This document shows positions 1 through 63,760 of a stretch of 63,760 nucleotides of DNA, piece after piece. The notes under the pieces were generated by a model. It saw nothing but the letters and a program-made list of their open reading frames with translations. It made no database searches and was not told where the DNA came from. Origin of the DNA: Bacteroidota bacterium (GTDB lineage Bacteria > Bacteroidota > Bacteroidia > 2-12-FULL-35-15); contig JBQTHQ010000008.1 in NCBI GenBank assembly GCA_052389695.1, positions 1 through 63,760 of the forward strand, given 5' to 3'. Both the position numbers and the translations under genes were made by a program. Each line of letters opens with the position of its first letter. Position 1 is the stretch's first letter.

Positions 1-647
1 TGCAAAAAGGAGGTCGTATGTTTTATATGGGCGCTGGAACCAGTGGAAGATTGGGAGTTGTAGACGCCTCTGAATGTCCACCAACATATGGCGTCCCTCA
101 AGGATTAGTGATCGGTTTAATTGCCGGCGGTGATAAAGCCATCCGCAAGGCAGTTGAGTTTGCAGAAGATGATAAACAACAGGGCTGGAAAGATCTGCAG
201 CAACATAGAATAACAAAAAAAGATGTGGTGATCGGTATTGCAGCATCGGGCTCAACACCTTATGTGATTGGAACTTTGGAGGATTGCAATAAAAATGGAA
301 TTACCACTGCATGTATCGTTTGCAATAAGGGGAGTGCAGTTGCAAAAGCCGCAAAATATAAAATAGAAGTGGTGGTAGGCCCCGAATTTGTTACCGGAAG
401 CACCCGCATGAAATCAGGTACGGCACAAAAATTAGTATTGAATATGATCTCTACTTCAGTAATGATAAAACTTGGAAGAGTAAAAGGCAATAAAATGGTG
501 GACATGCAGTTAAGCAATAATAAACTTGTTGACCGTGGCACGAAAATGGTGGCAGATGAATTAAAAGTTTCCTATAAAAAAGCAAATGAGTTGTTATTGA
601 AACACGGTAATGTGAGGAAGGCTGTTGATTCGGGAAAGAGTAAATAG
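1..647 (+). CDS. murQ: N-acetylmuramic acid 6-phosphate etherase, 5' end outside window
   Basis: The frame is open from base 3. QKGGRMFYMGAGTSGRLGVVDASECPPTYGV matches the SIS-domain sugar-phosphate loop typical of MurQ. Later motifs are GSTRMKSGTAQKLVLNMIST and MVDMQLSNNKLVDRG. The ATG at 18 lies inside the conserved domain, so the true start is upstream of the window. Confidence 0.85.
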   Translation, partial: QKGGRMFYMGAGTSGRLGVVDASECPPTYGVPQGLVIGLIAGGDKAIRKAVEFAEDDKQQGWKDLQQHRITKKDVVIGIAASGSTPYVIGTLEDCNKNGITTACIVCNKGSAVAKAAKYKIEVVVGPEFVTGSTRMKSGTAQKLVLNMISTSVMIKLGRVKGNKMVDMQLSNNKLVDRGTKMVADELKVSYKKANELLLKHGNVRKAVDSGKSK

Positions 648-755
648 CCAATAGGCAATTGAACAATAGGCAGTAGGCAAAAATATAAATACAATAAATA
701 ATTCGTATGAATTCGTTATTCGTAAAATTAGTATAGATTCGTTATTCGTTGATCA
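648..755 (+). repeat. Intergenic word-repeat tract: GGCAAT/AGGCAG words followed by two ATTCGT-triplet motifs
   Basis: 648-680 reads ccaataggcaattgaacaataggcagtaggcaa. ATTCGT hexamers start at 701/711/718, and ATTAGT/ATTCGT/ATTCGT at 727/737/744, giving 10+7 nt spacing twice. The same module order recurs near 25.4, 28.4-28.9 and 33.9 kb. Confidence 0.75.
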
Positions 756-1325
756 GTGCATACGATCGAACCATATTACAATTGGCGACACATTTATATC
801 GCGTCCGAAGATGAGCGATCTCCTTTTTATGAGCGTGAATACAGTGAATTCGAATACACCAATGCTATTTATAATTTTCTGATCCATCCCCAATGGGATG
901 ATATTGACTCCCCTACCCTCTATATAAAAATTTTGTCTGTTGACTATGATAATGGTTACGCCATCATTGAATTGATAGGCGAATGGAATGATTGCATTAA
1001 CAATGACATCATGTTGCTAAAACGTGATATCATTGACAAAATGACCATACTGGGTATCAATAAATTTATTTTGATCGGAGAAAATATATTGAATTTCCAT
1101 GCTTCCGATGATTGTTATTATGAAGAATGGTTTGAAGATGTAGAAGACGGGTGGATCGCTTTTTTAAATTTCAGGAAACATGTATTAGACGAATTTCAGC
1201 GTGCAAGCATTGATTACTACATTGTATCAGGCGGAAAATTAAATGATGTTGCATGGCGAACCTCTTCTCCCCAAATATTATTTGAAAAAGTAGAGCATTT
1301 TGTACAAAAACGTATTGGAGTATAA
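756..1325 (+). CDS. Hypothetical protein (189 aa)
   Basis: Uninterrupted ORF with a GTG start 6 nt after an ATTCGT-triplet motif. It ends 2 nt before the next gene. I recognise no family motif. Confidence 0.6.
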   Translation: MHTIEPYYNWRHIYIASEDERSPFYEREYSEFEYTNAIYNFLIHPQWDDIDSPTLYIKILSVDYDNGYAIIELIGEWNDCINNDIMLLKRDIIDKMTILGINKFILIGENILNFHASDDCYYEEWFEDVEDGWIAFLNFRKHVLDEFQRASIDYYIVSGGKLNDVAWRTSSPQILFEKVEHFVQKRIGV

Positions 1326-1327
1326 CC

Positions 1328-3370
1328 ATGAAGAAAAATATATTACTCTATATTTTATTACTAACCGTTGTGAGTAGCTGTTCACAAGACATACCTCAGA
1401 TCGATACTGCAGAATTCCAAACCGGATATACTAAAATAAAATATGATGCGCTTGAACAACTAAAAGATTATCCCTCCCCAAGGTACAGACCCAATAATGA
1501 TTTTACAAGATTGTATAACTGGATGAGTCCCCTTTATGCCGGAGGCTTTGGTCAAAAAGATATCACAGCTCCGGATGCAATAAAAAAAGGCACAGATATA
1601 CAGGAAGAACTTGCACTTAACTGGAATTATTTTTTGCTCATTTCAAACCCCAGGTTTACACCAAATAAGGCTATATTAAAAAACAAAAACTCTCCTTTCA
1701 AATCATTTATAGATCTTGCGAACAAACATCCTGAATTACCATTGAGTGTTACTATCTTCTGGACGCAAATGTTACCTCCATCCACTTTTGGGTTCCCGAG
1801 CAAAAGGCCAAACATATATAGACAGGATCTTCCTGAATCTTTTTATTTAAGAGATGTACGAATTAATAAAAAGGCAAGAGTGATCAGCTACACAGCTCCT
1901 GATTCACTATTTATAGCAGATGGTCAGGTTCAAAGAAAACAGCTAGAATTACTTTTAACTGAACTAACACGTCCTATAAATATTATCAATGAAAATGGCG
2001 AAGAACCTCCAAGAGCTTATGCAGTATCGGCCTTAAAGGATGATCCGCAACTCATTAATGATAAAAACAATTTAGGAATAGATAACTGGCGCACTTATAT
2101 CGCAACAAAGAAAAAACACATCCGAAAATTATATTCATCACAATTTATGGATAGTATTCCACAATTAAAAAATACTTTATTTACGTTTTATACTATAGAA
2201 GGGGGGCCTATTGACCGTTTCGATTGGAATGCATCAAAAGCAACCAATACAAAGATCAAAGGTAACTATTACTCTACTCCTGATTTTTATCCGCGTACAC
2301 CCGACAACTGGAAAAACTGGAAAGGTGCCTGGCATGGCTGGAAATGGATCAATGATGGAAGAAAAATAGAAATAAAATCCGGGGACCGTTTCTTTTCACC
2401 TTTTGTAGCAGCTGGGTGGGCTTATGATCCAAAAGTAGATATTAGACCGGCACAATGGCTGGGTTTGCTGAAATGCCTGACAGTAGTTGGTGCAGAATTT
2501 TTCTACACCGGTTATTTTAACTTAAAAGAGCCTTTTTCAAAACCTGAAAATTATATTTGGCAAGCCGCCATGCCTGCTTATGCACAAGCTACGGCAACAT
2601 ATTTTTCAGACGTATTTAAAAATGGGAACGTGCTGTTTGATCAGAAAGAAACACCCATTGTTACCTATCCTGTTAAAGATGATGATGTTTTAGTAACTGT
2701 AAGAAAGCACGATCAAAAAGAACTATATGTGATTGCAGGAACAGTTCAGCTTTCCTCAAATACTGAAAATTTTCCATTGCAAAAAAATATTCAGATAACA
2801 CTTAAAGAAGAAACTATTTTATTAAACATTAGAAGACAAGGAAGTGTTTATATTTACGATAAAAGTGTTGAGCCGCCAATATGCTACCAGCTGGACCGCT
2901 GGCATCAATATGAACATCCTTCACGATGGAGAAAATACTGGATCAATGAAGCGGAAATATTTGATAACGCTTCCGGTGCACCTGGCCAGTTAATAAAGTC
3001 AGTTTATTCCAGAAATAATTCAACCGTTGATTTTTCAAATCTTGAATCATATATTCTTTTAAATGACAAGCAATGGGTAGAATATTCTGTTTATGACCGA
3101 GATCTGCAACATCTGAAAAAGCCTTTATACCTAATGATTCAGGTAAAAAGTAAAGCGCCTGTATCAATAAATATTTTTATGAACGGAACGGAGCAAAAAA
3201 TAACCAGCAAACAAACTAATAATTGGAATTGGATAAAACATCCTCTTACCATTAAGGATAGCAGTAATCCAATACAAACCATTAAACTGCAATCATTGAA
3301 TGATGGACTGGAAATTAATAAACTCATTATTATTGATTCAGAAGAGATTCCCGATCTAAAGAACTATTGA
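1328..3370 (+). CDS. Lipoprotein of unknown function with a CBM-like C-terminal beta-sandwich
   Basis: 680-aa ORF with a signal peptide and lipobox (ILLLTVVSSC). The last ~110 aa (WVEYSVYD...INIFMNGTEQ...NWNWIKHPL...LEINKLIIID) resemble carbohydrate-binding-module patterns. No catalytic motif recognised. Confidence 0.7.
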   Translation: MKKNILLYILLLTVVSSCSQDIPQIDTAEFQTGYTKIKYDALEQLKDYPSPRYRPNNDFTRLYNWMSPLYAGGFGQKDITAPDAIKKGTDIQEELALNWNYFLLISNPRFTPNKAILKNKNSPFKSFIDLANKHPELPLSVTIFWTQMLPPSTFGFPSKRPNIYRQDLPESFYLRDVRINKKARVISYTAPDSLFIADGQVQRKQLELLLTELTRPINIINENGEEPPRAYAVSALKDDPQLINDKNNLGIDNWRTYIATKKKHIRKLYSSQFMDSIPQLKNTLFTFYTIEGGPIDRFDWNASKATNTKIKGNYYSTPDFYPRTPDNWKNWKGAWHGWKWINDGRKIEIKSGDRFFSPFVAAGWAYDPKVDIRPAQWLGLLKCLTVVGAEFFYTGYFNLKEPFSKPENYIWQAAMPAYAQATATYFSDVFKNGNVLFDQKETPIVTYPVKDDDVLVTVRKHDQKELYVIAGTVQLSSNTENFPLQKNIQITLKEETILLNIRRQGSVYIYDKSVEPPICYQLDRWHQYEHPSRWRKYWINEAEIFDNASGAPGQLIKSVYSRNNSTVDFSNLESYILLNDKQWVEYSVYDRDLQHLKKPLYLMIQVKSKAPVSINIFMNGTEQKITSKQTNNWNWIKHPLTIKDSSNPIQTIKLQSLNDGLEINKLIIIDSEEIPDLKNY

Positions 3371-3462
3371 TACTCCAGCCAATCAGTACATAATTTCGTA
3401 TCTTTATTTCAACATTTTTTTATATTTTTCATTTTTAATTCTTCATTCTTAATTCCAAACTT

Positions 3463-5103
3463 ATGTCAAAAGGATTTTTTACTGTTCCTGTTCCCGTTAA
3501 CGACCCTGTTAGAAGTTATGCACCGGGAAACCCTGAAAGAAAAGAACTTCAGGCCATGCTTAAAGAATTGCGTTCAAAAGAAACTGATATCCCAATGTAT
3601 ATTGGAGGCAAAGAAGTACGTAGCAATGATAAAGTACGTCTCTCCCCTCCTCATGATCACAAACATACATTAGGTCATTTTTATAAATCTACAAAAGAAC
3701 ATGTACAACAAGCTATTGATGCCGCTTTAGCTGCAAAGGAAAAATGGGAGAATTTATCATGGGAACACCGTGCAAGCATTTTCTTGAAAGCTGCTGAACT
3801 GATCGCGGGTCCTTACCGTGCTAAACTAAATGCAGCAACTATGCTTGGTCAGTCCAAAAATGTGTATCAGGCTGAAATCGATTCAGCATGCGAGATCACT
3901 GATTTCCTTCGTTTCAATGTGATGTATATGTCTGAAATTTACAAACAACAACCACCTGTTGCAGGCACCGGCTTTGGTGTTTGGAATCGTGTAGAACAGC
4001 GTCCTTTGGAAGGTTTCATTTATGCGCTCACACCTTTTAATTTTACAGCTATTGCAGGAAATCTTCCAACCTCTTGTGCCATGATGGGAAATGTGGTAGT
4101 TTGGAAACCGTCCAACACACAGGTATATTCAGCTAATGTATTGATGGAAATATTTATGAAAGCCGGTATTCCTGATGGAGTTATCAATTTAATTTACCCT
4201 TCCGGGCCTGATGCCGCTGATGTAATATTCTCACATCGTGATTTTGCGGGTATTCATTTTACCGGATCAACGGAAGTATTCAGGAGTATATGGAAAACGA
4301 TCGGGAACAATATTCATCTTTATAAAAGTTATCCCCGTATTGTTGGTGAAACGGGCGGGAAAGATTTTATACTGGCACATAGATCGGCTGATCCAAAAGT
4401 GCTGGCAACAGCTATTAGTCGCGGTGCGTTTGAGTACCAGGGACAAAAATGTTCAGCCGCTTCACGCGCTTATATTCCTAATAATATTTGGGAAGAAGTA
4501 AAAGCTTTGATAGTGAGTGATCTTAAATCATTTAAAATGGGCCCTGTAGAAGACTTTACAAATTTTGTAAATGCTGTTATTGATGAAAAATCATTTGATA
4601 AGCTGGCAAAATATATTGATGCTGCTAAAAATGATAAGAATGTAGAAATAATTGCTGGTGGTAATTACGATAAATTAAAAGGTTATTTTATCGAACCGAC
4701 TATCATTGTTGCGAAGGACCCAATGTATGTAACCATGTGTGAAGAATTATTTGGGCCGGTATTAACATTGCATGTATATGATTCAGAAAAATTTTCTGAG
4801 ATCTTAAAAGTAGTTGACTCTACTTCTATTTATGCACTAACCGGATCCGTTGTAGCACAAGACCGTTATGCAATTGAATTTGCAACTAAAGCATTACGCA
4901 ATGCAGCCGGAAATTTTTATATTAATGATAAACCTACAGGAGCTGTGGTTGGACAACAACCATTTGGTGGTGCACGTGGATCAGGAACAAATGACAAAGC
5001 AGGCGCTATGATCAATTTATTGCGTTGGGTTTCACCACGCACTGTCAGGGAAACGTTATCTCCTCCCACGGATTACCGATATCCATTTTTGCAAAAAGAT
5101 TAA
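3463..5103 (+). CDS. pruA: L-glutamate gamma-semialdehyde (1-pyrroline-5-carboxylate) dehydrogenase
   Basis: 546 aa. Aldehyde-dehydrogenase catalytic motifs VGETGGKDF (Glu) and GQKCSAASR (Cys). The N-terminal FTVPVPVNDPVRSYAPG and C-terminal GARGSGTNDKAG are typical of the P5CDH subfamily. Confidence 0.9.
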   Translation: MSKGFFTVPVPVNDPVRSYAPGNPERKELQAMLKELRSKETDIPMYIGGKEVRSNDKVRLSPPHDHKHTLGHFYKSTKEHVQQAIDAALAAKEKWENLSWEHRASIFLKAAELIAGPYRAKLNAATMLGQSKNVYQAEIDSACEITDFLRFNVMYMSEIYKQQPPVAGTGFGVWNRVEQRPLEGFIYALTPFNFTAIAGNLPTSCAMMGNVVVWKPSNTQVYSANVLMEIFMKAGIPDGVINLIYPSGPDAADVIFSHRDFAGIHFTGSTEVFRSIWKTIGNNIHLYKSYPRIVGETGGKDFILAHRSADPKVLATAISRGAFEYQGQKCSAASRAYIPNNIWEEVKALIVSDLKSFKMGPVEDFTNFVNAVIDEKSFDKLAKYIDAAKNDKNVEIIAGGNYDKLKGYFIEPTIIVAKDPMYVTMCEELFGPVLTLHVYDSEKFSEILKVVDSTSIYALTGSVVAQDRYAIEFATKALRNAAGNFYINDKPTGAVVGQQPFGGARGSGTNDKAGAMINLLRWVSPRTVRETLSPPTDYRYPFLQKD

Positions 5104-5106
5104 TCA

Positions 5107-5133
5107 AACGCCTCACAATTGTGGGGCGTTTTC
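5107..5133 (+). terminator. Rho-independent terminator after pruA
   Basis: aacgcctcac-aatt-gtggggcgtt forms a 10-bp stem (one G:T) and is followed by a TTTT run. Confidence 0.7.
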
Positions 5134-5215
5134 ATTATCCCAAAAACTACTTCTTATAAAACTGCGTAAATTATTTACTCCATTTATAAACATTGATTGA
5201 TTTAAAATTTGAAAT

Positions 5216-5602
5216 ATGATCACAGCAACAAAACGCATTGATGAATTACACTCTGAGCATCAATTATGGATGCCCATGCTTGAATTATATGCTGACGAAT
5301 TAAAAATATATCAAAAACGTCTTGAAGAAACCACTACCAAGGATCCTGATGAAATGACAAAAAAACAAATTGAACATTTTCAAAATCAATTCCTCATTCA
5401 CAAAAATGAGCTGGATATGTTAAACTATGAAATAAAAGTTCATGAACAATGGCTTGCAAAATACACTATGGAAAATCCTACAGCAATTGACGGTGATTTT
5501 TTTGCAGATCATAAAGTAATACGTGAAAAAATGGAATTTTTTCGAAAATTGTATTCTGATCTAAAAAAGGAATTTTTCAAATTCCTTAATCAACGGCGTT
5601 GA
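5216..5602 (+). CDS. Hypothetical helical protein (128 aa)
   Basis: Clean ORF with an ATG start and charged/helical composition. No family recognised. Confidence 0.55.
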   Translation: MITATKRIDELHSEHQLWMPMLELYADELKIYQKRLEETTTKDPDEMTKKQIEHFQNQFLIHKNELDMLNYEIKVHEQWLAKYTMENPTAIDGDFFADHKVIREKMEFFRKLYSDLKKEFFKFLNQRR

Positions 5603-5605
5603 TCA

Positions 5606-6526
5606 CTAAAATTCTTTTACCAATTGATTCACGTTTTTCTTTTTTCTTCTAAGGATCTGTTTTTCAGTAAACAAAAGTCTGTTAATTCTCTTATCTGCTA
5701 TTTCTTCTTTCATCAGCAGCCATTTATCACTCAACACTTTATTCAAAAGCTTGTCGATGGGCATACATACTCCTAAATTCATTAATCCTTCTAATGGAGC
5801 CTGAATATTGGGGCTCAACTTTCTGTAACTTACCGAAAAACTGCTTTCCAGATAGGTCATGTAATGCCAATAACCGCTAGGCATAAATAATGAATCACCC
5901 GGCTCAATAATAAAATCATAACCCTTTACATATTTTAATCCCGGATATTTCTCATAATCCGGTTTATTTGGATCTATTAGTGAATATGTATTCAATGGTA
6001 AACAATACAGTAAGTAAGAATATTCCGGTGCTATTAAAACAACCCGTTTTCTTCCTCCGAAATGAGTGTGCAACACGTTTGACATATCAATATCATAATG
6101 GATACGCACAGTAGTGTTTTTCCCACCGAAAAACATATGTCCTACATTATCCAATACACCTTTGAAAAGATCAGGACAAGGAAATTCTTTTTTTAATTGT
6201 GGATTGTATTTAAAGAGATCAAATAAAAAGATCCTCAGATCGGTATGTTCGTTTTTTGATAGAACATCCAGGTAATCACTAAATTTCATTTTCAGATCAG
6301 CTTTTGTGTATGCTGATTTAGCGCTTTTTTTATTGGCGTTGTCATACACATCAACTATAATATCACCCATTGTTTCTTTAAAGTAGCCGATAGACCATTT
6401 ACATCCGGCTTCTTTACCTTTTGTAAGACCTTTAATAACAACAGGCTTTTGTGGATTTAAATAATATTGGTTAAACTCCTTTACACCAATGTTTTCTACT
6501 ACATCAATTTTTTGCGACAGTTCCAT
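5606..6526 (-). CDS. JmjC/cupin-like Fe(II)/2-oxoglutarate oxygenase family protein
   Basis: 306 aa. Has the HxD...H facial triad pattern (VRIHYDID ... PSGYWHYM) in a cupin-like context (GDSLFMPSGYWH). Confidence 0.7.
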   Translation of the reverse strand: MELSQKIDVVENIGVKEFNQYYLNPQKPVVIKGLTKGKEAGCKWSIGYFKETMGDIIVDVYDNANKKSAKSAYTKADLKMKFSDYLDVLSKNEHTDLRIFLFDLFKYNPQLKKEFPCPDLFKGVLDNVGHMFFGGKNTTVRIHYDIDMSNVLHTHFGGRKRVVLIAPEYSYLLYCLPLNTYSLIDPNKPDYEKYPGLKYVKGYDFIIEPGDSLFMPSGYWHYMTYLESSFSVSYRKLSPNIQAPLEGLMNLGVCMPIDKLLNKVLSDKWLLMKEEIADKRINRLLFTEKQILRRKKKNVNQLVKEF

Positions 6527-6685
6527 GGCTAAACATTTAAAAGCGCAAGTCGGTATTGTCTTTTATTTTTTAAAAATAATTTTTTAAGACTACCTATACT
6601 GATGGAATTCGGTAAAATGGGCTTTTGAATAGGTAAAAGAGGAGCCGTTAATATTTAAGCTTAACCGTATCTTTCCAGCTAAGTT

Positions 6686-6895
6686 TTACACCTTAGTTTC
6701 TTTTTTACCGGTTACCATAGCAATAATACCCGTGGCTATTAACACACCACCTACGGTTGGAAACCAGGGGAAAGGTAAATTTTGTTCCTTTATATCCTCC
6801 TCGCTTCCCATACGTTTTTCACGTACAAAGTTAAAAGCAGCATATAACATAACTATGATCCCGGCTGTAAATAGAAATATTCCAAGTTTTTTCAT
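6686..6895 (-). CDS. Small two-TM membrane protein (69 aa from MKKLGIF)
   Basis: The internal ATG at 6895 gives MKKLGIFLFTAGIIVMLYAAF...VGGVLIATGIIAMV, two hydrophobic helices. The longer ORF to 6991 has a non-protein-like N-terminus. Confidence 0.45.
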   Translation of the reverse strand: MKKLGIFLFTAGIIVMLYAAFNFVREKRMGSEEDIKEQNLPFPWFPTVGGVLIATGIIAMVTGKKETKV

Positions 6896-7048
6896 GTTTT
6901 TCAGTGTTATAAGAGTATTTACGTTTAGTGACTGAAATTTGGATGTTTGAGTAGAATAATGGAAGACTGAAAGATTGAAAGAATTAAACATTGGTATGTC
7001 TTATAACACCCATCCAGCCATTATTCCATCAGATTTTAGGTTAAAATA

Positions 7049-7078
7049 TTGCCGGAAATGAAAAAACTGCTATATTTG
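7049..7078 (+). promoter_or_regulatory. Bacteroidota-type promoter for rpmH (TTG -33, TATATTTG -7)
   Basis: TTG at 7049-7051 is 19 nt upstream of TATATTTG at 7071-7078, a perfect TAnnTTTG. The box lies 65 nt upstream of the rpmH ATG. Confidence 0.45.
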
Positions 7079-7142
7079 CATCCCGAATTGAATAAACGAA
7101 TAATAATGGACCTTCTAAAGGAAGGACAAAACATAAACAACA

Positions 7143-7304
7143 ATGAAAGCATTACGTACTTACCAGCCATCAACCAAAAAGAGAAAAAACAAACACGGTT
7201 TTCGTGAAAGAATGGCATCAGCAAATGGCCGAAGAGTATTAGCATCTCGCAGAGCTAAAGGAAGAAAAAAACTAACTGTTTCTGACGAAAAAACTCATAA
7301 ATAA
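7143..7304 (+). CDS. rpmH: 50S ribosomal protein L34
   Basis: Hand translation gives [53 protein letters not shown] (53 aa). This carries the L34 signature KHGFRxRMxTxxGRxVLxxRRxKGRKxL. It is below the 60-aa cutoff of the ORF track. Confidence 0.93.
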
Positions 7305-7332
7305 TCATTTGAAAAACGGTTCAAAAATATCA

Positions 7333-7365
7333 AAAGCCTTTCCTAAACGGAAGGGCTTTTTTTTT
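7333..7365 (+). terminator. Rho-independent terminator after rpmH
   Basis: aaagcctttcc-taaac-ggaagggcttt forms the stem and is followed by a T9 run. Confidence 0.7.
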
Positions 7366-7368
7366 GCC

Positions 7369-7392
7369 CTGCCTGCGGCAGGCAGTTTTTTT
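7369..7392 (+). repeat. Palindromic CTGCCTGCGGCAGGCAG element plus T7 (second stem-loop)
   Basis: Near-perfect palindrome ctgcctgcggcaggcag followed by ttttttt. A related copy, cctgcctgcggcaagcagg, lies at 47603-47621. Confidence 0.6.
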
Positions 7393-7465
7393 GTTGAAAA
7401 AGTCTTAAAAAAAACAATGCTAAAAAGCACTATTATAGATAATTTCGTACCTTATTTTATATTAT

Positions 7466-7529
7466 TGTCATTCGGGGAGCCGCGAGGAATCTCATTGAAA
7501 AGAGATTTCTCCCTTTGGTCGAAATGACA
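7466..7529. repeat. Nested palindromic REP/MITE-like element
   Basis: The sequence is tgtcattcggggagccgcgaggaatctcattgaaaagagatttctccctttggtcgaaatgaca. Outer arms are tgtcattcgg / tcgaaatgaca and inner arms are aggaatctc / gagatttct. This sequence type is widely scattered in Bacteroidota genomes. It accounts for the spurious ORF 7309-7527. Confidence 0.65.
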
Positions 7530-7581
7530 AAAACAGAATGACACCAATAAACCAATGACCAATCTACTAATTAACTAAAAA

Positions 7582-10401
7582 ATGCCAAGAGACAAATCCA
7601 TAAAATCAGTTCTGATCATCGGAAGCGGCCCAATTATTATCGGCCAGGCCTGTGAGTTCGATTATTCAGGTTCACAAGCAGCCCGCTCTTTAAAGGAAGA
7701 AGGAATAAAAGTGACCCTTATTAACTCCAATCCGGCTACGATCATGACCGACAAGGTAACTGCCGAGAATGTTTATCTTTTGCCCCTGGAGGTTAAATCG
7801 ATCATTAAAATATTAGAGGAAAACAAACATATTGATGCCGTATTGCCAACCATGGGCGGACAAACAGCTCTTAACCTCGCTATGAAATGCGATGAAATGG
7901 GCATTTGGAAAAAATACAATATCAAGATGATCGGTGTAGATATTGATGCAATTGAGGTTACTGAAGATCGTGACAAATTCCGTGCACGTATGGAGCAAAT
8001 TGGCGTTGGCATGGCTCCCTCTCATATCGCCAAATCATTTTTAGAAGGAAAAGAGATCGCACAAAAATTTGGTTTTCCATTGGTAATTCGTCCATCTTTT
8101 ACCCTTGGCGGGAGCGGAGGAAGCGTTGTTTACCAGAAAGAAGATTTTGATAAATTGTTGGATCGCGGACTTCACACCTCTCCTATCCATGAGGTGTTAA
8201 TTGATAAAGCGGTACTGGGCTGGAAAGAATATGAGCTGGAATTATTACGCGATAGTAATGATAACGTTGCCATTATTTGTTCTATTGAGAATTTTGACCC
8301 TATGGGAGTGCATACAGGTGACAGTATTACTGTTGCTCCTGCAATGACCTTATCTGACAGTACTTACCAAAAAATGCGCACCATGGCCATTAAAATGATG
8401 CGCAGCATTGGAAATTTTGCAGGTGGTTGTAACGTACAATTTGCCGTTAATCCTGATGATTCAGAAGATATCATCGCGATTGAGATCAACCCGCGGGTTT
8501 CCCGTTCTTCTGCTTTGGCAAGTAAAGCTACCGGTTACCCGATCGCTAAGATCGCTTCAAAATTAGCCATTGGCTACAATCTTGATGAATTGGAAAACCA
8601 AATCACCAAATCCACTTCCGCATTTTTTGAACCAACGCTGGATTATGTGATCGTAAAAATACCTCGTTGGAATTTTGACAAATTCAAAGGCGCGAATCGT
8701 GAATTGGGTTTTCAAATGAAATCTGTTGGGGAAGTAATGGGAATTGGCCGCTGTTTCCAGGAAGCATTACAGAAAGCATGCCAGTCTCTGGAAATAAGAC
8801 GTAACGGTTTAGGGGCAGATGGAAAAGAAATAACCAATCAGAATGAGCTTTTAAAAAGCCTTGAACGTCCCAGCTGGAATCGCTTATTTCATATCTATGA
8901 TGCTTTGAAATTGGGGATTTCTGTAAAAACGATACAAAAATTAACCCGCATCGATCCCTGGTTCCTGAATCAAATTGAAGAGTTGATCTTATTGGAAGGT
9001 GAACTATCCAAATACACAATAGCAACGCTTCCACGTGATCTATTCTATGAAGCAAAGCAAAAAGGTTATGCTGACAGGCAAATAGCACACATTCTGAATT
9101 GCAAAGAAAGTGAAGTATTTAACCGCCGGCAGGAATTAGAAATTAAACGTGTTTATAAATTGGTAGATACCTGTGCTGCTGAATTTCAAGCAAAAACACC
9201 TTATTACTATAGCACCTTCGAAGATGAGAATGAATCCATTGCATCTGACAAGAAAAAAATTGTAGTGCTTGGAAGCGGCCCTAACCGCATCGGACAAGGA
9301 ATTGAATTTGATTATAGTTGTGTGCATGGTGTACTTGCTGCTAAAGAATGCGGTTACGAAACCATTATGATCAATTGTAATCCTGAAACCGTTTCAACTG
9401 ATTTTAACGTAGCGGATAAATTATATTTCGAACCTGTTTTCTGGGAACATATTTATGACATTATTTTAAATGAAAAACCTGTAGGCGTTATTGTACAGCT
9501 TGGTGGACAAACGGCATTAAAGCTTGCTGAAAAATTAGAACGTTACGGGATAAAAATTATAGGGACTGATTATAAATCTCTGGATCTTGCGGAAGACAGG
9601 GGAAGCTTCTCTAATCTGTTAAAAGAACATAATATTCCTTATCCAAAATTTGGAGTGATAGAAGATGGAGAGCAAGCAGTTGAATTGTCACGTCAATTAG
9701 GATTTCCATTGTTGGTTCGTCCTTCTTATGTATTGGGTGGACAAAACATGAAGATCGTTATCAATGAACAGGAACTTGAACAGCATGTTGTTAATTTATT
9801 GAAAGATCATCCGGGTAACCAGGTCTTATTGGATCACTTTTTAGAAAACGCTATTGAAGCAGAATCAGATTCAATTTGTGATGGAAAAGATAATTACATC
9901 ATTGGTATCATGGAACATATTGAGCCGGCGGGTATTCATTCAGGAGATTCCTATGCTGTGTTACCTCCATTTGATTTGAGTGACAATGTGATAAAACAAA
10001 TTGAACAACATACAAAAACAATTGCAATTGCTTTAAAAACAGTTGGTTTATTGAACATCCAGTTTGCGATAAAAGATGAAGTGGTTTATATCATTGAAGC
10101 AAATCCACGTGCATCCCGTACTGTTCCCTTCATCGCGAAAGCATATGATGAACCGTATGTAAATTATGCGACAAAAGTAATGTTGGGCGAAAAGAAAATA
10201 AAAGACTTTAAATTTACTCCACGCAAAAAAGGATATGCAATAAAAATTCCTGTATTCTCTTATGAGAAGTTCCCTGAAGTAACTAAGGAACTTGGACCGG
10301 AAATGAAATCAACCGGTGAAGCTATTTATTTTATTGATGATCTAACGGATGAGTATTTCCATAATATCTATTCGGAGAGGAATTTATATTTGAGTAAGTA
10401 A
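7582..10401 (+). CDS. carB: Carbamoyl-phosphate synthase large subunit (short form without C-terminal allosteric domain)
   Basis: 939 aa with two ATP-grasp halves (IIGSGPIIIGQACEFDYSGSQA and VLGSGPNRIGQGIEFDYSCVH). The protein ends about 25 aa after the second MKSTGE motif. Confidence 0.93.
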   Translation: MPRDKSIKSVLIIGSGPIIIGQACEFDYSGSQAARSLKEEGIKVTLINSNPATIMTDKVTAENVYLLPLEVKSIIKILEENKHIDAVLPTMGGQTALNLAMKCDEMGIWKKYNIKMIGVDIDAIEVTEDRDKFRARMEQIGVGMAPSHIAKSFLEGKEIAQKFGFPLVIRPSFTLGGSGGSVVYQKEDFDKLLDRGLHTSPIHEVLIDKAVLGWKEYELELLRDSNDNVAIICSIENFDPMGVHTGDSITVAPAMTLSDSTYQKMRTMAIKMMRSIGNFAGGCNVQFAVNPDDSEDIIAIEINPRVSRSSALASKATGYPIAKIASKLAIGYNLDELENQITKSTSAFFEPTLDYVIVKIPRWNFDKFKGANRELGFQMKSVGEVMGIGRCFQEALQKACQSLEIRRNGLGADGKEITNQNELLKSLERPSWNRLFHIYDALKLGISVKTIQKLTRIDPWFLNQIEELILLEGELSKYTIATLPRDLFYEAKQKGYADRQIAHILNCKESEVFNRRQELEIKRVYKLVDTCAAEFQAKTPYYYSTFEDENESIASDKKKIVVLGSGPNRIGQGIEFDYSCVHGVLAAKECGYETIMINCNPETVSTDFNVADKLYFEPVFWEHIYDIILNEKPVGVIVQLGGQTALKLAEKLERYGIKIIGTDYKSLDLAEDRGSFSNLLKEHNIPYPKFGVIEDGEQAVELSRQLGFPLLVRPSYVLGGQNMKIVINEQELEQHVVNLLKDHPGNQVLLDHFLENAIEAESDSICDGKDNYIIGIMEHIEPAGIHSGDSYAVLPPFDLSDNVIKQIEQHTKTIAIALKTVGLLNIQFAIKDEVVYIIEANPRASRTVPFIAKAYDEPYVNYATKVMLGEKKIKDFKFTPRKKGYAIKIPVFSYEKFPEVTKELGPEMKSTGEAIYFIDDLTDEYFHNIYSERNLYLSK

Positions 10402-10434
10402 CCTCAGTCCTAACCCCTCTCCTCAAGGAGAGGG
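10402..10434 (-). repeat. REP-like hairpin element, CCCTCTCC..GGAGAGGG..GGTGAGG family, copy 1
   Basis: The reverse complement reads ccctctccttgaggagaggggttaggactgagg. It lies immediately after the carB stop. Related copies are at 13468-13497 and 36073-36106. Confidence 0.7.
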
Positions 10435-10440
10435 AAATAA

Positions 10441-10476
10441 AAATGTCCCGTACTTTCTAAGTACGGGACATTTTTA
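10441..10476. terminator. Bidirectional terminator between convergent carB and the porin gene
   Basis: gtcccgtactt-tct-aagtacgggac is an 11-bp perfect stem. It is flanked by an A-run on the left and a T-run on the right. Confidence 0.75.
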
Positions 10477-10511
10477 TTCAACTTATACTTTTTACAGTAT
10501 TCACGATCTAT

Positions 10512-11612
10512 TTAAAAAGAAACTCCAAAGTTTAAAAGAAGTTCTCTTCGGTTGATCGTATTACCATTATTTACAAATATATCCTGGTCCTTATACATTT
10601 GTATCTGCCTTCCTTCAATACGAAAATAAATATTGTCAGTTGGTTTATATTCCATTCCAAATGTAGCACCCCATAGTTTTAATCCCGTTACTTTACCTGT
10701 CCTGTCAACAATAACACCCGACAGTAATCCTGCTGAATCATAAAACGTGTCGGCTTTTCCATATACAGCAATTTTTTTCTTCAACTGATATTTCAATGCC
10801 AATAATCCGCTATAGATTATTTCGGTTTGAGTTCCATTTGTAATATCTGAATTTTTTTGAGTAGCAAAATCAACGCCTACTTGTATTTTAAGCTTCCCTA
10901 AAAAAACATAATTCCAATATACGTTGTGATATGAACGTGAATGAGAAATTGTATCGGCTATGTCAGGAGTATCATCACCAATATAATTACTGTAACCAAT
11001 ATTTCCTTTCTTATTTAAAGCATAATTAACAAGCATTCCAAAAGATTTTCTATTGTTATTATCTTCAAACATATTATATCCGTTCAATAAAAAAAGCTTG
11101 ATTGACAATTTATCATTCGGATCACAACTTAAGCGAATACCACTTTCATAAAAAGGTTTGTAAATAGTAGTCACTGAAAGTGAACTGGTAATGTTTTCAG
11201 AAGGGAGAAGGCCTTCTGTACCAAGATGGGTGCGAAAGAGGCCTGCATCGATCCAAAGCCTTTTGGTAATACTAACACCTATATTTGCTTCCATAACATT
11301 ATTGAATACTGGAGACCATAAGCTTTTTACAACATCACCATAATGCAAAGTAACCACGCCTCTTACTCTGTCTGCTTTATATTGTGCAGAGATAAGCGCA
11401 ATGTTTAAACCAAATGTTTTATTTCGTGGAGAAATAGAGGCAAATTTTTGATATGTGCCGAAAGCCAGACTATCTGAGTACGAAGCATAGTAGGTATCCA
11501 CATATCCGCTAAGGGTAAGCTTACCGGTAGAATCCTTTATTTGTCCAAAACTTTTTATTGAGCATATAGTAAGTATGACTGCTGTGAAAAGAATTTTTTT
11601 TCTCGTTTTCAT
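10512..11612 (-). CDS. Outer-membrane beta-barrel porin-like protein
   Basis: Probable start is MKTRKKILFTAVILTICSIKSFGQ (signal peptide). Alternating beta-strand pattern and a C-terminal ...LLLNFGVSF ending in Phe, typical of OMPs. The ORF track's start at 11642 is probably too long. Confidence 0.7.
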   Translation of the reverse strand: MKTRKKILFTAVILTICSIKSFGQIKDSTGKLTLSGYVDTYYASYSDSLAFGTYQKFASISPRNKTFGLNIALISAQYKADRVRGVVTLHYGDVVKSLWSPVFNNVMEANIGVSITKRLWIDAGLFRTHLGTEGLLPSENITSSLSVTTIYKPFYESGIRLSCDPNDKLSIKLFLLNGYNMFEDNNNRKSFGMLVNYALNKKGNIGYSNYIGDDTPDIADTISHSRSYHNVYWNYVFLGKLKIQVGVDFATQKNSDITNGTQTEIIYSGLLALKYQLKKKIAVYGKADTFYDSAGLLSGVIVDRTGKVTGLKLWGATFGMEYKPTDNIYFRIEGRQIQMYKDQDIFVNNGNTINRRELLLNFGVSF

Positions 11613-11697
11613 TTGCTTTATAAATTGGTTATAAACAAACATATAGAGATTTAGGCAAATAGCAAAAATTAGTTTTAAAGAAGGATTGTTGAAAAGA

Positions 11698-12774
11698 TTA
11701 TATGACTACTTCTGCTTTCGCAACTATTTCAGTGATTTTATTTCCAACTTCTGTAGTATGATAAAATTTATTAGGATTAATATCCTGCGTTACATATCCT
11801 GCATTGATCGCATCGCTCACAGCATTCTGTATCACAGTACTTTCTTTTTGCATCCCAAACGAACTTTCCAGCATTATTGCTGCAGACAAGATCGACGCCA
11901 TCGGATTCGCGATATTTTTTCCGGCAGCTTGCGGATAAGACCCATGTATAGGTTCATACAATGCCACCTTATCACCTACCGATGCTGATGGCAGCATACC
12001 TAAAGAACCTGTAATGACAGAAGCTTCGTCAGTGATAATATCACCAAACATATTCTCTGTAAGTATCACATCAAAATGTTTTGGCTGTTGAATGATCTTC
12101 ATTGCAGCATTATCCACGAACATTAATTCCAATTCTATACCAGGAAATTGTTTAGCATAAGCCTGCACTACTTCTCTCCACAAACGTGATGTTTCCAAAA
12201 CATTTGCTTTATCCACCAATGTTACTTTTTTTCTTCTTGTCTTAGCTGCTTCAAAAGCTAATTTAGTGATCCTTAAAATTTCATCTGCGGTATAAGAACA
12301 AACATCGAATGCTTCATCTCTTTTTTCATTTCTTCCTTTGTTCCCAAAATAAATTCCACCTGTAAGTTCACGAAAAACAACAAAATCAACACCCTCAATC
12401 AATTCTTGTTTAAGCGGTGAAGCGCCTGCTAAATTTTTATAGCTTTTTACAGGACGAATATTACTAAATAAGTTCAATGCTTTACGCATTGCCAGTAAGC
12501 CTTGCTCGGGGCGAACCTTTGCAGAGGGATCATTATCATATTTCGGATGTCCGATAGCGCCAAACAGGATGGCATCTGCATTTTTGCAAAGATTGAACGT
12601 TGCATCAGGAAAGGGGTTACCTGTTGCATCGATTGCTGCAGCGCCTATAAGAGCTTCTTCGAATTCAAATGTATGATTGAAACGTTTTGCAATTGCTTTT
12701 AAAACATTTACCGCTTGCGTTGTCACTTCCGGCCCTATTCCATCGCCCGGTAATACTGCTATTTTCTTTTTCAT
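11698..12774 (-). CDS. leuB: 3-isopropylmalate dehydrogenase
   Basis: 358 aa. KKIAVLPGDGIGPEV at the N-terminus, NMFGDIITDEASVITGSLGMLPSAS, and leu operon context. Confidence 0.93.
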   Translation of the reverse strand: MKKKIAVLPGDGIGPEVTTQAVNVLKAIAKRFNHTFEFEEALIGAAAIDATGNPFPDATFNLCKNADAILFGAIGHPKYDNDPSAKVRPEQGLLAMRKALNLFSNIRPVKSYKNLAGASPLKQELIEGVDFVVFRELTGGIYFGNKGRNEKRDEAFDVCSYTADEILRITKLAFEAAKTRRKKVTLVDKANVLETSRLWREVVQAYAKQFPGIELELMFVDNAAMKIIQQPKHFDVILTENMFGDIITDEASVITGSLGMLPSASVGDKVALYEPIHGSYPQAAGKNIANPMASILSAAIMLESSFGMQKESTVIQNAVSDAINAGYVTQDINPNKFYHTTEVGNKITEIVAKAEVVI

Positions 12775-12780
12775 ATTATT

Positions 12781-12813
12781 AAGTTGAAAGTTATAAGTAT
12801 TAAGTTATAAGTA
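12781..12813. repeat. Word-repeat tract (AAGTTATAAGT words)
   Basis: aagttgaaagttataagtattaagttataagta lies between leuB and leuD. Related words, in reverse complement, occur at 52031-52077. Confidence 0.55.
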
Positions 12814-12838
12814 CCGCTTATTGCCTGATGGTTATTCC

Positions 12839-13444
12839 CTACTTAACAATTTCCAAATATTTACTATTCTTTTCGTATCCTTCAATATCTTTTTTAATAC
12901 TCAATAAGTAATCAATATCATCATACCCATTTAATAAACAGTTTTTTTTGTAAGGATTGATATCAAATGATTGTTTGAAATTAATTTCAGAAATTTCAAT
13001 GAATTGATCCTGAAGATTCACAATCATTTCTGTATCCTTATTTTTATTTACTTGAGTAAATATCTTATCCAGATTTTCTTGTGATACCTGTATTGGAAGA
13101 ATACCATTGTTTAAGGCATTATTTTTAAAAATATCCGCGAAAAAGCTGGATATCACTACTCGAAAGCCATAATCATATATTGCCCATGCAGCATGCTCGC
13201 GACTGCTTCCACAACCAAAATTTTTCCCGGCAACCAAAATGGTCCCTTTATAATCAGGATTATTTAAAATGAAATCGGCTTTTGGTTTTTTATTAGAATC
13301 GTAACGCCAGTCACAAAATAAATTCTCTCCAAAACCTTCACGCGTGGTTGCTTTTAAAAAACGAGCAGGAATAATTTGGTCTGTATCCACATCCGCAATG
13401 TTCATCGGAACAATCGTGGATCTTATAGTTTTAATTTTTTCCAT
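12839..13444 (-). CDS. leuD: 3-isopropylmalate dehydratase small subunit
   Basis: 201 aa with the [16 protein letters not shown] motif, adjacent to leuC. Confidence 0.92.
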
Positions 13445-13467
13445 AATAGAAATATTCTAATCCGTCT

Positions 13468-13497
13468 CCCTCTCCTTCAGGAGAGATTGGGGTGAGG
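13468..13497 (+). repeat. REP-like hairpin element, same family, copy 2
   Basis: ccctctccttcaggagagattggggtgagg lies between leuC and leuD and ends 1 nt before the leuC stop codon. Confidence 0.7.
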
Positions 13498-13498
13498 T

Positions 13499-14902
13499 TT
13501 AATTCAATAAAGTTCTTACATCAGTTATGCAGCCTGTAATAGCCGCAGCTGCTGCAGTTAAAGGACTGGCCAGCAATGTTCTTGCGCCGGGGCCTTGTCT
13601 TCCTTCAAAATTCCTATTTGAAGTTGATATACAATATTCACCTGCAGGTATTTTGTCTTCGTTCATTCCCAGGCAAGCTGAACATCCCGGTTCACGCAAT
13701 TCGAATCCTGCATTTTTCAGGATCACATCCAGGCCTTCTTTAATCGCTTGTTGCTCCACCTGTTTGGATCCCGGAACAATAAATGCATGCACATTTTGGG
13801 CTTTTGTTTTGCCTTTTACAAATGCTGCCACCAAACGCAGATCTTCTATTCTGGAATTGGTACAACTTCCGATAAAAACATAATTTATCTTTTTACCCAC
13901 TAATTTCTCATCCGATTTAAAACCCATATATGTTAAAGATTTAGCAAATGAAGCTTTTGCAGAGGGCTCTTTAATTAAATTTTCAAAAGGAATTGTTTCC
14001 GATATCTTTATTCCCATTCCGGGGTTTGTCCCATATGTGATCATCGGTTCGATATCAGCTGCATCAAACTGATGTATCTTATCGAATTTTGCATCTTTAT
14101 CTGTAAATAAAGTTTTCCAATACACTACCGCTTTATCGAATTTATCTCCTTGTGGTGCAAATTTTCTTCCTTTTATATACCCAAATGTTGTTTCGTCCGG
14201 TGCAATCAATCCGCCTCTTGCACCCATTTCAATACTCATGTTACAAATGGTCATACGTGCTTCCATTGAAAGTGAAGTAATAGCATCGCCTGTAAATTCT
14301 ATAAAATAACCTGTTGCACCGCTTGCCGAAATTTTGGAAAGAATATATAATACAATGTCTTTTGACAATACACCATTTTTTAATTTACCATTGATATCAA
14401 TTTTCATGGTTTTAGGCTTTGCCTGCAACAAGCATTGTGTAGCAAATACCTGCTCTACCTCGCTGGTACCAATACCAAAAGCGATCGAACCGAAAGCGCC
14501 ATGTGTGGAAGTATGACTGTCACCACAAACAATGGTCATTCCGGGCAAAGTAATTCCCAGTTCGGGCCCAATAACATGTACAATTCCCTGAAATGGATGC
14601 CCTAACCCGTATAGTTCCACATTGTGCTTATTGCAATTTTTTGTTAGCGCTTCCACCTGTATGCGGGAAAGTTCTTCTTTGATAGGCAAATGCTGATCTT
14701 TAGTTGGAACATTGTGGTCCGCAGTTGCGATGGTGTTTTGGGGGCGGAATAATATTGCGCCTCTTTTTTCTATCCCTGCAAATGCTTGTGGACTGGTAAC
14801 TTCATGGATCAAATGTTTATCAATATAAATAACAGCCGTATTTTCATCCACAGTTGTTACCAAATGCGCATCCCAAACTTTTTCAAATAATGTTTTACTC
14901 AT
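13499..14902 (-). CDS. leuC: 3-isopropylmalate dehydratase large subunit
   Basis: 467 aa with aconitase-family Fe-S ligand motifs [25 protein letters not shown] and NRNFEGRQG. Confidence 0.93.
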
Positions 14903-14906
14903 GATT

Positions 14907-16073
14907 TTATTTTCTAACCGGAACTAATTGTATTTGTTGTGCCAATATACCTAAATCCACATCGTCAATTTCCTTCTTTTTATCGGCCATTGCTAAAAAT
15001 GAAGGGTAAATTTCACTAATGGCTTCTCTGCTTACATCATAACCTAACTGCTCCATGCGAAAGCGCAGTGCCGCTCTGCCACTTCTTGCAGTAAGTACAA
15101 TGGTTGAATCCGTTACACCTACATCAGAAGGATCTATGATCTCATACGTTGAACGATTTTTGATCATACCATCCTGGTGAATTCCTGATGAATGCGCAAA
15201 TGCATTGGCACCCACAATGGCTTTATTTGGCTGAACAGGCATTCCCATAAGATCGGAAACAAACTGGCTCAATTCATATAATTTTTTAGTATTGATATTC
15301 GTAGTGAGATCAAGCTCTTTGTGGCTTTTTAATATCATAACCACTTCTTCTAAAGATGTATTTCCTGCTCTTTCGCCGATACCATTAATGGTGCACTCAA
15401 TTTGCCTTGCCCCATTCACGACTCCCGTGATAGCATTGGCAGTAGCTAAACCCAAATCATTATGACAATGAACAGAGATGGTTGCTTTATGAATATTTTT
15501 AACATTGTCTACCAGGTATTTAATTTTTGCACCATATTCTGATGGCAGGCAATAACCTGTAGTATCAGGAATATTCACCACAGTTGCACCGGCAGCTATA
15601 GCAGCTTCAACCAATTGAGCCAAAAAACCCAGATCAGCTCTTCCTGCATCTTCAGCATAAAATTCAATGTCCTCAACAAATCTTTTAGCATACTTAACAG
15701 CTTCTACCCCTTGCTCTAATACTTTCTCCCGGGTGCTTTTAAATTTATGCTGAATGTGGTTATCAGAGGAACCTATACCTGTATGAATACGTTTGTGTTT
15801 AGCATATGCCAATGCATTCACTGCACAATCAATGTCTCCTTTCACAGCACGTGTTAAAGCACATATAGTAGGATGAGTAACTGCTTTTGAAATAGCAATA
15901 ACTGAATTAAAATCACCGGGACTCGAAATAGGAAAACCTGCTTCTATAATATCCACACCAAGCTCTTCTAACCGTTTGGCTACCTTCACTTTTTCTTCAG
16001 TGTTAAGTTTACAACCCGGAACCTGTTCTCCATCGCGTAAAGTAGTGTCGAAAATTCTAACTGTATTGCTCAT
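14907..16073 (-). CDS. leuA: 2-isopropylmalate synthase, short form lacking the LeuA C-terminal regulatory domain
   Basis: Probable start [17 protein letters not shown], with ATG at 16073 (the track's TTG at 16094 is also possible). Has [12 protein letters not shown] and is first gene of the leu operon. It is only ~388 aa. Confidence 0.85.
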
Positions 16074-16169
16074 GTTGAATATTATTTTCTTCAAAAATAA
16101 ATCATCACAGCCGGTATTGGAAGTTAAAATTAAAAAATGCTACGACAGCCAAATAAACAATATATTACT

Positions 16170-16186
16170 TATATTTGTCAAATATA
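16170..16186. promoter_or_regulatory. Palindromic back-to-back -7 boxes (TATATTTG on both strands)
   Basis: tatatttgtcaaatata has TAnnTTTG on the + strand at 16170-16177, upstream of the 16223 gene. It also has TAnnTTTG on the - strand at 16179-16186, upstream of leuA. No clear -33 TTG on either side. Confidence 0.35.
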
Positions 16187-16222
16187 CTGTAAATACTGAT
16201 GTCTAAATAATATTAAAATACG

Positions 16223-17788
16223 ATGTCTAAAGTTAAATCCGATAGTTTATTCAACCTGATTAAAACATTATCAAAAGCCGAAAAACGCTTTTTTAAATTG
16301 TATGTTTCAAGATTAAACAACAGTGGAGATAAAAAATTCATTGTATTATTTGATGCTATCGACAAACAAAAGGTCTACAATGAGGACAAAATTCTTGCCA
16401 AAGAAAAAAGCCTGAACCCTAAACAGTTCTCGAACCTAAAAGCACACTTATATTATCAATTATTAAAAACACTCAAACTTTCCAACAGCAATAATCTGGA
16501 AGACATTCAAATTGTAGAATTGCTGGATTATGCCCGTGTTCTTTATAATAAATGTTTGTATAAGGAATGTGTGAAGATGATCGACAAAGCCAAAAAGCTT
16601 GCAACTGAAAATGATCGCTCTGTATTATTACTTGAAATTTTAGAGTTAGAGAAATTGGTGATACCTAAAACACTGGATGTTGGAAATGAACAGCGGGTAA
16701 GTTTTGTTGTTACTGAAACGGAACGAGCAGCAGAAAGCATTAAGAACATCAATATTTTTTCTAATTTATCTTTAAAGCTCAACTCTTATTATGTTCAAAC
16801 AGGATTCAGCAGAACAAAAAACGATCTTGAAAAAGTAACAGAATTTTTCAACACCAGCTTACCAAAGTATGATGAAAAAAGATTGTCGTTTCAGGAAAAG
16901 CTGTATTTATATAATTCTTTTGTAGGGTATTATTTTTTCATACAGGATTTCAAAAATGGATATTACTATGCGAACAAATGGGTAGCGTTGTTTGAAATAC
17001 AACCTGAAATGAAAAAACACAAATTAGAAATGTACATCAAGGCATTAAATAGCTTACTGGCAGTACAAAGTAAATTATACAAATACAATGAGTTCGCAGA
17101 AACGCAAAAAAAGCTGATCGCATTAAAACGTGATAAAGACCTCACATTAACCGAAAATATCAATCTGAATTTATTTAAAGCGATCTATGTGCATGAGATC
17201 AACCGTCACTTTATGCTGGGGGAATTCAAATCCGGAACACGCATTGTGGGAAAACTTGAAAATGAGTTGAATAAATTTATCCCAAAACTGGATAAACATT
17301 CTATTTTGCTTTTATATTATAAAATTGCCTGTTTATATTTCGGAAGCGAAAACTACAGGACCGGATTAAAATGGTTTAACAAGATCACCAATGAGCGGGA
17401 AATAAAATTGCGTGAGGACATTCATTCATTCGCCCGGATCCTTTCACTGATCAGTCATTTTGAATTAAGGAATGATGATTTGGTAGAATCCAATATTAAA
17501 TCAACGTATCGATATTTTACTAAAAAAGGTGATCTTACCATTTACCAAAAATATATATTGGATTTCCTGAAACGTATTTTGGTCGACAGTAGTGAGAGTA
17601 CTATCAAAAAAGGATTTATTTTATTAAAAGAACGCATGCAATCACTTGAAAAAAACACGTTTGAGAAACGTGCATTTTTATACTTTGATATAATTTCATG
17701 GCTGGAAAGTAAAATTGAAAAACGTTCGGTGCAGGAAATAATTAAACAAAAAGCAGGTAAAAAAATACACGGGTACCAACGTGTTTAA
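16223..17788 (+). CDS. Hypothetical helical-repeat protein (521 aa)
   Basis: Long clean ORF, all-helical and TPR-like by composition. No catalytic motif recognised. Confidence 0.7.
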   Translation: MSKVKSDSLFNLIKTLSKAEKRFFKLYVSRLNNSGDKKFIVLFDAIDKQKVYNEDKILAKEKSLNPKQFSNLKAHLYYQLLKTLKLSNSNNLEDIQIVELLDYARVLYNKCLYKECVKMIDKAKKLATENDRSVLLLEILELEKLVIPKTLDVGNEQRVSFVVTETERAAESIKNINIFSNLSLKLNSYYVQTGFSRTKNDLEKVTEFFNTSLPKYDEKRLSFQEKLYLYNSFVGYYFFIQDFKNGYYYANKWVALFEIQPEMKKHKLEMYIKALNSLLAVQSKLYKYNEFAETQKKLIALKRDKDLTLTENINLNLFKAIYVHEINRHFMLGEFKSGTRIVGKLENELNKFIPKLDKHSILLLYYKIACLYFGSENYRTGLKWFNKITNEREIKLREDIHSFARILSLISHFELRNDDLVESNIKSTYRYFTKKGDLTIYQKYILDFLKRILVDSSESTIKKGFILLKERMQSLEKNTFEKRAFLYFDIISWLESKIEKRSVQEIIKQKAGKKIHGYQRV

Positions 17789-17793
17789 TTATA

Positions 17794-19371
17794 TCAACGT
17801 TTTGCTATTTTCAATAACCGGGTAAATGAATCGGTTTCAAGAGTAATAAAAAATATACCAGCAGCATGATCCGAAAGATCAATTTTAATTTGTTGAGATG
17901 AAGTTTCCTGGTACATTATCATTTGTCCTATTATATTACGAATGAAGATCCTGCTTTTAAGCGCTACCGGCATATCAATTGTAACAATTCCTGATGTGGG
18001 ATTAGGATAAATGGCAACTGAGTCAGAAATTGCTGCTTCATTAATTCCCGTTACAACGATCAGATAACAAGAGGAAGTATCCGAACAACCATTTTCTGTA
18101 ACAACTACCGCATAATAGCCATCTGATGTAGGCGAAAAACTTTGAGCGGTTTCTCCCGGTATATCATCTGTAGGGTAACAACTTATCCATTGATAAGTAA
18201 CTCCGGCTGAAACATTATTAGCAGTCAGGGTAACTACATTAACCGTTACAGATGTATCAACAGAAGTAACGATCACATTTTGTTGTTGAGTTGAGGTATT
18301 ACCATTTCCATCATCGTATGTCCAGGTAATTGTATAGGTACCTTCGGAATTATATGTTAATGGATCAGTGGTATTTCCTGTAATGGTACCGACACAACTA
18401 TCAGTAGCCGTTGGACTGTTCTGAACTGTTACAGAACACACTCCCGTAACATCAGATAAAGTAATTGAATCTTTATGCGGTGCAGTAATATCGTCTATTA
18501 TAACATCTTGTGTTTGTGTTGTAATGTTTCCATTTTCATCATCATATATCCAGGTAACTGTGTATGTACCTTCAACATCATACGTTAAGGGATCTGTAGT
18601 GGCGCCTGTTATAACGCCTGCGCAATTATCAGTGGAAGTAGGAGATGCCAATGTCACACTGCATTCAGCTGTTATCTCAGGTAAAACAGCTACATCTTCA
18701 ACAGGAGAACTTATATCATCTATAATGATGTTTTGTGTTTGTGTAGATGTATTACCATTTCCATCATCGTATGTCCAAGTGATCATATGTATTCCTTGCT
18801 CATCATAAAATAATGTATCCTCGGTTGTTCCCATAATAATGCCTGTACAATCATCAGTGGCAGTTGGTATTGTAGATACTGTTAGACTACATTCTGCAGT
18901 CAGATCAGGCAAGGTTCCAATAGTCGCTACAGGACCAGCTACATCATTAACGTTGACGGATACAGGAGTGATCGAATCATTTGAAATATCTACATCACCT
19001 GCAAGAGTTGTATATGCCTCAAAAACATATACACCATTTGCACTCAGATCAGCTATAGTTGTAACGATAACATTTTGCTTTCCACCGGATATTAAAGTAC
19101 CGGTAGTCAAAACAATATTAAAATTTTGACTACTTGCGCCGGAAACAGCAACAACTACAACAACACTATCTACAGAAAAATCAATAGATGCTACATCAAA
19201 ATTTTGAATGGTAACAGTAACTGTTTGATTAGTATCCGGACACATTGGGCTTGCTGGAATTACTAAAGCCGTAGCACCTACATCCTGTGCATCAATTTTT
19301 TGAATAAAAAATAAAAGAGAAATACTAAATAAGAAATATAATTTTGAAAATGTACTTTTTTGCATAGCCAT
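17794..19371 (-). CDS. T9SS-secreted cell-surface protein with three HYR-like tandem domains
   Basis: Has a signal peptide, then three ~75-aa repeats (TAECS.T....PTATD.C.G.I.G.T.D.L.Y...G....TWTYDDGNGNTSTQ.QN.II.D). The C-terminal type-A sorting domain reads IYPNPTSGIVTIDM...FFITLETDSFTRLLKIAKR. Confidence 0.8.
   Translation of the reverse strand: MAMQKSTFSKLYFLFSISLLFFIQKIDAQDVGATALVIPASPMCPDTNQTVTVTIQNFDVASIDFSVDSVVVVVAVSGASSQNFNIVLTTGTLISGGKQNVIVTTIADLSANGVYVFEAYTTLAGDVDISNDSITPVSVNVNDVAGPVATIGTLPDLTAECSLTVSTIPTATDDCTGIIMGTTEDTLFYDEQGIHMITWTYDDGNGNTSTQTQNIIIDDISSPVEDVAVLPEITAECSVTLASPTSTDNCAGVITGATTDPLTYDVEGTYTVTWIYDDENGNITTQTQDVIIDDITAPHKDSITLSDVTGVCSVTVQNSPTATDSCVGTITGNTTDPLTYNSEGTYTITWTYDDGNGNTSTQQQNVIVTSVDTSVTVNVVTLTANNVSAGVTYQWISCYPTDDIPGETAQSFSPTSDGYYAVVVTENGCSDTSSCYLIVVTGINEAAISDSVAIYPNPTSGIVTIDMPVALKSRIFIRNIIGQMIMYQETSSQQIKIDLSDHAAGIFFITLETDSFTRLLKIAKR
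18268..18909 (-). repeat. Three tandem ~225-bp coding repeats (HYR-like domains)
   Basis: Residues ~155-368 of the protein repeat three times with strong identity. Confidence 0.75.
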
Positions 19372-20642
19372 TATCTTAGAATTTGCAAACGATGCGAATC
19401 TAATTTAATAAAAATAAAAAGTAAAATAGTAAAGGACCATAAAGAAGATCCTCCATAACTAAAAAAAGGTAAAGGAATACCAATTACCGGAGCAAGTCCT
19501 ATTGTCATACCGATATTAATAGTCAAATGAAAGAACAAAACCGAGGCAACTCCATAACCATAGATCCTGCTAAAGGAAGAGCGCTGCCTTTCCGCCATAA
19601 ATATCAGGCGGATAATCAAAGTGAGTTGTAAAATGATTACCATCGTACTCCCTACAAACCCCCACTCCTCACCCACTGTGCAAAAAATAAAATCAGTATC
19701 TTGTTCAGGAACAAAGTCATATTTTGTTTGTGTCCCTTCCAGGTATCCTTTTCCTAAAAAACCTCCGGAACCGATCGCTATTTTTGCCTGGTTTACATTA
19801 TAACCTTCCTTTTTCAGATCAACAGTACCTCTTCCAAGCAATACGTCAATACGCACTTTTTGATGCGGTTCCATTTTTTCATAAATGTAACTCGTTCCTT
19901 TAACCATGCTGCATGCAGTCAGCCCTATCAATGCAATTACAAATAAATTTTTACGTGAACGTTTTATGAACAGTACAACTATAGCACATAAAGAACCGAT
20001 GATAATAAACAAATACAAGTTATTGATCAACAATGCAAGAATAAAAAGTACAGTCGCTAAAAAACCCAATAACAAATAATTTACTGATAATCCTTCGCGA
20101 TATAGCATAAAAATAAAAGCAACGAACACTATGGCCAATCCCGTTTCATTTTGCAATACTTTTATGATGAGCAGGGGCACTGCAATTATAATAAGTGTTA
20201 TAAAAGTATTTTTATAATCAGCGATCTTTATGTTCTGGTTACTTAAGAATTTTGCAAGAGCAAGATTGGTCGCAAATTTCATAAATTCAGCAGGCTGTAT
20301 TCCGAAATCGCCAAACCTGAACCAGGAACGGCTTCCCTTTACTTCCCTTCCAAGAAAAGGGACCGCAAGATTAACAAGAATAAAAAAAGCGAAAATAAAA
20401 TAAGCAAAAGCTGTAAAAAAGCTTTCATCAATGATCAATATAATAAGCGCCAGTAATAATGAGGTTCCTATCCAGATCATTTGTTTACCATACTTTTGGC
20501 TGATGTCTGTTATAATATAATGCTCTTCATTATAAACAGCGGCATAAATATTCATCCATCCCAGGACCACCAGAATGAGATAAAGTAATACCGTTATCCA
20601 ATCGATATTATAAAAAATATTAGTGTTGCTTTGCTGTCTCAA
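19371..20642 (-). CDS. rodA: Peptidoglycan glycosyltransferase RodA (SEDS family)
   Basis: 423 aa, polytopic. Has PEQDTDFIF and GLAPVIGIPLPFFSYGGSS motifs and lies downstream of mrdA. Confidence 0.9.
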   Translation of the reverse strand: MRQQSNTNIFYNIDWITVLLYLILVVLGWMNIYAAVYNEEHYIITDISQKYGKQMIWIGTSLLLALIILIIDESFFTAFAYFIFAFFILVNLAVPFLGREVKGSRSWFRFGDFGIQPAEFMKFATNLALAKFLSNQNIKIADYKNTFITLIIIAVPLLIIKVLQNETGLAIVFVAFIFMLYREGLSVNYLLLGFLATVLFILALLINNLYLFIIIGSLCAIVVLFIKRSRKNLFVIALIGLTACSMVKGTSYIYEKMEPHQKVRIDVLLGRGTVDLKKEGYNVNQAKIAIGSGGFLGKGYLEGTQTKYDFVPEQDTDFIFCTVGEEWGFVGSTMVIILQLTLIIRLIFMAERQRSSFSRIYGYGVASVLFFHLTINIGMTIGLAPVIGIPLPFFSYGGSSLWSFTILLFIFIKLDSHRLQILR

Positions 20643-22479
20643 CTGTTTTTGCTTTATGAATAAGATCCCCTTCTATCATTCTTTTTTCCAGATCAGGACG
20701 GGTAATTTTTCCGGTTAAATATTTTTCCATCATTAACCTGGCTATTGGCCCTGCCCAGGTAGAACCAAATCCTGCATTTTCAATTAATATCCCAATGGCT
20801 ATTTTGGGATCATCTTTTGGCGCAAAACATACAAAAACAGAATGATCTTTTCCATGAGGATTTTGTGCTGTTCCTGTTTTTGCACAATAGGGAACTCCTT
20901 CTATCTTAAGCGCTCCTGCTGTTCCACTTTCAACCGCTTTTGCCATACCTCTAATTACATCATTATAAATAATGGTATCTGTAATTTTCGTATAATGTTT
21001 TACTTTGAACCTATCTAATAATGTATCATTTGCGTTACCTTTAATTGCTTTTACAATGTGCGGTGTATAATACCAGCCTTTATTAGCAATAATGGCAACC
21101 AGGTTCGCGTTTTGCAGAGGTGTAATTCCCATCTCGGCTTGACCGATACCAAGCGAAATAACTGTACTCGCTTTCCATGAACCTTTACCAAAAACTTTAT
21201 CATAATATTTTATACTGGGAACATTCCCTCTTAGTTCATTTGCAAGATCAGAACCGGTTTTTGTACCCAAACAAAAGCTGGTCGCTATATCACGCCAGTT
21301 GGCATAAGCCTTATACGTATCATTATATGTTTTATCATCAATAACACTTTTAAAAACATAAGAAAAATAAGAATTACAGGAAGTTCCCAGTGCACCTGTC
21401 AGATCCATGGGAGAAGCATGGGGATGGCATTTAGGACGGCCTCCGAGTGGAGGATAACCTCCCGCACAGGGATAACGGGTTTCAGGTGTTAGTACATTTT
21501 CGTGCAAACCAATAAGCGCCATTACCAATTTGAATGTAGAGCCCGGAGGATAGGACGCCATAGTAGACCGGTTGAACAATGGTTTACCAATACTATCTAA
21601 TGATAATAATCCAAAATTTTTATTGCGGGCTCTTCCTACCAGTAAGTTGGGATCATAGGTAGGGCTGGTAACTATGGCCAGTATTTCTCCTGTTTGTGGT
21701 TCAAGAGCAACAACACTTCCCATTTTGTTTTGCATGAGTATTTCAGCATACAACTGCAGATCGGCATCAATAGTGCTGGTCAGATCTTTGCCTGATACCG
21801 ACATGGTATCATATAACCCATTCATATAACTGCCTTTTTCACGGTTATTTACATCCCTGACCATAATACGCATTCCCTTTTTTCCGCGTAATACTTTCTC
21901 GTATGTCTTTTCAATGCCGCTAATACCCAGGTAATCACCTTCTTTATAATAGGGGTCCCTTTCGGTTGTTCCTTTATCCGCTTCACCAATATAACCCAAT
22001 GTATGTGCAGCAATTTTTTGAGGATATTTTCTAAGTGTACGAGGTTGTACCCAAAACCCGGGAAAGCGGTATAAGCGCTCCTGTAGGGATGCGTAATCCC
22101 GTGGTGATAATTGTTTTTCAAAAATGGATTCTTTACGTGGAGAATTTGGAGCCTGAATAGCCTTTAACATTTTCTTCAAAAATTGTTCTTTAGTAATTCC
22201 TAATAAACTGCAAAAATCCATGGTATCCAAACCTTTCACTTCTTTTGGCAATACCATCAGATCATAAGCAGCTTCATTATAAACAAGCAGTTTTTTATTT
22301 CTATCGTAGATATACCCTCGTATCGGGAACTCCGTTACATAGCGGAACGCTTGGTTACGTGCATCCAATTTATAACTATCATCAATTACCTGAATATAAA
22401 AAAGACGAGCGATGTAGGATAAACCAACCAGCAAAATAAAGCCGATGAGAATATATTTCCGTTCTGATAATTGATTCAT
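20620..22479 (-). CDS. mrdA: Penicillin-binding protein 2 (elongasome transpeptidase)
   Basis: 619 aa with SxxK (GSTFK), SxN (SCN) and KTG (AKTGTAQ) motifs. The N-terminal TM helix and mre/rodA context support the call. Confidence 0.9.
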   Translation of the reverse strand: MNQLSERKYILIGFILLVGLSYIARLFYIQVIDDSYKLDARNQAFRYVTEFPIRGYIYDRNKKLLVYNEAAYDLMVLPKEVKGLDTMDFCSLLGITKEQFLKKMLKAIQAPNSPRKESIFEKQLSPRDYASLQERLYRFPGFWVQPRTLRKYPQKIAAHTLGYIGEADKGTTERDPYYKEGDYLGISGIEKTYEKVLRGKKGMRIMVRDVNNREKGSYMNGLYDTMSVSGKDLTSTIDADLQLYAEILMQNKMGSVVALEPQTGEILAIVTSPTYDPNLLVGRARNKNFGLLSLDSIGKPLFNRSTMASYPPGSTFKLVMALIGLHENVLTPETRYPCAGGYPPLGGRPKCHPHASPMDLTGALGTSCNSYFSYVFKSVIDDKTYNDTYKAYANWRDIATSFCLGTKTGSDLANELRGNVPSIKYYDKVFGKGSWKASTVISLGIGQAEMGITPLQNANLVAIIANKGWYYTPHIVKAIKGNANDTLLDRFKVKHYTKITDTIIYNDVIRGMAKAVESGTAGALKIEGVPYCAKTGTAQNPHGKDHSVFVCFAPKDDPKIAIGILIENAGFGSTWAGPIARLMMEKYLTGKITRPDLEKRMIEGDLIHKAKTVETAKQH

Positions 22480-22994
22480 TGTTGCTCTTTCTTACGGTGG
22501 AATAGATATTGGCTGACAACAACCAACAACATGGTTATTACAGAACTGGCGCTTGCCCTGAAAAAAGTGGAGAAGAATTCTAAGAGCCGGAATATCTCAA
22601 TATAAAATAAAACCAGGTGATGAAAAATGATCAGTATTCCCGCATATGACAAAAACCAAGGCACTCCAAGATATTGTATGGTGGGTTGTGTACCAAATTC
22701 ATATCCATCACGCGGTGAGAATAATTTCAATATTCCCGGGCGGGTATAAGCCATAAAAACAGTAGCTGCTGCATGCATTCCCGCGGTATCATAAAACATA
22801 TCAATAGTGATCCCTAGAATAAACGCGCTTACAAGCAATAACCATTTCGGTGTTTCAAATGGCAGGACAATAATAAATAACACATACAAAAACGGATTGA
22901 TAAAACGTCCTAACTCCATATTCTTAATGATCAAAACCTGCACCAGAATAAGCGCTATAAAACGAATTATATTTCTGATTATTTCATTGATCAT
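22476..22994 (-). CDS. mreD: Rod shape-determining protein MreD
   Basis: 172 aa, polytopic, positioned between mreC and mrdA with a 4-nt overlap. Confidence 0.8.
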   Translation of the reverse strand: MINEIIRNIIRFIALILVQVLIIKNMELGRFINPFLYVLFIIVLPFETPKWLLLVSAFILGITIDMFYDTAGMHAAATVFMAYTRPGILKLFSPRDGYEFGTQPTIQYLGVPWFLSYAGILIIFHHLVLFYIEIFRLLEFFSTFFRASASSVITMLLVVVSQYLFHRKKEQQ

Positions 22995-23003
22995 TTGATT
23001 TTA

Positions 23004-23843
23004 TTATTCTTTAACATCCAACATCGTTTTCTTTTCCAGCTGTTCTTGTTCTCCCTTTAACATATTATTTACAATGTAAACGTGAGTCAGCTTTTTAAAA
23101 TCGGTTGAGAGTTTTACATTCACGGTGTAAAAATATTTCCCTGATTCTCTTTCCCAACTCTCCACAGTACCAATCATAATGTTTTCAGGGAATGTTAATG
23201 AATAAGCACTTGTTACAATTGTATCTCCTTTCATTAAACGAACATGCGTAGGAATATCACTTAGTGTAGCGTAAGCAAAACTTTCCCCATCCCAGGTAAG
23301 TGGCCCGTATGAACCGTCTTTTTTAATTTTTGAACTGATAGTGGTTTTACCATGCAACAGAGACATTACAGTACAGAAATTTTCGGATACATCTTTTACC
23401 TGTCCAACTACTCCGGTACTTGTAATAACAGCCATATTGTTTTCAATACCATGCTTCGAGCCCTTATCAAGTGTAATGAAATTATTACGTCTGTTTGTTG
23501 AATTGTTTACCACTTTTGCGCTGGTGTAGCTATATTTTTGCCGAAAGGTGGTATCATTAACAGTGTATTGATCATTCACTAATCTGGAAAAAGAAACGAG
23601 GGAATGCGAGCGCAGTTCAGCGTTTTCTTTTACAAGCCGTTCATTTTCCGCTTTTAGATTAAAATAATGCTTAATATTCGTAGATGTTTCCAGGATATTT
23701 GCTGCTACCAGGTTAGAGGAGTTAATGAAAGTTGCTCTTTGAAAATAATTATTCTGAATGAGCAGGTAAATGCAAAATGTTTCTAATAAAAGAAAAAAGA
23801 AAAAGAAATAATGTTTCCAAATAAATACAATGAGGTTACGCAT
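23004..23843 (-). CDS. mreC: Rod shape-determining protein MreC
   Basis: 279 aa with an N-terminal TM helix, a coiled segment (ENERLVKENAELR) and beta-rich domains (VITSTGVVGQV). Confidence 0.85.
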   Translation of the reverse strand: MRNLIVFIWKHYFFFFFLLLETFCIYLLIQNNYFQRATFINSSNLVAANILETSTNIKHYFNLKAENERLVKENAELRSHSLVSFSRLVNDQYTVNDTTFRQKYSYTSAKVVNNSTNRRNNFITLDKGSKHGIENNMAVITSTGVVGQVKDVSENFCTVMSLLHGKTTISSKIKKDGSYGPLTWDGESFAYATLSDIPTHVRLMKGDTIVTSAYSLTFPENIMIGTVESWERESGKYFYTVNVKLSTDFKKLTHVYIVNNMLKGEQEQLEKKTMLDVKE

Positions 23844-23855
23844 TTTCTAAATTAA

Positions 23856-23900
23856 TGATTTAGAGAGATGGTGATTTAGAGAGTTGAGTATTAGTTGATT
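23856..23900. repeat. Word-repeat tract (TGATTTAGAGAG x2 plus TTGAGTATTAGTTGATT)
   Basis: tgatttagagag occurs at 23856-23867 and 23872-23883. The tract forms the 3' end of the four-helix-bundle ORF and encodes its low-complexity tail ...NTQLSKSPSL. Confidence 0.6.
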
Positions 23901-24252
23901 TTTCTCTCATTGTTTTTCTTGATTTAGCCATAATAGAAAGTAATTCATTAGACTCTTTCAAATTTTGATTTATCTCATCTCCTATTAATACTTCGGATTC
24001 AACTAATAACTCTAACCAAAAAACAACTTCATCGGCTTCTTCCACAACAATACTCAATTTCGAAAAAAATTCCGCATCTGAACGTGACCTGCATACAGCT
24101 CTATAATTTGATGCAACAGAAAAAGCCGAACGTAAAAGCTGTTTTTTAATAATGAATGCTTCTTCGGTTTTAGGAAATGATTTTGACAATTTTATGATTG
24201 AGATTGCAAATCGCTTGGTTCTTTCTTTAAATGCATCAGAAAATTCAGACAT
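23860..24252 (-). CDS. Four-helix-bundle protein (23S rRNA IVS protein / Avd-like family)
   Basis: 130 aa with the family pattern F..R...FAI.I.KL...FPK.EE..I..Q.LRSA.SV.SNY.....S..S.AEF..KL.IV.EEADE...WL.LL. It lies between mreB and mreC on the same strand. Confidence 0.8.
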   Translation of the reverse strand: MSEFSDAFKERTKRFAISIIKLSKSFPKTEEAFIIKKQLLRSAFSVASNYRAVCRSRSDAEFFSKLSIVVEEADEVVFWLELLVESEVLIGDEINQNLKESNELLSIMAKSRKTMREKSTNTQLSKSPSL

Positions 24253-24306
24253 ATTGTAATTAGGTAATTTTATATTTTTTTTAGATTCTTCGCTAATTTT
24301 CCAATT

Positions 24307-24330
24307 CTCTATTTCTCTATTTCTCTATTT
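24307..24330. repeat. Tandem 8-mer CTCTATTT x3
   Basis: Three perfect copies. The mreB stop codon lies inside the repeat. Confidence 0.7.
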
Positions 24331-25347
24331 CATTAAGAATGGGAATTTGTCTACATTTTTAAGCGCAATTCCTGTGCCACGCGCTACAGCACGCAGTGGA
24401 TCTTCGGCAATGTGTACCGGTAATTTTGTTTTTAATGATATTCGTTTGTCTAAACCGCGAAGCATGGAACCGCCACCGGCTAAATAAATCCCAGTTCTAA
24501 ATATATCAGCGGAAAGTTCAGGGGGTGTCATTTCCAGCGCATTTAGGATCGCCTCTTCCACTTTTGAAATTGACTTATCGAGCGCGTGCGCAATTTCTAC
24601 ATAAGATACATAAATTTCTTTTGGAATACCCGTCATCAGATCCCGCCCGTGAACTGCATAATCAGGTGGAGGATTATCGATCTCGGTCATGGCAGCACCT
24701 ACTTCAATTTTTACACGCTCTGCGGAACGTTCACCGATTAAAATATTATGTTGCCTGCGCATATATTCTTCAATATTTGCTGTAAACTCATCCCCTGCTA
24801 TGCGGATGGATTTGTCACATACAATTCCGCCAAGCGCGATCACCGCGATCTCACTGGTACCACCACCGATATCAATGATCATATTTCCCATCGGCTCCTC
24901 CACATCGATGCCAATACCTATTGCAGCAGCCATCGGTTCATGGATCAAATACACTTCTTTGCCACCGGCATGTTCAGCACTATCACGTACCGCACGCTTT
25001 TCCACCTCAGTAATACCTGAAGGGATACAAATAACCATTTTTAAAGATGGCTGAAATAAATGTTTCCCCGGGTTGATCATTTTGATCATTCCGCGGATCA
25101 TATGCTCTGCGGCATGGAAATCTGCGATCACACCATCCTTCAAAGGACGTATGGTTTTTATGTTTTCGTGGGTTTTACCATGCATTTGCATCGCTTGTTT
25201 ACCCACTGCTATCACTCTGCCCGTCATACGATCAATGGCCACAATAGATGGCTCATCAACTACCACTTTATCATTATGAATGATCAATGTATTGGCCGTT
25301 CCAAGGTCAATCGCAATTTCCTGTGTTAAAAAGTTAAATAAACCCAT
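24325..25347 (-). CDS. mreB: Rod shape-determining actin homologue MreB
   Basis: 340 aa with AIDLGTANT, DIGGGTSEIAV and LAGGGSMLRGL motifs. Confidence 0.95.
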   Translation of the reverse strand: MGLFNFLTQEIAIDLGTANTLIIHNDKVVVDEPSIVAIDRMTGRVIAVGKQAMQMHGKTHENIKTIRPLKDGVIADFHAAEHMIRGMIKMINPGKHLFQPSLKMVICIPSGITEVEKRAVRDSAEHAGGKEVYLIHEPMAAAIGIGIDVEEPMGNMIIDIGGGTSEIAVIALGGIVCDKSIRIAGDEFTANIEEYMRRQHNILIGERSAERVKIEVGAAMTEIDNPPPDYAVHGRDLMTGIPKEIYVSYVEIAHALDKSISKVEEAILNALEMTPPELSADIFRTGIYLAGGGSMLRGLDKRISLKTKLPVHIAEDPLRAVARGTGIALKNVDKFPFLMK

Positions 25348-25348
25348 T

Positions 25349-25462
25349 GTTAGTATTGAGTATTGAGATGTTAGTATTGAGACTTATTCTCTGTTTTATA
25401 ATTTTAAATTTTACTATCGATTTACACAGATTAGTAAATTCGTATAAATTCGTTTTTCGTAG
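25349..25462 (+). repeat. Intergenic word-repeat tract: TATTGAG words then ATTCGT-triplet motif
   Basis: 25349-25383 reads gttagtattgagtattgagatgttagtattgagac. Hexamers ATTCGT/ATTCGT/TTTCGT start at 25438/25448/25455, again with 10+7 spacing. Confidence 0.75.
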
Positions 25463-25463
25463 A

Positions 25464-26987
25464 TTAATGTTTAAAATGCCTTGTTCCTGTCATTACCATC
25501 GACATTCCATTGTTATCACAATAGGCGACCGAATCTTTATCCTTGATAGAACCTCCCGGCTGTATTACGGATGTTATGCCTGCTTTGTTCGCTATTTCCA
25601 CACAATCCGGAAACGGAAAAAATGCATCTGAAGCCATCACCGCACCGTTCAGGCTAAAGCCAAAGTTTTCCGCTTTTACGATCGCTTGTTTTAAAGCATC
25701 AACACGTGATGTCTGGCCAACCCCGCTTGAAATCAACTGGTTATTTTTCGCAAGGATAATTGTATTTGATTTTGTATGCTTCACTAATTTATTTGCAAAC
25801 TCCAGATCACGCAGTTCATCCGCTGTTGGTGCGACTTTAGTAACAGTTTGCATATCTTTTTTTGTTTCCGTTTTCAGATCTTTGTCCTGTTCGATCACTC
25901 CATTCAACAGGGTACGGAAAGATTTAGCGGGTAATTTGACTTCTTTTTGCTGAAGAATGATCCTGTTTGGTTTTGCTTTCAACAGTTCCATTGCTTTAGC
26001 ATCATAAGCCGGAGCAATGATCACTTCAAAAAATAATTTATTGATCTCCTCTGCTGCTGCAAAGTCAACCGTTACATTGGTGATCAACACTCCGCCGAAC
26101 GCACTGGTAGGATCTCCTGCCAGTGCATCCTTCCAGGCATCCACTAACTTAGGGCGGGATGCCAATCCGCAGGCATTGTTATGTTTCAAAATAGCAAAGG
26201 TGGTATCTTTAAACTCTGCTATCAGGCTGACAGCTGCATCCACATCCAATAAATTATTGTAGGATAATTCCTTACCGCTATGTTGTGTAAACATTTCTTC
26301 CAACCTGCCATAAAACACACCTTTTTGATGAGGGTTCTCACCATAACGCAACACTTTTGAAGTTTGAATGCTTTGTTTGAATGCAACTGAACTATTACCA
26401 TTAAAATAATTAAAAATAGCAGTATCATAATGTGATGACACATTGAATGCCGCCCCCGCTAATATTTTACGCTGCTCTAATGTAGATGAACCCTTTCCTT
26501 CAGTTAATATATTCTGCACATATGCATATTCATTTTTGGAAGGAACGATTACTACATCTTTATAATTTTTAGCAGCTGCACGTATCAATGAAATACCACC
26601 AATATCAATCTTTTCAATAATTGCTTGTTCTGCAGCTCCTGAGCTAACTGTTTCCTCAAAAGGATATAAATCAACAATCACCAGATCGATTTCAGGGATT
26701 TCATATTCTTCCAATTGATCCAGATCACTTTGTAATTCCCTTCTGCTCAATATTCCACCAAAAATTTTCGGATGTAATGTCTTTACACGCCCCCCTAAAA
26801 TAGAAGGATAAGAAGTAAGCGTTTCTACCGGGGTTACATCAACACCCAGCTTTTCAATGAATTCCTGTGTACCTCCTGTGCTGAATATTTTTACTCCCAA
26901 TGCTTTCAGTTGATGAATCACAGGCTCTAAATTATCCTTGTAATACACCGAAATAAGTGCATTTTTTATTTTTTTTGATCCGCTCAT
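25464..26987 (-). CDS. purH: Bifunctional AICAR transformylase / IMP cyclohydrolase
   Basis: Probable start MSGSKKIKNALISVYYK. The C-terminus GGSIKDKDSVAYCDNNGMSMVMTGTRHFKH is typical of PurH. The track's GTG at 27005 adds 6 aa. Confidence 0.93.
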   Translation of the reverse strand: MSGSKKIKNALISVYYKDNLEPVIHQLKALGVKIFSTGGTQEFIEKLGVDVTPVETLTSYPSILGGRVKTLHPKIFGGILSRRELQSDLDQLEEYEIPEIDLVIVDLYPFEETVSSGAAEQAIIEKIDIGGISLIRAAAKNYKDVVIVPSKNEYAYVQNILTEGKGSSTLEQRKILAGAAFNVSSHYDTAIFNYFNGNSSVAFKQSIQTSKVLRYGENPHQKGVFYGRLEEMFTQHSGKELSYNNLLDVDAAVSLIAEFKDTTFAILKHNNACGLASRPKLVDAWKDALAGDPTSAFGGVLITNVTVDFAAAEEINKLFFEVIIAPAYDAKAMELLKAKPNRIILQQKEVKLPAKSFRTLLNGVIEQDKDLKTETKKDMQTVTKVAPTADELRDLEFANKLVKHTKSNTIILAKNNQLISSGVGQTSRVDALKQAIVKAENFGFSLNGAVMASDAFFPFPDCVEIANKAGITSVIQPGGSIKDKDSVAYCDNNGMSMVMTGTRHFKH

Positions 26988-27160
26988 TATTTTTATAGTT
27001 ACCACGTAAAAGTAGGAGATTTTTGTTCGCTTGAAGATGCCTTATACACTTTGTTGATAAATGTTTTTTTTGTTAATAATATTATTAAATCCAATTGGTA
27101 TAACAGCTGTTTTAACGCTTTTGTGAATTCCGGAAAAACGCTAATTCTTTAACTCAAAAA

Positions 27161-28441
27161 ATGGTACATTTGTTTCAATTAATCACGAAGTTTCAAATGA
27201 TTTTTTTAGGTTTATTTAAAGAGAGTATTTTATTCGCCTTACATGCACTTGGAGTAAATAAACTACGTACTTTCCTTTCCCTGTTGGGCATCACTATTGG
27301 TATCTTCGCGATCATTACTGTATTTACCGTAGTGGATTCATTGGAGCAAAACCTCCGCAAAAGCGTAAAAAGTCTGGGGGATGATGTGGTATTTATACAA
27401 AAATGGCCCTGGGACTTTGATTCCAATTATCCCTGGTGGAAATACATGAACCGGCCTGTACCTGAATACAATGAATTGGATGAAATATTGCGGCAATGCG
27501 ATGGTGCGCAGGCTGCCGCATTTGTAATAAGCTCTCAAATAACCCTTAAATATAAAAACAACAACATTGAAAATGTGGATATCACTTGCGGATCTCACCA
27601 ATACGACAGGGTAAAAAACTTTGAAATTGCCGAGGGCCGTTATTTTACCGATATTGAATCTGCCGCCGGAAGGCCTGTAGCCATTATTGGCGATGCGCTT
27701 GCAAAAGCCCTGTTTCCTAATCAAACCCCTTTGGGAGAAACTGTAAAAATAAATGGGGCTAAAGCAATGGTGATAGGTGTTTTTAAAAAAGAGGGAGAAA
27801 GTATCTTAGGTGGTACATCTGATACAGAAGTACTGGTTCCCTTAAATTATGCCCGGAGCCTTATTGACATTCGAAACGAAAACCTTGAACCAGAGATCAG
27901 GGTAAGGGCAAAAGCCGGCATCAGCAATGAAGAGCTTATCAGTGAACTCACGGGCTTAATGCGAAATATACGTAAAACAAAACCGAGAGCGGAAAACGAT
28001 TTTGCACTGAATCAAACCAGTTTAATTTCCAACCAGTTCGACAGCCTGTTTGATGTTGTTGGGGTTGCAGGCTGGATCATTGGCGGCTTTTCAATTCTTG
28101 TTGGTGGTTTTGGTATCGCCAATATCATGTTTGTTTCAGTAAAAGAACGTACCAATATTATAGGAATTCAAAAATCATTGGGCGCAAAAAATTATTTTAT
28201 TCTTTTACAATTTTTATTTGAATCGGTGTTCTTATCTGTATTAGGCGGGGTGATCGGCTTATTGATTGTATTTATCATTACACTTCTTGCAGGTGATTCT
28301 TTTGGTATGGATGTAACACTAAGCCGATCCAACATTATTTTAGGATTTACTATTTCTATTCTGATCGGTGTGGTTTCGGGATTTGTTCCTGCTTATGGTG
28401 CTTCGCAGCTGGATCCGGTGGAGGCGATAAGGAGTAATTAA
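27161..28441 (+). CDS. ABC transporter permease, MacB/FtsX family
   Basis: Has an N-terminal TM helix (NKLRTFLSLLGITIGIFAI), a large periplasmic MacB-like domain and three C-terminal FtsX TM helices. ATG at 27197 (MIFLGLFKES) is an alternative start. No ATPase partner is adjacent. Confidence 0.85.
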   Translation: MVHLFQLITKFQMIFLGLFKESILFALHALGVNKLRTFLSLLGITIGIFAIITVFTVVDSLEQNLRKSVKSLGDDVVFIQKWPWDFDSNYPWWKYMNRPVPEYNELDEILRQCDGAQAAAFVISSQITLKYKNNNIENVDITCGSHQYDRVKNFEIAEGRYFTDIESAAGRPVAIIGDALAKALFPNQTPLGETVKINGAKAMVIGVFKKEGESILGGTSDTEVLVPLNYARSLIDIRNENLEPEIRVRAKAGISNEELISELTGLMRNIRKTKPRAENDFALNQTSLISNQFDSLFDVVGVAGWIIGGFSILVGGFGIANIMFVSVKERTNIIGIQKSLGAKNYFILLQFLFESVFLSVLGGVIGLLIVFIITLLAGDSFGMDVTLSRSNIILGFTISILIGVVSGFVPAYGASQLDPVEAIRSN

Positions 28442-28450
28442 GCAAAGTGA

Positions 28451-28540
28451 ATAGACAGTAGGCAATTGGACAGTTAGCAATATTAAGACTTTCAAAAAAA
28501 TTTAACCGCAGAGAACGCAGAGAAAACACGGAGAACGGAA
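28451..28540 (+). repeat. Intergenic word-repeat tract (CAGTAGGCAATTG words, then CGCAGAGAA words)
   Basis: atagacagtaggcaattggacagttagcaat shares words with 648-680. It is followed by ccgcagagaacgcagagaaaacacggagaacgg. Confidence 0.65.
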
Positions 28541-28556
28541 AAGAAAAGCAAAAAAT

Positions 28557-28889
28557 ATGGGCTATAAAAATGTTTGTTTAGGTTGCAGAAAAGCCTTTAA
28601 TCGAACTCTTAATACTGAGAAAAAGATATTTAAGTGTCCTGAATGTAGTAAAGACACGACATCTTTATCGCATCGTTTTAGGCCTCCAGTTAAAAACGAC
28701 TTGTCTAAATGGGCAGTAGTTAAACTTCTTATTGAAAATGGTTTCACCTACGATCACATTTATTTAAAAATCGAAACAAATAATGGAGTAAAATCTTATT
28801 CTGGTTACGCCAAATACCCCGAAAATATAAGAGATGCTAGAGAGTTTATTGAAAAATATAAAGATCAAGTAGCAAACACAGATTCGTAA
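28557..28889 (+). CDS. Small zinc-ribbon protein (110 aa), function unknown
   Basis: Two CxxC pairs (CLGC ... CPEC) at the N-terminus. The ORF is bracketed by the two repeat modules that are contiguous at other loci. Confidence 0.55.
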   Translation: MGYKNVCLGCRKAFNRTLNTEKKIFKCPECSKDTTSLSHRFRPPVKNDLSKWAVVKLLIENGFTYDHIYLKIETNNGVKSYSGYAKYPENIRDAREFIEKYKDQVANTDS

Positions 28890-28913
28890 ATTCGTATAGA
28901 TTCGTTATCTGTA
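28882..28913 (+). repeat. ATTCGT-repeat motif (four hexamers)
   Basis: ATTCGT at 28882, 28890 and 28900, and ATCTGT at 28907. The motif overlaps the stop codon of the zinc-ribbon ORF. Confidence 0.7.
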
Positions 28914-28915
28914 TC

Positions 28916-30922
28916 CTATTTTCCTACTATCACAAACTCCGTTCTTCTGTTTTTAGCACGCCCTTCCGGAGTATTATTATCAGCAATGGGTTTGGAGGCA
29001 CCAAATCCTTTAAAAGCGATCAGGCGTTTTTCATCAATTCCTTTTTCAAGTAGTTTGTCCCTGACTGTAAATGCCCGATCAGCAGAAAGTGAAATGTTTG
29101 CTTTTTCATTTCCTATATTATCCGTATGACCATACATCTCAATAGTAATTGTTGGATTAGCTTTTAAGAATTCTACGAATTCTTCAATTACGATCATGGA
29201 GCGGGGATCTAATTCAGCAGAATTAGTGGTATAGTAAATATTGTTCAAGGGATAAGTTTCTCCTACCTTAACAGTATCTACCGGCATATTTACCTTTACC
29301 GGTTTAGAGCTTTTAATGGAATCTTTTGAGATCAACTGGGAACTGAATGCATAATTATCTTTTTTCACTGTAATGATCAGATCGTTTTTCACTTTCGTAT
29401 TTACTACCACCGCATAATCCCCTGTAATTGTATCTACCATTGCTTCTGTCACCTTTTTGGTAACAGCATCCTTCACTTCTACTTTAAAATCTTTTTTCTC
29501 TGTATTTCCTTTATCTTCCACTTTTCCTTTAAAGAAAGCTACTTCATCCGGACGCGCTTCTTTATATAATTCAAAAGAATAAATATCATGTTTACCAACA
29601 CTTTTTCCTTTTGCACGGGAAGGTTCATTGGATGCAAAATATCCCAAATGGCCATCGGTACTTACAAAAAAACCAAGGTCATCTGCCACTGTATTGATAG
29701 GGATTCCAATGTTTTTAGGCTCTCCCCATTTCCCATCTTCACCTTTGCGGGAAAGAAAAATATCAAAACCTCCTACCCCCGGTTGTCCGTCGGATGAAAA
29801 ATAAATAGTCTGAAAATCGGAGTGAATAAATGGTGTTTTTTCATCAGCACTGGTATTAATAACAGGACCAAGGTTTTCGGGTTTGCTCCATATACCGGTT
29901 ACAATATCTTTAACGGTTACATACAGATCAACGCCACCGCGACCACCTTTTCTATCACTTGCAAAATAAAGTGTTTTTCCATCCGATGCAATGGTGGGTT
30001 GTGAATCCCAACGCTCCGGATCATTGATACCCTCTACTTTTTTAGCTACTGTCCATTCACCATTTATATTATCTGAATAATAAATATCACAATTAATGGT
30101 AGCGCCACCTTCATCTTTGCAGGTTGTGAAAAACAAATGTTTATTATCAATGGACATGGTTGCACCGCCTTCGCTTCCATTTTTATTGAAAGGATGAGGC
30201 ATGCGTTGTCCTTTTGTAAATTTTCCCGTTTGATCCCTTTTACTGTAGCTAAACAGTTCCAGTTCTTTATCTGTTTCATAAACAAGGTCCTTATTGGTAT
30301 AAGGTTGTCTGCGTGTAAACAGCATCATTTCATCATCAGCGGAAATTATAGGCAGGTATTCATCTCTTTCTGTACAAATTCCTGGAACAGGGTAAGGATC
30401 AAAAGGGACAATATTTTTGGCAAGTTCATCGTATAATTTTGCATACTTCAACATTGTCTTTGCCTGCTTCAGCAATTCATCATAATTCTTATTGAATTTT
30501 TTGTCATCATCGCTTTTAAAATTCAGATAGTCTTTTAAATATTTTGCAGACTCCTGCCATTTTTCTTCTTCAAAATAAATAAATGCCAGATAATAATAGG
30601 GATCAGAATGATATTTAGGGCATAGCTCAATTACCTTTTTTAAATAGGGTTCAATAGGTTTGAATGGAGCATCTGCATATATCATGGTTCTGATACGTTC
30701 ATCTGCATAAGCAAAATTGGCTTCCACATAATCAGGCTCAAGGTCAATTGCCTGTTTTAGAAATGCTAAACGTTCTTCTTTTTTATTTTTTTTATCTGTT
30801 CCCTGCTCATACAATTTCTTCGCTTTCTTATTTTCTATTTCAGGACAAGGTGTTTCGTCCTGTGCGAAGGAAGAAAAAGCAAACGCTAATAAAAACAGTA
30901 ATATAAAAAATTTAAATCTCAT
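28916..30922 (-). CDS. OmpA-family protein with TPR and TolB-like beta-propeller repeats
   Basis: Has a signal peptide, an N-terminal TPR-like region and repeated S.DG..LYF.S blades (ASDGKTLYFASDR, HSDFQTIYFSSDG, STDGHLGYFAS). The C-terminal OmpA domain reads GHTDNIGNEKANISLSADRA...NRRTEFVIV. Confidence 0.85.
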   Translation of the reverse strand: MRFKFFILLFLLAFAFSSFAQDETPCPEIENKKAKKLYEQGTDKKNKKEERLAFLKQAIDLEPDYVEANFAYADERIRTMIYADAPFKPIEPYLKKVIELCPKYHSDPYYYLAFIYFEEEKWQESAKYLKDYLNFKSDDDKKFNKNYDELLKQAKTMLKYAKLYDELAKNIVPFDPYPVPGICTERDEYLPIISADDEMMLFTRRQPYTNKDLVYETDKELELFSYSKRDQTGKFTKGQRMPHPFNKNGSEGGATMSIDNKHLFFTTCKDEGGATINCDIYYSDNINGEWTVAKKVEGINDPERWDSQPTIASDGKTLYFASDRKGGRGGVDLYVTVKDIVTGIWSKPENLGPVINTSADEKTPFIHSDFQTIYFSSDGQPGVGGFDIFLSRKGEDGKWGEPKNIGIPINTVADDLGFFVSTDGHLGYFASNEPSRAKGKSVGKHDIYSFELYKEARPDEVAFFKGKVEDKGNTEKKDFKVEVKDAVTKKVTEAMVDTITGDYAVVVNTKVKNDLIITVKKDNYAFSSQLISKDSIKSSKPVKVNMPVDTVKVGETYPLNNIYYTTNSAELDPRSMIVIEEFVEFLKANPTITIEMYGHTDNIGNEKANISLSADRAFTVRDKLLEKGIDEKRLIAFKGFGASKPIADNNTPEGRAKNRRTEFVIVGK

Positions 30923-31052
30923 AATTGATTACGCTATATTCTAAACATCCCCCTACAACACACAATCACACGCACTCCCCCTCTCTCATCACACAACCAT
31001 GCACTCAAGGGGGACTTTTTCTCAATACTCAAATCTAATATCTCAAATCTAT

Positions 31053-33866
31053 TTATTGCAACTTCTTATCTGACTCTGCTTTTGCATTGATCAAAATCTG
31101 GTCCGCTTTTTTATTTGCTTCATCAAGTATTACCTGGGCTTTTTTATCTACTTCTTTTTTAGCAGCAGGTGCAGCGGCCTTAGCGGTAACTTTCGCGATC
31201 GGATTTTTTATAGTTTCAATATTTTTATCAATTGCAGCATAACCTTCTACTTTTGTTTTTTCTGCCAACACAGCTGCGTCAGCTTTAATTTTATCAACTT
31301 CCGCTTGCGCATCTTTCATGATCTTTTCAGACTCTTCTCTGGCTTTTTGTTTTGCCATATCCACTCCCTGTGTTACCATTTCTTTTACTGTTTCCTTGGT
31401 ATCACCTTTCTCTTTTGAATTAAACAGATCGGTCTTTAAAGTCGGTTTGGTTACAGTACCGCCAAACAAGGCTTTGATCTTGATCTTGTCGCCCAATTTT
31501 ACATTGGTTCCAGCTTGTTTATTGATCTGATCAAGAATGCTGTTTGCAGCCGCATTCGCTTGTCCGCCGAATTCAGCACGCGGAATTTCCAGTGCCCAGG
31601 TATAATCAATGGTCTGGTCGAAACCGGTTGATCCTTTCACCTTACCTGTTATATTACCTGATTTTATTGGCATCTCCTCTACTTCTACTCTGCCATCTTT
31701 AAATGCGTAGCTGGCATTCACATCTTCCAATGTCAACTTTTTGTATTTCTCTTGTTTTAATGCATCAGCTAATTTATTCAACGGTTCAAAGCCTTCCAAT
31801 ACAACACTCTTGGTTTGCAGCTTACCACCACCGGTCAATGTAGTTAACACAGGCTCCATGTGTTCATCCAAAGCAGTTGTAAATTTCATCTGGGTACCAA
31901 ATTTACCTTTGGCATACTGCCCAATTGGAGCAAGTTTTTTAACGGAATTGAAAGAATTAAAAGTTTTAGGTATATCAAAACCTGCAATGTCCACATCAAA
32001 ATCAACCAATGGTTTCTTTTCATTTTGAGTATTATAAACACCGGTAAGCATCATGGTTCCTTCCAACTCCTTCATATCCATTTTTAAATGATCCAGCGAC
32101 ATTTTGCTATCGCGAATTGTTACCCCGCCAGAAATATTGGTAATATCTAAATTATCATATAACATGCGGGCAACTCCGGCATTTAATTTCACATCCAAAT
32201 TGTTTGGCACAACAAAAATTGTCATTGGCACCGTATCAACCACAGCAGTAGCTGCAGTAGCGCTATCTTCTGCCATTAATTCATTCAGATCAATCAGAGA
32301 AGAATTTAAACTGAATGAACCTTTTAATAAGGAATCTTTCAGTGCATATTGCAGGAAGTTTTCAATTTTTCCATTCATCTGGAAATCGCTTTTACCAACT
32401 TTTGCATCCAATTGTGAAAGTTCCACAAATTGAGGGGTGAAATTCAAATACAATTTACTGATCTGGGTAGGGAAGCTTAATGATTTAGATTGATAGTTCA
32501 TATCCAGAATACCCAATTGTCCTTTTGCATCAAACTCTTCGTATCGTTCTTTTTCTATGGACGACATACGGCCTTTCATCTTCACATCAGCAGTGATCAA
32601 CCCGTTGAGGTCATCACCTTTTTCAAGAGGCATTACATCCTTTACAGTCGCTAAATTAATTTTCGCCAATACTTCTGCCCATATATTCGCATCTGAAACG
32701 GGTGTGGAAACATGCATTTTCGCATCAACAGGATTTCCGGCCATTTCTATGTGAAATTTATTTAAATCGATAACAGTTGCATCGGGATCACCTGTTTTAT
32801 TGTCGACAACCAGATCCACCTGAATATTGTTTACAGATTTGGGCAATGAGGGATATTGAAACATTGCATCTTTAATTAGCAATCTTCCACCAAAAGCGGG
32901 CATTTTTTTATCATTATAAACACCTTTTGCAAAACCATCCAATGCTAATGATCCTGAAGTTTTTACATCTTTAAAGCTATCGGTATAAGCACCGGGAACA
33001 AGCGATAGAATATTTTTAAATTCGGTTTGATTCGCTTTAAATTTCAGATCCATATCCATATCATCTTTGGGCATCGCGAAATAACCATCCAAACCAAGTG
33101 TCAATTCATTGAAAGAGAATTCATTTTCTTTAAATGTAAATTTAAAGTTGGGCATATCGGCATCCATATCTGATTTAATGCGTGTCTTCACTTTGCTCAT
33201 ATAAGTAACCCCGCCATAAGCCATTGTCATTTTCTCAATTTCTGTAAGCGTTTCCAATAAAAAGTGATCAGAACCAAAATCACCGCTCAAGGTGTGGTTC
33301 ATATTGTACAGCTCGGTTTTAAAATCCATTGAAGCATCATCATACAAGATGTATGCATTTTTAATTTCAAATTTTTCCAATGTCATTTTAAATGGTGCCG
33401 AAGCAGCTGTATCCACAGCCGTTGTATCTGCAGAAGGTTTAGCAATATCCCAGTTCGCCTTTCCGTCTTTCAAAACCAAGGCGTGAATGCGTGGCTGATC
33501 AATAGAAATAGTATTGATCTTATATTCATCACCTTTGATCACACTCATCAGGTTTAAACCTACCGTCAGATTTTTAGCATACAATAAAGTATCACCCTCA
33601 AAGTCACCGATATTGGCTACACTCACGCTATCCACCGAAAGTGTAAAATCCGGAAATGAACTGATCAGGCTCAGGTCAAAATCACCAAAGTTGACTTTTG
33701 CATTCAAATTTTCATTGGCTGCATCTTTTACCAATTGCACAATTTGACTCTTGAACAAGAATGGTACTGCAATGATCAATAGCAAAAGGATCAGAAAACT
33801 AATTCCTGTCCACTTAAGGATCCTGCCTACTAAACTTTTTTTCTTTTTTGGTGTTTCTGTTGTCAT
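31053..33866 (-). CDS. AsmA-family outer-membrane biogenesis protein
   Basis: 937 aa with an N-terminal TM anchor (GISFLILLLLIIAVPFLF) and a long beta-rich body typical of AsmA-like proteins. The tail is Lys/Ala-rich and helical. Confidence 0.7.
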   Translation of the reverse strand: MTTETPKKKKSLVGRILKWTGISFLILLLLIIAVPFLFKSQIVQLVKDAANENLNAKVNFGDFDLSLISSFPDFTLSVDSVSVANIGDFEGDTLLYAKNLTVGLNLMSVIKGDEYKINTISIDQPRIHALVLKDGKANWDIAKPSADTTAVDTAASAPFKMTLEKFEIKNAYILYDDASMDFKTELYNMNHTLSGDFGSDHFLLETLTEIEKMTMAYGGVTYMSKVKTRIKSDMDADMPNFKFTFKENEFSFNELTLGLDGYFAMPKDDMDMDLKFKANQTEFKNILSLVPGAYTDSFKDVKTSGSLALDGFAKGVYNDKKMPAFGGRLLIKDAMFQYPSLPKSVNNIQVDLVVDNKTGDPDATVIDLNKFHIEMAGNPVDAKMHVSTPVSDANIWAEVLAKINLATVKDVMPLEKGDDLNGLITADVKMKGRMSSIEKERYEEFDAKGQLGILDMNYQSKSLSFPTQISKLYLNFTPQFVELSQLDAKVGKSDFQMNGKIENFLQYALKDSLLKGSFSLNSSLIDLNELMAEDSATAATAVVDTVPMTIFVVPNNLDVKLNAGVARMLYDNLDITNISGGVTIRDSKMSLDHLKMDMKELEGTMMLTGVYNTQNEKKPLVDFDVDIAGFDIPKTFNSFNSVKKLAPIGQYAKGKFGTQMKFTTALDEHMEPVLTTLTGGGKLQTKSVVLEGFEPLNKLADALKQEKYKKLTLEDVNASYAFKDGRVEVEEMPIKSGNITGKVKGSTGFDQTIDYTWALEIPRAEFGGQANAAANSILDQINKQAGTNVKLGDKIKIKALFGGTVTKPTLKTDLFNSKEKGDTKETVKEMVTQGVDMAKQKAREESEKIMKDAQAEVDKIKADAAVLAEKTKVEGYAAIDKNIETIKNPIAKVTAKAAAPAAKKEVDKKAQVILDEANKKADQILINAKAESDKKLQ

Positions 33867-33870
33867 AGCT

Positions 33871-33985
33871 CTACGAATTACGAATTTATACGAATATACT
33901 GATCTGTGTTTGTTATCGGTTAATGGTTAATAGTTAATGGCTATCTGTTATTTCTATTGTCTATTGCCAACTGCATAATTGCCTA
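33871..33985 (-). repeat. Intergenic word-repeat tract, inverted orientation (GGCAAT words ... ATTCGT-triplet)
   Basis: The reverse complement reads ctaggcaattatgcagttggcaatagacaatag...ccattaactattaaccattaacc...attcgtataaattcgtaattcgtag. Hexamers have 10+7 spacing. The last hexamer lies 6 nt upstream of the AsmA start codon. Confidence 0.75.
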
Positions 33986-35803
33986 GTTTATCATTTCCTG
34001 CCACTTACTTATCACTGCCTGATCCACACTGTAGCCTTTACTAATAGCTAGGTTTGCATCTTCAACAGCTTTTGCATAATTTCCCTTCGACTCATGGACC
34101 AATGCACGGAAATAAAATATTTTCCCTTCATTTGACCTTAATTGTTCCGCTTTATTATACTGTTCAATTGCCAAATCATATTTCCCACTTTTATAATATG
34201 CTACTCCCATATTGATCATTCCATCTGCGTTATCCGGAGTTTTGATCAATGCTCTTTTAAAATCTTCGATACCCAACTCATATTTCCCAAGGAAATCTGT
34301 ATAAATAACACCCCTGTTAAAGAACGTTTGTCCTTCTGTTGTGTCTAACTCTATTGATTTATTATAATCGAGGAGGGCCTTTTCATAATTTTGTTTACGT
34401 TGATAAGAAAGTCCCCTGTTCAAATATAAACGAAAAAATTCAGGATCAATTTGTATACCACGATTAAAATCTGCTATTGCCTTATCGTATTCCTTAAATT
34501 CATTGTACATATAGCCCCGGTTATTGTAGGCAATTTTCGAATCAGGATATTTTTTGATCACATCGCTCCAGAACTCCACACTGTTATGCCAGATCTTGGT
34601 TCTTCCCCAAGTAGCAATTAAAAGAAAAAGGATATAACCTGCTACAATATATCCCAAGTAATTTTTCAGCCCTTCCATAAATTTATACTGGGAAGCATTA
34701 CAAATCACATGGGCCAACACAAATGACAATCCAATGTAAGGTATGTATGTATATCGCTCTGCCATAATGGTTTCGCCAACAGGTAAAAATTGCAATACAG
34801 GAAAAATGGTTGCTCCGAAAAATAATATTCCCCATAAAATAGTTTTGTCTTTTCGAATCTTAAACGCGAAAAAGAGTAATACTAAAACAATCAATGGTGA
34901 CAAGTAAAGAATTAAAGGAAGAGTTTCTCCTTGAAGGAAGGGATATGGGTGATAACCTGCCATACCAAAAGGAACAAAAGCTTTAACGATATACATCAGC
35001 AAACCATAATTACCCGAAAAGAAACTATTAAGCGGAGAAATATGAAGTGCGTTTACCGCCAGGGTTGTTTTTTGTGCTATGAAAGTAATGTAACCAAAGA
35101 ATAAAGTCAGCGCTATATACGGGATCTTTTCAAGGATCACTTTTTTATCATATTTCCGTTCGTATAAAAGATCAATCAGAATAATAATAGCTGTAAGTGT
35201 TACTGCTTGTCCTTTTGAGAGTATTGAGCAAATAAAACATAACAAAGAATAAATAAAGTATTTTGATTCGTTCTTTAAAAGATATTGTACATAAGCCAGC
35301 AAAGAAAGCAGATAAAAAAAAGCATATAGTACATCTCTACGCTCCGCCACCCATGCAACGGACTCTACATGCATGGGATGAATACCAAATAACAAAGCGG
35401 TGAGTGCAGCTACCCATTTTTGTTTTTTTGTCAGATGATAAATAAAAAAGAAAACCAGTAATGTATTTGCCAGGTGAATAATAACATTGGTGGTATGAAA
35501 AACAGCAGGGTTCAATCCGGATATACTGTAATCAATAGCGTATGTTAATATGGTAAGCGGACAATAGTTACCCATGTAGAAATTGCTGAACATGGCAGCA
35601 ATATTTTTGAAGGAAAGACTTGTAATATCTACATTTCCAAGAACAAAAGTAGGATCATCCCAATTTACAAAGTCGCTGCCTTTTAAAGGAAAATAGGCAA
35701 TAATGGTAAGTATTATAATACCGGCAGGAAGTAACCAAAAATATTTCCCAGTATTTTTTTGAGAACTTTGATTATTTTTTTTCTGCTGATTTTTTTTACT
35801 CAT
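33983..35803 (-). CDS. Polytopic GT-C/PMT_2-like membrane domain fused to TPR repeats (TMTC-like architecture)
   Basis: 606 aa. The N-terminal ~400 aa contains many hydrophobic helices. The C-terminal ~200 aa contains several TPR units (AYNNRGYMYNEFKEYDKAIADFNRGIQIDP...). Confidence 0.75.
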   Translation of the reverse strand: MSKKNQQKKNNQSSQKNTGKYFWLLPAGIIILTIIAYFPLKGSDFVNWDDPTFVLGNVDITSLSFKNIAAMFSNFYMGNYCPLTILTYAIDYSISGLNPAVFHTTNVIIHLANTLLVFFFIYHLTKKQKWVAALTALLFGIHPMHVESVAWVAERRDVLYAFFYLLSLLAYVQYLLKNESKYFIYSLLCFICSILSKGQAVTLTAIIILIDLLYERKYDKKVILEKIPYIALTLFFGYITFIAQKTTLAVNALHISPLNSFFSGNYGLLMYIVKAFVPFGMAGYHPYPFLQGETLPLILYLSPLIVLVLLFFAFKIRKDKTILWGILFFGATIFPVLQFLPVGETIMAERYTYIPYIGLSFVLAHVICNASQYKFMEGLKNYLGYIVAGYILFLLIATWGRTKIWHNSVEFWSDVIKKYPDSKIAYNNRGYMYNEFKEYDKAIADFNRGIQIDPEFFRLYLNRGLSYQRKQNYEKALLDYNKSIELDTTEGQTFFNRGVIYTDFLGKYELGIEDFKRALIKTPDNADGMINMGVAYYKSGKYDLAIEQYNKAEQLRSNEGKIFYFRALVHESKGNYAKAVEDANLAISKGYSVDQAVISKWQEMIN

Positions 35804-35820
35804 TGGTAATAAATGACCCT

Positions 35821-36906
35821 TTACAATTTCCCAATCTTAGCTCTCAATAAATGATCAACCAGCACAAGCGCGGCCATAGCCTCAACAATAGGTACAGCAC
35901 GTGGCAATACACAAGGATCATGTCGGCCTTTACCCATCATTTCAACAGCTTCACCTTTTGAGTTTACGGTATCTTGTTTTTGCATAATAGTGGCGACAGG
36001 TTTAAATGCCACGCGGAAATATATATCTTCTCCGTTGCTGATACCACCTTGTATTCCACCCGAATGGTTAGACCTCACCCCTATCCCCTTTCCCAAGGAG
36101 AGGGGGACAAATGCATCATTGTGTTGTGAGCCATTCATTTTCACGCCTTCAAAACCACTACCGTATTCAAAACCCTTTACTGCATTAATGCTCAACATGG
36201 CTTTTCCAAGATCCGCATGTAGTTTATCAAACACCGGTTCTCCCATACCTACAGGAGTTCCTTTAACAACACAGGAAATTACTCCACCAATAGTATCACC
36301 TGCTTTTCTTACTTGTTCGATCTTTTGGATCATGGTATCTGCAAGCAATGTATCCGGACAACGAACAATATTAGAATCTATCTTGCTTAAGTCAAGGTCG
36401 TTGTATGATTTTAATAGTTTTATATCACCAACCTGCGAAGTAAAAGCATTAATGATAATTCCGTTTTGTTTTAAGATCAGTTTCGCGATCGCGCCCGCCA
36501 CTACCCTACTCACTGTTTCACGTGCAGATGATCGGCCACCACCACGATGATCGCGCATTCCGTATTTGGCATCATAAGTATAATCCGCGTGAGATGGACG
36601 ATACACATCTTTATTATGGTCGTAATCTTTTGATTTTTGGTTTTCATTGCGGATAATAAATCCTATGGGTGTTCCCATCGTTTTACCTTCAAAAATACCC
36701 GATAAAAATTCTACTTTATCATCTTCCTTGCGTTGTGTAACAATGTGCGACTGTCCCGGACGTCTTCTGTCAAGCTCCGACTGAATAAAATTCAGGTCGA
36801 TGCTTAATCCTGCAGGACAACCATCAATAATCCCTCCGAGGGCCTCGCCATGCGATTCGCCGAAAGTGGTAATTGTAAAATTTTTTCCGAAATTATTGCC
36901 TGCCAT
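35821..36906 (-). CDS. aroC: Chorismate synthase (carrying an in-frame REP-like insertion)
   Basis: 361 aa with [27 protein letters not shown] and [14 protein letters not shown] motifs. Confidence 0.93.
36073..36106 (-). repeat. REP-like element, same family, copy 3, inside the aroC coding sequence
   Basis: The coding strand reads ccccctctccttgggaaaggggataggggtgagg and encodes [11 protein letters not shown] in frame. It aligns with the intergenic copies at 10402-10434 and 13468-13497. The hairpin arm is degraded (ggaaagggg instead of ggagaggg). Confidence 0.65.
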
Positions 36907-37032
36907 AAGTTTTATTTTTGCTAAACAGGCAAATTTAATGAATTAATAGTTGATATTTTTCGACTGCCAAAAAAATAAAAAACCACCTCATAATCCTCTA
37001 TTAATACTTATCTTTCAACTTTATTTCCATTT

Positions 37033-38292
37033 ATGAAGATCCTCATAAAAAACATAAAACAATTAGTACAGGTTGAAGAAAGCCCGAAGCTGAAAATTGC
37101 GGGAAAGGATATGAAAAAATTATCCTGTATAGATAATGCATGGCTGGCCATTGAAAACGATAAAATTGCCGGTTTTGGAAAAATGGATGATTGGGAGGGT
37201 ATTGCCGACTGGAGTAATCTAACAGTAATTGATGCGACCGATAAATTAGTATTTCCTTGTTGGTGCGATAGCCATACTCATCTTGTTTATGCCGGCAGCC
37301 GTGAAGCTGAATTTGTGGATAGGATCAAGGGATTGACCTATGAACAGATCTTTGAACGTGGCGGCGGGATCTTAAATTCTGCAACAAAATTGCAAGAAGC
37401 ATCCGAGGAAGAACTAGTTAAAAGTGCTTTGAAACGCCTGAATGAGATAGCTTTACAAGGCACCGGCGCTGTTGAAATAAAAAGCGGTTATGGCTTAAGT
37501 GTTGAATCGGAACTAAAAATGTTACGTGTCATCAAAAAATTAAAAACACTTAGTCCGCTTACCATTAAATCCACATTCCTCGGTGCGCATGCTGTTCCGA
37601 AGGAGTATCAAACATCAAAACGCAAGTACATAGATCTTATACTTAACGAAATGATGCCAAAGATCGCTGAAGAAAAGCTGGCTGATTATTGCGATGTATT
37701 CTGCGAACAGAATTATTTTACTAAAGAAGAAACCGTTGAGATACTTACTGCTGCTAAAAAGTACGGCATGATCCCAAAAGTGCATGCAGAGCAATTAAGT
37801 AATTCCGGGGGAGTGTTTGCGGGTATTGAAACGGAAGCTGTTAGTGTCGACCATATAGAATTTATTGGAGATAAAGAAATTGAAGCATTAAAAAGATCAG
37901 AGACAATGCCAACTATACTTCCCGGAGCAGCATTTTTTCTGGGATTACCCTTTCCTCCTGCCCGTAAAATGATGGATGCAGGATTATCCCTGGCAGTTGC
38001 AAGTGATTACAATCCCGGAAGCAGCCCAAGTGGTAATATGAGTTTAATGATTGCAATCTGTTGCATACAATATAAAATGACACCTGAGGAAGCGATCAAT
38101 GCGGCAACTATTAATTCTGCTTATGCAATGGGATTGAGCAAAACGCATGGAAATATTGCGATCGGCAAACAAGCTAATGTCTTTATTACAAAGGAAATTC
38201 CGAATTATTCTTTTATTCCGTATTCTTATGGCAGTAATTTGATCGAAACAGTTATTATTAATGGACAATTGATAATGAATAATGGAAAATGA
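37033..38292 (+). CDS. hutI: Imidazolonepropionase
   Basis: 419 aa amidohydrolase with CDSHTHLVYAGSR, KVHAEQL and ASDYNPGSSP motifs. Confidence 0.9.
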   Translation: MKILIKNIKQLVQVEESPKLKIAGKDMKKLSCIDNAWLAIENDKIAGFGKMDDWEGIADWSNLTVIDATDKLVFPCWCDSHTHLVYAGSREAEFVDRIKGLTYEQIFERGGGILNSATKLQEASEEELVKSALKRLNEIALQGTGAVEIKSGYGLSVESELKMLRVIKKLKTLSPLTIKSTFLGAHAVPKEYQTSKRKYIDLILNEMMPKIAEEKLADYCDVFCEQNYFTKEETVEILTAAKKYGMIPKVHAEQLSNSGGVFAGIETEAVSVDHIEFIGDKEIEALKRSETMPTILPGAAFFLGLPFPPARKMMDAGLSLAVASDYNPGSSPSGNMSLMIAICCIQYKMTPEEAINAATINSAYAMGLSKTHGNIAIGKQANVFITKEIPNYSFIPYSYGSNLIETVIINGQLIMNNGK

Positions 38293-38648
38293 AACAAGAG
38301 AATATATTAAAAGATAAAAGTTACAAATTTTCGGTTCGGATAGTTAAATTTTACAAGTTTTTTTCCGGTCAAAAAAATGAATATGTTATTTCAAAACAAA
38401 TATTGAGAAGTGGAACATCCATTGGGGCTATGGTTGAAGAAGCAAACCAGGCAGAAAGCAAAGCCGACTTTATACATAAGCTATCGATCGCAAACAAAGA
38501 AGCTAACGAAACTCATTATTGGTTAAGGCTAATAAAAGACACGCAGTTAGTTTCTGAAGATACTTTACCTTTACAAAATGATTGTGAAGAGTTAATAAAG
38601 CTTCTTACAGCAATAATAAAATCATCCAAAAGAAATATTTCAAAATAA
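38289..38648 (+). CDS. Four-helix-bundle protein (23S rRNA IVS protein / Avd-like family), second copy
   Basis: 119 aa with the same family pattern (Q.LRSGTSIGA...EA..A.SKADFIHKLSIA.KEA.ET.YWL.L). Its start overlaps the hutI stop (ATGA). Confidence 0.8.
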   Translation: MKQENILKDKSYKFSVRIVKFYKFFSGQKNEYVISKQILRSGTSIGAMVEEANQAESKADFIHKLSIANKEANETHYWLRLIKDTQLVSEDTLPLQNDCEELIKLLTAIIKSSKRNISK

Positions 38649-38671
38649 TTATTAATTATTAATTTTCAATT

Positions 38672-40357
38672 ATGAATTATCAATTAATAGAATGTGTTCC
38701 CAACTTCAGCGAAGGACACGACATGGGCATTATCAAACAGATCACCAACGAAATTGAATCGGTGGATGGTATAAAATTATTGAATGTTGACCCGGGTAAA
38801 GCTACCAATCGTACCGTTGTGACTTTTGTAGGAAAACCCGAAGCTGTTGTAGAAGCCGCTTTTCTTGCCATTAAAAAAGCATGTGAGCTCATCGATATGA
38901 GTAAACATAAAGGAGAACACCCCCGCATGGGCGCTACGGATGTTTGTCCGCTTATTCCAATTGCCGGTATTAGTATGGAAGAAACAGCAGCATATGCAAA
39001 ACAACTGGCTGTAAGAGTTGGCAAAGAATTAGGCATTGCAGTTTATTTGTATGAATCTGCGCAACCGAATAAAAACCGGAGCAATCTTTCTGTGATCCGT
39101 TCAGGAGAATACGAAGGATTCTTTAAAAAAATAAAATTACCTGAATGGGCACCTGATTGCGGTCCCTGTGAACATTCTGCCAAATCCGGCTCTACCGTAA
39201 TTGGTGCACGTGATTTTTTAGTGGCATATAATATTAATCTAAATACTACTTCTGTCCGCAGGGCTAATTCCATTGCTTTTGACGTTCGTGAAACAGGACG
39301 GGTAAAACGTGAAGGAAACCCTGTAACCGGCAAAATAGTTACGGATGCAAAAGGAAATCCGGTTTATATCCCCGGCACATTAAAGAGTGTAAAAGCGATC
39401 GGCTGGTACATTGAAGAATATGGTGTTGCGCAAATATCTATGAACCTGACGAATATCAACATAACACCGGTGCATATTGCTTTTGATGAAGTTAGCAAAA
39501 AAGCACAGGAGCGTGGTATTCGTGTAACCGGTTCCGAACTGGTTGGATTGATCCCATTAAAAGCACTTTTAGATGCGGGAAAATATTTTCTTGAAAAACA
39601 AAACCGCTCAATCGGTGTGTCCGAAAAAGAACTGATAAAAATTGCGGTAAAATCGCTTGGACTGGATGAGCTAGGCTTCTTCAAACCGGAAGAGCGCATC
39701 ATTGAATATTTATTAAAAGATGTTTCAAAAGCCCGCCTGGTTAAAATGGACCTTATTGAGTTTGCTGATGAAACAGCGAGTGAAAGTCCGGCTCCTGGTG
39801 GCGGCTCCATATCGGCGTATGTAGGGGCATTGGGAATTTCATTGGGGACAATGGTTGCCAACTTATCTTCCCATAAACCCGGCTGGGATGAGCGCTGGAA
39901 AGAATTTTCCAATTGGGCAGAAAAAGGCCAGAATTATAAAAATGAGTTATTGAAACTGGTTGATGAAGATACCAATGCTTTTAATAAAATAATGACTGCT
40001 TTTGCATTGCCTAAAACAACTGATGAAGAAAAGAAAACACGCACTGCAGCCATACAGGAAGCCACCAAATACGCAACTGAAGTGCCTTTCAAGGTAATGC
40101 AGCTAGCTCATGATTCAATGGTAATTATAAAAGCGATGGCTGAAACAGGCAACCCCAATTCAGTTTCAGATGCCGGTGTTGGTGCATTGTGTGCACGTTC
40201 GGCTGTAATGGGTGCTTTTTTAAATGTAAAAATAAATGCGGCATCGCTTACAGATAAAGCTTTTACAGAGCAACTTATTTCAAAAGGAAACGTATTAGAG
40301 AGAAATGCTCAACAACTCGAAACAGAAATTTTGAGTATTGTAAATGCTAAGATCTAA
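38672..40357 (+). CDS. ftcD: Bifunctional glutamate formimidoyltransferase / formimidoyltetrahydrofolate cyclodeaminase
   Basis: 561 aa. The N-terminal LIECVPNFSEG is the formiminotransferase signature. The C-terminal ESPAPGGGSISAY is the cyclodeaminase motif. Adjacent to hutI. Confidence 0.88.
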   Translation: MNYQLIECVPNFSEGHDMGIIKQITNEIESVDGIKLLNVDPGKATNRTVVTFVGKPEAVVEAAFLAIKKACELIDMSKHKGEHPRMGATDVCPLIPIAGISMEETAAYAKQLAVRVGKELGIAVYLYESAQPNKNRSNLSVIRSGEYEGFFKKIKLPEWAPDCGPCEHSAKSGSTVIGARDFLVAYNINLNTTSVRRANSIAFDVRETGRVKREGNPVTGKIVTDAKGNPVYIPGTLKSVKAIGWYIEEYGVAQISMNLTNINITPVHIAFDEVSKKAQERGIRVTGSELVGLIPLKALLDAGKYFLEKQNRSIGVSEKELIKIAVKSLGLDELGFFKPEERIIEYLLKDVSKARLVKMDLIEFADETASESPAPGGGSISAYVGALGISLGTMVANLSSHKPGWDERWKEFSNWAEKGQNYKNELLKLVDEDTNAFNKIMTAFALPKTTDEEKKTRTAAIQEATKYATEVPFKVMQLAHDSMVIIKAMAETGNPNSVSDAGVGALCARSAVMGAFLNVKINAASLTDKAFTEQLISKGNVLERNAQQLETEILSIVNAKI

Positions 40358-40360
40358 GTT

Positions 40361-42643
40361 ATGTCATTTATCCAGTCAATAAAAAGAGCGATTCGGAGTC
40401 ATCCTACATTCCGGAGGCATTTCTTTTCTTTTCCTTTCAGACTGGTTTTACTTGATATTAAAAAGAATCAACTTTTATTATTATTCTGGTTATTCTTTTT
40501 TGGGGTCATTACCAACCAGGTAGCCCAAAGTTATGGTGTGGGGTTTCTTTTTCTTGGACCTGAATATTCCGACAATATCAACATGGTTTCCTATTTTATA
40601 ACAGGCTTTGCCTGTGGTGGTTTTATCATGGCGTATAATATAGCCAGCTATATTAAAAATGCTTTCAGATTTCCATTCCTTGCAACATTACAAAACCCCT
40701 TTCTAAAATATTGCATCAACAATGTTGTTATCCCGCTCATTTTTATTTTGTTATACATCTACCGCATTATCGACTTTTTAAAAGCGGAAGGCAATGTTTC
40801 CAATATGGAGATCTTTATGCTAATCTTAAGTTTTATAGCAGGTAATTTATTTTTGATTTTTATCTCTTTCACTTATTTTTTTCGTACCACAAAAAATATT
40901 ACCAAACTTTACGGGATAGAGCATTCAGAAACAATACCTCTTAAAAACATAATTTCCAAAGGACATTCCGGTGAACGCAATCTTAATCTTATAAAAGAAT
41001 CCCGCGACTGGTATGTTGAAACGTACATGGTCACCCCATTTAAAAGGAGGCTGGTACGTTCGGTAAGGCATTATAAAAAGGAAATGCTGAAGGCAGTACT
41101 TAAACAAAATCATAAGGCGGCCTTTTTTTTCCAATTGTTGTCAATCATCAGTTTGGTTTTATTGGGATTGTTTTCAAAAGTAGCTGCGCTTGAAATACCT
41201 GCAAGTGCCAGCATTTTTCTACTGTTTACCATGTTTATCATGTTGTTCAGCTCTTTCTATACCTGGTTTAGGGGATGGTCAACAGTTATTTTTATTTTCT
41301 TTTTGATCGCGTTCAATTATCTGCACAAAATCAATTTCTTATCCACCCAAAATAAAGCCTACGGCCTGAATTATCAAAAGGAGAAAGCGGCATATAGCTA
41401 TGATAATTTTAAAAAAATGGATACGGATTATGACCAACTGAAACAAGACATTGACAATACATTAGCCATTCTGAATAAGTGGAAAGCCAAAAACACATTC
41501 TCAGATCCAAATAAAAAACCAAAGATCGTATTTATCAATACCAGCGGCGGTGGAGTACGTTCCTCATTATGGACCGTATACACTTTGCAACACGCTGATA
41601 AATTATTGAATGGGAAATTATTAAGCCAAATACAACTCATTACCGGATCATCGGGAGGAATGATCGGGGCTGCTTATTTAAGGGAATTGTATTTACAAAA
41701 ACAAAAACACAAGCTGGATAATTATTATTCACCTGCATACCTTACCAATATATCAAAGGATATATTAAATCCCATCGCATTTACAATCGCCACCAGTGAA
41801 TGGTTATTCCCTTTGAAGGATTTTAAACTTGATGGCAAGTACTACCCCCAAGACAGGGGTTATGCATTTGAGCAGAAATTACTTGAAAATACTGAAGGCG
41901 CTTTAAATAAACGCTTAGGTGATTATCAAATGCCTGAAGCAAAAGCATATATACCGATGATGGTATTTTCTCCCTCCATTGTAAACGATGGAAGAAAATT
42001 GCTTATATCACCTCAGGGCATTTCTTATTTAACACAAAATGCAAAGAGTGATGATTTGAGCTACAATAAATTATTTGATGCTGTTGAATATTCAAGGATC
42101 TTCGAAGAACAGGATGCGCATAAAACTTTATTCACCAGTGTTTTAAGAATGAGCGCTACTTTCCCTTATATATCTCCGGTGGTTTCATTACCTACCGAAC
42201 CCCGCATAGAACTTTTGGATGCAGGATTACGTGATAATTATGGTCTTGAAACCAGCCTGAGATTTATTAAAACCTTTAATGACTGGATAGCTATGAACAC
42301 CAGTGGCATTGTCATTATCCAAATACGCGACAAACATAAAAATGTACCGATAGATGAAAACCCTTCACAGACATTGATACAAGCATTGAGCAGACCTATG
42401 GGCAGTTTTTACGGAAATCTTTTTGCAGTACAGGATTATAATCAGAACCAACAAATACAAATGGCAGGGCTTTGGTGTAAATCACCTATTGAGATTATTG
42501 ACCTTCAATTGCGAAATAATCAACAAGATCATATCTCCTTGAGCTGGCACTTAACCAATAAAGAAAAAAGAAAAGTATTGGAATCGCTTACCCTACCTGA
42601 AAACCAGGATGCTATCAAACGGATTGTGGAGTTGTTGAAGTAA
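40361..42643 (+). CDS. Patatin-like phospholipase with a large N-terminal polytopic membrane domain
   Basis: 760 aa. The first ~330 aa is multi-TM. Then come the oxyanion hole TSGGGVRS, the nucleophile elbow GSSGGMIGA (GxSxG) and the catalytic Asp motif DAGLRDNYG. Confidence 0.8.
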   Translation: MSFIQSIKRAIRSHPTFRRHFFSFPFRLVLLDIKKNQLLLLFWLFFFGVITNQVAQSYGVGFLFLGPEYSDNINMVSYFITGFACGGFIMAYNIASYIKNAFRFPFLATLQNPFLKYCINNVVIPLIFILLYIYRIIDFLKAEGNVSNMEIFMLILSFIAGNLFLIFISFTYFFRTTKNITKLYGIEHSETIPLKNIISKGHSGERNLNLIKESRDWYVETYMVTPFKRRLVRSVRHYKKEMLKAVLKQNHKAAFFFQLLSIISLVLLGLFSKVAALEIPASASIFLLFTMFIMLFSSFYTWFRGWSTVIFIFFLIAFNYLHKINFLSTQNKAYGLNYQKEKAAYSYDNFKKMDTDYDQLKQDIDNTLAILNKWKAKNTFSDPNKKPKIVFINTSGGGVRSSLWTVYTLQHADKLLNGKLLSQIQLITGSSGGMIGAAYLRELYLQKQKHKLDNYYSPAYLTNISKDILNPIAFTIATSEWLFPLKDFKLDGKYYPQDRGYAFEQKLLENTEGALNKRLGDYQMPEAKAYIPMMVFSPSIVNDGRKLLISPQGISYLTQNAKSDDLSYNKLFDAVEYSRIFEEQDAHKTLFTSVLRMSATFPYISPVVSLPTEPRIELLDAGLRDNYGLETSLRFIKTFNDWIAMNTSGIVIIQIRDKHKNVPIDENPSQTLIQALSRPMGSFYGNLFAVQDYNQNQQIQMAGLWCKSPIEIIDLQLRNNQQDHISLSWHLTNKEKRKVLESLTLPENQDAIKRIVELLK

Positions 42644-42657
42644 AATTTAGAGTAAAT

Positions 42658-42697
42658 AGACCTGGCAGGTTTTAAAAACCTGCCAGGTCTTGCTTTT
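42658..42697. terminator. Bidirectional terminator between the patatin gene and the convergent alkylation-repair gene
   Basis: agacctggcaggtttt-aaaacctgccaggtct is a long perfect palindrome followed by tgctttt. Confidence 0.75.
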
Positions 42698-42699
42698 GA

Positions 42700-43782
42700 T
42701 TATATTATCAATTCAAACTGCTTACTTCCTATAGATTTTCCATTCACCATAATCTCCACTTCATGCTTTCCCGCATAGTGCTTACGAGTGGTAAAATTTT
42801 TTAAAATTTGTTTTTTAGTTATATGAACACACTGTTTCGGTTTTAAATTAAGTTCTTTCAGCTTAAATACTTTAGGTGTCTGTCCTCCCGACTTTTTTGC
42901 ATAATGGATCACATAATCAATTACCAGCTTTTGTGATTTTGCTTTTTCTGAAATCAAATCAAAACTAAATTCCAACACTTCTCCCAGTTTGATTTTTGCC
43001 CTTTTGAGTTTAAAATTCTCTAAATGTACTTTAGCATTTTTTTCAAAATCAAAAACAGCAAGGGAACCTGCATGTCCTTTTTTTATTAATGTTCGGCTGG
43101 CATGTTTGATTATCCAGGCAGTATATGGATTGGTTTTATCCCAGGTATTAATGAGGTTTAGCATATAATCTGTATTCTCTTTGGAAATATCATTCAAATG
43201 ATTGGCCACCGATTTTCTTACATACAATTCTTCATCGGATTTTAATTTTTCAAGAATAGACCTAGTGGCTTTGGGATCTTTAATTACTTCATCCAGTTTA
43301 AATGACCAGGGCAAACGCGGCCGGCTGCCCTCTGACGCAAGACGTCTTACATGAAAATTTTTATCTTCCGCCCATTTATTCATCACCTGAATGGTTTTAG
43401 AAAAATCACGCTTTAAAAATTCACGAATAGCAAATTCTGAGGAACCATATTGAGTAAAATATTTCAGAGCCTCCATGGATAAATGGAAATCATTATGTCC
43501 AAATAACCCAACAAAATCAGGAAATACCAGTGAAGTATAACCGGTTTTTAAATTGGGTACAACCTTAAACAATAGTTCCATTGACCTTTTATAATCAGCA
43601 GGCAAATACTGTTTTAACACCATAGAAGTATTTCGCAAACGCTGATTCAATGATAATTGATCCAATTCGCTAGTAACTTCTTTCAGGAATTTATCCGGAT
43701 GGAAATTTTTATCGGCTTTACTAAATTCCAAAGCTAATTGATCATAGTATTTTTTATTGAACATTTCTTTTAATGGCTCCAT
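42700..43782 (-). CDS. DNA alkylation repair protein (AlkD/YhaZ-like HEAT-repeat family)
   Basis: 360 aa with FHVRRLASEGSRPRLPWS and YVRKSVANHLNDISK motifs, characteristic of the DNA_alkylation family. Confidence 0.75.
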   Translation of the reverse strand: MEPLKEMFNKKYYDQLALEFSKADKNFHPDKFLKEVTSELDQLSLNQRLRNTSMVLKQYLPADYKRSMELLFKVVPNLKTGYTSLVFPDFVGLFGHNDFHLSMEALKYFTQYGSSEFAIREFLKRDFSKTIQVMNKWAEDKNFHVRRLASEGSRPRLPWSFKLDEVIKDPKATRSILEKLKSDEELYVRKSVANHLNDISKENTDYMLNLINTWDKTNPYTAWIIKHASRTLIKKGHAGSLAVFDFEKNAKVHLENFKLKRAKIKLGEVLEFSFDLISEKAKSQKLVIDYVIHYAKKSGGQTPKVFKLKELNLKPKQCVHITKKQILKNFTTRKHYAGKHEVEIMVNGKSIGSKQFELII

Positions 43783-43895
43783 CAGTACAAAATATGAATA
43801 TTGTTTAAATTTACAAATACTGGAAATAAGCCGCTATAATGCAGTATAAATTAATAAATTGTATCTTCGTAAACCAACACTGGATTGATTATTCT

Positions 43896-44627
43896 ATGAA
43901 AACTCTTTTAAAATATTTTAGCTGTATTGTCTCATTATCATTTATTATGGCCGGCTGTGTAAATTACAGAAAACTGGTAACTGACGAAATTGTTTTTATA
44001 GATGGAAGCTCTCAAACGGGTACCATTATAAAATGTGACTCTATGAATCTGAGGGTCAAAAAAGCAGATGAATCCATCAGCATCTTGCCTTGGTCAATTG
44101 TTGACACAGTACAGGGAAAGAAATACAAAACTCTTTGGTTAGGGGCCAATTTTGGATATTATAACATACCTTATTTCTCCGTATTCAGAAATGAAGCCAT
44201 TACAGGAAAACAGGCAGGAATGCAGGGAAAAATCGGTTTAGCATTCAGAGGAAATAAACTGTACTATTTTAATTTAACCTATTCCCCCGCCAAACCATAT
44301 AAAATAAGCAAATTCGGGTTTGGCTATCAACGATATTTAGGCAGGGGTTATTTAACTAAGCACAGTCCATTCTGGGGTACGGAATTCAATTTAATGAATG
44401 TTGAATTTAACAATGGCCCGCAATTGACCCTGGAACCTTTTACAGGATTTGATAAAAAACTGAATGAATACCTGCGGATCCATTTTAAATTTGGATTGCA
44501 ATTTAATTTAGCGAATAAAAATAACCAAACCGGGTTCAATACCACCATTGGAATTCAATTTATGAAAAGGAATTTTAAAAAACATTATGCTATACTTAAC
44601 AAGGAGCATAGAATATCCAGATATTGA
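43896..44627 (+). CDS. Hypothetical lipoprotein
   Basis: ATG at 43896 gives MKTLLKYFSCIVSLSFIMAGC (signal peptide plus lipobox). The body is beta-rich. Its stop TGA overlaps the TTG start of the CotH gene. Confidence 0.6.
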   Translation: MKTLLKYFSCIVSLSFIMAGCVNYRKLVTDEIVFIDGSSQTGTIIKCDSMNLRVKKADESISILPWSIVDTVQGKKYKTLWLGANFGYYNIPYFSVFRNEAITGKQAGMQGKIGLAFRGNKLYYFNLTYSPAKPYKISKFGFGYQRYLGRGYLTKHSPFWGTEFNLMNVEFNNGPQLTLEPFTGFDKKLNEYLRIHFKFGLQFNLANKNNQTGFNTTIGIQFMKRNFKKHYAILNKEHRISRY

Positions 44628-46204
44628 AAAATCTCATACTTGCCATATTATTATTTTTCGGCTTAAGCTCATCATCACAAAACGGCAGCTTGGTCTTTAA
44701 TGACAGTGTTTTACATACACTCAAAATTGAAACAGACCTGCCTAATTGGTTTGAAACATTAGAACAGGATTTTCAAAATAATTTTTCAAACCCTGAAATA
44801 TATCCTGAAATATACCGTAAATGTAAAGTTACCTGGGATGGCATGGTTTATAATGAATGTGGATTCAGGGAAAAAGGGAATGCATCCAATACACTTACCA
44901 ATTTTGGAAAAAAGAAACCATTTAAAATATCCTTTGATGAATTTTTAACAAACCAAACATTAGATGGATTAAAAAAAATAAACCTGAATAATTTTACCAA
45001 TGACCCTTCTTTACTTCATGATGCAATTGCATTCAAACTTTTCAGGGATGCAGGTTTACTTGCTTCAAGGACATCTTATACCAAATTATGGATAAACGGG
45101 GAATATATCGGGCTGTATATTGCAATTGAGAATGTAGATAAGACTTTTTTAAAATCTAAGTTCGGCAGTAAAGGTAATGATGGTAATTTATACAAAACAG
45201 ACAGGGGAGCAAGTGTCCCATTGAACTGGTTGGGTCCGGAATCAGCAGGATACAAAAAGCAGGGATTAAAATTAACAACCAATGAAACAAAAGATGACTG
45301 GTCGAAACTGACAAGCTTTATTGATATGATCAATAATGATCATTCACCTGATTTTAAACAAAAACTGGAAAGCCGTTTTGATGTACATGCATATTTAAAA
45401 GTACTGGCAATTGAAAAATGCATCAGAAGCTGGGACAGTTATTGCGGAGGCGGTAATAATTTTTATTTATATGATCATCCCGATGGAAAAATAAGATGGA
45501 TCCCCTGGGATATGAATGAAACATTCCAGGATATAAAAGTATTAAGCGGAACATCCTTGCTGGATGGTTATTTAGTGCCGGCAAATAAATTTGACGTACG
45601 ACCTTTACTTAAACGGATATTTGAGGTAGAAGAATGGAAAAATGAATATTTGAATTATGCATGCCATCTTGTACAAACCAACTATACTCTGGATCACTTA
45701 GGAAGTTATATTTTAGAGAGGCACAATTTAATTGCCGATGCCTACAGAGATGATCCATATAAAGTTAATTCCTATTCTTCTTTTGAACATTCATTAACGG
45801 AGTACAATGAAGATGTTGTTTCACTTACTCATTCAGCTTACGTGCTCCGAATAAATTATCCGGGAATTTATCCCTTCATTCAATCTCAAAGAGAATGGGT
45901 GGTAAAGCAATTGGGCGGCTGGGATAGAGAGTGCTCCATTAAAGACAATAGCATATACAATCTGTTTGTGTATCCGAATCCGGTTACTGACCATGTAAAT
46001 ATTTCAAATGAAGTTTCTGGTTTTGATTATGCTCAATTTAAGTTATATGATTTTACAGGAAGGCTCTGCCTGAATACCAAATATGATCTTATGCAGGGAG
46101 ATTATTATACTTTACAATTGGGAGAGATTCCTTCCGGTATTTATTTATTGATCAAAATTTCCGCTGATGGTAAGATCGGAAGAGCGAAATTAATTGTAAG
46201 ATAA
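44624..46204 (+). CDS. CotH-family protein (atypical kinase fold) with T9SS C-terminal sorting domain
   Basis: Has a signal peptide and a CotH pattern (KKPFKISFDEF...LNNFTNDPSLLHDAIAFKLFRDAGLLASRTSYTKLWINGEYIGLYIAIENVDKTFL...GNLYK). The C-terminal sorting domain reads VYPNPVTDHVNIS...GIYLLIKISADGKIGRAKLIVR. Confidence 0.8.
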   Translation: MKNLILAILLFFGLSSSSQNGSLVFNDSVLHTLKIETDLPNWFETLEQDFQNNFSNPEIYPEIYRKCKVTWDGMVYNECGFREKGNASNTLTNFGKKKPFKISFDEFLTNQTLDGLKKINLNNFTNDPSLLHDAIAFKLFRDAGLLASRTSYTKLWINGEYIGLYIAIENVDKTFLKSKFGSKGNDGNLYKTDRGASVPLNWLGPESAGYKKQGLKLTTNETKDDWSKLTSFIDMINNDHSPDFKQKLESRFDVHAYLKVLAIEKCIRSWDSYCGGGNNFYLYDHPDGKIRWIPWDMNETFQDIKVLSGTSLLDGYLVPANKFDVRPLLKRIFEVEEWKNEYLNYACHLVQTNYTLDHLGSYILERHNLIADAYRDDPYKVNSYSSFEHSLTEYNEDVVSLTHSAYVLRINYPGIYPFIQSQREWVVKQLGGWDRECSIKDNSIYNLFVYPNPVTDHVNISNEVSGFDYAQFKLYDFTGRLCLNTKYDLMQGDYYTLQLGEIPSGIYLLIKISADGKIGRAKLIVR

Positions 46205-46217
46205 TCTATAATGAAGA

Positions 46218-47480
46218 CTATACATTATACAATTCCATCACCGTAATTTCAGGCAGAATACCCACCCTGCCCGGATAACCTAAAAAGCCTAAACCACGAT
46301 TTACATAGGTATGCTGATTACCTTCAGTATATAAACCCGCCCACTGTTTATAAGCATATTGTGAAGGGCTCCATTTAAAACCGGGTATTTCTATTCCGAA
46401 TTGAAAACCATGTGTATGTCCGCTGAATGTAATGTCAATGTCTTTGTATTCTGTTTTCACCTGGTGGCTCCAGTGCGATGGATCATGAGACAAAAGTAAT
46501 TTCACAGGATATTTTTCAGCTCCGGGATATGCTTTTTTCATATCACCGTATTTAGGAAAGTTAAAACTTCCTCCCCAGTTCTCTATACCTATTACTGCAA
46601 TTTCCTGATCGCCTCTTTTTAATGCGATGTGTTCATTCATCAATAATTTCCAGCCCAATTGTGCATGAACATTTTTCAGGTCCTGCAAATTTTGTGCTTT
46701 TGCTTCCAAACTTTCCCAGCTCGTATAATCACCATAATCATGATTGCCAAGAGTACTGTAAACACCCATTGGCGCTTTTACTTTACTAAGTATTTCAAGG
46801 AAAGGATCTGTTTCTTCAGCTTTGTTGTTTACCAGATCACCGGTAAAAAATATAACATCTGCTTTTTGCTGCATTATTATATTTACTGCCTCTGCCAATG
46901 GTGCCGTAGAAATAAAACTGCCCGCATGAATATCCGAGATCTGAACTATTTTTAACCCATTAAAAGCAGCAGGCAAATTAGGCAATACTACCTTGATAGT
47001 ATGTACCTTATAATCAAATGCTGTTTTAAACATTCCGTAAAGGAAGCTCACAAATGGCAAAGCAGCCATACCCACAGCAATATAGTTCAGGAACTTCAAA
47101 CGGGAGATCGTATGAGGATTTTGAATAATTTCCGCTGCTTCAACATTGGGTTTTGTAAAATAACTGGCGATCCAACGGAACAAACGAATCATATCATCCA
47201 CAGCGATAAAAACAGAACCAATTATTTTGGAAATAAATGCCAATATCACAAATGCCAATACATACACCTTAAGAAACTTTGGAAGATCAGAAACAGTTAA
47301 AACAGTTGGAGATAGAAAAACTAAAAAAGAAAAAACAGTAAAACCCCAATAAATATAAAATACAATATTACGCTTGGTCGCCGAAGCGCCTTTCAATACG
47401 GTAACTATTGCCTGATAAAAATACCAGTCAATAAACAAAAGTACTAAACCAATAATTACAAAACGGAGCGGAATGGGCAT
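46218..47480 (-). CDS. Membrane-anchored metallophosphoesterase (YkuE/YaeI-like)
   Basis: Four N-terminal TM helices, then calcineurin-like motifs SDIHAGS, GDLVNN, GNHD and SGHTHG. Confidence 0.85.
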   Translation of the reverse strand: MPIPLRFVIIGLVLLFIDWYFYQAIVTVLKGASATKRNIVFYIYWGFTVFSFLVFLSPTVLTVSDLPKFLKVYVLAFVILAFISKIIGSVFIAVDDMIRLFRWIASYFTKPNVEAAEIIQNPHTISRLKFLNYIAVGMAALPFVSFLYGMFKTAFDYKVHTIKVVLPNLPAAFNGLKIVQISDIHAGSFISTAPLAEAVNIIMQQKADVIFFTGDLVNNKAEETDPFLEILSKVKAPMGVYSTLGNHDYGDYTSWESLEAKAQNLQDLKNVHAQLGWKLLMNEHIALKRGDQEIAVIGIENWGGSFNFPKYGDMKKAYPGAEKYPVKLLLSHDPSHWSHQVKTEYKDIDITFSGHTHGFQFGIEIPGFKWSPSQYAYKQWAGLYTEGNQHTYVNRGLGFLGYPGRVGILPEITVMELYNV

Positions 47481-47602
47481 TTTTATTATTAAAATTAGGA
47501 GATAAAACTACGGAAACTATTTTTAATTTTAAAGTTTCCTGAAATAACTCATAGTTTTTAGTCCACTATGTATCCAAAAAGCATTTTACAAATGCTTACA
47601 AA

Positions 47603-47621
47603 CCTGCCTGCGGCAAGCAGG
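47603..47621. repeat. Palindromic CCTGCCTGCGGCAAGCAGG element (second copy of the 7369 type)
   Basis: Near-palindrome related to ctgcctgcggcaggcag at 7369-7385. Confidence 0.5.
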
Positions 47622-47741
47622 TGTGGCGCCTATCCAACAAGGGGAGCAGGCTTGGAGAAGTTTTTTGTATATTTATAGCGCCTAGCAGCTAGTTGGTGCC
47701 AATGCCAAGACGGACAACCAACCACACATTTTAGCACATTT

Positions 47742-47765
47742 GGTTGCCCCATCTCACGGGCAACC
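47742..47765. other. Perfect 8-bp stem hairpin (ggttgccc-N8-gggcaacc) in the left flank of the R-M islet
   Basis: Read directly: ggttgccccatctcacgggcaacc. Confidence 0.6.
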
Positions 47766-47826
47766 GCTTCGCAACCAAAAGAACTAAAATTTTCCCACCG
47801 CACGACAGAATATTATCTTTGTGTCT

Positions 47827-48261
47827 ATGGACGTTTTGACCAAAGAACAAAGACGAAAAAATATGCAGGCAATCCGCAACAAGGAGACAAAAGCGGAGAT
47901 AAAACTGGCCAAAGCTCTTTGTGCAAAGGGACATCGTTACCGTAAAAACAACAAAGCCGTTTTTGGAAAGCCTGACTTGACTTTCAAAAAAATTAAACTT
48001 GCAATATTTGTGGACGGTGAGTTTTTCCACGGGCGGGACTGGGAAATAAATAAACACCGTATTCAGACCAACCAAGGGTTTTGGTGGGCAAAAATTGAGG
48101 GTAATATTAAGCGAGACAAGGTGGTTTTCGACAAACTAACCTCTAATGGTTGGAAAGTTTTGAGGTTTTGGGATACTGAAGTCCATAAAAATTTAGGATA
48201 TTGCATAACGAAGATTGAGCGAACCATTAAGATAAGGAAAAATGCCAAAAAAATATTCTGA
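47827..48261 (+). CDS. vsr: Very-short-patch repair endonuclease
   Basis: [50 protein letters not shown] and [13 protein letters not shown] match Vsr signatures. The 3' end overlaps dcm by 20 nt. Confidence 0.9.
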
Positions 48262-49486
48262 AATACGGAAAAAACTCAATATTGTAGTTGACAAAACAAC
48301 GAACAATGACTTGGCACATCTAACCCATTATTTACAAAACCACAAAAACGGAGTTTCACAATACTTTAAGCCTAATGCTACAAGTTATTTGACTGACTTG
48401 CACGCGGAATTGAATATTTTACAAGAGCCGGACTTTCAATATTATTTACCAATCAAATGGGATATTCCTTTTCCACCGGAGACAAATCCTAAATTCAAAT
48501 TTATAGACCTGTTTGCAGGTATTGGTGGTATCAGACTTGCTTTTCAAAATCTTGGTGGCAAATGTGTCTTTACAAGTGAATGGGACACTTACTCTAAGAA
48601 AACTTACGAAGCAAATTTTGGCGAAGTTCCCTTTGGTGACATAACGAAAATTTCAGAAAAAGAAATTCCCGATCATGACATTTTACTTGGTGGTTTTCCC
48701 TGTCAACCCTTTTCTATTGCGGGAGTTTCAAAGAAAAATGCCTTGGGCAGAGCCCACGGTTTTTTAGATGAAACACAGGGAACATTATTTTTTGATGTTG
48801 CAAGAATTATAAAACACAAAAAGCCTTCGGCTTTTATGTTAGAAAATGTAAAAAATCTTGTTTCTCATGATAAGGGAAAAACTTTCAAAGTAATTACCGA
48901 AACATTGAAAGAATTGGGATACTCAATTCATTTCAAGGTATTGGATGGAAAATATTTTGTTCCTCAACACAGAGAAAGAATAATTATTGTTGGTTTTAGA
49001 AATCAAATTTTTAAAGGCAAAGAATCTTTTGTATTTCCTAAAATGAGCGAAACCAAGTTTGCTATCAAAGACATTTTAGAAACTACTGTAGATAAAAAAT
49101 ATACTCTTTCGGCCCACCTATGGAACTACTTGCAAGAGTATGCTAAAAAACATAAAGCGAAAGGAAACGGTTTTGGCTTTGGGCTTACAGACCTTAATGG
49201 CATTTCAAGAACAATGAGTGCAAGATATTACAAAGACGGAGCTGAAATTTTAATTCCTCAAAAAGGTAAATGCCCGAGACGCTTAACACCAAGAGAATGT
49301 GCAAGACTTCAAGGCTTTCCAGATACATTTTTAATTCCTGTTTCAGATAATCAGGCATACAAACAGTTTGGCAATTCGGTCGTAACACCATTGATACAGG
49401 CGGTTGGAAAAAACATCGTAAAAGAAATTTTAAAGTTAAATGGAGAGCATTCTCACAAAAGCAATAGAGTCAGCGCAGCAGTCTGA
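48242..49486 (+). CDS. dcm: DNA (cytosine-5)-methyltransferase, Dcm/M.EcoRII-like
   Basis: C5-MTase motifs [44 protein letters not shown] and X GNSVVTPL. The ~75-aa N-terminal extension resembles that of Dcm. Confidence 0.92.
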
Positions 49487-50609
49487 AATCGCATATTGCA
49501 AATTTCTTGCAGCTAATGATACAAAGGCTACAAATGCACATCAGAGTGGTTATTTGATTAGTAAATCTGCTTGGAGACTTTTTCTAAATCATGAACCTCA
49601 GAAAGGTGAAAATTTAAAGGAAGAAATTATAATTAAATGGCAATCAGATTTTGAAACAAGTAGCACTTTCACGTATTATGGCGCTGCAAAAAACGAATTT
49701 AGACTTACAAATTTTGGCAGGAACTTTCCTTTTAGAGAAGAAGATAATGTTGGAGATCTTTTTGTTTTATGTAAAAAGGGCAAGGGCTTTTTTGAAGCAT
49801 ATATAATTTCAACAGATGAGGAAATTGATGAGTTTTTTGCAGCATTAAATATTTCGGCAACCGAAACAAATGGAATCATTCCAAAACAATTTGAAGCTAC
49901 CACAGAAGATAAACTGATGCAGTGTTTCCTTGGGTTTTTGAAATCACTCAAGTTTGAATTTCCAACAACAGTCGACCTTGCAACCAATTCGAGAAATTGT
50001 TACCTCGGAGCATACAGTATTACGTCCCAAGTTGTAAAAGCAAATCCTGATCGGGAAATTTTGAATTGGCTACATGCAGAATTTCAGCTTTTCAAAGTCA
50101 TCGAAAATGACAGGTATAATAGCAGAATAAAAACACCTTTCAAGACAGTTGAAGAACTTGTTGAAACCGCAAACACAATTTTGAACAGGAGAAAAAGCCG
50201 AGCAGGAAAATCCCTTGAACATCATCTTTCTGAAATTTTCAGAACATTTCAACTTTCTTATGCAACCCAAGCAGTAACGGAAGACAATAAGAAACCGGAT
50301 TTTCTTTTTCCAAATGTTGATGCTTATTACAATGAGAAATTTAGTGCAAAGAAATTAGTTATGCTCGCATCCAAGACAACCTGCAAAGACCGTTGGCGAC
50401 AGATATTAAATGAGGCAGACCGCATTAAAACAAAACATCTTTTTACTTTACAGCAGGGAATTTCTAAAAACCAGCTTGAAGAAATGTATAAATACAATGT
50501 GTGTTTGGTCGTACCAAAACAATATTTGACGAGTTTTCCTGCCGACTTCAGAGAAAGAATTTTAACGCTGGACAGTTTTGTAAATCATATTCAGGCGACA
50601 CAGAAATGA
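49440..50609 (+). CDS. EcoRII-family type IIE restriction endonuclease
   Basis: 389 aa. The N-terminal effector-domain motif is [21 protein letters not shown] (EcoRII: RLSANDTGATGGHQ). The C-terminal catalytic block [15 protein letters not shown]...NKKPDFLFP...[33 protein letters not shown] closely matches my recollection of EcoRII. Overlaps dcm by 47 nt. Confidence 0.85.
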
Positions 50610-50718
50610 ACGCCAACATAGTTGCACACCCATTTGCAAGCCACACAAAACAACCCTCAAACCAAAGCTTATAAAAGCGTGTGCAATCTAATCCGCCACA
50701 ACGCCAAGCCGTCAACCG

Positions 50719-51972
50719 TTATACTTCCCTAACCTTATTCTTCTCCTCTATCCACTTCGACATGTATTTTGAACTTACCATACTGTGATGCATTAACATG
50801 TTACCGGTAAAGTTTTGTTTGCGATGATCTTCTAAATTATTTTGCAGTGCTAAAATTCGTTGGATTAATTCCGCCCCCAATAATTCTTTTGAGTAAATAA
50901 CATTGATAATATTTTTACCCTTGGCTTGTGATTGCTGCCAAAGAATATTATCAGTGTATAATTTCACAGCGGCCTCAGCTAAACTTTTTGCATCATTTTC
51001 AATTGATCCACTCCACTCCAAATTTCCATGCATGGCTTCTGCACCAATTGAAGTGGTAACGCTGGGCGTACCGCATTGCATAGCTTCTACCAGTTTACCC
51101 TTTATACCTGCACCAAAACGTAATGGAGCTAAACACACCCTGGCTTTGCTCATTACTTCCTTAGCATCCTCTGCCCTGCCCTTAACATAAAAACTTTCTT
51201 TCGGTTGATGCAATTCATTTACTTTTTGTGAAGGATAGGCGCCATAAATATGTAATTCTGCTTGTGGTAATTTTTTTCGAATTAACGGCCAGATCTCTTC
51301 TTTTAAAAATAAAACAGCGTTCCAGTTAGGTTCATGTAAAAAATTACCAATGCTTATAAAATGTTCACGCTCTTCAAAATTTTTCCAGCTATGAATAATT
51401 TTATCATCGATAAGATCCAACATAAAAGGAATATAATGTAATAAAGCTTTATCTACTTTAAATTGCTTTTCAAGAATATTCATCTCGAAATCAGAAATGA
51501 TCAGAGAAAGATCAGAACGATATATACTTGCTACTTCCCGTTTTGCAACATCTTCTGTCAATAAATCATTTACACTAAATTTTCTGTTTTCTTTAAATGC
51601 TTTTTGTCGTGCTGAACGCAAACAATGAAGGTCTTCGGTATCCAATATTCTCATTGCTTTCGGGCATTGCTCCACGATACGCCATCCGAATTGCTCTTCG
51701 GTCATAAAACGGTCAAATATTACAATATCCGGTTTTAATTGCTGAATGAAGGAATCAAAACTATTATTATTCAGCTCAATAGTTACTTTTTCAACACCTG
51801 TCTTTTTAAGATCAAACATAAATTCACTGTCAGCCGCAGCGCTGGCAAAAGTAATTTTCCAGCCTTGTAACTGAAACAATTCGATCAACTGCATCATACG
51901 ATTTCCGGCAGCGGAGGAACATGGTTCAGGCCAAACAGTACCTATGATCAAAATATGTTGCGGTTTATCCAT
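50719..51972 (-). CDS. Glycosyltransferase, GT-B fold (family 1/4-like)
   Basis: 417 aa with the C-terminal Rossmann half RFGAGIKGKLVEAMQCGTPSVTTSIGAEAM. Confidence 0.75.
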   Translation of the reverse strand: MDKPQHILIIGTVWPEPCSSAAGNRMMQLIELFQLQGWKITFASAAADSEFMFDLKKTGVEKVTIELNNNSFDSFIQQLKPDIVIFDRFMTEEQFGWRIVEQCPKAMRILDTEDLHCLRSARQKAFKENRKFSVNDLLTEDVAKREVASIYRSDLSLIISDFEMNILEKQFKVDKALLHYIPFMLDLIDDKIIHSWKNFEEREHFISIGNFLHEPNWNAVLFLKEEIWPLIRKKLPQAELHIYGAYPSQKVNELHQPKESFYVKGRAEDAKEVMSKARVCLAPLRFGAGIKGKLVEAMQCGTPSVTTSIGAEAMHGNLEWSGSIENDAKSLAEAAVKLYTDNILWQQSQAKGKNIINVIYSKELLGAELIQRILALQNNLEDHRKQNFTGNMLMHHSMVSSKYMSKWIEEKNKVREV

Positions 51973-52030
51973 TGATTTTTGTTATTCCAAACGCAAAGTC
52001 TTCGATAAGCTCAGACTGAGCCACATTTTT

Positions 52031-52077
52031 ACTTACAACTTACAACTTATAACTTACAACTTATAACTTTAAACTTA
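52031..52077. repeat. Word-repeat tract (ACTTACAACTTATAACTT words)
   Basis: The tract reads acttacaacttacaacttataacttacaacttataactttaaactta. It is preceded at 52000-52022 by cttcgataagctcagactgagcc, another REP-like word common in Bacteroidota. Confidence 0.6.
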
Positions 52078-53490
52078 TTTCTCAAGACTTACATTTTCAT
52101 CTCCTTGCCGGTAAGGTAAATAAGTAATGATAAACTGGAACATTTCATCTGTTGTTCGCATGCTTCCTTCCCGCTCTGCTACCAGTCGTGGCGGACTAAA
52201 AGGATTATTCGGGTTATGACGGGTATTGTCATATACACCTTCAATATGTATAGTAGCACCACATGGAATTTTCAACATTTTTTTAAACGTATAAAAATAC
52301 TGCCAGCGGAAATCCCATTTTTTTATCCGGATCAGTGGAATAGTATCACCTTGTGAAGTATATGCATACGCTAAAAAACTCTTGCCCAGCAAATGCATGT
52401 GCGGATTAACAGTGAGTATTGAAATATCAAAAGGTAATGTATAATCGGAATGAAAGGTCATAATAGTATCCGGTGGGATCACCAATTTAGGAATAGTTGG
52501 AGAAACCCCATACGTTCCCATTTGAAATTCAAGCGTTGGACGCTTTGGTTTTTCCTCTGCAAAAAACACATTAAACGCTGTTTGATCAGTAGTATCCACA
52601 CGTGAAGGCCCATAATGAATGTCCCTTAGAAAAAGAGCACCTTTTCGTGTCAGTTTAAATCCGCCTATACCATCGGGATAAATCGGGGGTGTAACACCGG
52701 GCAAATAATTGGTAACGGACTGTGTGAGTGCAGGAAATGTTTCTCCGTCATCGTTTGGCAAACCTAATTCTTTATAGGCTTGCAATTTATCAGGAAATTT
52801 TTCGAGATCAACAACCGTATTTCCTGCAAACACATCTTTCTTTTTGTCAAAATCATAACTTAACAATTGCGCATTCACATGATGAACCAGCTTTTTGTTA
52901 TCAGGTACTACTTCTATCACGCGCACAAATGTGTCTTTGGCAATTTCATATGGCACACGCATCAATAAGAATTGATCCTGTGCATCGCCTTTTATTTTAT
53001 ACACATCTTTTAATTTAATTACCAGGTCAGGTTTGCCTAATTGTGAGCCTAAGGGGAAGAAAGGAGGTTCAGGTATTTTTGTTGAATCACCGATCAGGCA
53101 ACCTTCATCCACCCAGCGTGTGATCAGCTGGATTTCCTCATCGGTGAGTACTTTCTCATCTATAAAATGAGAATAAGCGGCATCAGCAGGCCATGGTGGC
53201 ATAAAGCGTGTTTCTGTAACAAATTTCATTAGTCTGGCACGTGAGGCTGCATCCTGATAGGTCAACAAATTAAACGGGCCTGCTTCACCCGGACGGTGGC
53301 AGGATGTACAGTTTTTATAAATAATCGGAGCAACGTGTTCCGAATACGTGATTTGCTGCGGTTTTTCATCTCCATTACAGGAAATAAAAAATGATGCCGC
53401 CAGCAACAACAAAAAACAATGTCTTGTATCTTTTAAAACTCTCAACGTTATATAAATGAAAACCACTACAAAATTAAGTGAATGTTCCAT
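52075..53490 (-). CDS. Haem-c domain fused to a PHM/DBH-like type-II copper monooxygenase; lipoprotein
   Basis: Signal peptide and lipobox (LLLLAASFFISC); a TTG at 53445 is an alternative start. Has CTSCH (CxxCH haem-c site). Copper ligand motifs align to peptidylglycine monooxygenase: LVHHV (HH), IHYG (H), NPHMHLLGK (HxH) and TTDEMF (Met). Confidence 0.8.
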   Translation of the reverse strand: MEHSLNFVVVFIYITLRVLKDTRHCFLLLLAASFFISCNGDEKPQQITYSEHVAPIIYKNCTSCHRPGEAGPFNLLTYQDAASRARLMKFVTETRFMPPWPADAAYSHFIDEKVLTDEEIQLITRWVDEGCLIGDSTKIPEPPFFPLGSQLGKPDLVIKLKDVYKIKGDAQDQFLLMRVPYEIAKDTFVRVIEVVPDNKKLVHHVNAQLLSYDFDKKKDVFAGNTVVDLEKFPDKLQAYKELGLPNDDGETFPALTQSVTNYLPGVTPPIYPDGIGGFKLTRKGALFLRDIHYGPSRVDTTDQTAFNVFFAEEKPKRPTLEFQMGTYGVSPTIPKLVIPPDTIMTFHSDYTLPFDISILTVNPHMHLLGKSFLAYAYTSQGDTIPLIRIKKWDFRWQYFYTFKKMLKIPCGATIHIEGVYDNTRHNPNNPFSPPRLVAEREGSMRTTDEMFQFIITYLPYRQGDENVSLEK

Positions 53491-53495
53491 ATCAT

Positions 53496-53795
53496 ATGAA
53501 TTATTCTTTCAAAGTTACTGCATGTGTATTTATCCTGTTATTTACCTCCTCCTGTAGAAAACAGATAACAGGCAATCCCTATATCGACAGAAAAATAAGT
53601 GTCAGCCAACAACAGGCAAGAGAAGAGCAAAAGCTCATTGCCAACCAAAACAAAGCGTATGCCGATCAATTAAAGGAAAACCAAAAAAATATCATAAAAA
53701 ACAATGATGAATTTTTCGAAAAGAAAAAACAATATAAACACCTTACCAAAGGTAAAAAAAGAGTAAAAAAGTCTAAGGACCGATCTCAATTTTAA
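53496..53795 (+). CDS. Small Lys-rich lipoprotein, paralogue A
   Basis: MNYSFKVTACVFILLFTSSC lipobox, then CRKQITGNPYIDRK...SQQQAREEQK. The tail is ...HLTKGKKRVKKSKDRSQF. It is paralogous to the next ORF. The track's GTG at 53478 is a possible alternative start. Confidence 0.6.
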   Translation: MNYSFKVTACVFILLFTSSCRKQITGNPYIDRKISVSQQQAREEQKLIANQNKAYADQLKENQKNIIKNNDEFFEKKKQYKHLTKGKKRVKKSKDRSQF

Positions 53796-53827
53796 TTCAT
53801 CAAGGGGACATAAAATGTCATTAAAAC

Positions 53828-54082
53828 ATGATTATCTTTGTTTTGATGGTAAGATTCCGCATTACCCTTATTACTTTAACTTGTGCTTTTGTTTTAAGTA
53901 CAATGACTTCCTGCCGTAAAAAAGGTCCATACAATCCTTACCTTCATACGAAAACGAAACCAAGTGAGCAACAAGCCAAAGAAAAAAAGAGAATCTTAAG
54001 AAAAGGAAATCGGGCTTATAAAAAACAATTAGGAGATAATAGAAAACAAATATTTGGAAGAAGAAAACCTCCGAAGCAATAA
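53828..54082 (+). CDS. Small Lys/Arg-rich lipoprotein, paralogue B
   Basis: LTCAFVLSTMTSC lipobox, then CRKKGPYNPYLHTK...SEQQAKEKKR. The tail is ...RKQIFGRRKPPKQ. Confidence 0.6.
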   Translation: MIIFVLMVRFRITLITLTCAFVLSTMTSCRKKGPYNPYLHTKTKPSEQQAKEKKRILRKGNRAYKKQLGDNRKQIFGRRKPPKQ

Positions 54083-54083
54083 C

Positions 54084-54902
54084 ATGATCCCGGTCAAAGA
54101 CTTTATTTTACTTATCCCTTGCTACAATAATGTTGCCGGACTTTCCAGGTCCATTAACAGCATTCAATATCCAATTGATAAGTTTGAAATACTGATTGTA
54201 GATGATGGCAGTGCGGTTCCTATTGTTACTGACAATTTTAATAATGCCATTCCGGGAACAACAATTCAAATTATTCGAATTTCACAAAATCAAGGCATAG
54301 TAAACGCCTTAAATAGTGGATTAAAAGAATTAAAAACACGTAATGACTATAGATACATTGCCCGCCTGGATGCAGGTGATACTTGTCATCCGGAACGGTT
54401 TACAAAGCAGGTTGAATTTTTAGACCTGCACTCCGATGTCTTTCTTTTAGGTTCCTGGTGCAGATTTGAAAACTCAATAACTAAAAAAGGATACAATTAT
54501 ATCACTAAAACAAAACATGAGGATATTATAATAGAAATGCATTATAAATGCTCTTTTATTCATCCTACAGTAATGTTTAGAAAGGAAGTATTAGAAACTA
54601 TAGGAGTATACCCAACAAATTATCCACATGCGGAGGATTATGTATTTTTTTGGAAGATAATAAAGAAACATAAAACAGCTATATTAGATAAACAATTGGT
54701 GATAATTAACTATAAAGATTCCAGCATTTCCTCAAAAAATTATAAAACACAGCTACGAACAAGAAAAAAAATTATAAAACAATTTGGGTCTCTTGCACTT
54801 AGTAAGTTAGCAGGCGTTCTATTATTATGGTGTAAATTACTAATCCCGAGGGCAGTCCTTCAAAGAATTAAAACTAATTTACAAGAAGGAGTTTTTCGTT
54901 AA
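54084..54902 (+). CDS. Glycosyltransferase family 2
   Basis: ATG at 54084, 2 nt after the upstream stop; the track's 54054 start overlaps the previous gene. Has LLIPCYNN, IVDDGS and RLDAGD (DxD) motifs. Confidence 0.8.
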   Translation: MIPVKDFILLIPCYNNVAGLSRSINSIQYPIDKFEILIVDDGSAVPIVTDNFNNAIPGTTIQIIRISQNQGIVNALNSGLKELKTRNDYRYIARLDAGDTCHPERFTKQVEFLDLHSDVFLLGSWCRFENSITKKGYNYITKTKHEDIIIEMHYKCSFIHPTVMFRKEVLETIGVYPTNYPHAEDYVFFWKIIKKHKTAILDKQLVIINYKDSSISSKNYKTQLRTRKKIIKQFGSLALSKLAGVLLLWCKLLIPRAVLQRIKTNLQEGVFR

Positions 54903-54935
54903 TGAGTAAATGTTATTGATGACAAATCTAATTAT

Positions 54936-55655
54936 ATGAAGAAATTAAAATTTGATTCAGCCCCTGAATGGGTAACAATCATTGGAGAATTCGGACCAAA
55001 TTGCATTTTACTATTTGGCGAAAAAGCTTTATCGAAGGGCTCAAATAAAAAATTGGCGCTGAATATAAATAAATTATCACCTACTAATAATATATCCTCT
55101 ATTGAAATTGCAATAGAGGATATGGAAGGACGTATTAATATCTGGTTCGGAGATATTAATAACAAAATAAATTTTAATACAGGAACAAAGGGCAATTATA
55201 ATATTACCATGTATAAGAATTCGGCACTGCTCATTGGAGAGAATACTACTGCCAATTCGATAAGGATTGTTTGTGATAATTCTATTGTAGAAACGGGACG
55301 GGACTGTATGTTTTCTGATGAAATACTTATCCAATCCGCTGATCAACATGGCATAGTAGATCTGGAAACAAAACAAATAATTAATTCTCACAAAAGAAAA
55401 GTTGTTTTGGGTGATCACATTTGGGTTGGGAGAAGAGCAATTATAATGCCCGATGTAAACATAGGAGATGGTTCAATTATTGGAACAGGGGCTATCGTAA
55501 CTAAAAATGTTGAAAAGATGACAGCTGCGGCTGGAATTCCTGCAAAAACAGTAAAGGAAAATGTAACCTGGAGCAGAAGCCCGTCAAGATTAGATTCATT
55601 TTCTCAGCTGTATATTGACAAATTTCATGAGCCTTTAGCCGAAGAAAAGAATTAA
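54936..55655 (+). CDS. Left-handed beta-helix (hexapeptide-repeat) acyl/acetyltransferase
   Basis: The C-terminal half has hexapeptide repeats: LGDHIWVGRRAIIMPDVNIGDGSIIGTGAIVTKNV. Confidence 0.75.
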   Translation: MKKLKFDSAPEWVTIIGEFGPNCILLFGEKALSKGSNKKLALNINKLSPTNNISSIEIAIEDMEGRINIWFGDINNKINFNTGTKGNYNITMYKNSALLIGENTTANSIRIVCDNSIVETGRDCMFSDEILIQSADQHGIVDLETKQIINSHKRKVVLGDHIWVGRRAIIMPDVNIGDGSIIGTGAIVTKNVEKMTAAAGIPAKTVKENVTWSRSPSRLDSFSQLYIDKFHEPLAEEKN

Positions 55656-58006
55656 TTTATTTTTTTAAAAGAAAATCGCCTGAAAACACTGCCTATTTTC
55701 AAAAACCATTTTGGCAAATGAGAATAAGTAGCTAGAAACCATTCTTTTTGCTGATTTAGATCTGAAAGCTTTTCATCCAGTTCCATATGCTTCTTGTCGG
55801 CATCATTTAACTTATGGCGCAGAAAATCCATATTCGACTGTAAATTATCAATCTGTATATTTAACTGCCTGTTTTGATTCTGAACCTCTGCGATCCTGAG
55901 CTGATAATTTTTGATGTTTTCTGAAAAGTTATTTCTTTTTTCAATTCCTCCTTTCAATGCAGAGTTTAATTGCTGTACTTCATTAATTCTTACTTTGTAA
56001 TCTGTAATTTCATTTGTTAATGAAGTAGTTCTGTTTACAAATAAATCAACCCTTCTTTCCAGATCATTTTTAACGGTAGTTAACCGGGTAAAATCATGCA
56101 GATATTTGTTTAATTTTATATCTAATTCGCCTTTTTCTTTCTGCAGTGGAATTAATTCTTTATCAACCTCGGATTTGGGGAGTAAAACTCTTTTATTTCT
56201 TAAAAAATACATATCTGATCTGTCGTCAATTTGGGCGCCAAAGCTTATAAAATCTGTAATTGATTTAAATTTTTTAGCGGCTTCTTGCCAGTTTTGAAAA
56301 TAAATTTCTTCTTGCTCAGCAAAGGAAAAAGAATTGATCAGTTTATTGAATTTTTTGAGGTATTTTAATTTCAAAAAATAAAAATTATATGCATCCAACC
56401 AGTTCTCTGTTTTTACCTGTGAAGGTTTAAGCTTTACCATTGCTTCCTTCACCACCCCCATTTTATACAATTGAAAAAATCGGAGATTTAATTCCAGATC
56501 CTGGTGCCTGGTGTATGTTTCGTCAAATCCTGAAAGTCTTTTTAATGTGTAACTTTTGTATAATGCCGTATTGGTGCATAAATAATGGTTTTTATATTGA
56601 AGCGTCAGCAAATCATATGTTAAATCACCTTCCTTATACCTGCGTAAATCATTACTATCGGAGTTCCAACCGAGATAACCACAATATACCGCACCATAAC
56701 CAGAAGGATATTTTTTTATTGCTTCAATACTTTTTTTAACTTTTTCAGGCAAATAAACATCATCATCATCCAAAAAAGAGATGTACTCACTATTGGAGTA
56801 CTTTAAGCCTAAATTTCTGGCTTCTGCACCATTCAGGGCATGGGCACCTTTAATATATATCACATTGGGATAAGCATTCATCAGCTTCTCTGTTTCCTGC
56901 CTGTATTCCGATTCAGGATCATTCGCATCTATTACAATCACTTCAATATTCTTATAGGTTTGGCTCACAACCGATTCTATTGCCAGTTTAAGGTTCTCTG
57001 GCCTTCTATAAGTAGGAATAATTACAGTTACTTTATCAACGCATTTAAAAAATCTATCAAAATACCCATCCTGAGGAAAATTAGTTTTATAAGGTTGAAT
57101 AGTATTTTTTAAGAATTCAAACACGCCAAGTATTTCCAGGCGTTCATAAGGTTCATTCTGAATAATCTCTTCAACAACGCTGAGATATTGTTTTTTTTGC
57201 TCATTGGAAAGTTCAAATTTACGAAACACAACTCTTATTTTCTCTTCCAGCCACTTTCCGAAAAGTTCTACATTATCTTTTAAAATCTTATACCCTTCAG
57301 TATAAATAATTTTTAAAGATTCTAAATGCTTTTGGTTAAAATTGGTTGATGTAATACTTTCTTCACGCCGTCTGTATTTGTATACAGGCTCTTCGACAAA
57401 AACCACCTTTTCTACTTTTGTATTCAACAACAATGAAAAAGGCTCATCTTCAAAATACATTCTTTCAAAGAATCTCAGGTTTTTTAAAATGTTTATTGAA
57501 TATAATTTGTTCCACACAACAACATTGAACATCTTAATTTTATTGCCTAAAAATTTGGCACCAAAATCTTCGATTACTTCTAACTTATTTTTTTGATACA
57601 CGCTAACAAACTCAAGTTTTTCATTGTAATTATTTATACCCCCTATAGCAATATCTGATTTGGTGTCTGTTATTTGGTCATAAAGCACTTTTAGTGCATT
57701 CGGGTATAAAACATCATCACTATCCAGGAAATATATATAATCAGCACTTGCTTTCTCAATTCCAGTATTTCTGGCACCTCCAAGGCCTTTATTTGAAGGG
57801 TGCCTGATAATTTTAAAATTCTTAATATGTTTTTTTGAAAATCTGTTTTTTATTACATCAATACTTTTGTCAGGAGAGCAATCATCAATAATCAGCACTT
57901 CAATATTGGAAATTCCAATAGTTTGGTTTATCAGACTGTTTAAGCAATCTTCGATATAATCTTCAACATTATAAACGGGAACTATAACTGATAAAAGCTT
58001 TTTCAT
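55652..58006 (-). CDS. Dual GT2-domain glycosyltransferase with C-terminal coiled coil
   Basis: First GT2 domain: SVIVPVYNVEDYI...IIDDCSPD...FLDSDD. Second GT2 domain: VTVIIPTYRRPENL...VIDAND...FLDDDD. It is followed by ~170 aa of heptad-like Q/N/L/K-rich sequence ending in EWFLATYSHLPKWFLK. Confidence 0.8.
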   Translation of the reverse strand: MKKLLSVIVPVYNVEDYIEDCLNSLINQTIGISNIEVLIIDDCSPDKSIDVIKNRFSKKHIKNFKIIRHPSNKGLGGARNTGIEKASADYIYFLDSDDVLYPNALKVLYDQITDTKSDIAIGGINNYNEKLEFVSVYQKNKLEVIEDFGAKFLGNKIKMFNVVVWNKLYSINILKNLRFFERMYFEDEPFSLLLNTKVEKVVFVEEPVYKYRRREESITSTNFNQKHLESLKIIYTEGYKILKDNVELFGKWLEEKIRVVFRKFELSNEQKKQYLSVVEEIIQNEPYERLEILGVFEFLKNTIQPYKTNFPQDGYFDRFFKCVDKVTVIIPTYRRPENLKLAIESVVSQTYKNIEVIVIDANDPESEYRQETEKLMNAYPNVIYIKGAHALNGAEARNLGLKYSNSEYISFLDDDDVYLPEKVKKSIEAIKKYPSGYGAVYCGYLGWNSDSNDLRRYKEGDLTYDLLTLQYKNHYLCTNTALYKSYTLKRLSGFDETYTRHQDLELNLRFFQLYKMGVVKEAMVKLKPSQVKTENWLDAYNFYFLKLKYLKKFNKLINSFSFAEQEEIYFQNWQEAAKKFKSITDFISFGAQIDDRSDMYFLRNKRVLLPKSEVDKELIPLQKEKGELDIKLNKYLHDFTRLTTVKNDLERRVDLFVNRTTSLTNEITDYKVRINEVQQLNSALKGGIEKRNNFSENIKNYQLRIAEVQNQNRQLNIQIDNLQSNMDFLRHKLNDADKKHMELDEKLSDLNQQKEWFLATYSHLPKWFLKIGSVFRRFSFKKIN

Positions 58007-58047
58007 TTCTATAATTTACTCTGGTCGGATAATTTCTATTAAATCGG

Positions 58048-59379
58048 TTAATACCTTACTTCTAATTGTTTTCTTATTTTTTCATTTTCTTCTTTAAGTG
58101 CTTTTATTTCATGCTCTTTATCCAATAATAATTTATTGAAATAATTTTCACTTTTTTCTTTTTCAAACAATTCACACTCTCTGAAATATTCTGAAATACG
58201 GTACTGTTTATCAATATGATTAGGAATTATTTTTCTCATCCAGATATTTAAGTACATTTTTTTGAGATTCAGATTATTATTCATCTGCTTCGCATTTTTT
58301 ACAAAAGGATTTTTTATCAATTCCGCACACAAACGGATTAGAAAATTGTCATACATTTCCTGCAAATAACCCAATTTAGTAACACTCTTATATGCTTCTT
58401 CAGCCATTTTTCTTTTTTTGTCGGGGTTTTGAAATAAATAAACAATACTTTCTACTATAGCATTAACATTTCCAATATTTGTAATGAAACCATTTGAGCC
58501 ATTATCAATAATTGATGCTATATTACCTACATTAAATGTTATAGGGACAACCATACACGACATGGCTTCATAAACTACAATTGGGCCACCCTCGAAATTT
58601 GAAGTTACAATAAGTATATCCGCAACTTTCATATAATTCAAAACCTCTTTGGGAGTATGAGCATTTTCTATAAACTCATATTGATCAGTTGTATCACCAA
58701 ATTTACTCCGAAACCGATCTTTCAGTGAATCCAGATCGATGCCTTTACCAAGAATTTTCAATTTAAACTTAACCTTTCTTTTAACCAGTTCTTCATAAAT
58801 AGAAATTAATCTAAAAACACCTTTTGAAGCATCTTCGATCCTTCCCACAAACAAAACCGAAATTTCATTTGAATGATTATCCCAATTTTTTTGATGACTT
58901 ATTGAAGTTGGGCATGGATGATAAAGAATATCTTTTTTTCGGTCAGGAATTACCTTGACAAGATCATCTTGTATGGTTTTACTTACACAAATAAATTTAG
59001 ATATGATTGGCTCATACAATTTAAGCGTATCGTAATAATATACAGCCGCATTATGGCTATATCCGATAACCTGTATGTTATCCTTTACTTTTGTCACGTA
59101 GTTATACATTACCTCGTAAAGTTTCGAGTTCCATGACATAATAACAACATTATGTGCGTGATTTTCATTTTTCACTAAAATCAAAAATTCTTCCGTTGTT
59201 AGTATAGGAATATGTTGCTGCATATCCGCCAACGCTTCAACAGGAATATTCCTATGAGCAACGGACTCAACCAGGAAAATCTTATACCCTTTCTTATATA
59301 AGGATAAACCGGTATATATTGAGAAGAATTCAACCCCTCCCATTGAAAAACAAGGCACATCTATGTATATGTTAATCAT
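58048..59379 (-). CDS. GT-B (family 4-like) glycosyltransferase with a short C-terminal coiled coil
   Basis: Has the EX7E-type motif FEGGPIVVYEAMSCMVVPI. The tail is KLLLDKEHEIKALKEENEKIRKQLEVRY. Confidence 0.75.
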   Translation of the reverse strand: MINIYIDVPCFSMGGVEFFSIYTGLSLYKKGYKIFLVESVAHRNIPVEALADMQQHIPILTTEEFLILVKNENHAHNVVIMSWNSKLYEVMYNYVTKVKDNIQVIGYSHNAAVYYYDTLKLYEPIISKFICVSKTIQDDLVKVIPDRKKDILYHPCPTSISHQKNWDNHSNEISVLFVGRIEDASKGVFRLISIYEELVKRKVKFKLKILGKGIDLDSLKDRFRSKFGDTTDQYEFIENAHTPKEVLNYMKVADILIVTSNFEGGPIVVYEAMSCMVVPITFNVGNIASIIDNGSNGFITNIGNVNAIVESIVYLFQNPDKKRKMAEEAYKSVTKLGYLQEMYDNFLIRLCAELIKNPFVKNAKQMNNNLNLKKMYLNIWMRKIIPNHIDKQYRISEYFRECELFEKEKSENYFNKLLLDKEHEIKALKEENEKIRKQLEVRY

Positions 59380-59392
59380 ACTGTACTCTTTG

Positions 59393-61729
59393 TTATTTTA
59401 ATTGAAAAACAAAATGTCCTTTATGCGATTTATTAAATTGCATTTTAAAATTGTACTGAAACGCCCACATCGCTGCAACCTTTTGTTCATCTTCACGACC
59501 GCCATCATCAAGCATTACCGTTGTATTCGAACGAATGTGTTTCAACAATAAGGGCACGGCCGGAAACCTTGCTAATTCCTGTGTGATACCCGGCGGACCA
59601 TCAATATTTACAATAGTAATATCCGGCGGAAATTTCACCTTGGAAATATCATACCACATCCACTTTTTCTTATTAATGGTGTATTCCTTTAAGGGACAAT
59701 GATACAATTCTACAAACTCTTCCAAATGATGTTCCTTTACCATTCTCTGTACCGACTTAAAATAATTTTTATCATGTTCAAGCGCAATAACTTTCCCCTG
59801 ACCTCTTTTTTGTAGTATATAGCCAAAAATTAAAGTTGAAACCCCCGAACCCACATCTATCACATTCCCTCTCACCTTGGATAATGTTGTTTTTACAAGA
59901 TCGAGAGCATAATCTGATGTTATTGCCCAATCGTTCATCACCGGTAATGGGCTTTTAATATCAATCATTCGGTGAATTGAGAATAGAGAATCTATTCTGT
60001 CATAAATATATGATAGTTCGCTTTTGGTACTTCTATCTAACCACCCCATCTTATTGGAGATCAAATCCAGTATTTTAGTTGATGAGAAGTCGATTTCTTT
60101 TTTATTCCTGTCAACCTGCGCCATAAGATTAGTGAGGTTGTTTTTTAAATCATTGGCTTTAGTTTGATATTCAACTTTTAGCTCCTTTAGATTGTTAATT
60201 AATGATGCATTACCTTGAGTATTTAAATTGCCATTCATTTCAATCTGCTCCACCAGGTTATTTACTTTTGAAGAAATTACAGTTACTTTCTCTATCTGAT
60301 TTGCTGCTATCTTATTTATATCTGTTAAATGAACTTCCAACTTAGCAATAGAACCGGCGCCCTGATCTTTTAAATGATTTATTTTTTCAGAAAGGACAAT
60401 TAAAGCTTCATTGAACCTTTGCTCTGTTTCCACATCTTGTGCTTTAACTGCACTGATATACTCATGTAATTGTTGAATTGCGGTCTTAAGCACATCGGAT
60501 GCCCCGACAGTCTGACTTTTCAACTCATTTATAGAATTTTTAAAAGCATTGGATGATTCGAGCTCTCCTTTCTTCAATTCATCAATTGCAACTTTAATTT
60601 TATCAGATGATATAAGTCCTTGACCCTTTAATTCATTGATGGAATCTTTTAACGTTTTTGATGACTCCAACTCTCCCTTCTTCAATTCATCAATTGCACC
60701 TTTAATTTTATCAGATGATGCAAGCCCCTGCCCTTTTAATTCATTAATTGAATTCTTCAACGCATTGGATGATTCCAATTCCCCTTTCTTCAATTCATCA
60801 ATTGCGCCTTTAATTTTATCAGATGATGCGAACTCCTGCCCTTTTAATTCATTGATGGAATTCTTTAATGCATCGGATGATTCCTGTTCATACTTCCTCA
60901 ACTCATTAATTGTTCCTTGAAGTTTATCCGAAATTTCGAGCTCCTGCTTTTTTAATTCTTCGATAAATTTTGGTACTTCTCCAATAGATGTTTTTAATTC
61001 CTTTGCAGAATTGGCTTCCTGGATTTTAACATTATCGATATTCTGAAATAAATCCCCTAATGTTTTTCTAATTTTATTGGCAGCATCTAGTTCTTGAACT
61101 TTAATTCCCTCTAAACTATGAGCCACAGTCCCCAATAAAGTCTTAATATTTTTAGCAGCATCTTCTTCCTGAACCTTTATAATATTAACATGTTGTTTCA
61201 AGTCTTCTATAGCAACATTTAATCTGTTTGAATTATCTAGCTCTTGTTCTTTTACCGAATTCATATCGCGATACAGGCTTGATACTTTTTCATTCAGCTT
61301 CAACATCTCTTCTTTTCTTAAATTGGCCTCCATACCGGTGTTTTCAGAAGAAGTTGCCAATAAATTTGAAAGCTCTGATTTTTTCTCTTCCATCTGTTGA
61401 ACAACCTGTTCCATTGTTTTCTGCTCAAAGCTCTTTAAATCATTAACTGCTTCTCCCAACCCCAATACCATTTTTTGCTCCAATAAACCGAACTTTACCT
61501 GCATGTCCTCCTGCAACCGTTTGATCTCTTTAAAATTATTGGCGGATAGCAAACTAAACTGATAAATAATAAAATAGGATAATACAATTACGATTTGAAC
61601 TATGACTGAAGCTGCTATTACAGCAGGTTCAATACCGAAATACCAAAAGAGAAAACATGTGAAAACCGCATTTAGTATTGTTAAGAGTATAGAAATTACG
61701 TTTACCCGTCTCTTCAGAATAGGATTCAT
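59393..61729 (-). CDS. Membrane-anchored long coiled-coil protein with C-terminal class-I SAM-methyltransferase-like domain
   Basis: 778 aa. Two N-terminal TM helices, then ~480 aa of repetitive coiled-coil sequence with an 18/36-aa periodicity. The C-terminal ~190 aa has NVIDVGSGVSTLIFGY (a Gly-rich SAM loop), VIALEHD and VNIDGPPG. Confidence 0.75.
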   Translation of the reverse strand: MNPILKRRVNVISILLTILNAVFTCFLFWYFGIEPAVIAASVIVQIVIVLSYFIIYQFSLLSANNFKEIKRLQEDMQVKFGLLEQKMVLGLGEAVNDLKSFEQKTMEQVVQQMEEKKSELSNLLATSSENTGMEANLRKEEMLKLNEKVSSLYRDMNSVKEQELDNSNRLNVAIEDLKQHVNIIKVQEEDAAKNIKTLLGTVAHSLEGIKVQELDAANKIRKTLGDLFQNIDNVKIQEANSAKELKTSIGEVPKFIEELKKQELEISDKLQGTINELRKYEQESSDALKNSINELKGQEFASSDKIKGAIDELKKGELESSNALKNSINELKGQGLASSDKIKGAIDELKKGELESSKTLKDSINELKGQGLISSDKIKVAIDELKKGELESSNAFKNSINELKSQTVGASDVLKTAIQQLHEYISAVKAQDVETEQRFNEALIVLSEKINHLKDQGAGSIAKLEVHLTDINKIAANQIEKVTVISSKVNNLVEQIEMNGNLNTQGNASLINNLKELKVEYQTKANDLKNNLTNLMAQVDRNKKEIDFSSTKILDLISNKMGWLDRSTKSELSYIYDRIDSLFSIHRMIDIKSPLPVMNDWAITSDYALDLVKTTLSKVRGNVIDVGSGVSTLIFGYILQKRGQGKVIALEHDKNYFKSVQRMVKEHHLEEFVELYHCPLKEYTINKKKWMWYDISKVKFPPDITIVNIDGPPGITQELARFPAVPLLLKHIRSNTTVMLDDGGREDEQKVAAMWAFQYNFKMQFNKSHKGHFVFQLK
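60571..60894 (-). repeat. Three tandem 108-bp coding repeats (plus degenerate copies either side)
   Basis: tcttcaattcatcaattgc recurs at 60571, 60679 and 60787, an exact 108-nt period. The first ~45 nt of each unit are nearly identical. Each unit encodes ESS.ALKNSINELKGQ..ASSDKIKGAIDELKKGEL. Confidence 0.9.
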
Positions 61730-61787
61730 ATGGCTATGTTTTTGAATAATAACATGAAAAGCCCTGATACATGTTACGCATTCGTCT

Positions 61788-61795
61788 CAAATATA
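61788..61795 (-). promoter_or_regulatory. -7 box TATATTTG for the coiled-coil methyltransferase gene
   Basis: The reverse complement of caaatata is TATATTTG, ~58 nt upstream of the ATG at 61729. Confidence 0.35.
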
Positions 61796-61830
61796 CAAAT
61801 AAATTATACAAACCCCTGATTAAAAGCCTA

Positions 61831-61859
61831 TTGGCATGGAGAAATTATGCGTATTTTTG
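61831..61859 (+). promoter_or_regulatory. Bacteroidota-type promoter (TTG -33, TATTTTTG -7) for the 61888 gene
   Basis: TTG at 61831-61833 is 18 nt upstream of TATTTTTG at 61852-61859. The ATG lies 29 nt downstream. Confidence 0.4.
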
Positions 61860-61887
61860 GTATGTTTTTGTACGAATACATTAAAGT

Positions 61888-63760
61888 ATGAGTAAAAAGA
61901 ATTACATAAGTTTAATAATTCCTGTATATAACTGCGAAAAATTCCTGCCAGCATTGTTTTCATCTATTGATAATCAATCAGTCAAACCAGGCGAGGTTAT
62001 TATAATTGACGACAACAGCGTTGACAATAGTGCTAAATTAATCAAGGAGTATGCGAAACACAATAACAATATAAAGACCGTTTTTTTACGTAAAAATAAG
62101 GGTGTTTCGTATGCTCGTAATAAAGGCTTTGAACTTGCTAAAGGTGATTATTTATGGTTTATTGACGGCGATGACCAGTTAAATGATAACGCTCTTAAAG
62201 GCATTTATTCGGAAATTCAAAAAAATAATAGCATAGAAGCTTTTGTTTCTGGATACAATAATCTGGATGGACAGGGAAATTTTTTATCCGAACGAAAATT
62301 CCTTCAATTTGATATCAAAAAGTCGTATCCCGGTTCTGAAATCTTTAAACAATTCAACCCTGCACCATGGAATAAAATTTTTAAAACTTCTTTTTGGAAG
62401 AAACACAACTTTACCTTTCCTCTTAACATCAGTATATCCCAGGATCTATCTATTATTTATTATGCTATTTTTAAGGCATCTAAAGTAAAAATATTACCAA
62501 ACTGTTTATACAACTATTGTTATAATGAATCCAGTACTGTAAATTCATTCAACACAAAAAAAATCAAAGATATTTTTGCCGGCAATCAACAACTTTTTAA
62601 TAATTTTTTTACCGAAAAAAAAGCGCTCAGTGAAGCAATTAAGCTGGAAGTTTCTGAAATTTCTATTCATTCCATAGATTATTTTTATTGTCGGTTTCAA
62701 TCATCTTTTTCAAAAAAAGACCATTTACTATTTTTAGATCTCTTCAATAATTTTTTAGGTACAAACAACATTGACATACACTCACTTTTAAGCTGGGAAA
62801 TAGGTTCAAAAACTTTGATTGAAGTAGACAAAGGAATAGTTTCCAATCGCATAAAAGGGTTCATAAATGTACCTTTTCGCTCCGACAAACTGCTAACACA
62901 AATCCAGAAAATAAAAAAATTGGAACTAAGCAATGCTCAAACCATACAGGATTTACAGCAGGAAATTACGAATCAAAAATACCTTTTATCACATGAAAAA
63001 GAAAATTATGAACTGCAACGTAACGGCTTAAATGAAAAAATACACGAACTTGAAAAAAATATACATGAACACATCGCCTTTGGATCTAAAAAAGATGAAC
63101 AGGTCAATTCACTTTCTGTAGAAAAACAACAACTGCTTGAAACAGCAAAAATGTTGGAAACATCATACATTCAAAAACAAAACAGTTTAAATAATTCCAT
63201 AGAACAATTAAATCATCAGCTTCAAACCAAAGAACAAGAGGTAAAAAGTCTTCAAAAAAAACTAACATCAAGTGAAGATCAAAATAAAGAATATAAGCTA
63301 CGCCTTGATAAGATACGGTTACAAAATGAAAAATTAGAACAAAATATCGGAAATATTCAAAACAGTTTGATTTCAAGTGAAGAACAAAACACAAATCATA
63401 AACTGAACATTGATAATTTGTATTCGGAAAACAAATTGTTAATTGAACAAATTCAATCAAAAAAGAATGAAATCAGTCACCTTCAAAACAAGTTAATATC
63501 AAGCGAGAGCCTAAACAACACTTATAAAAATCAGAGCTTTAAACTGGAATTGGAAATTTCAAAATTAAGCGAAGCTATTAACTGGTACAAAAGAACTTAT
63601 CAAGACCGAAAGCTACCGGGAATTATAAAAGACAGAATCATCAAAACCATTCCATTATTCCGCTCTGAAAATTACATTTCCCAATGGAAAAATTTAACCA
63701 GAATATTCCGTCGCAAGAACAAATTAAAAAAAGCGACTGTAAAAAGCACTGTAAGTAAAA
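61888..63760 (+). CDS. GT2 glycosyltransferase with long C-terminal coiled coil, 3' end outside window
   Basis: Hand translation from the ATG at 61888, which is preceded by an in-frame TAA, shows no stop to the window end (624 codons). It begins MSKKNYISLIIPVYNCEKFL...VIIIDDNSVDNS...WFIDGDD (GT2). A coiled coil of at least 240 aa follows with ~37-aa repeats (LQKKLTSSEDQN / IQNSLISSEEQN / LQNKLISSESLN), then INWYKRTYQDRKLPG. It is absent from the ORF track because there is no stop codon in the window. Confidence 0.85.
   Translation, partial: MSKKNYISLIIPVYNCEKFLPALFSSIDNQSVKPGEVIIIDDNSVDNSAKLIKEYAKHNNNIKTVFLRKNKGVSYARNKGFELAKGDYLWFIDGDDQLNDNALKGIYSEIQKNNSIEAFVSGYNNLDGQGNFLSERKFLQFDIKKSYPGSEIFKQFNPAPWNKIFKTSFWKKHNFTFPLNISISQDLSIIYYAIFKASKVKILPNCLYNYCYNESSTVNSFNTKKIKDIFAGNQQLFNNFFTEKKALSEAIKLEVSEISIHSIDYFYCRFQSSFSKKDHLLFLDLFNNFLGTNNIDIHSLLSWEIGSKTLIEVDKGIVSNRIKGFINVPFRSDKLLTQIQKIKKLELSNAQTIQDLQQEITNQKYLLSHEKENYELQRNGLNEKIHELEKNIHEHIAFGSKKDEQVNSLSVEKQQLLETAKMLETSYIQKQNSLNNSIEQLNHQLQTKEQEVKSLQKKLTSSEDQNKEYKLRLDKIRLQNEKLEQNIGNIQNSLISSEEQNTNHKLNIDNLYSENKLLIEQIQSKKNEISHLQNKLISSESLNNTYKNQSFKLELEISKLSEAINWYKRTYQDRKLPGIIKDRIIKTIPLFRSENYISQWKNLTRIFRRKNKLKKATVKSTVSK

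Follow-up and report, generated by a model that had tools for sequence, protein, structure and literature searches.

The six adjacent genes at positions 54084-63760 of the window (the whole 63,760-nucleotide stretch of Bacteroidota DNA that was analysed) encode what seems to be the O-antigen chain-length "molecular ruler" turned back to front, in a form not described before. In protein E, a transmembrane (TM) hairpin (aa 11-55) and a helical rod (aa 59-560) precede a methyltransferase fold (aa 575-778), so that the catalytic domain lies distal to the membrane attachment. Our preferred reading, to which we give about an even chance, is that the region is the variable glycosyltransferase (GT) and terminator part of a Bacteroidota surface glycan (O-antigen-like) cluster of the Wzm/Wzt type. 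E would resemble WbdD in being a distal O-methyltransferase that caps or terminates the chain, but with its polarity inverted and its anchor embedded in the membrane, and the GTs would be held at the membrane by their tails. That E acts as a ruler is an inference.

The genes encode, in order, a GT2, a hexapeptide acyltransferase, a protein with two GT2 domains and a coil, a GT4, a protein with two TM helices, a long helical region and a methyltransferase, and a GT2 with a coil. The initial annotation had described these six genes and their domains, and both are borne out by gene calls and Pfam matches. The features are as follows.

54084..54902, + strand: gene A, GT2 glycosyltransferase, 272 aa (PF00535, 1.9e-19, 70.6 bits)
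54936..55655, + strand: gene B, hexapeptide-repeat O-acyltransferase, 239 aa (PF00132, 1.2e-6)
55652..58006, - strand: gene C, 784 aa, two GT2 domains, heptad coiled coil and basic/aromatic tail (PF00535, 6.3e-67, two stretches, 225 bits)
55655..55741, - strand: C-terminal tail of C, aa 756-784, WFLATYSHLPKWFLKIGSVFRRFSFKKIN (tail HMM, 4.2e-22)
55739..56191, - strand: heptad coiled coil of C, aa 606-756 (hydrophobic period 3.5, z = 12.2, p <= 0.001)
58048..59379, - strand: gene D, GT4 glycosyltransferase, 443 aa (PF00534, 8.1e-29, 100.8 bits)
58051..58182, - strand: charged C-terminal helix of D, aa 400-443 (flagged in a 28-residue heptad scan)
59393..61729, - strand: gene E, 778-aa membrane-anchored rod-methyltransferase (gene call, domains, hydropathy, AF2)
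59396..60007, - strand: predicted C-terminal class I SAM-dependent (COMT-like) methyltransferase domain of E, aa 575-778 (PF13578, 1.5e-6)
60050..61555, - strand: helical rod of E, aa 59-560 (~500 aa), with 18/36-aa repeats (hydrophobic period 3.60)
61565..61699, - strand: TM hairpin of E, aa 11-55 (hydropathy; alignment of 27 relatives)
61888..63759, + strand: gene F, GT2 and heptad coiled coil, at least 624 aa, open at the window end (PF00535, 2.2e-32, 112.7 bits)
62878..63585, + strand: heptad coiled coil of F, aa 331-566, 236 aa (period 3.5, z = 9.3)
63583..63642, + strand: variant motif of F, WYKRTYQDRKLPGIIKDRII, common to the protein of the related locus L011 (WYKRTYENRKLIGIIKDRII)

Anchor, rod and methyltransferase domain of protein E

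Hydropathy places the two TM helices that had been proposed for E at aa 11-29 and 37-55. In an alignment of 27 relatives the hairpin has conserved polar residues, L-T/S-x-x-N in TM1 and Q/E and Y in TM2. The hairpin has basic residues on either side, which suggest an N-in/C-in topology; the rod and the methyltransferase would then be cytoplasmic. The inverted arrangement of an N-terminal anchor and a distal C-terminal methyltransferase, also proposed initially, agrees with the positions of hairpin, rod and catalytic domain.

The C-terminal domain scored 29.5 bits against PF13578 (Methyltransf_24, cut-off 26.3) and was modeled by AF2 with a pLDDT of 94.8. In Foldseek this model matched O-methyltransferases (probability 1.00, TM 0.6-0.7), including COMT-like enzymes and the sugar O-MTase MycF. 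Together these results point to a class I SAM-dependent O-methyltransferase fold, as the annotated SAM-methyltransferase-like domain had implied. A profile of the domain searched against the PDB matched only COMT-like O-methyltransferases (catechol OMT, 1e-5). Its motifs are GSGxST, LEH, WYD, DGPPG..Q..ARxPA.P and LDD..R.dE; GSGxST, the glycine-rich SAM loop, and LEH are conserved, and acidic residues follow strands 2, 4 and 5. From the strand topology, we take the invariant acidic residues at the ends of strands 4 and 5 (D151, D182 and D183 in domain numbering) to be the topological equivalents of the metal-binding residues of COMT-like enzymes.

The region between anchor and enzyme had been called a repetitive coil of ~480 aa, which does not hold for a heptad coil. 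When hydrophobic periods were compared with 1000 shuffles (catalytic-domain controls gave z <= 2.9 at period 3.5), the E sequence had a strong 3.60 (18/5) periodicity (z = 8.4) and no heptad signal (z = -0.8 at period 3.5). What lies here is an amphipathic helix with a regular period, a rod rather than a coiled coil of the canonical type. The repeat units of 18 and 36 aa carry a GQG/SS linker, with a Gly/Ser break about every 36 aa, and the DNA contains a tandem repeat at 60516-60958 with a period of 108 nt (36 aa) and 4.1 copies. The rod evolves fast, by sequence change and by indels or repeat expansion, against 72% identity kept in the catalytic domain, and N-terminal extensions in the E family range from ~0 to ~780 aa. 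Most long-rod relatives also have the 3.6 period.

These properties bear on whether the rod is a distance ruler or instead a membrane-surface or folded scaffold, such as a stack of helical hairpins, that provides a platform organising the tail-bearing GTs. A scaffold of this kind seems improbable to us. It would be served by the straight hydrophobic stripe that a period of 3.6 gives and by the 18- and 36-aa units with their linker. The single-chain AF2 model is mostly helical and breaks the rod at G-rich sites into helices of ~20-90 aa, so that the rod need not be extended and may instead be folded or divided into segments; however, this model is unreliable (pLDDT 42). Hydrophobic density is also low (~4/18 positions) and charge is high, and some relatives have rods with clean heptad (3.5) or hendecad (3.67) periods, which are typical of extended coiled coils.

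Glycosyltransferases, their coils and their tails

Proteins A, C, D and F all scored above the Pfam gathering score for GT2 (PF00535) or GT4 (PF00534). A has a hydrophobic C-terminal helix (aa 236-254, by hydropathy) and orthologues in most related loci, with matches of 1e-41 to 1e-102 in L002, L004, L006, L007, L009 and L010. Gene B, convergent with C, matches the WbbJ/maltose O-acetyltransferase-like (Maa-like) NCBIfam model at 1e-16 and may O-acetylate the glycan; a screen of L002-L021 found no B-like protein in those loci.

Protein C has a 769-aa orthologue in L006 and a 689-aa one in L002, and is joined to a D-like GT4 in L007 and L011. D itself has an orthologue in L006 (1e-185), and its residues 2-398 align to the N-terminus of both fusion proteins. 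Because D and C are a single polypeptide in these relatives, D may dock non-covalently to C. The charged C-terminal helix of D, which has no counterpart in the fused proteins, is too short to be significant as a coil in the periodicity test and may be a short zipper. The initial annotation had assigned a coiled coil to each of three GTs and to the methyltransferase; this stands for C and F, both with a period of 3.5, lacks statistical support for D, and does not hold as a heptad coil for E with its period of 3.6. The coil of C gives weak profile matches to tropomyosin, filament and SMC proteins, and the GT coils could dimerise or trimerise their enzymes. A hetero-oligomeric coiled-coil scaffold that includes E, as had been suggested, is disfavoured, since helices with periods of 3.6 and 3.5 would probably be unable to stay in register over long distances.

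What the GTs of homologous clusters conserve is the C-terminal tail, not the coil. The tail of C is amphipathic (net charge +6, hydrophobic moment 0.72) and follows the strongly conserved consensus WYxxTYxHLPKWxxKxGxxFRR. Tails of the C type are also present on GTs of L002-L004, L006, L007, L009 and L022-L026, and those of related GTs are likewise amphipathic with net charges of +4 to +7. Such tails could hold the GTs at the inner membrane face, beside the undecaprenyl-linked acceptor.

The coils of C and F had been reported to end in a shared motif, W[FY]xxTYxxxLP. A related motif is found in both proteins, but the exact pattern fits neither, as C (WFLATYSHLP) has two residues and F (WYKRTYQDRKLP) four in place of the last three x. 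In both proteins the motif follows the coil. The version in F is a variant that probably lies inside the protein, judging from L011, the sole relative with this variant. The L011 protein is at least 1015 aa long, with the motif at aa 517 and, after it, more sequence including a second GT2 domain, so the coil of F is probably not the end of the protein. F is divergent from E, as are the F-like and E-like genes of L006 and L011.

Related loci and the candidate role of the cluster

An E-like gene lies directly upstream of tail-bearing GTs in 13 Bacteroidota loci: the window, L002, L003, L004, L006, L007, L009, L022 (Brumimicrobium aurantiacum), L023-L026 and, with diverged variants, L027. The GT coils of homologous clusters are short or absent (0-86 aa). 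Where the downstream region is visible, related clusters end in wzm, then in wzt if the locus reaches that far. Both genes are present in L002, L003, L004, L022 and L025, and L027 shows wzm before the locus ends; neither was seen within the DNA examined of L006 and L007, the closest loci, or of L023 and L024. A WaaL-like Wzy_C gene adjoins the E-like gene in L002-L005, L009, L010, L022, L025 and L026, and dTDP-rhamnose genes are directly upstream in L023, L024 and L026. The assignment of the region as a glycan-assembly cluster holds, and the ABC-transporter-dependent kind is supported by wzm, mostly with wzt, in six related loci.

Could the cluster belong to a pathway other than that of an ABC-transporter-dependent O-antigen, making another glycoconjugate (capsule, glycolipid or protein-linked glycan), with E methylating a lipid or protein? 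The wzm and wzt genes downstream of the E-like gene in five related loci and wzm in a sixth (L027), as well as orthologues of A, C, D and E of the window in those clusters, make this unlikely. In its favor, the window contains no wzm/wzt, initiating transferase or ligase, and L006 and L007 have no wzm/wzt in view either; F runs off the window end, however, so the missing genes may sit on the unseen side. Short relatives of E that have no rod (30-35% identity) occur in unrelated, non-glycan neighborhoods, and a Wzy_C protein may equally act as a polymerase or as a protein O-oligosaccharyltransferase; both points count for such a pathway as well.

If E is a terminator, it would O-methylate the non-reducing end of the growing chain, with its active site far from the membrane, up to ~70 nm for a fully extended rod and less for a segmented one. 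In each of the nine loci measured, the rod (150-532 aa) exceeds the partner GT coil (0-135 aa) in length. This fits the geometry published for such systems, in which the polymerase lies close to the membrane, the terminator sits at a distance from it and the partner GTs are placed at the membrane (PMC11231755). Several observations argue against the preferred reading. The window has no exporter, initiator or ligase, the rod is not heptad, and rod length and GT coil length are not correlated (rho 0.33, p 0.38, n = 9). The Wzt proteins of related clusters (244-247 aa) consist of an ABC_tran domain only, without a carbohydrate-binding module (CBM), whereas in every characterised terminator or ruler system Wzt has a CBM that recognises the terminal cap (PMC11231755). 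Moreover, the rodless relatives of E lie outside glycan neighborhoods, and related clusters encode another Methyltransf_24 enzyme, a soluble one, which could be the methylase that in fact acts on the glycan.

Some of the same evidence would suit tethering without measurement, which we regard as possible, if somewhat doubtful. The coils, tails and rod would then only anchor or oligomerise the enzymes, E would add internal O-methyl groups, the rod would be a drifting low-complexity spacer, and chain length would be set by export coupling as in CBM-less Wzm/Wzt systems. The absence of the CBM and of a length correlation is in line with this, as are the very variable rod length, made by tandem repeats, and the coil lengths of 0-135 aa among orthologous tail-bearing GTs. 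It accounts less well for a rod that is always much longer than the partner coils, for the fixed position of the E-like gene at the head of the GT block, and for a 150-530-aa rod whose 3.6 periodicity is kept across diverged relatives. For a tether alone such a rod would be a high price, as the TM hairpin is already enough to anchor the enzyme. Taken as a whole, the observation in the initial annotation is partly confirmed and its interpretation partly supported.

Comparison with known systems

The methyltransferase domain of E shares with COMT, CCoAOMT and TylF-MycF (Pfam Methyltransf_3 and Methyltransf_24) the fold, the glycine-rich SAM loop and the acidic residues after strands 2, 4 and 5, at only 9-18% sequence identity to solved structures. 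The E family differs in having its own motifs, DGPPG..Q..ARYPA.P and WYD, and a domain that is always C-terminal, behind a TM hairpin.

WbdD of E. coli O9a and K. pneumoniae O3 and O5 terminates the chain with a methyltransferase(-kinase) mounted on a coiled-coil molecular ruler. Like WbdD, E has a membrane attachment, a long helical spacer and a distal SAM-dependent methyltransferase. Its gene likewise lies amid the GT genes of a glycan cluster, which in relatives ends with wzm/wzt, and its partner GTs are predicted to sit at the membrane, as those of WbdD do. The polarity of E is reversed, with an N-terminal anchor and a C-terminal enzyme. In place of an amphipathic helix, the anchor of E is a TM hairpin of two helices that is integral to the membrane and has conserved polar residues. 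Its spacer, with a period of 3.6 instead of heptads, is two to three times longer than that of WbdD. The methyltransferase of E is COMT-like (Methyltransf_24) and has no detectable sequence relation to any solved structure: phmmer of E against all PDB chains, which we take to include the WbdD structures, gave no match at E <= 1. A Pfam search found no kinase domain in E, and the CBM of Wzt in WbdD systems is missing from the E-related clusters.

WbbB of K. pneumoniae O12 and ORF6 of O7 combine terminator, coiled coil and polymerase GTs in one polypeptide. F may have the same domain order: within the window it shows a GT2 and a 236-aa heptad coil, and its L011 relative continues beyond the coil with more sequence including a second GT2 domain. 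Unlike WbbB and ORF6, F has an ordinary GT2 as N-terminal module and no GT99 Kdo transferase or methyltransferase, its C-terminal part lies beyond the window, and the rod-borne methyltransferase of its cluster is a protein of its own.

ORF7 of K. pneumoniae O4, a terminating GT with a C-terminal coiled coil, resembles C in its N-terminal catalytic GT and C-terminal coiled coil, an order that also occurs in other coiled-coil proteins of these pathways (PMC11231755). C differs from ORF7 in that the coil is nearly absent in some of its orthologues, in its WYxxTYxHLPKW...GxxFRR tail, a feature not described for ORF7, and in its two GT2 modules, which are typical of polymerases.

Composition and surroundings of the glycan cluster

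Six adjacent genes occupy the last 9.7 kb of the window. The initial annotation had read 54084-63760 as a glycan cluster, and this was confirmed by domain matches (PF00535, PF00132 and PF00534).

Genes of the cluster (GT, glycosyltransferase; TM, transmembrane)
A, 54084-54902, plus strand: GT2 with a hydrophobic C-terminal helix (PF00535, 1.9e-19)
B, 54936-55655, plus strand: hexapeptide O-acyltransferase, WbbJ/Maa-like (PF00132)
C, 55652-58006, minus strand: 784 aa, two GT2 domains (PF00535, 6.3e-67)
D, 58048-59379, minus strand: 443 aa, GT4 (PF00534, 8.1e-29)
E, 59393-61729, minus strand: 778 aa, two TM helices, a long helical rod and a methyltransferase domain
F, 61888 to beyond 63759, plus strand: GT2 of at least 624 aa, open at the window end (PF00535, 2.2e-32)

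The intergenic gaps are 13 nt between E and D and 41 nt between D and C; C and B converge with a 4-nt overlap, and E and F diverge from a 158-nt spacer. The GC content is 0.316-0.333 across 54000-62000, compared with 0.35-0.39 in most of the window and about 0.36 overall outside the cluster. Low GC is typical of variable surface-glycan clusters. The 63.7-kb window lacks wzm/wzt and wzx/wzy, as well as genes for an initiating transferase or a WaaL-like protein.

The remainder of the window is ordinary Bacteroidota chromosome, with mreBCD/PBP2/RodA, leucine biosynthesis, carB and proteins having T9SS sorting domains. The C-terminal sorting domain (PF18962), present on a CotH-kinase-domain protein and an HYR-like protein (44624-46204 and 17794-19371, respectively), marks the window as Bacteroidota. 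Just upstream of A are two adjacent small paralogous ORFs (53478-53795 and 53828-54082; 105 and 84 aa), each with a lipoprotein-like signal peptide whose last residue is Cys and with a tail rich in K and Q, and neither with a Pfam match. A 471-aa protein (52075-53490) with weak copper-monooxygenase C-terminal and cytochrome-c-like matches lies between the cluster and another GT4 (50719-51972, 417 aa; TIGR03087 stp1-like, 3.8e-24). A Dcm-type C5 cytosine DNA methylase (48242-49486; PF00145, 8.5e-100) overlaps an EcoRII-like restriction endonuclease having both EcoRII-N and EcoRII-C domains (49440-50609); judged by these domains, the two are a complete type IIE restriction-modification pair (48242-50609), a few kb from the glycan genes. 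Sizeable ORFs lacking a Pfam match at the thresholds used are found at 1328-3370 (680 aa), 16223-17788 (521 aa) and 43839-44627 (262 aa), and neither tRNA genes nor Rfam families (gathering score) were detected in the 63.7 kb.

Helical regions and the methyltransferase protein E

Periodicity of hydrophobic residues was scored against 1000 shuffles. Residues 606-756 of C and 331-566 of F peak at exactly 3.5 (z = 12.2 and 9.3, respectively), with catalytic-domain controls at z of 2.9 or less for this period; both regions are canonical heptad coiled coils, as had been proposed. The short coil ascribed to D did not hold up: the helix at approximately residues 400-443 has an I-L-N-I-L zipper-like pattern, its periodicity is not significant, and it is too short for the test to count as an established coil. 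D was thus rejected, as unproven, as a bona fide coiled-coil protein.

For E, a coil of about 480 aa had been claimed. The region is indeed long, repetitive and helical, but it is not a heptad coil: residues 59-560 give a sharp peak at 3.60 (z = 8.4) and no signal at 3.5 (z = -0.8). An 18-residue repeat, ELKxxExxSSxxLKxxIx, agrees with the 3.60 period, and the underlying DNA includes a 108-nt tandem array of 4.1 copies (60516-60958). The single-sequence AF2 model of full-length E is unreliable (pLDDT 42), so only secondary structure was taken from it, namely a helix that runs almost unbroken between residues 3 and about 586, interrupted briefly at glycine-rich sites. Most of 42 relatives with rods of at least 150 aa peak at 3.56-3.64, a few are clean heptads (3.5) and one is a hendecad (3.67). 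Since the periodicities differ (3.6 versus 3.5), a hetero-coiled coil joining the rod to the GT coils was rejected; the hetero-oligomeric scaffold suggested initially finds no support, and any single scaffold of this kind that includes E is unlikely.

The closest relative of E, P0002 (742 aa), is 72% identical in the catalytic domain and only about 25-30% identical, with indels, in the rod, which keeps 36-aa repeats of its own. Diverging in this way beside a conserved enzyme, the rod behaves as a spacer. A competing, less likely explanation is that the rod is a surface or folded scaffold.

The proposed inverted topology of E, with an N-terminal anchor and a C-terminal methyltransferase, agrees with two hydrophobic helices predicted by the hydropathy profile (residues 11-29 and 37-55). 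Basic residues flank both ends, suggesting a hairpin of N-in/C-in topology and a cytoplasmic location of rod and enzyme. Polar residues are kept within the predicted membrane spans of the hairpin (residues 11-55; 61565-61699) in E and 26 relatives: TM1 has L-T/S-x-x-N, TM2 has Q/E and Y. A conserved W follows TM2. Such conservation suggests more than a passive anchor; the hairpin may have a specific partner within the membrane or may oligomerise.

That the C-terminal domain is SAM-methyltransferase-like is well supported. Its AF2 model from a 30-sequence alignment has pLDDT 94.8, and the best Foldseek matches in the PDB are COMT-like family-3 O-methyltransferases, TrmR and the sugar O-methyltransferase MycF (probability 1.00, TM 0.6-0.7). 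A phmmer search with E against all PDB chains gave no match; a domain profile was needed, and it reached catechol OMT at 1e-5. Conserved motifs are GSGxST, LEH, WYD, DGPPG..Q..ARYPA.P and LDD..R.dE. Invariant aspartates stand at the ends of strands 4 and 5, which we take, from the topology, to be the positions where COMT-like enzymes bind metal.

An exhaustive HMMER search with residues 560-778 of E found 5585 cluster representatives at E <= 1e-3 (504 at 1e-30). Among the best 150 of these, the methyltransferase domain is always C-terminal (median 2.5 residues after it), 87 have two N-terminal hydrophobic helices, and lengths range from 179 to 1010 aa, with 89 below 320 aa and 36 of at least 450 aa. 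Short relatives lacking the rod (30-35% identity) have unrelated housekeeping genes as neighbours. Source annotations read "hypothetical protein" or "class I SAM-dependent methyltransferase", and NCBIfam has no specific family for E. When full-length E was the query of a word-indexed search, coil words swamped the candidates and E itself was the sole match.

A shared glycosyltransferase tail and the related loci

Related loci (numbered with an L below) were gathered around 13 E-like genes, the metagenome scan using a six-sequence alignment. C ends in WFLATYSHLPKWFLKIGSVFRRFSFKKIN, and the consensus of this tail, WYxRTYDHLPKW(F/Y)LKIGxIFRR, is almost invariant. An HMM built from eight tails also matched in loci not used in building it: L007, L009, L022 (Brumimicrobium aurantiacum), L023, L024 (Fulvivirga sp.), L025 and L026. 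The number of tail-bearing GTs per locus is one to four (L027 with diverged variants), and the carriers are GT2, GT4, GT25+GT2 and multi-GT proteins. E-like genes stand beside tail-bearing GTs; the expected accompanying coil is variable, the heptad stretch directly before the tail being 0-135 aa among the loci and longest in C of the window. A profile search with a 45-aa tail alignment gave 55 candidates, none of which scored; the distribution described here covers E-like loci.

With an 11-mer hydrophobic moment of 0.6-0.7 the tail is amphipathic; it is also aromatic and basic (net charge +4 to +7). These properties fit an interfacial membrane helix. Loci of the Flavobacteriales type and of the Cytophagales type carry the tail in nearly identical form, which suggests that it also has a specific partner.

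One motif had been described as ending the coils of both C and F. This is true of C, where it is the C-terminal tail, but the F variant, WYKRTYQDRKLPGIIKDRII, is internal in the relative from L011, the only locus where it recurs. That protein (at least 1015 aa) has the variant at residue 517, followed by further sequence including a second GT2 domain, and F therefore probably continues beyond the window in a WbbB-like order. Scanning the contig collection with F gave a single distant match (L001, 38% over 98 aa), and a word-indexed search with its GT2 part gave one close relative on a 3.6-kb contig.

The recurrent gene order is [A-like GT2 - GT4 - WaaL-like Wzy_C], E-like, one to four GTs with the tail, small soluble Methyltransf_24, a 713-720-aa GT4+GT2 protein, Wzm and Wzt. 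Both wzm and wzt are present in L002, L003, L004, L022 and L025; L027 ends after wzm, and L026 stops just short of the expected position. In these seven loci the 3' end has, ahead of the Wzm/Wzt position, a conserved module of a GT2 of about 320 aa with the tail, a soluble Methyltransf_24 of 203-211 aa and the GT4+GT2 protein, none of which is found in the window. The Wzt proteins (244-247 aa) have no carbohydrate-binding module (CBM), and dTDP-rhamnose genes lie directly upstream in L023, L024 and L026.

The loci closest by methyltransferase-domain identity (L006, 67%; L007 and L011, 58%) share the window's order E-D-C(-A) with a divergent F-like gene, and their available sequence holds no transporter genes. 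A less likely explanation is that the cluster belongs to another pathway, to be weighed against the transporter-bearing loci. In L007 (2122-6555, 1478 aa) and L011 (5995-9918, at least 1308 aa) a D-like GT4 is fused to a C-like GT2, which are two adjacent genes in the window; we take the fusion to indicate cooperation between D and C. The C-terminal helix of D has no counterpart in the fusions.

Possible mechanism and comparison with known systems

In the published paradigm, a coiled coil has one end at the membrane and carries the terminating enzyme at its far end, polymerising GTs are near the membrane, and the CBM of Wzt passes only capped chains to export (PMC11231755). E would supply the distal terminating element, with the polarity inverted and with TM helices as the anchor, and the tail-anchored GTs would supply the near-membrane polymerase element. 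In each of the nine loci where both were measured, the rod (150-532 aa) is longer than the coil of the partner GT. We therefore favour E as a distal O-methyl capping or terminating enzyme, with about even chances. The third element, a CBM on Wzt, is absent from the related clusters. The coils, tails and rod may instead serve for tethering only; rod and GT coil lengths show no significant correlation (rho 0.33, p 0.38, nine loci).

Taken together, the components could form an undescribed terminator-polymerase assembly, a joint reading that we regard as rather improbable in its entirety. The tail, as a docking peptide, would bring GTs of different families to a common partner, for which the best candidate is E, through either its TM hairpin with the polar residues or its juxtamembrane part. 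The straight non-heptad (18/5) rod, growing by expansion of 18/36-aa repeats, would set the O-methyl-capping distance, and export would proceed without a CBM checkpoint. The GTs of the window's genome have acquired long coils (150 and 236 aa), and these would give several nested distance settings.

If the family is a ruler, the principle would have arisen anew in a protein of opposite polarity, anchored by integral membrane helices and built on a non-heptad rod, and would work without a CBM checkpoint. It would be common in environmental Bacteroidota (5585 representatives; 36 of the best 150 are long), and glycan length could be predicted from the genome simply by reading off the length of the rod. 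As a portable tag for recruitment, the shared tail would be of interest for glycoengineering. With a complete example in the cultured B. aurantiacum, the idea is directly testable.

To our knowledge, established cases of chain-length control by a coiled-coil ruler are limited to a few proteobacterial O-antigen systems, and all rulers known to us have the order catalytic domain, coil, amphipathic helix and are paired with a CBM-bearing transporter. E has no match among PDB chains (phmmer) and no kinase domain; it is therefore not a homologue of WbdD and at best a functional analogue. F probably shares the domain order of WbbB, as its L011 relative suggests. The architecture had not been recognised as a described system: the literature searched gave proteobacterial prototypes only, although an earlier mention is possible, for example in the 2019 terminator survey, reportedly a bioinformatic one by Mann et al. 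in Glycobiology. On the whole, the initial observation was largely right and its interpretation partly supported. Three elements are new in comparison with the known systems: a non-heptad rod-methyltransferase that is inverted and TM-anchored, a conserved tail on the GTs, and the CBM-free Wzt of the related clusters.
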